The notes beneath the pieces are model-generated. The model ran no database searches, was not told the origin of the DNA, and saw only the letters and a program-made list of their open reading frames with translations. 64,000 nucleotides of DNA from Eledone cirrhosa (lineage: Eukaryota). Position 1 is the first letter of the stretch. Each line of letters opens with the position of its first letter. Position numbers and translations under genes: made by a program. Below are positions 1-64,000 of the stretch, in pieces. The DNA is taken from contig OZ024742.1 of assembly GCA_964016885.1 (NCBI GenBank), positions 23,126,001 to 23,190,000 of the forward strand, read 5' to 3'.

Positions 1-375
1 ATATCCGCTCTAACTCTACCCATTTAATATCTGTAGGTGTATTCCTCGCTGCCGAGGATGGGTATACTGGTTGTTTGTGCAACGGAACAACATGTCCATG
101 AACGACACAAGCATGTGGCTGGGAATTACATAGACACGTGTAAACTTCACGCATTCAATTCTCAAGCAGATTCACCGTAATGCAGAGTGTGGCGAGATTG
201 GCCCTTTGAATTATAATTAAAACTAATGTTTGCCAGCTGCGTGAATGGGAGAAGATGAAATAAAGTGCCTTGTTAAAAAATATAGCACTGAGAATCGGAC
301 GGACCTTAATATCGCGAGCCACAATGTCCCGCGGCTTCACTGCCTCTAAATGCTCATATATTACGGATATATTAT

Positions 376-411
<36 letters not shown>

Positions 412-443
412 CACACACACACACACACATATATGTATATGTA

Positions 444-481
<38 letters not shown>

Positions 482-484
<3 letters not shown>

Positions 485-789
485 AGAAAGTGAGGGGTTT
501 TTACAAAATGAAAAATAACCGAGGTATCCTACACGAGTGAAAGTATAAAACAAAAGATGAAATCGAACATGCAACTGGAGTCTTTTTAAAAAAAAATATA
601 TATATTTATTTGGATCCTTTACCGGTTTCGCAGTTCTTCTGCTTTTCAAAAGTAGAGTTAAGATGGAGGGTCTGTGGTTTTTCTCACATCAGAAGAACTG
701 CGAAACCAGTAAAGGATCCAAATAAATATATATATTTTTTTAAAAATAAGACTCCAGTTGCATTTTCGATTTCATCTTTTTTTTTTTAT

Positions 790-790
<1 letters not shown>
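482..790. mobile_element. Head-to-head pair of PLE terminal-repeat fragments (family A) between (TA)n tracts
   Basis: 691-790 is the reverse complement of ~545-641; the left arm extends further to 482. Same family at 40492-40635 and 54377-54735. Contains an HHR-like motif followed by AATAAA. Confidence 0.8.
616..652 (-). ncRNA. Hammerhead ribozyme-like motif, U3-A8 core variant (family A)
   Basis: Minus strand: CTT-TTGAAAA-GCAG aagaa CTGC-GAAA-CCGGTA-AAG; palindromic stem III (ACCGGT), GUA cleavage triplet. Confidence 0.6.
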
Positions 791-823
<33 letters not shown>

Positions 824-1027
824 GAAGCAAAGAAAATTTCAAAGAAATGATAGATTTTCTGGTGGAAATTCAGGTGTACTCCGGGTTGGTATCCAGTTTC
901 GAGGTGAAAATTCAATCAGAAAATCCAACGAATTATGTCAACATGTATGGACATATTATTTTTATCTAAAGACATTTTTTCCAATTCCATCGCGCCCGCC
1001 CCCTTAATCTATTTTATTTCTTATTCT

Positions 1028-1064
1028 TTCTTCTGTTGAAGGACTAGCATCGGAAACGTTAAGA
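1028..1064 (+). ncRNA. Degenerate minimal hammerhead motif of a PLE 3' end
   Basis: TCTT-CTGTTGA-aggactagcatcg-GAAACGTT-AAGA; stem I TCTT/AAGA, core has one substitution, stem II decayed. Confidence 0.45.
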
Positions 1065-1300
1065 CCCTCTTCCTGCTATATCAAGGGTTAACCTAATATA
1101 TACCTTCAATATACTGTACCGATTGCGTTCTTATTTCTGTTTAACTTTTACATTAAATATATATATATATATATATAACATGTAGTTTCCCGAGTCGGGA
1201 ATTAGAAAAAGGTACTTAATTAATTGTTAGAGTATAGGCATTTTCATTATTTATATACCTGATGATATTATACGAAAGAAACAGATCTATTCCTGTAAAA

Positions 1301-1338
<38 letters not shown>

Positions 1339-1431
1339 ACGCACACACACACACACACACAACCACACACACATACGTACACACGCACACACACACACAC
1401 TCGCACGCACGCACGCACGCACGCACACACG

Positions 1432-1492
<61 letters not shown>

Positions 1493-1524
1493 ACACACAC
1501 ACACACATATATTAAATTAGCGAA

Positions 1525-1565
<41 letters not shown>

Positions 1566-1627
1566 AGCAGAGATCCGACGAGCTTTTGATTCCAGAGATG
1601 GGCAAGATCGATACAGATCGAACCATG

Positions 1628-1666
1628 CGCTGATCAATAGCGAAACGCGCGTCACCAATCAATAAA
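1628..1666 (+). ncRNA. Partial or variant hammerhead motif followed by AATAAA
   Basis: CTGATCA-atagc-GAAACGCGCGTC; palindromic stem III ACGCGCGT with GUC triplet, AATAAA 8 nt downstream. Confidence 0.35.
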
Positions 1667-1675
1667 CGTAATGAA

Positions 1676-1794
<119 letters not shown>

Positions 1795-3126
1795 AAGAGG
1801 GGGCGGGAGAGACTAAATCGGAAAATTCCCTATCAGTACCACTTAAATCTAATTTGATGAAATTATTTGCCCCATTCAGATGTTCTGAAGGACACCACTT
1901 ATTGGAAGTAAAGGTAATTCATTTGGCGTCAAAATACTTCGAGATTAGATAAAATGATGAAATGGTTTCTGGAGGTTTCGACATAACGTTTTGAATATAA
2001 ATGATATATAATTCAATATAAGTTTGGGAATGGGAAATATGATACAATTATAGAATTCTTAGAGAAACATCGTTTCGCTATTTTACCCCAGAGTCAAACA
2101 TATGGGACTCACCGAGTAAAAACCATTGAGATCACAGTAATGAACTAAATTCAGTTTTTACTCTAATGATATTACATCAGTGTATTAAAGTACAACTTGG
2201 CCGTATAATGCAATATGGAAGCCATTGAAATGTATAGAAAGACAAGCAAGGTTAAGCTACGGTCATCTTCCCTGATGTAAATTGATTTTGAGAGAAAATA
2301 ATTTTATACTTTACATCAATTGGATATTCTCTGTACACTTGCGATCACCTCTTTGGAGAAAGCAACAGAAGACATGGAATCTATCATTAATAGTTTTGTT
2401 TGGTTTGGTTTTTCTCATTATTTTCTATGAAAACTACAGTCTGTAGGATAGCATAAAATTTCTTATTAACTATAGCCTCGGGACTTTTCACTATTGACCA
2501 GTTTCAGGTATATTAAAGATGGTTCAAGCAGTAGAACGATAATGCAAAAGGGAGTTGGTATTGTGATGCGATACACTAAATTCAGTTCCTGTTGATATCT
2601 CTTATTTCTTACTCCATCCTTCCTGCTAATAACCTCCATAAATATTTGTAACATATCTATTATTTAATTGGATATACCAGTCTTGCATATATAACAGTTG
2701 ATAGACAAAATGCCACACTTCATTCGCTTAACGTGTGGGGTGGAGCTCGTTATATCGGACCGAGGAAACAATGCTTCCATTGGTCTTTCCAATTGCTTAT
2801 AATATCTAACGGTCGCAAATCCAGGTAGGAGGAGCAACGTAAAATAAAATGAATTGCTCAAGGAAATAACGACTAGGTATACGGAATAACTTACAGATTT
2901 AGAATGATATAACTATATATAAGTCTAGGGTAATTCTAAATGTGTAAGGTAGCTCGCCTCTAGGGGTTGCATTGACGAACATTAAACTCTGGTATATATT
3001 ACTATCATACCATGAGTTGATTTTATTTGATTTATTCCTAATCCTTTCTATTCTGTTCCAAATAAAATTTGCTCCTATAGACGGGGCAAGTCACATTTGC
3101 ATCATTTTCTACAATCTATGCTACAG

Positions 3127-3210
3127 CATGACCCTCCCAAAGTATAACAATATCTGTGTCAACAGACGTTTTCAGATAGGAAATCTTGCAAAACAAATTC
3201 AAAAACGATA
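3127..3210 (+). mobile_element. PLE 3' tail containing the first codons of the ORF (MTLPKYNNI...), ending in (TA)n
   Basis: ATGACCCTCCCAAAGTATAACAATATC also at 4658-4684(-), 30015-30038, 30522-30547(-), 34237-34262, 40358-40384. Confidence 0.7.
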
Positions 3211-3404
3211 TATATATATATATATATTCATTCACAAAACTGGCGCAGAACAAAATCCCTGTTGATAACGTGATAGTCCTTGCTCGATCATTATACAAAA
3301 AGCTTATAATTTTGAGCAGGCACTATTATTGATTTAGGTGTCATAGAAACCCTGTATTTGCATTTTACCATCAATTCCAATGGGCCCAGGTTTGTTCATA
3401 TATG

Positions 3405-3445
<41 letters not shown>

Positions 3446-4209
3446 TTTTATCATTTATTTTGTCTGACCTGTTTAGCTTGATTTGTTTTTTGGCTTAGGT
3501 CGTTAATGCCTTCTTGACTGCCTTTTCAGTATTGTATGGTCTTTATAACATATGTTTAGCTCTAGTTTTTTTTATTATGGAGCGCTTGCCAGTATGATTC
3601 TGATTTTGCATTTCGTTTCGCTTTTTCTACCCGCCGAAATGCGATTCTCGCTGAATTTATATTTGTATTAATCTCCCGCGTCTTACAATTAACCTGTTAA
3701 TAATTCTATTGACAGATTAATTGCATAAGTTTATTTTAAAAACTACTCGGTTGAGTGCTTATTCGATTTGTGCTATTTATGCAATTTTTGCATGATTTAG
3801 ACATACTGAATTCATTTGCCAAAATCTGGGGTTTTTCCTATGTTGAGTTACACATGTGCTTTTACAAATCACTACGTTATTCACAAAACATTTAATCATA
3901 TTTAATCATATTTACCTTATTAAATGTGGCATATTTAGGTGGTAGTTGTAATACAGATAATTCATCAGAGTCGACCGTAGTGTTGCCGTATATATTTGTG
4001 TTGTTGTTGAATTCATCTGTTCATGAGATGTCGGCCATATTTATACCATCAATTTTGTCGGGATATCTATTGATATTCTCTAAAGTATCTTGATTTAGTT
4101 TTATCTGTTTGATCCACTTTAGTTTCTTGTTAAAGTGCTTGTCACATTCTGAACAATGTACAGTTCTTCAGGACATATAAGGTTTATAAATATTATTTTT
4201 TCTCTTGGT

Positions 4210-4298
4210 TGACTTTGCCTTTCATCCTTACGGGGCGATAAAATAAAGTACCAGTAATGCACTGGGTAATTGCTGGCCTTGTGCCTAAAGTAGAAACA
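4210..4298 (+). mobile_element. 5'-truncated SINE with 18-bp target-site duplication
   Basis: Matches the 3' half of the SINE at 48946-49134; flanked by ATTATTTTTTCTCTTGGT at 4192-4209 and 4299-4316. Confidence 0.85.
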
Positions 4299-4812
4299 AT
4301 TATTTTTTCTCTTGGTGTGGTGACCTTAGTTATTTCTTGTATTAGGTTACGCTTGTGTTTTTCTTGACTTAATTCTCTATAAATCTTTTTTTTTATGTTT
4401 AGAATTAGTGTTCGTTTTAGCCTATCTGCTTGCTTTTTGGTGAGCTGTAATATTCTTACATCGGTGTTGATGGTATTGGTGTAAATTCGGGACGAGGCAC
4501 ATTCTTTTATGAAGTGTAGTTGTCGAGATGTTGTTGTTTTTCGTAGACAAAAGAACATGGTGGTTTTCAGTATCTTGTTAGCCTGGCTAAGGCTTACGAT
4601 ATTTCGTTTCTGAATTTGTTTAACAAGATTCTTCATCTGAAAACGTGTGTTGAAACCGATATTGTTATACTTTGGGAGGGTCATGTTGCCAATAAGAAAC
4701 ACACGCACCAGTTGCTTCCACTTCAATTTATTATAATAAATTTATAAATTTAGGAATTTATAAATTTCCGGTTGGTTGGTTGGTTCCACAACCAGATGGT
4801 TGTTTATATATT

Positions 4813-4855
4813 GTCAAAGTTCTTTCGTCACACATTCTGTAACCTCTTCAGTGAC
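4813..4855 (-). ncRNA. Canonical-core type I minimal hammerhead ribozyme
   Basis: Minus strand: GTCA-CTGAAGA-G-GTTACA gaatg TGTGAC-GAAA-G aa C-TT-TGAC; stems I, II and III all pair. Confidence 0.8.
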
Positions 4856-5307
4856 TGGGGATTCTTTTCTTTGTTTTTTGTGCCTCTCCTTTGTTCTGTC
4901 CTACGCCATCTTGTTTTTGTGTGTTGTGTGCTTAGTTTGCGCATGTGTTACATCCGGGTGTCTGTGTGTGTGTTTATATTCATTTATTTATTTGTTTATT
5001 TACATGTTACTGGTTGGTTGTTTGTTCTATGTGCGTGTGTGTTTTCATTTTGTCCTTAATAATAAGTTGTGATGTTGCTGTTACACTCATGTTTTCTATA
5101 AACATAAATGAATTACAACAAAAATTAAATAGAAAACATGAGTGGAACAGCAACATCACAACTTACATTTAAGGACAAAATGAGATCACACACGCACATA
5201 GAACAAACAACTAACCAGTAACATGTAAATAAACAAATAAGTAAACGAATATACCCCACACTCCGCACAGCGACGAGCTCCGCACCCGAACGGAAGTCGA
5301 GCGATTC

Positions 5308-7351
5308 GTGCGACGCACTAAGCTACAGCCACATTTCAGCCGAACGCCACCGGCTCCGGACGCCCCAGACCCGTTTCTCGCCCTGGGCCGACGACCATAT
5401 TCTTGGACGCCGGCCCCAGGGCAATTTAGCACCTTGGACGCCTTCGTCGATGCCAGCCGTAGCGCAGTAAATCGTTTCGACTTCCGCCACCGTTCCGAAC
5501 GGTACAATATCTCACGGGGCGAACTCCTCGCTCTCCGCTCCCTCCGTAGCCGAGATAACATCGTCATCAAACCGGCGGACAAGGGAGGCGCCGTAGTGGT
5601 GTGGCGCGCGGAGCTCTACACGGCCGAAGCCCTCAGGCAGCTCTGTAACCCCCTCTTTTACCGCCCTCTACCAACAACAAGTCTCCTCCACCATCAAAGA
5701 CCTTATCGCCTCCTCCCCCCTCCCCCCACCGCTTCCCACCTCATCGTTCGCACCCCCCGCACCCCCACCATCTACTTCCTCCCCAAACTCCACAAACCCG
5801 ACAACCCCGGCCGCCCCATCGTCTCCGCTTGCAATTGCCCCACCGAACTCATCGCCGCCTTTCTCGACTCCCTCCTCGCCCCCCTTGTCACCACCCTCCC
5901 CTCCCACATCTCCGACACCAACCACGCCCTGCGCCTTTTCGACTCCTTCACCTACCCACCCGGCCCACAGCCCTTCCTCTTCCCCCTAGACATCAAGTCC
6001 CTCTATACAGTCATCCCCCACGCCGACGGCCTTCGCGCCCTCACACACTACCTCGACCTTCGCCCCTCCCATATTCCCTCCACCCCCACCCTCCTTCGCC
6101 TCGCCGAGCTGGTCCTCACCCTGAATTGTTTCTCCTTCTCGGGTGAGTTTTACCAACAGGTCACGGGGGTAGCCATAGGTACAAGAATGGGCCCGAACTA
6201 TGCCAACCTTTTTGTTGGCCATGTTGATGCCCAAATCTTTGCCCAGTACACCGGCCCCACTCCCGAACTGTACGGTCGTTACATTGACGACTGTATCGGA
6301 GCCACGACCCTCACCCGAGAACAGCTCGACTCCTTTCTCTCCTTCTTCTGCTCCTTCCACCCCTCCCTCCACTTCACCACCTCTATCTCCACCACCCACG
6401 TCCACTTCTTAGACATCTCCGTCGCCTTCGACCCCTCCCACCACTCCCTGGTCACCTCCGCCTTCTTCAAACCCACCGACTCCCACTCTTACCTCGACTT
6501 CACCTCTACCCAACCCACCCACACTAAACACTCCATTCCCTACTCCCAACTTCTCAGGATCCGCCGACTCTCTAGCCGTGATGCTGACTTTGAGTCCCAG
6601 GCCCTTTCCCTAGTCAGCCATTTCATCCGCAGAGGTTACCCCCCTCTCCCGTCCACACCACTCTCACCCGCGCCCGTGCTGTTCCCCGCTCCACCACCCT
6701 CACCCCACGCCACGGCACACCCACCCACCGTCTCCCCTTCCCCATCACCTACCACCCCTCCACCTTACCCTTCCCCCGCACCATCCACCGCCTCTTCCGA
6801 CGCCTCCAGTCCGACCTCTCCACCTCCCACATCTTCCCAACCCCACCACTCCCCTCCTTCAAACGCGCACGCAATCTCCGCACACTCCTCGTCCACAGCT
6901 CTCTACCCCCCAACCCACGCTCTGTTTCCCCCCCGGTTCCTTTCCCCGTTCTAGGCCCCGCTGCAACACCTGTCCCCACATCACCAACACCACCACCTTC
7001 CAGGGTCTCAACGGCCACTCTCTCTCGGTCCGGCATGCCTTCCGCTGCACCTCCTCCAACCTAGTCTACGGACTTCGCTGCACTCCGTGCAGCGCGACTT
7101 ATGTCGGACAGACGGGACATCGCCTGGCGGACCGAGTCACGGAGCACCTCCGGGATATTCGTCTCGGGGGCAGTTCCCCCATCGCCCGCCACTTTGGTGG
7201 CCCTGGACATTCCGCACGCCATCTCACAGTCTGTGGCCTATTCCAGTGCCACGGAAACCCCGCCAATCGCCTTACGGTCGAACAACGAACTATCTTCATC
7301 TTACAGACCCACACTCCCCCTGGCCTGAACTCCCCACCCTTATTTCTTTAG
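5308..7351 (+). pseudogene. PLE reverse transcriptase + GIY-YIG endonuclease, frameshift near 6645
   Basis: IKPADKGGAVVV, YFLPKLHK..PGRPIVS, LDIKSLYT, GVAIGTRMGPNYANLF, RYIDD, FLDI, KPTDSHSYL; second frame RCNTCPHI...SSNLVYGLRCTPCSATYVGQT...EHLRDI...GLN, stop at 7349-7351. Confidence 0.92.
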
Positions 7352-8827
7352 CCTTCGACCGCCCCCTCCCCCCACACTTATCCCCCACTAACACCACTAA
7401 CACACCCCTCCTTTTCACCGCCCACCCCACAACTAACAATACTAACACCTCCACTGCACCCCTCATCTGACCACCCTTCCCCAACTAACATACTAACATC
7501 CCTTCCCTCCCCTCTTCTCCTCCTCCCCCTCCTTATCACACGCACACACCCACCGGCACATATATACACGCGCTCACACTAAACACACACCCTACTACCA
7601 CCACTAACCCTCACCCCCACACCTCCATCCCACCACCCCGCAACCAACCTCACTAAAACCCCCTAACCCCAAGCACACGAACACACGCACCCACTTACAC
7701 CACCCACCCCACACGCAACTAACATCACTAACACCCCCCAACCCCATGCACACGTACCCACACACCCTCGTACACCACCAACTCTACACACCCTACCACC
7801 ACTAACCTCCACTCACACCTGCATTCAACCCCTCCCCACCTCCCGTATACTAACACCCACTAACACCTCATCAAACTACACACACACCAGTACACCACAC
7901 TCCCTCCATAGAACCACACACACCCTTCGCTCCCCGCTCCACCCACACCCTCGCTCAACACTCACTCATCCCACTAACACCCCTACTAATACACACACAC
8001 ACACCCTCCTCACACCAACTTTCACACCTACCCATCCTCGCCCCTTTACCATTCCACCGACTGCTGCTATGCCCTCTGACCACCTCCCAGCACAAACAGA
8101 CCACAGCACTCCTACTGCTGACCACTTCCTGTTGCGCGCGCACCCCACATCTCTCCTCTTCCGACCATCGCTTCATGGAATACCCACACGCAGAAATTGA
8201 CCAGCCACCAATCCACTATACATCTTCGGACTTTACCAACTTTTCAACCATCCTCTTACGTAATCCCCTATATAACTCACCCACACACACACCCCCAAAA
8301 ACATTTTTTTCTCCACACGCCACCTACACCCACAACACGCTTAAACCCCACACACGTGCTTTTCACCACATATCTACACCCTCAGCCTCCTGATTCCTCT
8401 CCCCCCACCCCTCTATCCACACACGCACAGACACTCCGACCCACAAACTCCCCCCCCACACCTCTTCCTAAACATGCAACCCCGTTCTTACCCCAAACCT
8501 TACTTTCACATACACACACACACACACACACACGCACACCTACACACACACACCACCTTCAGCCCTCCCCGCTCGGACACCCCGTCTCCCTCTCCCCACT
8601 CCACCCCTACACACCCCACATCCTCCCACCACCCGTTTACCCCTTTTTAATATCAGTTTATTTTGATCATGCCTTTATTTTTTAATTTATCTCATTCCTT
8701 GTATTTTGATCATGCTTTATTTTTATTTTTATCTTTATTTTTTATTTTTTCATTCGCACCGTTTCCTTTCGCTATATGTCTCTCCACCACTCCCCTACAC
8801 ACCCTTTAAACTCTGTTCCCACACACT

Positions 8828-8864
8828 TCCCACCTGAGGAAGGGCTTATGCCCGAAACGTCGTC
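8828..8864 (+). ncRNA. Minimal hammerhead ribozyme of the PLE terminal repeat
   Basis: CTGAGGA-A-GGGC ttat GCCC-GAAACGTC; stem I weak. Confidence 0.7.
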
Positions 8865-9252
8865 CCCCACCAACACCCCACTCTCCAGAGCGTGAAATTA
8901 ATAAACATTTGTTGTACTGCCTCTCTGTTTTGTCCCTGTTCAAATTTTTCCATTATATATATATATATATATATATATAGTACATAGCACGTTACGTAGC
9001 ATTACCTGAATAGAGGTATAGCTGAATAGAGATGGTCATTGTTATAGATATCTCAGGTGTAAGTGTGTGTGAATGTATTTGGGAGGGTGTGTGTGTGTAT
9101 TTGTGTATGCAGGTGTGTGTCTGTGTGTTTCTATATGTACCTTCTATATGTGTTCAGGTGCAATGGTATGTGTGCTTGTGAGTGTGTGAGGGGGATGGAG
9201 ATGGGGAGCTGTTAGTTCTGATTCCATATACTATAGCATCATGCACAAAGTA

Positions 9253-9551
9253 TTAGTAGTGGTAGTGGTAGTAGTAATAGTAGTAGTAGGAGTGGTAGCA
9301 GTAGTAGAAGTAGCGGTGGTAGTAGCAGTAGTAGTAGCGGTGGTAGTTGCAGTAGTGGTAGCGGTGGTAGTAGCAGTAGTAGTAGCGTTGGTAGTAGCAG
9401 TAGTAGTAGCAGTGGTAGTAGCAGTAGTAGTAGCGGTGGTAGTTGCAGTAGTGGTAGCAGTGGTAGTAGTAGCGTTGGTAGTAGCAGTAGTAGTAGCGGT
9501 GGTAGTAGCAGTAGTGTTAGTAGTAGTAGTAGTAGCAGCAGCAACAGAAGC

Positions 9552-9586
<35 letters not shown>

Positions 9587-9675
9587 CAGCAGCAGCAGTA
9601 GTAGTAGTAGTAGTAGTAGTAGTAACGGTGGTAGTAGTAGTAGTGCGTGCTAGTAGTAGTAATAGTAGTAGTAGC

Positions 9676-9719
<44 letters not shown>

Positions 9720-9752
9720 CGGTTGTAGCGGTAGTAGTAGTAGTAGTAATAC

Positions 9753-9797
<45 letters not shown>

Positions 9798-9941
9798 CAG
9801 TAGTAGCAGCAGTAGTAGTAGTAGCAGCAGCAGCAGTAGTACAAGTAGTAGTAATAGTAGTAGTAGTAGTAGTAGTAGTAGCAGTAGTAGCAGCAGTAGT
9901 AGTAGTAGTAGCAGCAGCAGTAGTACAAGTAGTAGTAGTAA

Positions 9942-9985
<44 letters not shown>

Positions 9986-11742
9986 TAGTGTTAGAAGCAG
10001 GTGAAATAATTCCAGTTTTTAAAAGACAACGAGGGAGACTCTACAGTAACGAGGGAGACTCTACAGAGACAGTGAACGTGCTAGACATATCAGCTAAGTC
10101 TCACCTGACTAACACCTTATTGACTATAATGTAAACCTGGCCTTCCCGTAGATAGACACAGTTGGGTTGGTCACGGCTGGAATTATTTTATGAGACCAGG
10201 AACAGGTCCGACATCGGACTACACAACAACAGTAAAATCAGCTGACACTTCAACTGTTGTTGATGATGATGATGACGATGCTGATGATGATAACGAAGAT
10301 GACGATGATAACGATGATGATGATAGTGATGATGATGGTGGTGCTGATGTTATGATGATGATGGTGGTGATGATGGTGATGATGATGATGATGATGGTGG
10401 TGATGATGATGGTGCTAATGCTAGTGATGCTGCTGCTGCTGCTGTTGTTGCTCGTGTTGTTGCTACTGCTGCTGTTAATGCTGCTAAGGTTTTTGCTGCT
10501 GTTGCTGCTGCTGTTGCCTCTGTTGTTGTTGTTGTTGCTGCTGAGGTTGTTGATGTTGCTGCTATTACTGCTGTTGTTGTTGCTATTGTTGTTGTTGTTG
10601 TTGTTGCTATTGTTGCTGTTGTAGTTGCTTTCGTTGTTGTTGTTGTTGTTGCTATTGATGCTGTTGTAGTTGATTTTCTTGTTGTTGTTGTTGTTGCTAT
10701 TGCTGCTGTTGTAGTTGCTTTTCGTGTTGTTGTTGTTACTATTGCTGCTGTTGCTGTTGTAGTTGCTTTTGCTGTTGTAGTTGTTGCTGCTATTGCTGAT
10801 GTTGTAGTTGCCTTTGTTGTTGTTGTTGTTGTTGCTATTGCTGCTGTTGTAGTTGCTTTTGTTGTTGTTGTTGTTGCTGCTATTGCTGCTGTTGTAGTTG
10901 CCTTTGTTGTTGTTGTTGTTGCTATTGCTGCTGTTGTAGTTGCTTTTGTTGTTGTTGTTGTTGCTGCTATTGCTGCTGTTGTAGTTGCTTTTGTTGTTGT
11001 TGCTGTTGTTGTTGCTTTTCTTGTTGTTGCTGTTGTTGTTGCGCTGTTGTTGTTGTTGTTGTTAGTGTTGTTGTTACTGTTGCTGATGTTCTTGTTGTTG
11101 TTACTGTTGTTGTTGTTGTTGTTAATGTTGCTGTTGTTGTTGTTGTTGTGGTTACTGCTGCTGATGTTGTTGTTGTTACTGTTGCTGCTGTTGTTGTTGT
11201 TACGGTTGCTGCTGTTGTTGTTGTTACTGTTGCTGCTGTTGTTGTTGTTACAGTTGCTGTTGTTGTTACTGTTGCTGTTGTTGTTGTTGTTGTTGTTGTT
11301 AATGGTGCTGCTGCTGTTGTTGTTGTTGTTGTCGTTACTGTTGCTGCTGTTGTTGTTGTTACTGTTGCTGCTGTTGTTGTTGTTGTTACTGTTGTGTTGT
11401 TATTGGTGTTACGGTTGCTGCTGTTGTTGTTGTTACTATTGCTGCTATGTTGTTGTTACTGTTGCTGCTGTTGTTGTTACAGTTGCTGTTGTTGTTGTTG
11501 TTACAGTTGCTGCTGTTGTTGTTTTTACTGTTGCTGCTGTTGTTGTTGTTACTGTTGCTGTTGTGTTGTTGTTACAGTTGCTGTTGTTACTGTTGCTGCT
11601 GTTGTTATTACAGTTGCTGTTGTTGTTGTTGTTGTTACTGTTGCTGCTGTTGTTATTGTTAATGTTGCTGCTGTTGTTGTTGTTACTGTTGCTGCTGTTG
11701 TTGTTGTTACAATTGCTGTTGTTGTTACTGTTGCTGTTGTGC

Positions 11743-11773
<31 letters not shown>

Positions 11774-12105
11774 AATGGTGCTGCTGCTGTTGTTTTTGTT
11801 ATTGTTGCTGTTGTTGTTACTGTTGCGGTTGTTGTTGTTGTTGTTACAGTTGCTGCTGTTGTTGTTACTGTTGCTGCTGTGGTTGTTACAGTTGCTATTG
11901 TTGTTGTTGTTACTCTTGCTGTTGTTGTTGTTTTTGCTGTTGCTGCTGTTGTTGTTGTTGTTACTGTTGCTGCTGTTGTTGTTACTGTTGCTGCTGTGTT
12001 GTTATTACTCTTGTTGTTGTTGTTGTTGTTACAGTTGCTGCTGTTGTTGTTGTTACTGTTGCTGCTGTTGATGTTATTACTCTTGTTGTTGTTATTAACA
12101 GTAGC
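9253..12105. repeat. Compound trinucleotide microsatellites (AGT)n, (GAT)n, (GCT/GTT)n with a unique island at 9986-10255
   Basis: Direct reading; the poly-V/S/L/C ORFs here are by-products of the repeat. Confidence 0.95.
10105..10176 (-). other. Candidate 72-nt coding exon (RDQPNCVYLREGQVYIIVNKVLV)
   Basis: Minus strand ttccAG|...TCAG|GTGAGA, length divisible by 3, one open frame; weak polypyrimidine tract, no recognised homologue. Confidence 0.25.
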
Positions 12106-12173
12106 TGTGTTCATATGCATCAAGTGGAAACATGATGGGCAGCTTTAGAATAGCGAGAGGCTTATGAGATGGT

Positions 12174-15100
12174 GTGCCAGTGGGTGTGTTAAGGGGAAAC
12201 ATGTGTGTGTTAGTGTTGTGTGTGTCAGTGGGTGTGTTAAGGGGAAACATGTGTGTGTTAGTGTTGTGTGTGTCAGTGGGTGTGTTAATGGGAAACATGT
12301 GTGTGTTAGTGTTGTGTGTGTCAGTGGGTGTATTAAGGGGAAACATGTGTGTGTTAGTGATGTGTGTGTCAGTGGGTGTGTTAAGGGGAAACATGTGTGT
12401 GTTAGTGTTGTGTGTATCAGTGGGTGTGTTAAGGGGAAACATATGGTGTTAGTGCTGTGTGTGTCAGTGGGTGTGTTAAGGGGAAACATGTGTGTGTTAG
12501 TGTTGTGTGTGCCAGTGAGTGTGTTAAGGGGAAATTTGTGTGTGTTAGTGTTGTGTGTGTCAGTGGGTGCATTAAGGGGAAACATGTGTGTGTTAGTGTT
12601 GTGTGTGTCAGTGGGTGTGTTAAGGGGAAACATATGTGAGTTAGTGTTGTGTGTGTCAGTGGGTGTTTTAAGGGGAAACATATGTGTGTTAGTGTTGTGT
12701 GTGTCAGTGGGTGTGTTAAGGGGAAACATATGTGTGTTAGTGTTGTGTGTGTCAGTGGGTGTGTTAAGGGGAAATATGTGTGTGTTAGTGTTGTGTGTGT
12801 CAGTGGGTGTGTTAAGGGGAAACATATGTGTGTTAGTGTTGTGTGTGTCAGTGGGTGTGTTAAGGGGAAACATATGTGTGTTAGTGTTGTGTGTGTCAGT
12901 GGGTGTGTTAAGGGGAATTATATGTGTGTTAGTGTTGTGTGTGTCAGTGGGTGTGTTAAGGGGAATTATATGTGTGTTAGTGTTGTGTGTGTCAGTGGGT
13001 GTGTTAAGGGGAATCATATGTGTGTTAGTGTTGTGTGTGTCAGTGGGTGTGTTAAGGCGAATCATATGTGTGTTAGTGTTGTGTGTGTCAGTGGGTGTGT
13101 TAAGGGGAAATATGTGTGTTAGTGTTGTGTGTGTCAGTGGGTGTGTTAAGGGGAAACATATGTGTGTCAGTGTTGTGTGTGTCAGTGGGTGTGTTAAGGG
13201 GAAATATGTGTGTGTTAGTGTTGTGTGTCTCAGTGGGTGTGTTAAGGGGAAATATGTGTGTGTTAGTGTTGTGTGTGTCAGTGGGTGTGTTAAGGGGAAA
13301 CATATGTGTGTTAGTATTGTGTGTGTCAGTTGGTGTGTTAAGGGGAAACATATGTGTGTTAGTGTTGTGTGTGTCAGTGGGTGTGTTAAGGGGAAACATA
13401 TGTGTGTTAGTGTTGTGTGTGTCAGTGGGTGTGTTAAGGGGAAATATGTGTGTTAGTGTTGTGTGTGTCAGTGGGTGTGTTAAGGAGAAACATATGTGTG
13501 TTAGTGTTGTGTGTGGCAGTGGGTGTGTTAAGGGGAAATATGTGTGTGTTAGTGTTGTGTGTGTCAGTGGGTGTGTTAAGGGGAAATATGTGTGTGTTAG
13601 TGTTGTGTGTCTCAGTGGGTGTGTTAAGGGGAAATATGTGTGTGTTCGTGTTGTGTGTGTCAGTGGGTGTGTTAAAGGGAAACATGTGTGTGTTGGGATT
13701 TTGTGTGTTAGTGGCTGCGTTTAGGGGAAACATATGTGTGTTAGTGTTGTGTGTGTCAGTGGGTGTGTTAAGGGGAAACTTGTGTGTGTTAGTGTTGCGT
13801 GTGTCAGTGGGTGTGTTATGGGGAAATAATATGTGTGTTTGTGTTGTGTGTGTCAGTGGGTGTGTTAAGGGGAAACATATGTGTGTTAGTGTTGTGTGTG
13901 TCAGTGGGAGTGTTAAGGGGAAATATGTGTGTGTTAGTGATGTGTGTGTCAGTGGGTGTGTTAAGGGGAAATATGTGTGTGTTAGTGTTGTGTGTGTCAG
14001 TGGGTGTGTTAAGGGGAAACATATGTGTGTTAGTGTTGTGAGTGTCAGTGGGTGTGTTAAGGGGAAACATGTGCGTGTTAGTGTTGTGTGTGTCAGTGGA
14101 TGTGTTAAGGCGAAACATATGTGTGTTAGTGTTGTGTGTGTCAGTGGGTGTGTTACGGGGAAATATGTGTGTGTTAGTGTTGTGTGTGTCAGTGGGTGTG
14201 TTAAGGGGAAATATGTGTGTGTTAGTGTATTGTGCGTCAGTGGGTGGGTTAAGGGGAAACATATGTGTGTTAGTGTTGTGCGTGTCAGTGGGTGTGTTAA
14301 GGGGAAACATATGTGTGTTAGTGTTGTGTGTGTCAGTGGGTGTGTTAAGGGGAAATATGTGTGTGTTAGTGTTGTGTGTGTCAGTGGGTGTCTTAAGGGG
14401 AATCATATGTGTGTTAGTGTTGTGTGTGTCAGTGGGTGTGTTAAGGGGAAATATGTGTGTGTTAGTGTTGTGTGTGTCAGTGGGTGTGTTAAGGGGAAAC
14501 ATATGTGTGTTAGTGTTGTGTGTGTCAGTGGGTGTGTTAAGGGGAAATATGTGTGTGTTAGTGTTGTGTTTATCAGTGGGTGTGTTAAGGGGAAACATAT
14601 GTGTGTTAGTGTTGTATGTGTTAGTGGGTGTGTTAAGGGGAAACATATGTGTGTTAGTGTTGTGTGTGTCAGTGGGTGTGTTTAGGGGAAACATGTGTGT
14701 GTGTTAGTGTTGTGTGTTAGTGGGTGTGTTAAGGGGAAACATGTGTGTGTTAGTGTTGTGTGTGTCAGTGGGTGTGTTAAGGGGAAATTTGTGTGTGTTA
14801 GTGTTGTGTGTGTCAGTGGGTGTGTTAAGGGGAAACATGTGTGTGTTAGTGTTGTGTGTGTCAGTGGGTGTATTAAGGCAAAACATGTGTGTGTTAGTGT
14901 TGTGTGTGTCAGTGGGTGTGTTAAGGGGAAACATATGTGAGTTAGTGTTGTGTGTGTCAGTGGGTGTTTTAAGGGGAAACATATGTGTGTTAGTGTTGTG
15001 TGTGTCAGTGGGTGTGTTAAGGGGAAATATATGTGTGTTAGTGTTGTGTGTGTCAGTGGGTGTGTTAAGGGGAATTATATGTGTGTTAGTGTTGTGTGTG

Positions 15101-18100
15101 TCAGTGGGTGTGTTAAGGGGAATCATATGTGTGTTAGTGTTGTGTGTGTCAGTGGGTGTGTTAAGGGGAAATATGTGTGTGTTAGTGTTGTGTGTGTCAG
15201 TGGGTGTGTTAAGGGGAATCATATGTGTGTTAGTGTTGTGTGTGTCAGTGGGTGTGTTAAGGGGAATCATATGTGTGTTAGTGTTGTGTGTGTCAGTGGG
15301 TATGTTAAGGGGAAATATGTGTGTTAGTGTTGTGTGTGTCAGTGGGTGTGTTAAGGGGAAACATATGTGTGTTAGTGTTGTGTGTGTCAGTGGGTGTGTT
15401 AAGGGGAAATATGTGTGTGTTAGTGTTGTGTGTGTCAGTGGGTGTGTTAAGGGGAAATATGTGTGTGTTAGTGTTGTGTGTGTCAGTGGGTGTGTTAAGG
15501 GGAAACATATGTGTGTTAGTATTGTGTGTGTCAGTGGGTGTGTTAAGCGGAAATATGTGTGTGTTAGTGTTGTGTGTGTCAGTGGGTGTGTTAAGGGGAA
15601 ACATGTGTGTGTTGGGATTTTGTGTGTTAGTGGCTGTGTTTAGGGGAAACATATGTGTGTTAGTGTTGTGTGTGTCAGTGGGTGTGTTAAGGGGAAACTT
15701 GTGTGTGTTAATGTTGTGTGTGTCAGTGGGTGTGTTATGGGGAAACATATGTGTGTTTGTGTTGTGTGTGTCAGTGGGTGTGTTAAGGGGAAACATATGT
15801 GTGTTAGAGTTGTGTGTGTCAGTGGGAGTGTTAAGGGGAAATATGTGTGTGTTAGTGTTGTGTGTGTCAGTGGGTGTGTTAAGGGGAAATATGTGTGTGT
15901 TAGTGTTGTGTGTGTCAGTGGGTGTGTTAAGGGGAAACATATGTGTGTTAGTGTTGTGTGTGTCAGTGGGTGTGTTAAGGGGAAACATGTGCGTGTTAGT
16001 GTTGTGTGTGTCAGTGGATGTGTTAAGGCGAAACATATGTGTGTTAGTGTTGTGTGTGTCAGTGGGTGTGTTACGGGGAAATATGTGTGTGTTAGTGTTG
16101 TGTGTGTCAGTGGGTGTGTTAAGGGGAAATATGTGTGTGTTAGTGTATTGTGCGTCAGAGGGTGGGTTAAGGGGAAACATATGTGTGTTAGTGTTGTGCG
16201 TGTCAGTGGGTGTGTTAAGGGGAAACATATGTGTGTTAGTGTTGTGTGTGTCAGTGGGTGTGTTAAGGGGAAATATGTGTGTGTTAGTGTTGTGTGTGTC
16301 AGTGGGTGTGTTAAGGGGAGTCATATGTGTGTTAGTGTTGTGTGTGTCAGTGGGTGCGTTCAGGAGAAACATATGTGTGTTAGTGTTGTGTGTGTCAGTG
16401 GGTGTGTTAAGGGGAAATATGTGTGTGTTAGTGTTGTGTGTGTCAGTGGGTGTGTTAAGGGGAAACATATGTGTGTTAGTGTTGTGTGTGTCAGTGGGTG
16501 TATTAAGGGGAAATATGTGTGTGTTAGTGTTGTGTTTATCAGTGGGTGTGTTAAGGGGAAACATATGTGTGTTAGTGTTGTATGTGTCAGTGGGTGTGTT
16601 AAGGGGAATTATATGTGTGTTAGTGTTGTGTGTGTCAGTGGGTGTGTTAAGGGGAATCATATGTGTGTTAGTGTTGTGTGTGTCAGTGGGTGTGTTAAGG
16701 GGAAATATGTGTGTGTTAGTGTTGTGTGTGTCAGTGGGTGTGTTAAGGGAAAACATGTGTGTGTTAGTGTTGTGTGTGTCAGTGGGTGTGTTAATGGGAA
16801 ACATGTGTGTGTTAGTGTTGTGTGTGTCAGTGGGTGTATTAAGGGGAAATATGTGTGTGTTAGTGATGTGTGTGTCAGTGGGTGTGTTAAGGGGAAACAT
16901 GTGTGTGTTAGTGTTGTGTGTATCAGTGGGTGTGTTAAGGGGAAACATATGGTGTTAGTGCTGTGTGTGTCAGTGGGTGTGTTAAGGGGAAACATGTGTG
17001 TGTTAGTGTTGTGTGTGTCAGTGGGTGTGTTAAGGGGAAACATGTGTGTGTTAGTGTTGTGTGTGTCAGTGGGTGTGTTAAGAGGAAACATGTGTGTGTT
17101 AGTGTTGTGTGTGTCAGTGGGTGTGTTAAGGGTAAACATATGTGTGTTAGTGTTGTGTGTGTCAGTGGGTGTGTTAAGGGGAAACTTGTGTGTGTTAGTG
17201 TTGTGTGTGTGTGTCAGTGGGTGTGTTAAGGGTAAACATGTATGTGTTAGTGTTGTGTGTGTCAGTGGGTGTGTTAAGGGGAAACATGTGTGTGTTAGTG
17301 TTGTGTGTGTCAGTGGGTGTGTTAAGGGGAATCATGTGTGTGATAGTGTTTGTGTGTGTCAGTGGGTGTGTTAAGGAGAAACATGTGTGTGTTAGTGTTG
17401 TGTGTGTCAGTGGGTGTGTTAAGGGGAAACCTGTGTGTGTTAGTGTTGTGTGTGTCAGTGGGTGTGTTAAGGGGAAACATATGTGTGTTAGTGTTGTGTG
17501 TGTCAGTGGGTGTGTTAAGGGGAAACATGTGTGTGTGTTAGTGTTGTGTGTGTCAGTGGGTGTGTTAAGGGGAAACATGTGTGTGTTAGTGTTGTGTGTG
17601 TCAGTGGGTGTGTTAAGGGGAAACATGTGTGTGTTAGTGTTGTGTGTGTCAGTGGGTGTGTTAAGGGGAAATATGTGTGTGTTAGTGTTGTGTGTGTCAG
17701 TGGGTGTGTTAAGGGTAAACATATGTGTGTTAGTGTTGTGTGTGTCAGTGGTAGTGTTAAGGGTAAACATGTGTGTGTTAGTGTTGTGTGTGTCAGTGGG
17801 TGTGTTAAGGGGAAACATGTGTGTGTTAGTGTTGTGTGTGTCAGTGGGTGTGTTAAGGGGAAATTTGTGTGTGTTAGTGTTGTGTGTGTCAGTGGGTGTG
17901 TTAAGGGGAAACATGTGTGTGTTAGTGTTGTATGTGTCAGTGGGTGTGTTAAGGGGAAATATGTGTGTGTTAGTGTTGTGTGTGCCAGTGAGTGTGTTAA
18001 GGGGAAATTTGTGTGTGTTAGTGTTGTGTGTTTCAGTGGGTGCATTAAGGGGAAACATGTGTGTGTTAGTGTTGTGTGTGTCAGTGGGTGTGTTAAGGGG

Positions 18101-21100
18101 AAACATATGTGAGTTAGTGTTGTGTGTATCAGTGGGTGTTTTAAGGGGAAACATATGTGTGTTAGTGTTGTGTGTGTCAGTGGGTGTGTTAAGGGGAAAC
18201 ATATGTGTGTTAGTGTTGTGTGTGTCAGTGGGTGTGTTAAGGGGAAATATGTGTGTGTTAGTGTTGTGTGTGTCAGTGGGTGTGTTAAGGGGAAACATAT
18301 GTGTGTTAGTGTTGTGTGTGTCAGTGGGTGTGTTAAGGGGAAACATATGTGTGTTAGTGTTGTGTGTGTCAGTGGGTGTGTTAAGGGGAATTATATGTGT
18401 GTTAGTGTTGTGTGTGTCAGTGGGTGTGTTAAGGGGAATTATATGTGTGTTAGTGTTGTGTGTGTCAGTGGGTGTGTTAAGGGGAATCATATGTGTGTTA
18501 GTGTTGTGTGTGTCAGTGGGTGTGTTAAGGCGAATCATATGTGTGTTAGTGTTGTGTGTGTCAGTGGGTGTGTTAAGGGGAAATATGTGTGTTAGTGTTG
18601 TGTGTGTCAGTGGGTGTGTTAAGGGGAAACATATGTGTGTCAGTGTTGTGTGTGTCAGTGGGTGTGTTAAGGGGAAATATGTGTGTGTTAGTGTTGTGTG
18701 TCTCAGTGGGTGTGTTAACGGGAAATATGTGTGTGTTAGTGTTGTGTGTGTCAGTGGGTGTGTTAAGGGGAAACATATGTGTGTTAGTATTGTGTGTGTC
18801 AGTTGGTGTGTTAAGGGGAAACATATGTGTGTTAGTGTTGTGTGTGTCAGTGGGTGTGTTAAGGGGAAACATATGTGTGTTAGTGTTGTGTGTGTCAGTG
18901 GGTGTGTTAAGGGGAAATATGTGTGTTAGTGGTGTGTGTGTCAGTGGGTGTGTTAAGGGGAAACATATGTGTGTTAGTGTTGTGTGTGTCAGTGGGTGTG
19001 TTAAGGGGAAATATGTGTGTGTTAGTGTTGTGTGTGTCAGTGGGTGTGTTAAGGGGAAATATGTGTGTGTTAGTGTTGTGTGTCTCAGTGGGTGTGTTAA
19101 GGGGAAATATGTGTGTGTTCGTGTTGTGTGTGTCAGTGGGTGTGTTAAAGGGAAACATGTGTGTGTTGGGATTTTGTGTGTTAGTGGCTGCGTTTAGGGG
19201 AAACATATGTGTGTTAGTGTTGTGTGTGTCAGTGGGTGTGTTAAGGGGAAACTTGTGTGTGTTAGTGTTGCGTGTGTCAGTGGGTGTGTTATGGGGAAAT
19301 AATATGTGTGTTTGTGTTGTGTGTGTCAGTGGGTGTGTTAAGGGGAAACATATGTGTGTTAGTGTTGTGTGTGTCAGTGGGAGTGTTAAGGGGAAATATG
19401 TGTGTGTTAGTGTTGTGTGTGTCAGTGGGTGTGTTAAGGGGAAATATGTGTGTGTTAGTGTTGTGTGTGTCAGTGGGTGTGTTAAGGGGAAACATATGTG
19501 TGTTAGTGTTGTGAGTGTCAGTGGGTGTGTTAAGGGGAAACATGTGCGTGTTAGTGTTGTGTGTGTCAGTGGATGTGTTAAGGGGAAACATATGTGTGTT
19601 AGTGTTGTGTGTGTCAGTGGGTGTGTTACGGGGAAATATGTGTGTGTTAGAGTTGTGTGTGTCAGTGGGTGTGTTAAGGGGAAATATGTGTGTGTTAGTG
19701 TATTGTGCGTCAGTGGGTGGGTTAAGGGGAAACATATGTGTGTTAGTGTTGTGCGTGTCAGTGGGTGTGTTAAGGGGAAACATATGTGTGTTAGTGTTGT
19801 GTGTGTCAGTGGGTGTGTTAAGGGGAAATATGTGTGTGTTAGTGTTGTGTGTGTCAGTGGGTGTCTTAAGGGGAATCATATGTGTGTTAGTGTTGTGTGT
19901 GTCAGTGGGTGCGTTAAGGAGAAACATATGTGTGTTAGTGTTGTGTGTGTCAGTGGGTGTGTTAAGGGGAAATATGTGTGTGTTAGTGTTGTGTGTGTCA
20001 GTGGGTGTGTTAAGGGGAAACATATGTGTGTTAGTGTTGTGTGTGTCAGTGGGTGTGTTAAGGGGAAATATGTGTGTGTTAGTGTTGTGTTTATCAGTGG
20101 GTGTGTTAAGGGGAAACATATGTGTGTTAGTGTTGTATGTGTTAGTGGGTGTGTTAAGGGGAAACATATGTGTGTTAGTGTTGTGTGTGTCAGTGGGTGT
20201 GTTTAGGGGAAACATGTGTGTGTGTTAGTGTTGTGTGTTAGTGGGTGTGTTAAGGGGAAACATGTGTGTGTTAGTGTTGTGTGTGTCAGTGGGTGTGTTA
20301 AGGGGAAACATGTGTGTGTTAGTGTTGTGTGTGTCAGTGGGTGTATTAAGGCAAAACATGTGTGTGTTAGTGTTGTGTGTGTCAGTGGGTGTGTTAAGGG
20401 GAAACATATGTGAGTTAGTGTTGTGTGTGTCAGTGGGCGTTTTAAGGGGAAACATATGTGTGTTAGTGTTGTGTGTGTCAGTGGGTGTGTTAAGGGGAAA
20501 TATATGTGTGTTAGTGTTGTGTGTGTCAGTGAGTGTGTTAAGGGGAATTATATGTGTGTTAGTGTTGTGTGTGTCAGTGGGTGTGTTAAGGGGAATCATA
20601 TGTGTGTTAGTGTTGTGTGTGTCAGTGGGTGTGTTAAGGGGAAATATGTGTGTGTTAGTGTTGTGTGTGTCAGTGGGTGTGTTAAGGGGAATCATATGTG
20701 TGTTAGTGTTGTGTGTGTCAGTGGGTGTGTTAAGGGGAATCATATGTGTGTTAGTGTTGTGTGTGTCAGTGGGTATGTTAAGGGGAAATATGTGTGTTAG
20801 TGTTGTGTGTGTCAGTGGGTGTGTTAAGGGGAAATATGTGTGTGTTAGTGTTGTGTGTGTCAGTGGGTGTGTTAAGGGGAAATATGTGTGTGTTAGTGTT
20901 GTGTGTGTCAGTGGGTGTATTAAGGGGAAATATGTGTGTGTTAGTGTTGTGTGTGTCAGTGGGTGTGTTAAGGGGAAACATATGTGTGTTAGTATTGTGT
21001 GTGTCAGTGGGTGTGTTAAGCGGAAATATGTGTGTGTTAGTGTTGTGTGTGTCAGTGGGTGTGTTAAGGGGAAACATGTGTGTGTTGGGATTTTGTGTGT

Positions 21101-24100
21101 TAGTGGCTGTGTTTAGGGGAAACATATGTGTGTTAGTGTTGTGTGTGTCAGTGGGTGTGTTAAGGGGAAACTTGTGTGTGTTAATGTTGTGTGTGTCAGT
21201 GGGTGTGTTATGGGGAAACATATGTGTGTTTGTGTTGTGTGTGTCAGTGGGTGTGTTAAGGGGAAACATATGTGTGTTAGTGTTGTGTGTGTCAGTGGGA
21301 GTGTTAAGGGGAAATATGTGTGTGTTAGTGTTGTGTGTGTCAGTGGGTGTGTTAAGGGGAAATATGTGTGTGTTAGTGTTGTGTGTGTCAGTGGGTGTGT
21401 TAAGGGGAAACATATGTGTGTTATTGTTGTGTGTGTCAGTGGGTGTGTTAAGGGGAAACATGTGCGTGTTAGTGTTGTGTGTGTCAGTGGATGTGTTAAG
21501 GCGAAACATATGTGTGTTAGTGTTGTGTGTGTCAGTGGGTGTGTTACGGGGAAATATGTGTGTGTTAGTGTTGTGTGTGTCAGTGGGTGTGTTAAGGGGA
21601 AATATGTGTGTGTTAGTGTATTGTGCGTCAGAGGGTGGGTTAAGGGGAAACATATGTGTGTTAGTGTTGTGCGTGTCAGTGGGTGTGTTAAGGGGAAACA
21701 TATGTGTGTTAGTGTTGTGTGTGTCAGTGGGTGTGTTAAGGGGAAATATGTGTGTGTTAGTGTTGTGTGTGTCAGTGGGTGTGTTAAGGGGAGTCATATG
21801 TGTGTTAGTGTTGTGTGTGTCAGTGGGTGCGTTAAGGAGAAACATATGTGTGTTAGTGTTGTGTGTGTCAGTGGGTGTGTTAAGGGGAAATATGTGTGTG
21901 TTAGTGTTGTGTGTGTCAGTGGGTGTGTTAAGGGGAAACATATGTGTGTTAGTGTTGTGTGTGTCAGTGGGTGTATTAAGGGGAAATATGTGTGTGTTAG
22001 TGTTGTGTTTATCAGTGGGTGTGTTAAGGGGAATCATATGTGTGTTAGTGTTGTATGTGTTAGTGGGTGTGTTAAGGGGAAACATATGTGTGTTAGTGTT
22101 GTGTGTGTCAGTGGGTGTGTTTAGGGGAAACATGTGTGTGTGTGTTAGTGTTGTGTGTTAGTGGGTGTGTTAAGGGGAAACATATGTGTGTTAGTGTTGT
22201 GTGTGTCAGTGGGTGTGTTAAGGGGAAACATGTGTGTGTTGGGATTGTGTGTGTTAGTGGGTGTGTTAAGGGGAAACCTGTGTGTGTTAGTGTTGTGTGT
22301 GTCAGTGGGTGTGTTAAGTGGAAATATGTGTGTGTTACTGTTGTGTGTGTCAGTGTGTGTGTTAAGGGGAAACATATGTGTGTGTTAGTGTTGTGTGTGT
22401 CAGTGGGTGTTTTAAGGGGAAACATATGTGTGTTAGTGTTGTGTGTGTCAGTGGGTGTGTTAAGGGGAAACATAGGTGTGTTAGTGTTGTGTGTGTCAGT
22501 GGGTGTGTTAAGGGGAATTATATGTGTGTTAGTGTTGTGTGTGTCAGTGGGTGTGTTAAGGGGAATCATATGTGTGTTAGTGTTGTGTGTGTCAGTGGGT
22601 GTGTTAAGGGGAAATATGTGTGTGTTAGTGTTGTGTGTGTCAGTGGGTGTGTTAAGGGGAATCATATGTGTGTTAGTGTTGTGTGTGTCAGTGGATGTGT
22701 TAAGGGGAATCATATGTGTGTTAGTGTTGTGTGTGTCAGTGGGTATGTTAAGGGGAAATATGTGTTAGTGTTGTGTGTGTCAGTGTGTGTTTTAAGGGGA
22801 AACATATGTGTGTTAGTGTTGTGTGTGTCAGTGGGTGTGTTAAGGGGAAATATGTGTGTGTTAGTGTTGTGTGTGTCAGTGGGTGTGTTAAGGGGAAATA
22901 TGTGTGTGTTAGTGTTGTGTGTGTCAGTGGGTGTGTTAAGGGGAAACATATGTGTGTTAGTATTGTGTGTGTCAGTGGGTGTGTTAAGCGGAAATATGTG
23001 TGTGTTAGTGTTGTGTGTGTCAGTGGGTGTGTTAAGGGGAAACATGTGTGTGTTGGGATTTTGTGTGTTAGTGGCTGTGTTTAGGGGAAACATATGTGTG
23101 TTAGTGTTGTGTGTGTCAGTGGGTGTGTTAAGGGGAAACTTGTGTGTGTTAGTGTTGTGTGTGTCAGTGGGTGTGTTATGGGGAAACATATGTGTGTTTG
23201 TGTTGTGTGTGTCAGTGGGTGTGTTACGGGGAAATATGTGTGTGTTAGTGTTGTGTGTGTCAGTGGGTGTGTTAAGGGGAAATATGTGTGTGTTAGTGTA
23301 TTGTGCGTCAGTGGGTGGGTTAAGGGGAAACATATGTGTGTTAGTGTTGTGCGTGTCAGTGGGTGTGTTAAGGGGAAACATATGTGTGTTAGTGTTGTGT
23401 GTGTCAGTGGGTGTGTTAAGGGGAAATATGTGTGTGTTAGTGTTGTGTGTGTCAGTGGGTGTGTTAAGGGGAATCATATGTGTGTTAGTGTTGTGTGTGT
23501 CAGTGGGTGCGTTAAGGAGAAACATATGTGTGTTAGTGTTGTGTGTGTCAGTGGGTGTGTTAAGGGGAAATATGTGTGTGTTAGTGTTGTGTGTGTCAGT
23601 GGGTGTGTTAAGGGGAAACATATGTGTGTTAGTGTTGTGTGTGTCAGTGGGTGTATTAAGGGGAAACATATGTGTGTTAGTGTTGTGTGTGTCAGTGGGT
23701 GTGTTTAGGGGAAACATGTGTGTGTGTTAGTGTTGTGTGTTAGTGGGTGTGTTAAGGGGAAACATATGTGTGTTAGTGTTGTGTGTGTCAGTGGGTGTGT
23801 TAAGGGGAAACATGTGTGTGTTGGGATTGTGTGTGTTAGTGGGTGTGTTAAGGGGAAACATGTGTGTGTTAGTGTTGTGTGTGTCAGTGGGTGTGTTAAG
23901 TGGAAATATGTGTGTGTTAGTGTTGTGTGTGTCAGTGTGTGTGTTAAGGGGAAACATATGTGTGTGGTAGTGTTGTGTGTGTCAGTGGGTGTGTTAAGGG
24001 GAAACATGTGTGTGTTAGTGTTATGTGTGTCAGTGGGTGTGTTAAGGGGAAATATGTGTGTGTTAGTGTTGTGTGTGTCAGTGGGTGTGTTAAGGGAAAT

Positions 24101-24520
24101 CATATGTATGTTAGTGTTGTGTGTGTCAGTGGGTGTGTTTAGGGGAAACATGTGTGTGTTGCGAGTGAGTGTGTTAAGGGGAAACATGTGTGTGTTGGGA
24201 TTGTGTGTGTCAGTGGGTGTGTTAAGGGGAAACATGTGTGTGTTGGGAGTGAGTGTGTTAAGGGGAAAATGTGTGTGTTGGGATTGTGTGTGTCAGTGGG
24301 TGTGTTAAGGGGAAACATGTGTGTGTCAGTTGGTGTGTTAAGGGGGAACAGGTGTGTGTGTTGGGATTGTGTGTGTCAGTGTCTGGTGTGTTAAGGTGGA
24401 ACATGTGTGTGTTTGGATTGTGTGCGTGTGTGTGTGCTGTGTTAAGGGGAAACATGTTTGTGTTAGCGTTGTGTGCCTGTGTGTGTGGTGTGTTAAGGGG
24501 AAACATGTGTGTGTTGGGAT
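12174..24520. repeat. 48-bp tandem satellite (GTGTGTTAGTGTTGTGTGTGTCAGTGGGTGTGTTAAGGGGAAACATAT) with higher-order repeats
   Basis: About 250 units; 16-aa periodic ORFs on both strands; diagnostic variants recur at 1919 and 5473 bp. Confidence 0.97.
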
Positions 24521-25277
24521 TGTGATTGTGTATATTTATGTGTGCGTGTGTCTCCATGTGAATATGAATGCGTGTATGTCAGTAGATGTGTGTGTCTGAA
24601 TATGCATGCGTTTATGTTAGTTGATGTGTGTCTGAATATGCATGCGTGTGTGTCATTACATGTGGGAGTATGTGTGTGTGTGAATATGCATGTGTGTCAG
24701 TAGGTGTGTGATTCTGTATGTGTGTGTGTTAGTAGGTGTCTGAATGTAAATGCACCTCTAGTCTGTATAGGTATGGGAGTAGCCAAGCATGTATGCGTCC
24801 GTGTATATGTGTGTATGTATCTGTGTGTATGTGAACATGATTGCGTTTATGTGTTAGGATTGTGACTATCTATGTATATGTGTCCGTGTCAATATGCAAG
24901 CGCGTGTGTCTACCTATACATGTATGTGTGTTAATAGGTATGTGAATATATATATGGGTATGCTATTGTTTATGTGTAAGTATCTATGTATATGTTTGTA
25001 TGAGGATATACTTGTATGTCTGCCTGTATGTATATGTATATATGTGTGTGTATGTGAATATGTGTATGTATGCGTTAGAAGTAGTGAAAGACTGTGAAGG
25101 GGGTGTAAGTATGTTATTGAGCCGCTTATGAATAGGATGAAGACAAAGAGGAGCCCGAGGCAAACGTTGGTGGGAATCGATAGAGATGTATATCAGCCAC
25201 ACAAGAACGCAAGAAACCTATTATATTCATGATAGTCTTTGGAATAGAACAGAGCAGAAGCTCAACGCAAGGATGTG

Positions 25278-25340
<63 letters not shown>

Positions 25341-25866
25341 TTTGAATATGTATAATAAAGCCAAAACAATGCAGGTATGGACATAGAAAAAAGAATGCAA
25401 TTGCAAAAGATATTGTTGACAATTCGTCTTTTACCTTAGATTTATTTAAATGTCCTTAATTTTCGAGATAATATCTCTTCATCAGAGGGAAATAAAGATC
25501 TCAAACCAGCGTTCTAAATATCTTGCCAAGCCATGCTGACAGGAAATAGTATAGAGTATCTGTTCTATCTCTAATGTCAAAGAGTTAAAATTAGGTGAAT
25601 AAAGAGTAGTCTCCCTTTAAAAGGGGTTTATTTATGGGTTTTTTTTTATATATACATGCCTGTTTAAGTGCGTGGGAGAATGCATGAAGGTTTAAGTATG
25701 TGAGTGTGTGTGTGTGAGTGTGAGAAGATAAGTCTATTCGTAAATGTGGGGGGATAGGTGTTATCTGGTGTTAGAACTGGTTTTGTGTGTGTATGTGTGA
25801 GAGAGAATAAGTGGAGGTGTAAGCGTGTGTGTGTGGGGGTGTGTAAATATGGGGCTAGAAGCCCTA

Positions 25867-26773
25867 TCAGGTTATAAATTGGGTGTTGAGTTCTAGTCTA
25901 TTATTGAATGGTGGTTGTGTTTTATCTATAATTAGTGCTTCCTTAATTCTAAGATTGCCGAGGTTTCTTTCATTAGTTTCTATCGTAACTGTTATGGTTT
26001 TGTCGGTGTTTTTGCATTTAACTAGGTGTTTCTTAAATGAGGAAGCGTTAGTATTGAGGTGTTCTTTTATTCTTATGTGGAGTGGTCTGGTGGTGCTACC
26101 TACGTAGAAGTTGTTGCATTTGTCACACTCTAGTCTGTATACGACGTAAGCCTGGTGGCATAGGTATGTGTCGTTGATGGGGCAGTTGGCTAGTCTGCAG
26201 CAGTTGTCATGTCTGTTGGAGTGTCTTTTGGTCAGCTGTCCGCGTAGATAAGGACCTTAGTGGGCCAGTTGGATATCTAGTCCCTCTCGTCTGATGGCTC
26301 TGCGGATGGCTGTTGTTGTTTCTTCACTGAAGTGTGGAAGCTTCAGGAAGCAAGTGTTAGTGCCTTGGGCTGGTGTCCTCTGTTCTTTCTGGCACGGTTT
26401 GTGGTGGATGTCGTGTATCCGTTCAGTTTGAGTACTTCCAGGAAATGTGTAGTGTGTGTGTATCGGTCTCTAGCGTCGGTGCATTTGTTCCGGATACGTG
26501 CCAGTTCGTTCCTTATGTATCCGAACTTGGCACCGAGTGGGAGGGCCGATCTGAAATGTACGAACAGGTCCCTTCTGGCGGCTTTTTTATAGAAGCAGGT
26601 GTGGATGTTGCCTTCCTCTGTTACCCTGAGTTGGAAGTCCAGTAGGGATAGGGATCCGCGGTCATCGGGGTGTTCCATGCTGAACTTTATTCTGGCGTCC
26701 ATGCTGGAGAATGTTGTGTATATTTTATCTGCCTCCTCACGGGATGATGTAAGGATGAGTATGTCATCTACAT
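25867..26773 (-). pseudogene. Inverted second copy of the PLE RT/GIY-YIG fragment (disrupted)
   Basis: HVDDILILT...FYKKAARRDLFVHF; indel near 26370 and stop near 26258. Confidence 0.88.
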
Positions 26774-26799
26774 GCCTTCTTCGTGCCTTCTTCACCTGA

Positions 26800-27708
26800 T
26801 ATGTAGATGGCATATTCATCCTTACATCATCCTGTGAAGAGGCAGATAAAATATACACAACATTCTCCAGCATGGACGCCAGAATAAAGTTCAGCATGGA
26901 ACACCCCGATGACCGCGGGTCCCTATCCCTACTGGACTTCCAACTCAGGGTAACAGAGGAAGGCAACATCCACACCTGCTTCTATAAAAAAGCCGCCAGC
27001 AGGAACCTGTTCGTACATTTCAGATCGGCCCTCCCACTCGGTGCCAAGTTCGGATACATAAGGAACGAACTGGCACGTATCCGGAACAAATGCACCGACG
27101 CTAGAGACCGAGACACACACACCACACATTTCCTGGAAGTACTAAAACTGAACGGATACACGACATCCACCACAAACCGTGCCAGAAAGAACAGAGGACA
27201 CCACACCCGAGGCACTAACACTTGCTTCCTGAAGCTCCCACACTTCAGTGAAGAAACAACAACAGCCATCCGCAGAGCCATCAGACGAGAGGGACTAGAT
27301 ATCCAACTGGCCCACTCAAGTTCTTCTCTACGCGGACAGCTAACCAAAAGACACTCCACCAGACATGACAACTGCTGCAGACTAGCCAACTGCCCCATCA
27401 ACGACACATACCTATGCCACCAGGCTTACGTCGCATACAGACTAGAGTGTGACAAATGCAACAACTTCTACGTAGGTAGCGCCACCAGACCACTCCACAT
27501 AAGAATAAAAGTACACCTCAATACTAACGCTTCCTCATTTAAGAAACACCTAGTTAAATGCAAAAACACCGACAATACCATAACAGTTAGGATAGAAACT
27601 AAGGAAAGAAACCGCGGCAATCTTATAATTAAGGAAGCACTAATTATAGATAAAACACAACCACCTATCAATAATAGACTAAAACTCAACACCAAATTTA
27701 TAACCTGA
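26800..27708 (+). pseudogene. PLE RT C-terminal half + GIY-YIG endonuclease
   Basis: YVDGIFILT...IKFSMEHP..SLSLLDFQL...FYKKAA...VAYRLECDKCNNFYVGSATRPLHIRIKVH...IKEALII...PPIN. Confidence 0.9.
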
Positions 27709-28087
27709 TAGGGCTTCTAGCCCCATATTTACACCCCCCCACACACACACACACGCTTACACCTCCACTTATTCTCTCTCACACATACACACACAAAACC
27801 AGTTCTAACACCAGATAACACCTATCCCCCATATTTACGAATAGACTTATCTTCTCACACTCACACACACACACTCACATACTTACACCTTCATGCATTC
27901 TCCCACACACTTAAACAGGCATTTATATATGAAACAAAACCCATAAACAAACCCCTTTTAAGGGGAGACTGCTCTTTATCCACCTAATTTTAACTCTTTG
28001 ACATTAGAGATAGAACAGATACTCTATACTATTTCCTGTCAGCATGGCTTGGCAAGATATTTAGAACGCTGGTTTGAGATCTTTATT

Positions 28088-28125
28088 TCCCTCTGATGAA
28101 GAGATATTATCTCGAAAATTAAGGA
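28088..28125 (+). ncRNA. Canonical-core minimal hammerhead ribozyme (mirror copy at 25453-25490, minus strand)
   Basis: CCCT-CTGATGA-A-GAGATA t TATCTC-GAAA-ATTA-AGG, then AATAAA. Confidence 0.8.
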
Positions 28126-28238
28126 CATTTAAATAAATCTAAGGTAAAAGACGAATTGTCAACAATATCTTTTGCAATTGCATTCTTTTTTCTATGTCCA
28201 TACCTGCATTGTTTTGGCTTTATTATACATATTCAAAC

Positions 28239-29722
<1,484 letters not shown>

Positions 29723-30165
29723 TGTGCATGTATACATACATACATAGCTTGAGAAGCTGGGCTTCACAGAGCCAGCAAGAGCACGGCTAGTTAGGAAGTT
29801 GCAGGTACATTCCTTTAATGGTATTGTGAATATACGTAATACATTTACGAGAATCCACCATGTAATAATTGCATAGTCACATGTAAAGATTCAAAACACT
29901 ATGTATGATTATATACATATGACTGGAAATATACACATACTCACATGTATCATACGTAGAAGAAGAAGAAGAAGAAGTGAAACCTATCACGTGCGTCTGT
30001 TTTTATTGGCGGCACGACCCTCCCAAATATAACAATATATATAATATATATATATAATATATATATACTGTATATATATATATAAAATATATGGTTAAAT
30101 CTTAATTAAATATTGATTAAATCTTAACCATTTAACATCTCAGGGTATGTCATGTATCATTATAT

Positions 30166-30210
30166 TTTGTTTGAAGAGGACGTACTGTTGTACATCCGAA
30201 ATATGTATAA
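30166..30210 (+). ncRNA. Hammerhead-like motif in a short PLE terminal fragment
   Basis: TTGAAGA-GGAcGTAC tgtt GTACaTCC-GAAA-TATGTA. Confidence 0.55.
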
Positions 30211-30270
30211 TAATATGTAATTGATCAAAAGAACATCTATTTTATTAATATTTGTATTATATATATATAT

Positions 30271-30470
30271 AGGTTTATCCCGGATTCAATCGGGGGTAAC
30301 CATAGTAAATTAAGTACTCGATACAAATCAGAGTATAAATATTTAATATAGAAAAGGATTCTACAGGTCTAGACCTGTTTCATTCGGGAGAAATCATCAG
30401 GAAGCCCTGATGATTTCTCCAGAATGAAACAGGTCTAGTCCTCTAGAAGCCTTTTATACATTAAATATAT
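30271..30470. mobile_element. Small head-to-head PLE terminal pair with two back-to-back HHRs
   Basis: CCTGATGATTTCTCC(A/C)GAATGAAACAGGTCTAG on both strands around a 4-nt spacer at 30402-30405; left arm has a ~65-nt extra tail. Confidence 0.75.
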
Positions 30471-30478
30471 ATATATAT

Positions 30479-33400
30479 AGTTTTGCGAGGTTTTTTTTTA
30501 TGAAATCGTGTGTCGAAACAAATATTGTTATACTTGGGGAGGGTCATATTTGTGTAATAATATTGCCAGAATTAATAACAGAACACACTCACTGTTTGGT
30601 TGGTTTTCACTTCTGTGTCTTTTATATCGGTTAATTTAATTTATTTGGTCCTCAATGTTGCCATTGCCTGACCAACGGTCAAAAATACAGATACAATATA
30701 GGCACAAACACATATATATAGTATATCAAAGTTCTTTCGTTGCACATCTGCAACATCGTCAGTGGTGCTATTATATTTCCTCCCGTTGCATTGTATGCTT
30801 ACGCCATCTTTAATTAGTCTATTTATTTATTTATTTGTTTATTTTGTTGTCTTCTCTGCGCATGCGTTTGCGCGTGTGTATAGTGTTTTGTTTGATGTGT
30901 GTTCTTGTTTGGGTGACTGTGTATTGGTTAATGTATTCTATCTTAGTTTACTAGTGTGTGTTTATATGTGTTTGTTGTTGCTGTGCTTGTGTATGTATTT
31001 ATTTATTTATTCTTCTCTTAGGTCAGTGTTGTTTGTTTGGGTGTTGTTGTTATACCATTCATTTTTTCTGTTTAGCCTTGGCCTTCTAAGTTCTATTTTC
31101 GCTGGCCTCTCTGATTTGCCTATCTGCTGGGTTATTTCTATGTTTAGATATTATTCTAACTTCTATGTTGTCTATGTTACCGTTGTGTTGTTTTCTGGCA
31201 TGTTCGTATAGTACCGAACCGTTTTTTGTCTTTTTAGTTTCCCCCAGTGTTGGTCTATCCTTTCACCTATGCTACGAGCTGTCTCGCCTATGAATGTTGT
31301 TGTTATGTTTCTGCAAGTACCCTCTGTACATTTAATGCTATAGACTACGTTTCTAGTTTTACAGTTTATCCTGGGGTTTACTCAATATATGATAGATTTC
31401 CTATTAGTACAGTGGGTTTTCTTAAACGGGTAGGTTTTGCTGATCAAGGATTTGATGGTGGTTCCTGTCTTTTATACCACATTAATCTTTAAGTGGGTGT
31501 TTCTCAGGGCCTTTCTACACTGGTTAGCTAATTTCCCTCCAGGGGTAGCATCCACACACATGACACTCTGGTATCTCTGGTTGTCGTACCATGAGGTGGC
31601 TTTCCCTATCCTATGTCTAGTCCTATCTAAGCTATTCCATGATTTGCTCCTGTATAATGGGCAAATTCCTTTCATGTCCAGTTCTATGAGAGTATTACAC
31701 TTCTCCGTGGCTCATTCGTATACTCTGATTCTGTCTCTTTGGTTGTAGTCAGAGAACTGCATGCGGTTGATGGAGTGTTGGATGTGTCTTTCCATTTCTG
31801 TTGGGTCGCACATGCGGGACACGTTCTTCATCACTCGTAACAAGTCTGCGATCAGAATATTAAACTTAGCACTACTGGACATTGCTTAGTTTTTTAGTAT
31901 CAGGTATTTGGAGGCCATGGATTTAGCATAGTGTGCGTGGTAAATTTTGGCTCTCTCGTCTATAGTGTTAAGCCAGAGTTCTGTGTCTAATACAGGTAGT
32001 ATATTGTTAGGGTGTTTGGAAGGGTAGTCGCTAGTTAGAGTTATACTCTGGTGTATGGAATTAGCTATCTACTGGATGCTTTCCATTGTACTACGTTCTA
32101 AATCAAACTTGTTAGTGCTCTCTTGTGGAGATGTCCTTATTACTATATTGATGTCGTCTACGTAACGAGAGTACATGATGAGGTCTATGGAGCTCTCATC
32201 AAGGAGATCTTTGAGTCTCCTTTACCACCATACCATAAAAAGGTTGGCAACGTCACCAGCTATGCTGACGCCAATGGCTGCTCCCCCATTTTGGGTGTAG
32301 ATCTCGTTGAACTTGAATATGTGGCCCTTTGATACTAGCCCCTATTGCATGTGCGACCATTTTTCTTACCCGATCATTGTTTTGGAGGTCCGTATAGCTT
32401 TGGTCCACCCAATCGACCTTCCCATAGGAGTCTTTTTTGCCATTGAGGTTATGGTGGGGGGTCTACCTCTTATGGGTCTACTGAGGCAGAAACGTCTAAG
32501 GTCATGGCTGTCTAGGTAGTCAGTGTCGTAGGTAAGTCTAAGTAGGAGGCCCAGTTCGTCTGTGTCGACGTCGCAGACTCCACCTCACCCTCACTGATCA
32601 TCTCCACACATTTTTTCCACAGCAAAATCAATGTTAATGGATGGGTACAGTGATACCACATCCATACTGCCTATTATGCAGTTGGATAGGTTCCTGTTTT
32701 TGTTGCTCTCACTGATTCTGCTGAGGAGGTCCTCTGTACTGTCACATACATCTGGGGACATCTTGATTATGGGGCGTATAAGCATTGAGAGGAAGTAGGA
32801 GATCCTGTAGTTGCTAGCTATATTTGCTCCACATACAGGTCTTGTTGGTGGTCCTGTTGTCGGGTCGTCGACTGTCTTGTGGTCTTTGCGGAGCCCATAC
32901 AAGGGTGGTAAGCCATTGTTGGACGCCTGGAAGGTGTTGGCAGTGCGTCTGCTTGGCTTTAGGATGTCAGTCCACATCAACATGTGGGTGTTGAGGATTT
33001 TCTCTCTCCTATCATGTATTTGCTCTGCAATTTCGCTCGTGTTGGTGATGTGGGGTTGCATAGCCTTGATGTAGCTCGACATGCTGTCTATTGACATCCT
33101 ACCAGACTTATCCGTGGGTAGACATACTACCTCACTATCCCTTGTGCGCTGCTTGAGGCTAACCAAGCCTTCTACAGGTTTCCTCCCAAGTTGTTGGATA
33201 TCTGGTCTGCTCTGTCTTTTAGTATACCGGTCTACTATTTGTCTAATCTTATTTCTAGCTATGGTGAACTGTGCCTCTATCTCGTCATCTATTTGTTGTG
33301 GTATGCACACTCTTTTATTAAAGGGTAACCCCGTAGGATAGATATTACCCATCTTATATGTTTTGTCAGCTGGGTTGAAGAATATTTTCTCTAAGGGGTT

Positions 33401-34259
33401 GTCATTATATCTATCGTCATAGTTGTGTGTGTTGCTATTATTGTTATTATGGTGGTTGCTGTTTTTCCTATCATTAGAATTATTATTATTGTTATGATTG
33501 CTAGATGTATTGTTGCTGTGATTGTTAGATGTATTGTTGTTGTTTTCTCCACCGTTATTGTTGTTGTTACTGTTATTTCTACCATTGTGGTTGTTACTTT
33601 TATTATGTTTCTTGTTTTTGTTGTGTCTATCATTAATGTTGCTACATGTATTATTTTTATTATTACCACTGTGGTTGTTGTTGTTGTTATTCGTATTGTT
33701 ACCGTTATTACTACTGTGGTCGCTGCTGCTGTGTCTGTAGTTAATGTTTCTATTATTATTATTATTGTGGTTGTTGTTGTTGTTCTGTCTATCGTTAATA
33801 TTATTACTATTATTACTATTTCTCACTCTCCTGCTATTGTTATTGTTATGACTATTACTATTATAGCTGTTATATCTATACTCAGAGTTATTGTTTATAT
33901 TACTACTACCGTTATTATTGTTGTTGTTTACTTTTGCATTCCAACGTATTTTTGTGAACCAATTTTCCAGCTCCGTTTTTCACTCAATAGGGAGGAAACA
34001 TAATAGCACTACTGACGATGTTGCAGATGTGCAACGAAAGAACTTTGATAGACTATATATATATATGTGTTTGTGTCTATATTGTATCTGTATTTTTTAC
34101 CGTTGGTCAGTCAATGGCAACATTGAGGACGGAATAAATTAAATTTACCGATATAAAAGACACAGAAGCGAAAACAACCAAACAGTAAGTGTGTTATGTT
34201 ATTAATTCTGGCAATATTCCATATTATTACACAAATATGATACTTCCCCAAGTATAACA

Positions 34260-34262
<3 letters not shown>
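30479..34262 (-). mobile_element. Long PLE (minus, 30479-33998) with an inverted terminal-repeat copy at its 5' end (33999-34262, plus)
   Basis: 34001-34262 is the reverse complement of ~30522-30772; both carry the HHR CTGACGA-T-GTTGCA gatg TGCAAC-GAAA-GAACTT. Confidence 0.88.
31100..33826 (-). pseudogene. PLE polyprotein: Asn-rich N-region, RT, GIY-YIG endonuclease (frameshifts and stops)
   Basis: LPTDKSGR, YGLRKDHK..GPPTRPVCGA, STEDLL, GSMDVVSLYPSI, RYVDD (~32155), LPVLDT; EN RNVVYSIKC...FIGETARSIGER (~31260-31355). Confidence 0.88.
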
Positions 34263-34323
<61 letters not shown>

Positions 34324-34363
34324 AAGATCACAAGAGCGTCTACAACATCAAAAGATTTTTATT

Positions 34364-34410
34364 GGCTTACAATGTTTCTTCCTTACGTAACCGTAGGATT
34401 CGTCAGAGCT
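34364..34410 (-). ncRNA. Canonical-core hammerhead ribozyme at the 3' end of a minus-strand element (~34320-35040)
   Basis: GCT-CTGACGA-A-TCCTACG gtta CGTAAGGA-A-GAAAC att GTA-AGC, then AATAAA and (TA)n. Confidence 0.75.
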
Positions 34411-35538
34411 ATAAAAGGGGTTTGATTGGTGTTATGGACTCTATCAACCAAACATTCAAGAACAAAGAGTAAAGAGAGTAAAGAGCAAAAGTCGGGGACG
34501 ATAAGTCTAATTTTGGTTTCCTTGTTTACTAGCTGCGGTCATATTCATTCCCGGGAGTCGGGTGGTTAGCTGAACCATAGATGGGGTGGCGTCGATAGTA
34601 TGGTGCAGAGGGTGCGCAGAGGCTACACAAACACAAAGGGCATACAATATATATATATATATATATATATAGCGGAGGAGAAAGTAGATGAGGTAATTAG
34701 AAATGGAAAAAGAGTAATAATAATAATCTATAATTAATAGTGTATAATAAGGCATGGGGAAGATTACACTATAATAAGGTATGAAAGTAAGAATAAGGTA
34801 AAATATAAAGGAGGATAAAAGTGGAAATAATAAAGATAAAAAAATAAAGATAAAAAAATATATAGAGAATATATAAAGAAATGTAAGCGAATATTTGGAG
34901 GGGAAAACACAATGTAAAAAAAACGATTTTTTCAAATAATAATAAAAATATAATAATTATGGGGGGAGAAAACGGGATAGAGAAATATGATCAAGTGTGA
35001 TTAGTTGAGAGAATATAAGATGATAATAGTTATGTCAAGTTTATACATCTTAATAATAAATAATCTGTGTATCAGAGTTGCAGAACCTTCAATTCACTTA
35101 CGGGTTCAAGCCACGTGGCATGGTCCATTGTTTATCTGTGCGGTCATGCGCGTTTGTATTTGACACCAGATGCACAAGTTCGTAAATTCCAATGCAGATA
35201 GAAATCTATTTTTGCTCACCCGGACATTGACGGAGGATCCAATATTCCTAGTTCAATATGTGTTTGGTGTTATTTTGGTCGCACAAATCAATCACTTGGT
35301 TCAATATTATGGAGTATGGTTTTCTGGTCTTCGTAACAGTGTCAGTGGTTGTATATCTGGAAATCACAAGGATCACAGTACTCCGGTTTGGTGTGATTAT
35401 CGGTAATCCAGCTATGTTGTTGGTGGTTGGATTCAATTCTATTCGCCCGAACGTTGAACTTTGGTGTCGATTGAACATTAACGAGGCAGAGTGAGATCGC
35501 ATCTGTGGTACAAAATGGTACGCAAGGAAATTCTTCGT

Positions 35539-35580
<42 letters not shown>

Positions 35581-35619
35581 ACAGTTAGTTCACCATACCG
35601 AGAATAATTGTTTCACCTT

Positions 35620-35801
35620 AGCGAAGGAGGTGTGGTAAGGAACCAGATGGACCATAACGCATCAGAGTACTCAATACTTAAGTTAGTAGAGTGGGTAATG
35701 GGAAAATGTTTAACCCCGACGGCTAACTCAGAAAAAAGAGAGAGAGAAACAAAAAAGGAATAAAATATATTTTTCTTCCTAATAATTGTCTCTTTTTCCC
35801 T

Positions 35802-35841
<40 letters not shown>

Positions 35842-35937
35842 AGGGAAAAATATATATATATACATATAGGAAAATGTTTAACGCCGACGGCTATTTCTGG
35901 GCTCAGTCCAGAAATAGCCGTCAGGGTTAAACATTTT

Positions 35938-35945
<8 letters not shown>
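35620..35945. mobile_element. Cluster of short PLE terminal fragments, including a two-family junction (35724) and a palindrome (35865-35945)
   Basis: 35620-35725 matches 44811-44915; 35724-35805 is the reverse complement of 35985-36064. Confidence 0.7.
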
Positions 35946-35978
<33 letters not shown>

Positions 35979-35980
<2 letters not shown>

Positions 35981-37730
35981 AAACAGGGAGAAAGAGAGAA
36001 TTATTAGGAATACAAAATATATTTTATTCCTTTTTTATTTCTCTCTCTCTTTTTTCTGGGTTAGAAAATGATTAAAACGAAATGTTTTACTTTGTGTGAA
36101 GGTATTAGTTGATTTATTTATTATTTAACAATGCCATTTATTTATCCATTCATATATTTACTTATTGTCTATTATCGATTTCAGCATGTTTATGTATTAT
36201 CAAATGATAGTGAAATGTATTAGTGGGGTGTCGCACATGTTAAACAGAAGGTGCATAAAGAATAATGTTATTTACAAATAAGGTTTATGAAAAGAAAAAG
36301 AAAGAAAAACGTGCATAATGTAAAACATGAAAAGTCAATGTGGAAGAAAAAATAATGTTATTTACAAGCAAAGTCATTGAAGTTAAGCAGATCAAAATGT
36401 GTTAATATAGCAAGAGTGCTTAGTTGATCCATGATTCCCTGATGGAGGCAAATGGTGGACTGAGGTTTGATATGATTTCCCTTCTTAGAGGGTTAATATG
36501 CAGGGCGAAGCAATTCTTGCAGGATGATATTTAATTTATTTAAGAAAAAGGATTAGGTAGGGTGTGAGGGAGGTAACTCTTGTAAATATTTGATTGTTTG
36601 TTGCAGTTTTAGATTGGTCCGATTTTTAGAGCATTAAGTAGGGGTTGAAATTTATTAATGAAATATGTTTCTTTATTGGCATGTTGGATGAAAGTAGCGT
36701 ACTCTATGAATTTGTAAATGGGGAAAATTTTAAAGTTTGTACGTTGGATGTGAGCACAACTGGCGATATATTCACTAAATGCAATCTTTCTGTATTCCTG
36801 TATTTTAATTTGTGATTTATGGAGGGTCATAATTTGACGGAGGCTGTTTTCTGTCTGTCCTATGTAGTGCTCTTGACAATCTGAGCAGGTCAAAACATAG
36901 ATAAGGTTTTCAGATGCACATGTAAAGTTGTGTTTAACTGTGAAACGCTCTCCTTGTTTAAAATGGAATGTTGAACCTTCTATTAGATTTATACATATGC
37001 CACAGTTGGGCCTTCCGCATTTTGTTACTGTAGGGTTCATTGTGAGGGTTTGTTGGATTTTGGCTTGTGTGAGGATGTTTTTTATGGATTTGGATTGTCT
37101 TCTGCTCTTTATGATGTGTGTTTGGAGGATTTGATTCATTCTTGGGTCTCTTTTTAGTAAAGGAATGTTCTGGGGGATGGTGTCGAATGCCTCATTGTTG
37201 AGGGGTTGTGTGTGGAGATTTTATGGTAGAGTTTTTAGTTGCGGTTCTTTGCTGGGTTTGGGGTGTCTGAGATCCTGGATGTCTAGTTTTAGGGCACGTT
37301 GGAATCCATTGGTGATTAGGGATGGTGGGTAGTTTCTGCTGATAAGTGTGTTTTTTAATTCTTCTAGTCGTCTGTAGCATGTGTATTTATCTGAAACTAA
37401 TGTGCAGATCCTTGTGGCTAGTTTATAAGGAATTGCCATTTTGGTGTGTCTAGGGTAGCACAAGTTGTATGGAAGGTATTGTTTGGAGTCTGTGGGTTTG
37501 TAGTATATGTCTGTTTCTATTTTGTTGCTTGTTTTCTTGATGAGGATGTCGAGGAAAGGGAGTTGTTCATGGCTGTAATCCATTGTGAATTGTAAGTTTG
37601 TGCTGAGTCCATTCAGAAGGGTTTTAAACTCAAAGAGTCTATCTATACTTTCATGCCAGAGGATGAAGCAGTCGTCCAAATATCTCTTCCAGTTCTTCTC
37701 TATGTGTTGGTAGAAGTGGTTACCGTATTT
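35979..37730 (-). mobile_element. 5'-truncated Neptune-like PLE (RT C-half + GIY-YIG, frameshifted; coding ~36609-37725)
   Basis: WKRYLDDCFILW, LPFLDILI, YYKPTDSKQYL, KCGRPNCGIC, FTCASENLIYVLTCSDCQEHYIGQTE, KETYFINKFQPLLN. Confidence 0.9.
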
Positions 37731-37740
37731 ATATATATAT

Positions 37741-37935
37741 ATGAAATGATCCAGGACCTCGACGGCTGAGTTCCGGCCGTCTCGACAAGTAGATCCGAAC
37801 TAGCTATTTTGTCGTAACGGCCGGAGTTCAGCCGTCGGCGTCCTGAATATTTTCATATTACCCAGACTACTACCCGAGTAACGAGTACACACTGGTGGCT
37901 TATGGTCTAGCTGGTTTTTACCACACCCTATCTGA
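37741..37935. mobile_element. Small head-to-head PLE terminal pair with asymmetric tails
   Basis: 37741-37790 is an imperfect reverse complement of 37806-37857; right arm continues ~80 nt. Related to 35620 and 44811. Confidence 0.65.
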
Positions 37936-38180
37936 TATATATATATACAGTAAGTACGGGTGACTGGTGGTCTTCCAGAAACAACCTTGGCCGGACATGT
38001 ACCTCGGAGGAGAACTTTCTAGGTGTAAATACTTGGCATTCGATACTGATAATTCAAAGAACTTGCCGTGTCACACACCATGTCACAGACACCGTGTTAC
38101 ACTGAATCTCCCATAGAATTACGTTATAAGTATATGTGTCTATGAAGTAGTCTACTGGAGGATAGATTAAACGACACTTA

Positions 38181-38355
38181 ACCAAGATCACATTCATGAT
38201 TGTAAAGGAAAGGTTTTTACTCTTAAGCCATGCACCGTCTCATCATTATAACTGTACAATTGTTTAGTACCAAGATCACACTCATGATTGTCAAGCAAAG
38301 GTGTTTACTCTTAAGCCATGCTCCGTCTTATGATTATAACTGTACCATTGCTTAA
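38181..38355. repeat. Two-copy 88-bp tandem duplication
   Basis: ACCAAGATCACA...TCTTAAGCCATGC...ATTATAACTGTAC starts at 38181 and 38269. Confidence 0.9.
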
Positions 38356-38781
38356 CAACGCAAGTAGCTTATCGAAGCAAATATTTGAATATTAGACAAA
38401 TATGCGAGAAAGTAACTGAGGTAAATAAAGCAGGAAACAGAAAAAGAAAAAAAAAATGAAGGGAATTGAAAAATGGAGAGTGTAAAGGAAAAAGAAGTGT
38501 ATGAAATAAGACGGTGATAAGGCAAAAGGAAAAGGTAAGAGTGGAGAAACGGTTGGAAGAAAATGAAATCGGTACAGGAAGAGGGTTAAATTCTATATTT
38601 GTCTAACAGCAGTGAAAATAAGAATTGTTAGAATTATTTATATGACACACAAATACAGATAGATAGATAAAGAAAGAGAGAGAGAGAGGCGCATACATAT
38701 ATACATATATATACAAATATATTTATATAAACACATCTATCTATCTCTCTATATATGTGTGTTTGTGTACAAATATATATG

Positions 38782-38845
<64 letters not shown>

Positions 38846-39152
38846 GAGACAAGAAACATTTAGATATAATTAGTAATAAAATGTATCATACCTAAACTGC
38901 TCCTAGATTCCTCGCCTACGTAGTTTCGTGGCACAAACAAAAACAATACATCATAAAGATATAGAGTCTTGCGAGGTCTGCCGACTTATCAAGAGGATAC
39001 CTCATTTTACTAGCTTCAAGAACGCGTCTACACGACGCGAGAAAGAATCCCAAAAGGCGGAGGGGGAGATAGTCACGCGATATAACGGTCGAGAAACAGA
39101 GCTAAGCCTCTTATAACCCCGAAGAAAATACCACGGAGGCGGAGGGGGTATT

Positions 39153-39184
<32 letters not shown>

Positions 39185-39223
39185 TACATATATACATATA
39201 TATACACACACACACACATATAA

Positions 39224-39271
<48 letters not shown>

Positions 39272-39567
39272 TGTTTTTTTTGTGTGTGTGTTTGCATGTG
39301 TAGTTTTATTTTATTTTTCCTTTCCTTCTCCCTTTTCCAGCCTCACTTTCATATAGATTGCATTTTTGTTTTTATAATCCAAATTCAATAAACAAACCAG
39401 GATTTTTTCATTCTGAGGATTGAAAGCAAAACCTTTTGCTTTTAAGAAACCACTGGTAAATGGAATAATTGCCTTATGTTGTTTATTACATAATAATAAT
39501 AATTAAGCTCTGTTGCCTACATAGAGCACTCTTTTTTCCTGGACTTTTCCGATGGAATTACTTCATT

Positions 39568-39613
<46 letters not shown>

Positions 39614-40079
39614 TATGAATGTATTTATTTGCATGTGTATATATGTATATATGTATTTATATATTTATATGGATATATATGTGTACCTATACATTTGTGT
39701 ATACATCCATGCACATCTAAGACAGTCAATCCTTTTGCAGTTTTCACTCAATACAAGTACTAATTCACTGAATCCCTTGAGGTTCTTTCAAGTTTTATCA
39801 TAAAAAACGCGTTAATAAAAGTATAATTTGTGCAAAGATGCTCCCAATAGGATAAACATTAAAATATATTCACAGAAACACTTGAAAACTGAAAACTGAG
39901 ATGATTACGTGTGATCAACAGAGACAAATAGTGAATTTTACAAGAATAACTTGTTATTTAAATAATGATATACACGATAGTTGCTTAATGCATTAATCTT
40001 AAAGACGTGAGAACGTAAATCCGTGGAACACATAAATCATAGCTTATTGGATTCGTTACAGGGATACCGGATTGTTTGG

Positions 40080-40437
40080 CAATACACACAAACAGAAACA
40101 AGTTGGCGTAGGACAGAACAAAGTAGAGGCACAAAAACAAAGAAAAGAATCCCCAGTCACTGAAGAGGTCACAGAATGTGTGAAGAAAGAACTTTGACAA
40201 TATATAAACAACCATCTGGTTGTGGAAACAACCAACCAACCGGAAATTTATAAATTCCTAAATTTATAAATTTATTATAATAAATTATTATAAATTATTA
40301 TATTAAATTATTATAAATTATTATAATAAATTGGTGCGTGTGTTTCTTATTGGCAACATGACCCTCCCAAAGTATAACAATATCGGTTTCAATACACGTT
40401 TTCAGATAAAGAATCTTACTAAACAAATTCAGAATCG

Positions 40438-40441
<4 letters not shown>
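40080..40441 (+). mobile_element. PLE terminal repeat with HHR (40156-40198) and MTLPKYNNI tail
   Basis: Reverse complement of 4601-4930; GTCA-CTGAAGA...GAAAGAACTT-TGAC. Confidence 0.85.
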
Positions 40442-40482
<41 letters not shown>

Positions 40483-40491
40483 TGTGTGTGT

Positions 40492-40735
<244 letters not shown>

Positions 40736-40783
40736 TGTGTGTGTGTGTGTGCGTGTGTGTGCGTGCGCGCGCGCTTGTGTGTA

Positions 40784-41450
40784 AGTTGACTAACTTTGAT
40801 AACTTTGATACGTTTTGGTTAGTATTGGCCCAGGCCATGCCTAACTTAATAAGCACCACCTAGCAAAGTCTTTCAAATCCGGCTTCGGACGCCATGCTCC
40901 ACCCAAGACGGGAGTTATTGTTTCTCCAGGATTTCTTGAAGGAATTTGTCGAGACACTTCTTGAAATTTATGGGTTCTGTTTCTGTTTTAATGTTTTGAT
41001 ATAATGTTAAATAGAGCGGGGCCAATTGAGGTGGAATAATTGTTACGTATTGTTGTTATGAGATGCAAGTTTGATATTTTGCTGTGGGCGGATAACACGG
41101 GGCTCAAGCCTTGGGTGTAGTTTAAAGGTGATGCCACCATCATTTGGGCAATGCCGATGGAATATTTTCCACATCATGCAGATGATGTAGCGCTTACGGC
41201 AACTTTGGAGAGAATGAAGTTTGACTTTTTCTAGTCGACCCCCAAAGCACCATATTAATAATAGTTCGTATCTCGTTATGTTTAGTTTGTAAAAAACGTC
41301 TTCCCAAATTCATTTGTGTATTGTTTCGTTGCCTTTTAACCCTCATCTACAGAATCAGTATGGTCATAGGCTTATGGTCGGAAAGAACCATGGTAATAGT
41401 AGGATTTTATGGCTGCCTGACGTAATAATTCTCAACAGTTGAAGCAGGAC
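40784..41450 (-). mobile_element. 3' fragment of a CR1-group LINE
   Basis: Minus translation RLEKVKLHSLQSCRKRYIICMMWKI..CPN and GPALFNII...FKKCLDKFL; short TATCAAAGT tail repeat. 5' boundary approximate. Confidence 0.7.
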
Positions 41451-41984
41451 AGTTATCATAAATTCCGTCTATGATGTATCGATGCATTAATTTCGTATTT
41501 CTGTTTTCGTTTTTGTAAAACCTTCCTAATTATTCGCAGTGGTTCGTGTGAACCTCTATATAGAATTACTGTAAACTGTCTATGTTTATGTTTGGCATAT
41601 AGTGTATGAACGTGTGTTGTAAGTGCATTATTATAGGAAGGTTACGTGTCGTGCTTGTTCGACTGATCTCGTAATTTTAGTCACAAAATTGATAGCTATC
41701 AAATTTCCGTTGAAACTATACATAAGTTATCCATGATTTCCTATCAAAACCATGATTCGTCACGACCACTGAAAAGCACTTGGTCCCTACGCCACGAGTA
41801 TAACCATTTGAAGGCTTTGAAAGGTTAATGCAGATATTGGTATGCTATATTACCAAACTAACAATTCATAACTAATAACGAAGTATGAAACATGATTAAA
41901 AATTTGAAAAATGAGATATGTTTTCGAAATAACTTAGGAAACGTGCGTTCATGTTTGAATAATATATACCTCTTTCCTATAGAA

Positions 41985-42047
<63 letters not shown>

Positions 42048-42051
<4 letters not shown>

Positions 42052-42547
42052 GACAGGGGGGAATAAAAAATAAAAAAATGGCTTCACTTGTGCTTTCAAC
42101 AAATTTATTTTCTTCACAAAATCCCAAAAGAATTTTTTTCCGGATTAGAAAAAATTTTTTCTTAAAAAAAATTATTTTATAAATTAAGTTGTTGGTTGTT
42201 GGTTAGGAGTTCTTGGTTAACATAGGAGGTATTGTTTCGTTTTTAGAACGACCTTTCACGCTGAGGTGCGCTTGTCAAACTGTTTGACAAGCGCACCTCA
42301 GCGTGAAAGGTCGTTCTAAAAACGAAACAATACCTCCTATGTTAACCAAGAACTCCTAACCAACAACCAACAACTTAATTTATAAAATAATTTTTTTTAA
42401 GAAAAAATTTTTTCTAATCCGGAAAAAAATTCTTTTGGGATTTTGTGAAGAAAATAAATTTGTTGAAAGCACAAGTGAAGCCATTTTTTTTTTTTTTCTT
42501 CCCCCCTGTCTTAATATACCTAACTGTACCAAGGATTACACACATTT

Positions 42548-42552
<5 letters not shown>
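42048..42552. mobile_element. Near-perfect palindrome (axis 42281, ~235-bp arms) of a PLE-type terminal fragment; right arm has a 35-nt extra tail
   Basis: CTTGTCAAAC-T-GTTTGACAAG; HHR-like TTGACAA-GCGC acctca GCGT-GAAA at 42284-42316 and its mirror. Confidence 0.85.
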
Positions 42553-42624
<72 letters not shown>

Positions 42625-42789
42625 CGTGTGTGTGTGTGTATGTGTATGTATATGCAATAAACGGCCGCTGGTTGCTTACCTTTGCTTTTGCCAAGACCAA
42701 GTAAGTGACATAGTCACTACTTTAGAACTCATAACGAATGGTCTTCAAAATATTTTACAATAAGGATACAGTATATTATCAAATATACT

Positions 42790-42875
<86 letters not shown>

Positions 42876-43787
42876 ATACATACACACATATAAATACACA
42901 CACACATGCAAATATACACACACATATAGGGATATAAGATCCTGTGATTCAAGTGTCTAAAAATCTTATGGCAATAATAAATTTATTTTATTAGACAGCC
43001 ATAAATGAATGTATGGGTGAGGGAACTATTAAGTAAATTAAAAAAATAAAAGAATTTAAATAAAAATGAAAAAAAAATTGTGACAAGATATTATCAGTTG
43101 GAGATAGGGCAAGAGCAAAGTATGTGGAAAAAGAAAAATAGGATCGAATCTAATTCTAGTCCAAGGGGAAACATTTTAATATGCAACCAAAGAGGTATAG
43201 AGGAAATAATTTCGAGCAATGTCTAGGGTCATAATTCGTATCCGCATCAAGGGTGGAATGGAGAGGCAATGTTTGGTTCACACCCTCGTTATAAGGTCCA
43301 TCCGAGAGGGTGGGTATATCATTGTTTGATGTGGAGGGTGGCAAGTTGCTCTTATGGTCATTCCGATTGTAGAGATCTGTTTCTGGCCAGGTTGTAATTT
43401 ACTGTCAAAGTCTCGGAGGCGTTTGCTATTTCATTCTGTTATAAAGCTTCTAATGTTGACTGTGGTAGAAGAAGATAGGTGGACTGTTTTTCTGTTCATA
43501 ATTTTATGCTATCTATTTACTGGAGGAAAACTATCATCCAGCAATCTAAATAATCGTGCCGCTAATTTAGTGATCAGTAGATGGCTATGTGGAGCATTGA
43601 ACCACAGATAGGACCAAGAGCCGGAGTGATTAGAATTTGTACTGTTCGGTGAATCAAATTTTAGAGTTAACAGTTGAGTAGAGCTTTCCACTGTTGCTTC
43701 TGCTCCTAGAATTTTAAGTTCGATATTGCTGCCAATACCTAGTGAGGTGGAAACTTCGTCTCTCGATTGTTTTGTCCATATGGAATT

Positions 43788-44515
43788 TTATTTTTCCTTG
43801 TAGCCAGCCTTGTGGAAGGCTACATAATAATAACCTGCATGCTTGTTGAATATGGATTCAGAGGAAGAGAGTTTGATGATTCTACGAGACACATTACGAA
43901 CTATGGAGTTAATAATAGATATAGGGTGGTTTGAGTGCCTGTAAATGTAATTCAAGATATCATTAACTTTATGAAAGGGGTCAAACAAACCAGAATTAAG
44001 GTCTAATGTTACATCAAGAAAGTTTGCTAATTGAAAGTTTAAGTCAAAAGTAATTTTCAGGTCCTCTTGCTTAAAGAAGGATGTTATAGCTTTCCTTCTT
44101 CGTTCAATTTGTTGACCGTTGAAATCTTTTACTATTAGAAGAGCATCGTCTCTATATGATCCACCCCGAATGTCAACAAATTCGAGCCTATGGTTATATT
44201 AAAATCATTAGGTCTATCTTTGCATGTCCAGTACGCATTATTACATAATATTACTAAGCGCCTGGCGGGTAGAACTGTGGTTACTTCTTCCCTAGTTATA
44301 TCTGTATTGTGCATAGCGAACATATGGGCCTTATTAAGAAGGATAGGTGATATAGATGAATAGAAATCATCGATATCAAATTGTATAAACTTTAACGAAA
44401 TTTTGTCTTCTAATTTAGTGAACCAGTCTGTTACTTCGTTTGTGTTGTTCCAAAGTTTAACAGATAACTTCAGTACTTCTTATGTAATTATTTAAGTATA
44501 ACATTCTTATAAGTA
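43788..44515 (-). pseudogene. Decayed Naiad-like PLE RT fragment
   Basis: LWNNTNEVTDWF, FIQFDIDDFYSSI, FNITIGS, YRDDAL, FLDVTLDL, YIYRHSNHP. Confidence 0.8.
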
Positions 44516-44740
44516 CCTATGTCCAAAGAATATATATTAGCAAATTTACCTGGCGGACGAGTATGCCCCACATTTTTTTCAGTCGATTCATAGTAGATTG
44601 GAGTTTCCCCGGCAAACTACTACGGGCGCAGCAATATATGAGCAGAAATATATGAATATATGTACGAGTAAAATTTGTTTGTGTAGATAAGTGTACGAAC
44701 AAAACAAGTAAAATTGCTTATATATATATATATATATATA

Positions 44741-44775
44741 TATGGTCCATCTGGTTCCTTACCACATTTCCTTCG

Positions 44776-44811
<36 letters not shown>

Positions 44812-44935
44812 CGAAGGAAATGTGGTAAGGAACCAGATGGACCATAACGCACCAAAGTACTCAATACTTAGGGTAGTAGAGTGGGTAATAGGAACAAGTA
44901 TGACCCCGACGGCAGAGCTCAAGCCGTTTCGACGT
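44741..44935. mobile_element. Two PLE terminal fragments tail-to-tail on one (TA)n tract; includes the 3' half of an HHR
   Basis: 44741-44777 is the reverse complement of 44810-44846; minus strand GAAACGGC ttgagctct GCCGTC. Confidence 0.7.
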
Positions 44936-44945
44936 ATATATATAC

Positions 44946-45112
<167 letters not shown>

Positions 45113-45307
45113 TGCGTTGATGTGAATGTATATATGTATATACTACTAAGATTAATTTGGTTATTCTATTCTTGTGTCTTGTGCACTGAATATCACCTTC
45201 CTTCTTATTTTCACCATTTTTCACATTTTTCTTTCATTCCTTTTCTTTTTCTTCCTCATAGTCACTCCTTTAAAGTAAACAAACAATTTCAACTAAATCA
45301 TGTGGTA

Positions 45308-48281
<2,974 letters not shown>

Positions 48282-48945
48282 CAGATCCGAACACTAGATA
48301 AACAAAGCCCACTGTCACTGCCTACGTTTAAATCCCTCTCCCAATCTCTCACATCAAGTGGGGGCCCACACGTTGGGTGTCCCGTGACCTCTGTGGGCAG
48401 AATAGAGAAGTTGCTTCCCCAGAGGATGGTGAGGGAGACGCTCTGGAAGAACCATTCCAACTAGCGAGGCTCACACCTGCGGGTAGCCAAAATTTACCGA
48501 TGGTGGTGAGTACGGAGTTAACACTCGGGCTAAAGACACCAAATATATATACTGCTACGGGCTCGACTGCAAATCTGTCTAGGGAGACCAATATTTGGAG
48601 AGTTTACCCTCCTAGGCCAGAAGGGCAGTGGAGCCTGGGATAGTGACAGAACGCACCAGGTTGCCACTGGAAAATTTGCATGTGCATCCCAGATAAGGGG
48701 TTTACCACCTTCTTGTATACATTTCCTTTACCATTTTGGTATTACTGATTTTCTTCTCCTAGATTCTTCCTTTTCATTTTGGTTTCTGTCAGATTAAAGA
48801 TAATTCTCTGAAGCGTTAAATTGTGTTTCATATCAAGCAGTTGAATAATTCAATATGACCAAACTGCCTTCTCTTTATCTTGTTCAATTTGAGGCACCGT
48901 GTATTCTTTTAATCTATTTGATTTTGCATTATATACATACATATA

Positions 48946-49134
48946 GGGCGGTGGTTGGCAGTATCGATAGAGGGTCAGACGCCATGCTTTGCAGCAAAGA
49001 GTTACGACCCTTTATGGTCTGAGTTCAAATCCCGCCGAGGTTAACTTTGCCTTTCATCCGTATGGGGTCGATAAATAAAGTACCAGTAATACACTGGAAT
49101 AATTGCTGGCCTTGTGTCAAAAGTAGAAACAATT
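48946..49134 (+). mobile_element. tRNA-derived SINE (Meta-like central domain)
   Basis: B-box GAGTTCAAATCC at 49021; central CTTTGCCTTTCATCC..GGGGTCGATAAA..AAGTACCAG; second copy at 4210. Confidence 0.8.
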
Positions 49135-49172
49135 ATATACATACACAGACACGGAAACACACGCACACACAC

Positions 49173-49224
<52 letters not shown>

Positions 49225-49387
49225 CATATATATAGGGAGATGGCCCCAGTTAAAAACCGTACTCAAAACGTTAGTAGAGTATTAGTATGATTTTTTTAAT
49301 TAATGAAATGACTCCTACATGACTAGAATAGGTCTAGTTATGTAGAATCCATTTCTATAATATATATATATATATAAATATATATAT

Positions 49388-51383
49388 GAGAGTATTGAAG
49401 TTTGCTTGAAGGATTGTGGAATAATAAGGTATATTTCTTTAGGACGTTTTGGAAGCCTCAACAACGCAGATGGGTCAATCTCCGGGTAACAAGATCCGGT
49501 GATGGAGAGAGAGATGTAAGTGAGTGGACGTTGAGATGTGTAGCGTGTAGAAGAATGTAGGAAAGACAGTAAAGGATAAAAATAATAACACGAGATAGAG
49601 TTACCTTGGGAGAGATTTAATTGTCCCTATCTATTTCGGATTCTCATCCATCAACTGAGGGAGGGGGGGTTATCTGGCGGAAAGGTGCGAAACGTGTCCA
49701 CCGCTGATCGTTGTTATGAATATCTGAGGTATTCAGCAGAACGCGCGTGCGCGTGAAATGGGGTCGGTCAAGCAGAGGTCGGCGGCCGTAATAGGTCTTT
49801 CAATTGTGGGAGTGGGGTGGTGTTAGTTGTCAGTCCAGTGTATTATCTGCCCAGTTGAATAGTGTGCGGTTGTGATTCACTGCCTTTTTGGTGAATGTTA
49901 CTGTGTGTGCGTGTGTTGTTGTCTCGCTTGAGTGTGTGTGTGTGTGTGCGTGTGTTGTTGCCTCGTTCGTCTGTATTAGCAGTGTAGTATGTTCGTAAGG
50001 CAGCCTGCAGGGACCTGTTCGTCAACTACAAGTCCACCCTCCCCAACAGTGCTAAAAGAGGATACATCACAAACGAGATCACACGAATTAAAAACAGATG
50101 CAGCGATCCCGCGAGTGGTGTCACGCATACCAAGCGATTCCTCGAAGTGCTGGAGACGAACAGGTACCCTGCCTCACTCACAAACAGAAAAAGAGATACC
50201 AGACACAAGAGGCAGAGAAACACCCAAGGCAAGGGCTTCCTTAAAATACCACACCTGGGCGAGAATACCACCAACGCTATCCGCAAGGCTATACGGAGGG
50301 AGGGCCTCGACATCCATCTGGCCCACTCGGGCGCCTACCTGCGAAGATGCCTCTCCAGGAAACCCGGGAAATCAACTGACGCGTGCTCCCTCAGAAACTG
50401 CCCGGTGCGCCATACGATCTGTTGCCTACGCACATATGTCGTGTATAAGATAAAATGTAACAAGTGCAACCACTACTATATAGGTAGCACAATCCGGCCG
50501 CTACACATCCGGATCAAGGAGCACATTAACACCAGAGCCTCGTATTTCCGGAAACACATAACCAAAGGCAGATACAAAGACGGAAGGCACATTGTCACAA
50601 TCCTAGCGACAGAAAAAAACGTTGGCACATTACGAATTAAGGAAGCATTTTGGATCACATGCCTAGGGCCACAAATAAATAACCGATCCGAGAGAAGCGA
50701 AATGAGGTGGTTGGTTTAAGTAAACAAACGATGCAGCAACACACGCACACACACACACACAAGCGAGACAGCAACACACACACCCACACAGTAGCATTCC
50801 ACCATACGAACATATTACACTGCTAATACAGACGAACGAGGCAACAACACACGCACACACACACTCAAGCGAGACAACAACACAGGCACACACACACACA
50901 CAGATAGAGTAACATTCACCAAACAGGCAGAGCATAATATCACAACCACACACTATTCAACAGAGCAGATAATAGAATGGCTAACACCATCCCACACCCA
51001 CAATTGAAAGAACTATTTCGGCAGCCGACCTCTACTTGACCGACCCCATTTCATTTCACGCGCACGCGCGCTCTGCTGAATACCTCAGATATTCAAAATA
51101 ACGATCAACGGAGGACACGTTTCGCACCTTTCCGACAGACAACCACTCCTCATCCCCCGGACCCCCCAGTTGATGGATGCGAATCCGAAATATATAGGGA
51201 CAATTAAATCTCTCCCAAGGTAACTCTATCTCGTGTTATTATTTTTATCCTTTACGCCCTTTCCTACATTCTTGTACACGCTCCACATCTCAACCTGCAC
51301 TCACATCTCTCTCCCCACCACCGGATCTTGTTGCCCGGAGATTGACCCATCTGCATTGTTGAGGCTTCCAAAATGACCTAAAG

Positions 51384-51388
<5 letters not shown>
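49388..51388. mobile_element. Head-to-head PLE pair: minus 3' UTR arm (49388-49997) + plus RT-tail/GIY-YIG arm (49994-51388)
   Basis: 49429-49997 mirrors ~50806-51388; junction shares CGTA; left arm has a ~40-nt extra tail. Confidence 0.88.
49995..50719 (+). pseudogene. PLE RT C-terminus + GIY-YIG endonuclease, related to 26800-27708
   Basis: KAACRDLFVNYKSTLP...FLKIPHLGE..AIRKAIRREGLDI...VVYKIKCNKCNHYYIGSTIRPLHIRIKEH...IKEAFWI. Confidence 0.9.
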
Positions 51389-53734
<2,346 letters not shown>

Positions 53735-53955
53735 ATAGTAATAATAATAAACGTGAAGACTAAAATCTGAAGATGGCTCGGTAAGGATAATATATATATC
53801 AAATTTATAAAACCTATAGAGAAAATATTTATTAAAAAATAGATTAAAGTTTAAGCAAATAATCACTCCTTTCACCCTTAACGGGATCTTCAGAAGATCC
53901 CGTTAAATGTGAAAGCAGCCATTCTTTTCTTAAACTTTAATCTGTCATTCTAATA
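53735..53955. mobile_element. Family N palindromic terminal pair (axis 53892)
   Basis: ACGGGATCTTC-A-GAAGATCCCGT; left arm reaches the distal end, right arm the proximal end. Confidence 0.82.
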
Positions 53956-54189
53956 TATATAATAAGTGTAATCTGAGGTTTTCGAATATTAATAATAATA
54001 TACGATTCGTTTGCAATTATGCAAACAAGCCTCCTTTTAAAATGAATGTCAGTAGAATGAGTCTTTCATTCATGCTGTTATGTAAAGAGAACAGCAGACA
54101 CTAATATTTCTTGGAATAACCCTTCATCAGTACAGTTCACTGTTCAACTGTCAGAGCTTGTGAAAATATATGATACTTTCTAAAATATA

Positions 54190-54309
54190 CAGTGACTGAC
54201 TGGCCTGATTTGCATATTAGCAGACTGGCTTATCAGTCCGATCTGCATAGTACTAGATCCACTGATCAGCAAGATTTGCATATCAGCAGACTGGCCAGTC
54301 AGTTTACTG
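54190..54309. mobile_element. Tc1/mariner-type MITE, 120 bp
   Basis: TA|CAGTGACTGACTGGCC ... GGCCAGTCAGTTTACTG|TA; internal direct repeat GATTTGCATAT(T/C)AGCAGACTGG. Confidence 0.65.
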
Positions 54310-54376
54310 TATACGAGCGTTGAATGGCCAGCTTTGCCATATTAGATATACATAAAAAAATAAATATATATATATA

Positions 54377-54728
54377 TAGAAAAAGAGATGAAATCGAAAA
54401 TGCAACTGGAGTCTTATTTTTTTTTTTAAATATATATATTTATTTGGTTCCTTTACCGGTTTCGCAGTTCTTCTGCTTTTCAAAAGGTGAGTTGAGATGA
54501 AGGGTCTGTGGTTTTTCTCACATCAGATGTGAGAAAAACCACAGCCCCTCCATCTCAACTCACCTTTTGAAAAGCAGAACTGCGAAACCGGTAAAGGAAC
54601 CAAATAAATATATATATTTTTAAAAAAAAATAAGACTCCAGTTGCATTTTCGATTTCATCTCTTTTTCTTTATACTTTCACTCGTGTAGGACACCTCGGT
54701 TATTTTTCATTTTGTAAAAAAACCTCAC

Positions 54729-54735
<7 letters not shown>
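54377..54735. mobile_element. Family A palindromic terminal pair (axis 54525) with two U3-A8 HHR motifs
   Basis: TTTCTCACATC-A-GATGTGAGAAA; plus HHR CCTT-TTGAAAA-GCAG aa CTGC-GAAACCGGTA-AAGG at 54563-54597. Confidence 0.87.
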
Positions 54736-54798
<63 letters not shown>

Positions 54799-54802
<4 letters not shown>

Positions 54803-55220
54803 GTTTGGAGTTGGAAGGCCAAAACAATGCAGGTATGGATATAGAATATAAATACAAATGCAAAAGATATTGTTGACAATTAGTCATTTACCTTAATTTT
54901 ATTTGAACTTCCTTAATTTTCGAGATAATATCTCTTCTTCGCGTGGAAGTAAAGGGGTTAATCCAGTGTTCTAATGCTGTCAGCATGACTTGGCAAGCTA
55001 ATTAGAAAACTTGATTAACCCCTTTACTTCCCTCCGAAGAAGAGATATTATCTCGAAAATTAAGGATAGTCAAATAAATATAAGGTAAAATACTAATTGT
55101 CCAAAATATCTTTAGGATTTGTATATATATTCTATAACCATACCTGCATTGTTTTGGCCTTCCAACTCCAAACGTTTATACCTCATTACGCAATGCTTCA
55201 AGTAAACTACAATTTACTTA
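54799..55220. mobile_element. Head-to-head terminal pair related to the 25337-28242 family
   Basis: 54799-54975 mirrors 55001-55180; HHR remnant CCGAAGA-AGAGATATTATCTC-GAAAATTAAGG; right arm has a 40-nt tail. Confidence 0.82.
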
Positions 55221-55244
55221 TATATATATATATATGTATATTTA

Positions 55245-55291
<47 letters not shown>

Positions 55292-55295
<4 letters not shown>

Positions 55296-56544
55296 ATAAT
55301 AATAAATTTGACGACTAAAATCCAAAGAGGGCTCGATAAGGATAAATATATATCAAATATATAAGAGCCGTAGATCAAATAAAAGACCATGTGATCTCTG
55401 CGCCGCTGAGGCCCTGGAAATACTCTACGCCACAGACCACATCTTAAACAAAAAATCTGAGGCAATTTCGGCTTGTAGACATAAATTGTACAACACTTTC
55501 CTGTATTACAGCCCCACGTTATACCCTAACGGATAGTACGATCTATACGTGGATATTTTACGTCTTGATGTGGGAGCTAAGTATATGTTTTGCTTATACC
55601 TCTACTTATTTGCATAGGTAAGTATATATTACCCGTATGTTTTGTGAAGGTACGTATACCTTCTCGTACGTATATTTGATTGTTATGGCGTATAATTTTA
55701 TATATTCTGGTAAATATGGTTTGGCTATGTGTATACGGGAGTTTTGCGTCTGCGTGAGTATGCAGGTTCGTACGTATGTAGGGTGTGTGTATTGTGTACT
55801 TCATGTTTTGGTTGACTTACGTCTCCGAACATTCGTGTATTTACATGTAGGTATGTGTGTGCGCTTGTTATATACGTATTTATTAATTTATATACGTTTA
55901 TATAATTATTTATTTATTTGTATACACGCATACACACACACACATATTTATATGTACGTGGTTTTGTATACCTATGGTAAGGTTTTGCGTATGCTTGTGT
56001 ATGTACGTATTTGTTTGCGTGTATGTATTTATTTATTTATTTCTATTACTTCTGTATTGTATTTATTTACTTTGTTCTTAACTCTGTTGCGGAGATTCAT
56101 TCGGTCTCCTATTTAGAATTTTAGTCTACGACTTCTGCTATACCATTTACGTGGTTTTGACTTTGCGTGCTATTCTTCTCCACGCTCCTCATATGACGTA
56201 TTTTCTTCGTTTTTTTCGCTCATTGCCAGAGAACGTCTCTATGCACCACCAAAGAGTATATTAGTCTACGACCTCTTTTATACCATAAATGTGGTTCTGT
56301 CTTTGCACGTAATTGTTTTTCACCGCTCCTATTAATGACGTATTATATTCCTATTTTCCCGTTCTTCGCCAGCGAACGTTTCCACGAACCAAAGTATCGT
56401 CTCACTGTCTTCCTCAGGTTGCAACGTTTTTTGAAATATCCACTTCTGCGTTTACAGATTGACTTTGTTAATTTCAGAAGATCCCGTTAAGGGTGAAAGC
56501 AGCGATTCTTTGCTTAAACTTTAATCTGTTATTTTAATAAATAA

Positions 56545-56545
<1 letters not shown>
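55292..56545 (+). mobile_element. Family N pair: inverted distal tail (55292-55380) + EN end and 3' UTR (55377-56545)
   Basis: 55377-56540 mirrors 51730-52885; junction shares AAAT. Confidence 0.88.
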
Positions 56546-56604
<59 letters not shown>

Positions 56605-56607
<3 letters not shown>

Positions 56608-58115
56608 TAGAAGGGATGTTTAATTTGTTGGAAATTCAACAAATATAAACGTTTAGAACTGATTACTGGACAGATTACTGGAGTAAATATTCAATGATCT
56701 TGTTGGATTATTTATTAATAATACACTGCATAGGAAAATGCCCGAGATGACCGGTGGTTTATATCGAGACGATATGGTGTTTTTAATTGTAAACCATAGT
56801 AACTGAGAAATTAATAGGAAAAGAAAATCCATAATACAATTCTTCAATAATTATAACCTTAAGCTAGAAATAGAGAATAACTATAAAATCGTTAATTTCT
56901 TAGACGTAACATTAAACCTTAGCACAGGGCTTTACTATCCTTTCCATAAAATGAACGAAAATCTAACTTATGTAAGTATTAACTCTAATCATCCTAAATC
57001 TATTAAGAACACTATTGTCAATAGTGTCCAACAACGGATCTGTGCTAATAAAAATATTTTTGATGATTAGGCTGAATATGATGATGAAGCTTTAAATAGA
57101 GCAGGGTATTCGAATAAAATGAAATACATTGACAAAAATAACATGGCAAACTACCCTAGTATTAATAATAATAATAATAAACAATTTAACTTAAACTCTA
57201 AACCAAACAAAAGAAGTAGAACTAGAAATATTATTTGATACCCCCCCCCCCATTCTCATTAAGCGTTAAAACACTTTTAGCAAAGCTGTTCTTTAAAGAA
57301 CTAGACAAATGTTTTCCTAAAGCCCACAGATACCACTCAATCTTTAACAGACATACTATAAAACTAACCTACTTTACTACTATGAACATAGCACAAAATA
57401 TAAATAGAATTAATAATAGAAACTTAAATTTAAACCCTAACCAAAATAACCATAATAACAATAATATTTCTAGCAATATCCAGTATGATATCTATAATTT
57501 CTAGCAATATCCAATACCGTTCCGAGCAACAACAACACCGTAAAATGTAACTGTAGAATCAAATCAAACTGCCCTTTACAAAATAAGTGTTTAGATAAAA
57601 ACGTAGTCTATAAATGCACAGTTAAAAGTAAAGATAATATATTTAACTATGACGGTGCCACTTTTAAAATTTAAAGATCGTTGGAATAACCATAATCATT
57701 CTTTCAGAAGATCTGATTAAAAAATCATCCACTCCTCTTTCCCATCTTATATGGAACTTAAAAAGCAAGAATATAGACTATTCGATATCTTGGAAAACGA
57801 TATCGTAAGCACCTGCGTACCGAAATATGGCCGTATCAAAATTCTGTAAATTGTGTATTGAAGAAATAATTTATATAATTAACTGTCAAAACTCTATTAA
57901 TCTCAGGACAGAATTATTTTCTTCTTGCAGACATCACAAAAATTCTACATTTAGAACTATGTGTAATTTATAATATTCCTATAAATCTTCAAAATGATCC
58001 TATCTTCTTTAACAAATTAAATTTTTAATATTTTAATATATTATTATTTCTAAATGGTAAATGGTAATATCTCTAATATTTGTAGTACCTTCACCTTTCA
58101 GCAAAAATTCCTTTT
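56605..58115 (+). mobile_element. Decayed Naiad-like PLE (RT C-half + GIY-YIG)
   Basis: GGLYRDD, VNFLDVTLNL, YVSINSNHP, PPFSLSVKT, FPKAHRYHSIFNRHTIKLTY, KCNCRIKSNCPLQNKCLDKNVVYKC, CKLCIEE. Confidence 0.85.
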
Positions 58116-58136
58116 AATATATATATATATATATAT

Positions 58137-58445
58137 CTTTAAGTCGTTTGGAAGCCTCGACAATGCAGATGGGTACATCTCCGGGTAACAAGATCCGGTG
58201 GTGGAGAGAGAGATGTAAGTGGGTGTACGTTGAGATGCGTGGCCTGTATAAGACTGTAAGGTGTAGAGGAATGAAGGAATGAGCGTAAAGGATAAAAATA
58301 AAAAATAACAACAGGAGAAAGAGTTACCTTGGAAGAGATTTAATTGTTCCTATATATTTCGGATTCACATCCATCAAGTGGGTTTTTTTCCGGGGTGGGG
58401 GGATTGCCTGTCGGAAAGGTGCGAAACGTGTCCTCCGCTTTCAAT
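58137..58445 (-). mobile_element. Terminal fragment of the 49388-51388 PLE family
   Basis: Aligns by eye with 49435-49703. Confidence 0.85.
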
Positions 58446-58448
58446 CAT

Positions 58449-59210
58449 ATGTGGCTTGCTGTTTTCCAATCTTCTGTTTGCTTTTCCTTCTGTTGTTTAC
58501 TTGTCTCACTCGCTTTACGCGTTTCACTTGTCCCAATAGCTTATTTTAGTTATTGCTCGCAACCACCTGAGGTATCTGATTTTTAATGCGATGAAATACC
58601 AATGATGGTTGGCAAATCACTGATGAGGGACTAATTTGTACAACCATGGAGTATTCTTCTCCCCTTGTTTTTCATATATATTTACCTAAACTGCGATTTT
58701 CTGTTTCTCTCTTTCACTCTTACTGCTCCCCCGTTCTCTCTGTTTCTCTTACCTTCTTTCGCCCTCTCTGCCAGTTAAAATTTTCTCTCGACTGACCTCT
58801 TCCTCGCACTTCCACTCACTCACTCTCTGTTTCTCCCCTTCTCACTTCCTCCCGTTCGCTAGTAGTGAGGTTCCTTCTTTCTCACACCGCATTCACGGCG
58901 TACGGTCTGCTTCTCTGACCGCTCATGAAATTCACCCAGCTTATGCTGATCGGATAACTATCATGTGGCTTGCTGTTTTCCAACCTTCGGTTTGCTTTTC
59001 CTTCTGTTGTTAACTTGTCTCACTCGCTTTACGCGTTTCACTTGTCCCAATACCTTATTTTAGTTATAGATCGCACCAACCTGAGGTATCTGATTTTTAA
59101 TGCGATGAAATACCAATGATGGTTGGCAAATCACTGATGAGGGACTAATTTCATAATATGTAATCCATGTGCAACCATGCAGTATTCTTCTCCCCTTGTT
59201 TTTCATATAT
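58449..59210 (+). repeat. Two ~230-250-bp direct repeats (58449-58680, 58963-59210) around a pyrimidine-rich spacer, each ending in TA
   Basis: ATGTGGCTTGCTGTTTTCCAA...CACTGATGAGGGACTAATTT...CCCCTTGTTTTTCATATATA in both copies. Confidence 0.85.
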
Positions 59211-60061
59211 ATATATATATATATATATATTTATTTTTTATATATATGTGTATATATATTTAAATATATTTATGTATATCTATATCATTTTAAGTTTAAT
59301 TTTTTAATTCGTTAATTCTTACAATATATTTTTCCATTGACACCCTCTAAAGCTATTAATAACCATTAACTGACATTAGAAAAATGTATCCTATTCAAGA
59401 CGATTTTTAAACATTCACACTTCTTTCGACTAAATAATTAATTAATCTGAAACTAACTCTTAAAAAATGTATCGATTAACAAAAAGAATTGGAGTTATCT
59501 CTCCTTTCTAAATCATATAAACTTACTAAATTAAAACATTCTCAAAGATATTCAAATATATAAATTCATAATTTTAACTACCAATGTATTTACATAAAGT
59601 ACAAAATCAACTCCTTCGTAACTCATATTATAAACAACCGCCTAAAACTTGAAGTACCTATTTATTTATGTATTTATCTACGTAAAACACAAAACCAACT
59701 TCCCTCGTAACTCATATTTTAAACAACTAATAATTGCAAATTATCTCTTTAATAATAATACATATGCTATTATTTAAATATATATAGATATTTATATATT
59801 TAACCCACTACAATATTGTAATAAGATAAATACATACAAGCATAATTTTCCAGATAAATATATATACATAATATAGGTAAATATTCAAATTTCCCCCCAA
59901 AAATTATAACGGTTTTTTAATGATATAACTCAACCTCATTTACATATTCATTTGCATACTCATCCTAAGAATTTTGAAAAATCCGTTCTTTAAATTCACT
60001 ATCCAAGGAAAATTCAACCAATTCCCTTGGCTATGTCAACACTTATAAAACACACTTTGTA

Positions 60062-60115
60062 TTTTATCTGATGAAAGCGAACCAAAGTTTTTGGTACCCT
60101 TCAAATATATATAAT
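60062..60115 (+). ncRNA. Degenerate hammerhead motif before AATAAA and (TA)n
   Basis: CTGATGA-AAG..ACCAAA gtt TTTGGT..CTT-cAAA-TATATA; G12 is replaced by C. Confidence 0.45.
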
Positions 60116-60160
60116 AGAATAAATATGGCTTTATAAGTATAGTTTCCATTTATTTAATAT

Positions 60161-60196
<36 letters not shown>

Positions 60197-60449
60197 AGGA
60201 GTTGACGGACCCACCATATTTATATATATCTAAACTGCGTAACATGATGGCTGTAGTGTGATGACATCAATCGTCCTTTTACCAGCAATTTGTTTAAGTT
60301 GTTTGTTATTAAGGTGAGAATGTTTGATTAGTGTTTTAGTTCACTTCTGTGATATGAATCTTGTGTCTGGTGTCAGAGGGTGGGTGTACTTGGATTTATT
60401 AGCTTGAGGTCGTGGATAGCAGACGTGATTGCGTGCATAATTAGCGGCC

Positions 60450-60529
<80 letters not shown>

Positions 60530-60608
60530 ACATGTACATATATAGATATATCCATATACATATACATATATATATATGTCTGTATATACATGTGTATATG
60601 TACGTATG

Positions 60609-60764
<156 letters not shown>

Positions 60765-61109
60765 CATATATACGTGTGTTTGTCCGCACGTGCGGAAGGT
60801 CAAACGACGGAGGAGTGTAAACTAATTATATTTCCATTTCAACAAGATCGATAAAATAATGCTGTATAATATATTGCTATTTCTCCAGCTATGAGAAGGT
60901 AAACTTATATTAGGTCTTCTGAGAACACAGGCAATATTCAGAACCTGATGAACCGTGTGTATAGCTATAATAATCTATTCTCACCTCTGACATGCTAAAA
61001 AACCACAATCCGTTATTTGTATTTAACTAACAAATTTTGCTCTAAATTGATTCACGAATATACCTAAGTTATAATCTCATATTTCGTCACTTTCCCACAC
61101 ACATACCTA

Positions 61110-61161
<52 letters not shown>

Positions 61162-61162
<1 letters not shown>

Positions 61163-61454
61163 GAAAGTGGCGAGAATGGCCCGAGTAAATGGGCCTTCTC
61201 TCTATATCAGCCTGTAGGTTGAGGAAAATGAGGAGGAGAGGAAAGGAGTACAAGCTCTTCGTACTCCTGGAGATGAGGGTTGCACATTTTTTTCGGGGGT
61301 CTGTGATACCCATATAAACTGTCTCCCTCTATTGGGGAAAATCGACTAACTTTTAAATTCCATCTGTGATAACATTTTACACGTTTTTATTGTATGTAAA
61401 CTTCCCCCTTTGTATTTGTCCCCTTCTTTTGTGCCCCTGTGGCTAATAAAGAAA
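61162..61454 (+). mobile_element. 5'-truncated 3' end of a LINE (probably the same Tx1-like family) inside (TATC)n
   Basis: Short frame KVARMARVNGPSLYISL*, 3' UTR, AATAAAGAAA then TATC repeats; (TATC)n also upstream. Confidence 0.55.
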
Positions 61455-61705
61455 TATATCTATCTATCTATCTGTCTATCTCTCTATCAGACGTGTGTAA
61501 CTTCGCGGAGAAGTTTCCGTTAATTTATGTAAGAAAAAAACGTGAGTTTTTAGTTTAATTTTATATCATTGTGTAACTTGACCACCCGTCTGAACCTTCA
61601 GGTGCTGGGTCAACTCATTTTCGCCCCTATAGGGGAGGAATATCCACTTAAACATTTTTTCTCCATCGAATCTTGGAAAAAATATTGTAAAATTTTGATT
61701 ACGTT

Positions 61706-63585
61706 ATGAACGCTGCGTCCAACGATAATGGTGGTGGAGAGGCGGTAAGACTACAAAGCTCGCAGTCAACAACGTCTTCTTCACTAGATACTATAGAGAT
61801 GGAAAGACGAAATGAAAACGTAAAAACGAATTCATATTCAAACAACACAAATGACACCAAACAATTCAATGACAACAAAAATAACAGCAACACCAATAAT
61901 GATGATAAAAGCAACAATGATAACAACAACAAAGAAAAAAATAAAGACAACACCAACAACACCAGCATCAAAGACAACAACAACACCAAGGAAAAGACGA
62001 ATACTATCAACATCGGTGACAACAAGAATAACAACAATAATAACAACAATAATGACAACACCACCAATACGGATTCCACAAAGAAACCAAAAATCTCCTT
62101 TGCAGAGAAAGTTCAAAAGAAGGAAGAATTGATATATCTGGACATAACAAATGCTGAACAACGTTTAAAGGACGCTAAGAGATATGTCACTTTCGAAAAA
62201 AATGGTGCTTTCAGCATCAATTCTCCGGTAGAAATTCGCAAGGAAACTGCTCTCAAAACGAGAGTTTTTAGGACAGTTTCCAATTCTACCCGAAAACCAG
62301 TCCAATTGTCACAGAAAGAAATTGAACTGGTTTTCAAAAATTCAATGAATGATATTGCATTCATTCTAAGAAGCAAACTTTTTGGGAGTATTTCGGTACT
62401 CATGAAGGATCAATTGACGGCCCAAAATTACTCTGTGTCGCCAATTGTATCCAACCTGTACAGCTTTTTCCCTACATACATGGGAAAAAGGACACAAAAG
62501 ATCAGAATAACGAGTGTCACACCAAAGGTGAACATATGGTGGATACTGTGCGGCTTCATCAATTTTGATGAAGACAGAATACTGTCAGTAGGAAAGTCCC
62601 CCAGAGATGTATTCAATGGGACTAGCATTGAAGTTCTGGTGCAAATGAGCCCAGAGCGAATAGCTATGATCCCGCAGCGTGTACTCCTGGACGGACTCAC
62701 CTACATAAACTTTTCGGTTGAGGGTAGGCGGCCTTCATGTTACCATTGCTTTAGCAGGGGTCACCTGAGGGCTGCCAGTCCTAAATTAATGAACCAAAAA
62801 AAGGCTCTTCTGCCGACACCCATCAAAACAACACAACCACCAACACCACCACCACAACAACAACACCAACACACAAAAAAAAACCACAACAAACACAGTC
62901 CCACCCAACCCCACTCCACCTAAAACCACTGCAAAATCACATACAGACACAACAGCTCCCCAAGACATACCCCTCCCCAATCACACAGACGATGCAACAG
63001 ATGAGGCTATCTCGCCATCACCCAGTGAAGACGAGGGAGAACCCCATCGCTCGAAAAGAAAGAAAAGACATCACAAAAGCAAAAAACCAGCAAACACTAC
63101 CACAAACATACAACCACCAACACAAACAACAAAACACATCACAAACCAAACTCCCACCTCCTGAAAACAAAATACCTACAACAAAACGAAAGCACACACA
63201 AGAACTACAGACAAAAACAAACACAACACAAGAAAATTACACTTACACTTACATAAACACTGAAAACAAAACACTAATGGAGACCATCACGAACGACCCT
63301 TCGGTGAAAACCGAAGGGAAAACTTTCGCCCACTCTATTAAAAATAGCAAAAAACTGAACCTAAAACTGATTAGGGTCCCTATACAAACTTATAGGTCCC
63401 TAAAAGAAACATTTGAGAAGGATGTGGGGAATTCCTGCGTGAAACCACTCAACCGCGTCCTTCTCAAATGCCTCCCCACCCCAGACACCCCCATCCCACC
63501 AGACCCCACCCTACGAAACATCTGCGTCCCCACCCCGCCGGAAACCACCACCCATCCAGACAACACCTCCAACACCCCCATGTAA
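61706..63585 (+). pseudogene. LINE ORF1 (gag-like), frameshifted around 62880-62990
   Basis: Asn-rich N-terminus, ISFAEKV motif, VEGRRPSCYHCFSRGHLRAASP (CCHC with last C lost), Thr/Pro-rich tail. Confidence 0.75.
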
Positions 63586-63657
63586 ATCGTGCGGCCTGGT
63601 CCCCAGGAGGCGAAGGGTGAGTGATCTTTTTTCCTCTTTTAACTTTTCAGCACCAAC

Positions 63658-64000
63658 ATGGCCAATATAAGAGTTGGATGTGTGAACGTACGCGGCCTGG
63701 GGATGCCCTGGAAACAGGGCAAACTCTTAAACGACCTCAGGTCGCACAGTATGGATGTGGTAGCCATTTGCGAGTCCAGGATCCACGGCGAGCGACAGCT
63801 GGCCCCTTCTTCAATGACTTTGAGATCTACGCATCTCTCTGTCAACTGGGGGGTGGGGCCGAAGTTGCCATTTTCCTGCGGAAACACCTGGGCCACGTAA
63901 CACAGACGGTACATCTGGCCCCGGAGGGTCGACTGGTGGTCCTAGACGTTGACGGTAGTGAAGGTGGAGCCTTCAGGCTGGTGGCCGCATATGCCCAATC
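63658..64000 (+). pseudogene. LINE ORF2 N-terminus: apurinic-like endonuclease (frameshifted)
   Basis: IRVGCVNVRGL, DVVAICESRI, later EGRLVVLDV...FRLVAAYAQ. Confidence 0.85.

Follow-up and report, generated by a model that had tools for sequence, protein, structure and literature searches.

The MTLPK elements in the stretch of Eledone cirrhosa DNA analysed here (64,000 nt of contig OZ024742.1, hereafter the window) belong to a Penelope-like retrotransposon (PLE) that targets (TA)n, and represent its 3' ends. They consist of the pLTR and the first 26, ~68 or ~85 nt of the element's own open reading frame (ORF), and they abut (TA)n. The explanation that we favour for these ends, with a probability of roughly 0.55 on the basis of the junction analysis below, is that a protein would set the interval in which reverse transcription initiates, while a nicked (TA)n primer would pair with an internal AUAU or UAUA word of the template. 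That the tail is the ORF start and is primed internally is already published (PMC3846280, PMC11167929). In the accessible text of the papers searched, the only part of our explanation that goes beyond published work is the location of the ends on words matching the (TA)n target.

Anatomy of the MTLPK copies

A motif search of the window found the 26-nt motif without mismatch at 3128 (+), 4684 (-), 30547 (-) and 40358 (+); it occurred in 0 of 100 shuffles. Two degenerate copies were recognized by reading and alignment, one at 30014 (+) with an ACG start and a 1-nt deletion, the other at 34237 (+) with a small insertion. The six copies described in the first-pass annotation are all present at their places, with correct coordinates and words. 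The annotation had also described them as lying behind different upstream sequences, of which there are fewer than six: the upstream sequence is the pLTR of subfamily A at 4684, 40358 and 30014, the pLTR of subfamily B at 30547 and 34237, and an inversion junction that lacks a pLTR at 3128. Five of the copies run into (TA)n arrays, starting at 30035, 34260, 3208, 40440 and 30479, in agreement with the earlier positions (the last being 30479 in our analysis). Relative to the ATG, the arrays start at +22 to +24 (30035 and 34260; the reference word is at +23), at +69 (30479), and at +81 and +83 (3208 and 40440, respectively).

The sixth copy, at 4684, reads through and was used as the reference. 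Its frame, which had been said to continue for more than 120 codons, is indeed open for 163 codons, but the PLE part covers only ~124 of them and the remainder is a SINE-like insert. This insert is flanked by an 18-bp target-site duplication (4192-4209 and 4299-4316), and its tentative SINE label comes from a B-box-like word. Within the first 150 nt of the reference copy, alternating A/T words of at least 4 bases are found only at +16, +23 and +83. The idea that the 4684 copy carries a 1,240-nt tail ending at the (TA)n array at 3443 was dropped, since 3920-3230 alone matched neither the family profile nor the N-terminus of family C significantly against shuffles. By eye, 3445-3900 (-), between the subfamily A ORF homology and the array at 3443, looks like the N-terminal part of a DKG-type PLE; tests of this likeness were not significant. 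The coordinates of the features are given in Table 1.

Table 1. Features of the MTLPK family, in positions of the window
Feature	Position	Strand	Support
ORF start MTLPK, subfamily A, read-through reference	4307..4684	-	family HMM 1-124, E 9e-24; phmmer to P0006 residues 6-110, E 3.1e-5
SINE-like insert, breaks the ORF near codon 125	4192..4316	+	90% match to 49039-49136
Rest of the broken subfamily A ORF	3607..4203	-	HMM 124-315, E 5e-16; convincing to ~3900
Subfamily A 3' UTR / pLTR, putative hammerhead-like core 4851, 167 nt before ATG	4685..5099	-	core-word pattern
Inverted head-to-head arm of the 4684 insertion, a fold-back on its 5' side	5129..5253	+	125-nt arms, 93% complementary
ORF fragment (thumb-to-endonuclease linker), head-to-head with the 3128 tail	2926..3127	-	HMM 833-891, E 3.9e-8
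Tail-only arm, +1 to ~+80, then (TA)n 3208-3227	3128..3227	+	alignment
Subfamily A pLTR, core 40160, ATG 40358, long end +83, (TA)n 40440-40479	40084..40479	+	86% to 4599-4929
Short subfamily A fragment, degenerate start 30014, short end, (TA)n 30035-30067	29991..30067	+	alignment
Subfamily B ORF, broken, 5'-truncated: Asn-rich insert, RT (YVDD), C-terminal GIY-YIG	31013..33979	-	HMM 230-1058, E 7.6e-261; 61 homologs
B 3' UTR, pLTR (core 30762), tail from ATG 30547 to +68, (TA)n 30479-30465	30465..31012	-	
B inverted 5' arm: pLTR, ATG 34237, short end, (TA)n 34260-34319	33990..34319	+	90% to 30522-30784

The subfamily B insertion is arranged head-to-head, in the order (TA)n, tail to +68, pLTR, truncated ORF, inverted pLTR, short end, (TA)n. 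Its two pLTRs are in inverted arrangement (33990-34263 against 30522-30784), and both arms carry a tail end, of unequal length. The part of the ORF at 33400-33960 (-) is a long in-frame Asn-rich insert, as in Adineta Penelope elements. The inverted arms at 5129-5253 and 2913-3127 have ends that are distant from the ORF start, yet near TA words: one ends at ATATA 4979 of the reference arm and is followed by family C, and the other ends at a short TA run at ~2920. These ends may be due to looser second-strand priming.

The core-word pattern placed a putative minimal hammerhead-like core in the pLTRs, 167-225 nt 5' of the ATG. Stem II of this core is present in four copies, with covariation (two-sided changes) at 2 of its 6 pairs. 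Fold z-scores of the core region were not significant. In the Rfam search, hammerhead was absent among the best 150 of 165 matches, and miRNA-type and other sub-threshold matches were found there. A small palindromic element at 30330-30470, with two hammerhead-like cores head-to-head, ends in (TA)n.

Several other elements were noted in the window. A GC-rich canonical (DKG) PLE at 5245-8954 (+) has an RT, a GIY-YIG and a long 3' UTR; its hammerhead-like core lies at 8834, and on the 3' side it ends at (TA)n. Head-to-head insertion chains of several families, split by (TA)n arrays and with short and long end classes, are present at 49380-56605 and 54340-55300. The tails of two related families in these chains translate to similar peptides, and these tails may also be ORF starts. 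Broken PLE-like ORFs were seen at 43788-44479 (-), 45402-46459 (+), 52801-53484 (-) and 56800-57950 (+), and the RT motif at 44135-44479 looks Hydra-like by eye when set against Fig. S1 of Craig et al. A satellite occupies the 12 kb at 12160-24540; its unit is ~48 bp long and its higher-order repeats are ~5.5 kb. The Asn/Thr-rich ORF at 61691-63600 (+) contains a zinc-knuckle-like word, CYHC...GH, and may be a LINE ORF1.

The ORF start and the encoded protein

Judged by homology, the PLE ORF encoding RT and GIY-YIG truly begins with MTLPK. Contiguity of MTLPK with RT was seen in homologs only, and in none of the window's copies. MTLPK matches the full-length protein P0006 (1,047 aa) from residue 6 and the family profile from position 1. 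When the 132 N-terminal residues were compared exhaustively with 1.84 billion proteins, 12 matches were obtained, including P0006 (residues 6-110, E 3.1e-5), and N-termini among the 12 read MVLPKIN, MKLPKYN and MVLPKLN. Word-index searches that used the N-terminal part as the query retrieved no homologs among longer or shorter proteins. Because the family profile, made from 24 homologs, was partly built from matches retrieved with the 4684 query, the phmmer match to P0006 and tblastn are to be taken as the independent tests. That MTLPK is homologous to the N-terminal residues of complete RT-endonuclease ORFs in relatives bears out the earlier view of the tail as the start of the element's own ORF.

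With the RT of 33979-31013 as the query, 61 long protein homologs were found. The family has a single ORF with a telomerase-related RT, in which YVDD is present both in element B of the window and in the homologs. The GIY-YIG in the same ORF was recognized as a motif from the homologs and the alignment consensus, compared by eye with Fig. S2 of Craig et al. Pfam recognized neither the RT nor the endonuclease of the family, and the ESM Atlas gave no usable match for it. In the structural comparison of the P0006 model (pLDDT 92.6), the top 14 rows were all telomerase RTs, as is to be expected of a PLE, the best of them with a Z of 16.3 and an rmsd of 4.7 over 316 aligned.

Junctions with (TA)n and formation of the ends

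The overlap at each junction was defined as the bases that fit both the read-through copy and (TA)n, and was compared with the overlap at junctions placed at random in the surrounding sequence. In the MTLPK family, an overlap of at least 4 nt was found at three of the five junctions (P 0.004 if they are independent) and at two of the three sites (P 0.016). Counted strictly, the overlap was 4 nt at 30035, 34260 and 40440, 1 nt at 3208 (or 4 nt, but only by allowing for a 2-nt deletion) and 0 at 30479. The earlier statement that the tails are cut at TAT words thus holds strictly for three of the five ends and fails for the other two.

Other repeat families of the window were added by hand selection. 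Of the 18 junctions analysed in this way, 16 were hand-picked from 42 edges, and 30479 (missed by BLAST) and 35940 versus 35700 were added. The edges left out were TA runs inside elements, simple-repeat flanks, partners all sharing the same end, and the ambiguous 56549 and 35862; five site groups without PLE assignment are included. An overlap of at least 4 nt was present at 8 of the 18 junctions, with 0.86 expected, and 10 fell below 4 nt. Counted per site across the window, the overlap was seen at 7 of 13 sites (0.83 expected), and all junctions of the site passed at 4 of 13 (P 0.001). Restriction to families supported by an ORF or a ribozyme core left 6 of 12 junctions by hand count. Other families likewise show a pattern of a short and a long end, and the overlap is 4-5 nt at 54799, 51386, 30465 and 37742.

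Alternating A/T words occur 11 times in the 791-nt stretch of subfamily A from the pLTR to +370 and 11 times in the 531-nt UTR and tail of subfamily B, some of them longer. Despite these words, the five array-flanked ends are confined to +23 to +83, less than 90 nt into the ORF. TA words alone are insufficient to set the ends, because each subfamily has 11 of them and the ends nevertheless stay near the ORF start. The same distribution bears on another interpretation, in which initiation is independent of homology, as in PAc, and the tail is trimmed later, when microhomology between an ATAT word inside it and the (TA)n next to it leads to a deletion. The junction signature would be identical, microhomology deletions have been reported in Penelope copies (PMC3846280), and (TA) runs of at least 10 nt are abundant (133 in 48.5 kb). 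We nevertheless regard this course as unlikely, since the longer TA words upstream in the pLTR are unused, with self-BLAST finding no A or B pLTR copy that ends there against an array; the pair of short and long ends recurs across families; and an optional tail is general in PLEs (PMC3846280, PMC8557442). In-place expansion of an ATAT word was likewise considered and rejected, as the ORF continuation is absent elsewhere in the masked window.

What is known of PAc suggests how the ends could be kept near the ORF start. The PAc protein binds the ORF start when this is part of an RNA that runs across the pLTR-ORF junction. It nicks both strands of AT-rich DNA, and cDNA synthesis begins at two positions within the ORF start, so that a short end and an optional tail result (PMC11167929). 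Priming by L1 depends mainly on the last 4 bases of the primer (PMC3649969). In the pairing mechanism that we propose, the protein would bring the RT to the ORF start and set the interval of initiation. A nicked primer ending in ...TATA-3' would then usually pair over 4-5 nt with the nearest AUAU or UAUA word in that interval, and the ends would therefore snap to such words. Priming from both target strands would produce a head-to-head insertion with a tail end on each side. In the twin priming of L1, an inverted 5' arm arises through the use of a second primer.

The enrichment of overlap at the junctions, the ends near the ORF start, the same end pattern across families and the unequal ends of the B arms speak for the pairing mechanism. 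Against it stand the overlap below 4 nt at 10 of the 18 junctions, with 0 at 30479, the selection of these junctions by hand, with five site groups that are not assigned to PLEs, and the fact that the one PLE studied in vitro, PAc, primes without homology. Cleavage could also put the ends on TA words if an endonuclease favouring such words cut the DNA intermediate of the element at ATAT, with no pairing between primer and template. PAc does cleave AT-rich motifs on both strands; its genomic ends, on the other hand, coincide with the RT start sites measured in vitro (PMC11167929), and we consider this explanation improbable.

Further points against pairing are that the copies are ~10% diverged and that ends common to several copies may be inherited from one parent, which would make the number of independent events smaller. 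Taken further, a parent tail followed by (TA)n could be transcribed into (UA)n that primes the daughters, internal priming having occurred once per lineage. Identical long ends in three or four copies of another family (53628, 55292, 51470) agree with such inheritance, and the next unit would be unnecessary once a tail exists. The origin of the ends would be left unexplained, the arms of B end at different points, and PAc requires ORF sequence to +172, past its start sites (PMC11167929). We hold inheritance as the general cause to be quite improbable.

Simple insertion into an array predicts (TA)n on the 5' side as well, whereas the copies at 40084-40443 and 29991-30038 have none there, which also counts against the pairing mechanism. 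Part of the (TA)n might instead be made by the element, if the telomerase-related RT copied AUAU repeatedly before extending. These two direct copies, with (TA)n solely on the 3' side, and the exclusively telomerase RTs in the top 14 structural rows are in line with this. Repeat synthesis is very unlikely in our judgement: arrays that tails of different families share tail-to-tail, and that lie beside both arms, point to a target present before insertion, several PLE clades are known to prefer (TA)n (PMC8557442), and one end has just TATA before (CA)n (53737). Several arrays bear the ends of repeat families on either side, and these families differ; such arrays fit (TA)n as a shared target.

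As to the template, the first-pass annotation had proposed that it extends into the coding start of the next unit and is primed internally. This fits the anatomy, and it has already been published. The DNA sequence is compatible with a read-through, a multimeric and a circular template, the last of which was proposed by Cervera and de la Pena (2014, PMC4209133). No mention of microhomology between PLE tails and their targets was found in the accessible text of the literature searched, and that of PMC13282606, PMC2678813 and bioRxiv 10.64898/2026.07.22.740005 held nothing on tails.

The origin of PLE tails and the preference of PLEs for microsatellites have been listed among the open questions (PMC8557442). 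Should TA-targeting families prime by pairing over 4-5 nt within the coding start, one rule would join target bias, tail length and head-to-head structure. The mechanistic tie to telomerase would then be tighter, and the rule could be tested with a PAc-type assay. A wider proposal, which we put forward tentatively and consider rather doubtful, is that telomerase-like pairing operates in several PLE lineages and that the MTLPK family is an undescribed clade with a C-terminal endonuclease and, between RT motifs A and B', a fingers insertion of ~70 residues, similar in size to that of telomerase, possibly lengthening the (TA)n on which it primes.

Comparison with known systems

Among the systems compared, PAc, a Poseidon element of Anolis carolinensis (Frangieh et al. 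2024), resembles the MTLPK family in having its ends within the ORF start; in PAc, the tail is bounded by two start sites and both strands are extended (PMC11167929), as would be the case here. Both also have long N-terminal helices, at 29-163 in the P0006 model and at 27-173 in PAc (PMC11167929). The start of reverse transcription in PAc, at 111-118 nt of the ORF, falls in an AC-rich stem-loop that has no homology to the target (PMC11167929), whereas the ends here are at +26, +68 and +86 and mostly at ATAT. The tail-end region of the MTLPK family showed no significant fold (z -0.4 and -0.7). The PAc hammerhead overlaps the ATG (PMC11167929), while the putative core of the MTLPK family lies 167-225 nt upstream.

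Pen2a of Adineta vaga (Arkhipova et al. 2013) shares with the present elements the inverted pLTRs, the palindromes at inversion junctions and the Asn-rich ORF inserts (PMC3846280). Its pLTR spans the first 12 codons, or 22 with the optional tail. The tail of Pen2a is 31 bp long and its target duplications are discernible (PMC3846280), whereas the tails here are ~45-60 nt and the targets are microsatellites. Craig et al. (2021) described optional tails of 30-40 bp and a (TA)n preference, and ascribed the tail to endonuclease resolution (PMC8557442). L1 uses primer-template pairing of ~4 nt, as would be the case here, but it primes on terminal poly(A) and not on words of the coding start (Monot et al. 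2013, PMC3649969).

The MTLPK family is a PLE, and we assign it to no named clade. Between motifs A and B', the spacing is 127-133 residues in 46 of the 47 homologs that could be parsed (14 of the 61 were not parsed) and 126 in element B of the window. It is 59 in family C, the canonical neighbour. Canonical PLEs with a C-terminal endonuclease have no fingers insertion, and that of Naiad and Chlamys is 20-40 residues long (PMC8557442). The insertion between motifs A and B' was not found in the literature searched, and three motifs of the family are absent from the accessible supplement text of Craig et al. These observations make the family a candidate for an undescribed one. Naiad and Chlamys carry the endonuclease at the N-terminus and lack a canonical hammerhead, whereas the endonuclease of the MTLPK family is C-terminal. 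Hydra has DKT, a CxCX5C linker and no fingers insertion; the MTLPK family differs in its DKS, its CxxC linker and its long A-to-B' spacing. The DKS also departs from the DKG of Nematis and Neptune, in which motifs A and B' have no insertion between them. Hydra and Naiad share with the MTLPK family the (TA)n preference, and Nematis shares with it the C-terminal GIY-YIG and a short Cys linker (PMC8557442). In many homologs, this linker reads CX2-5CxxC before the C-terminal endonuclease and is short as in Nematis.
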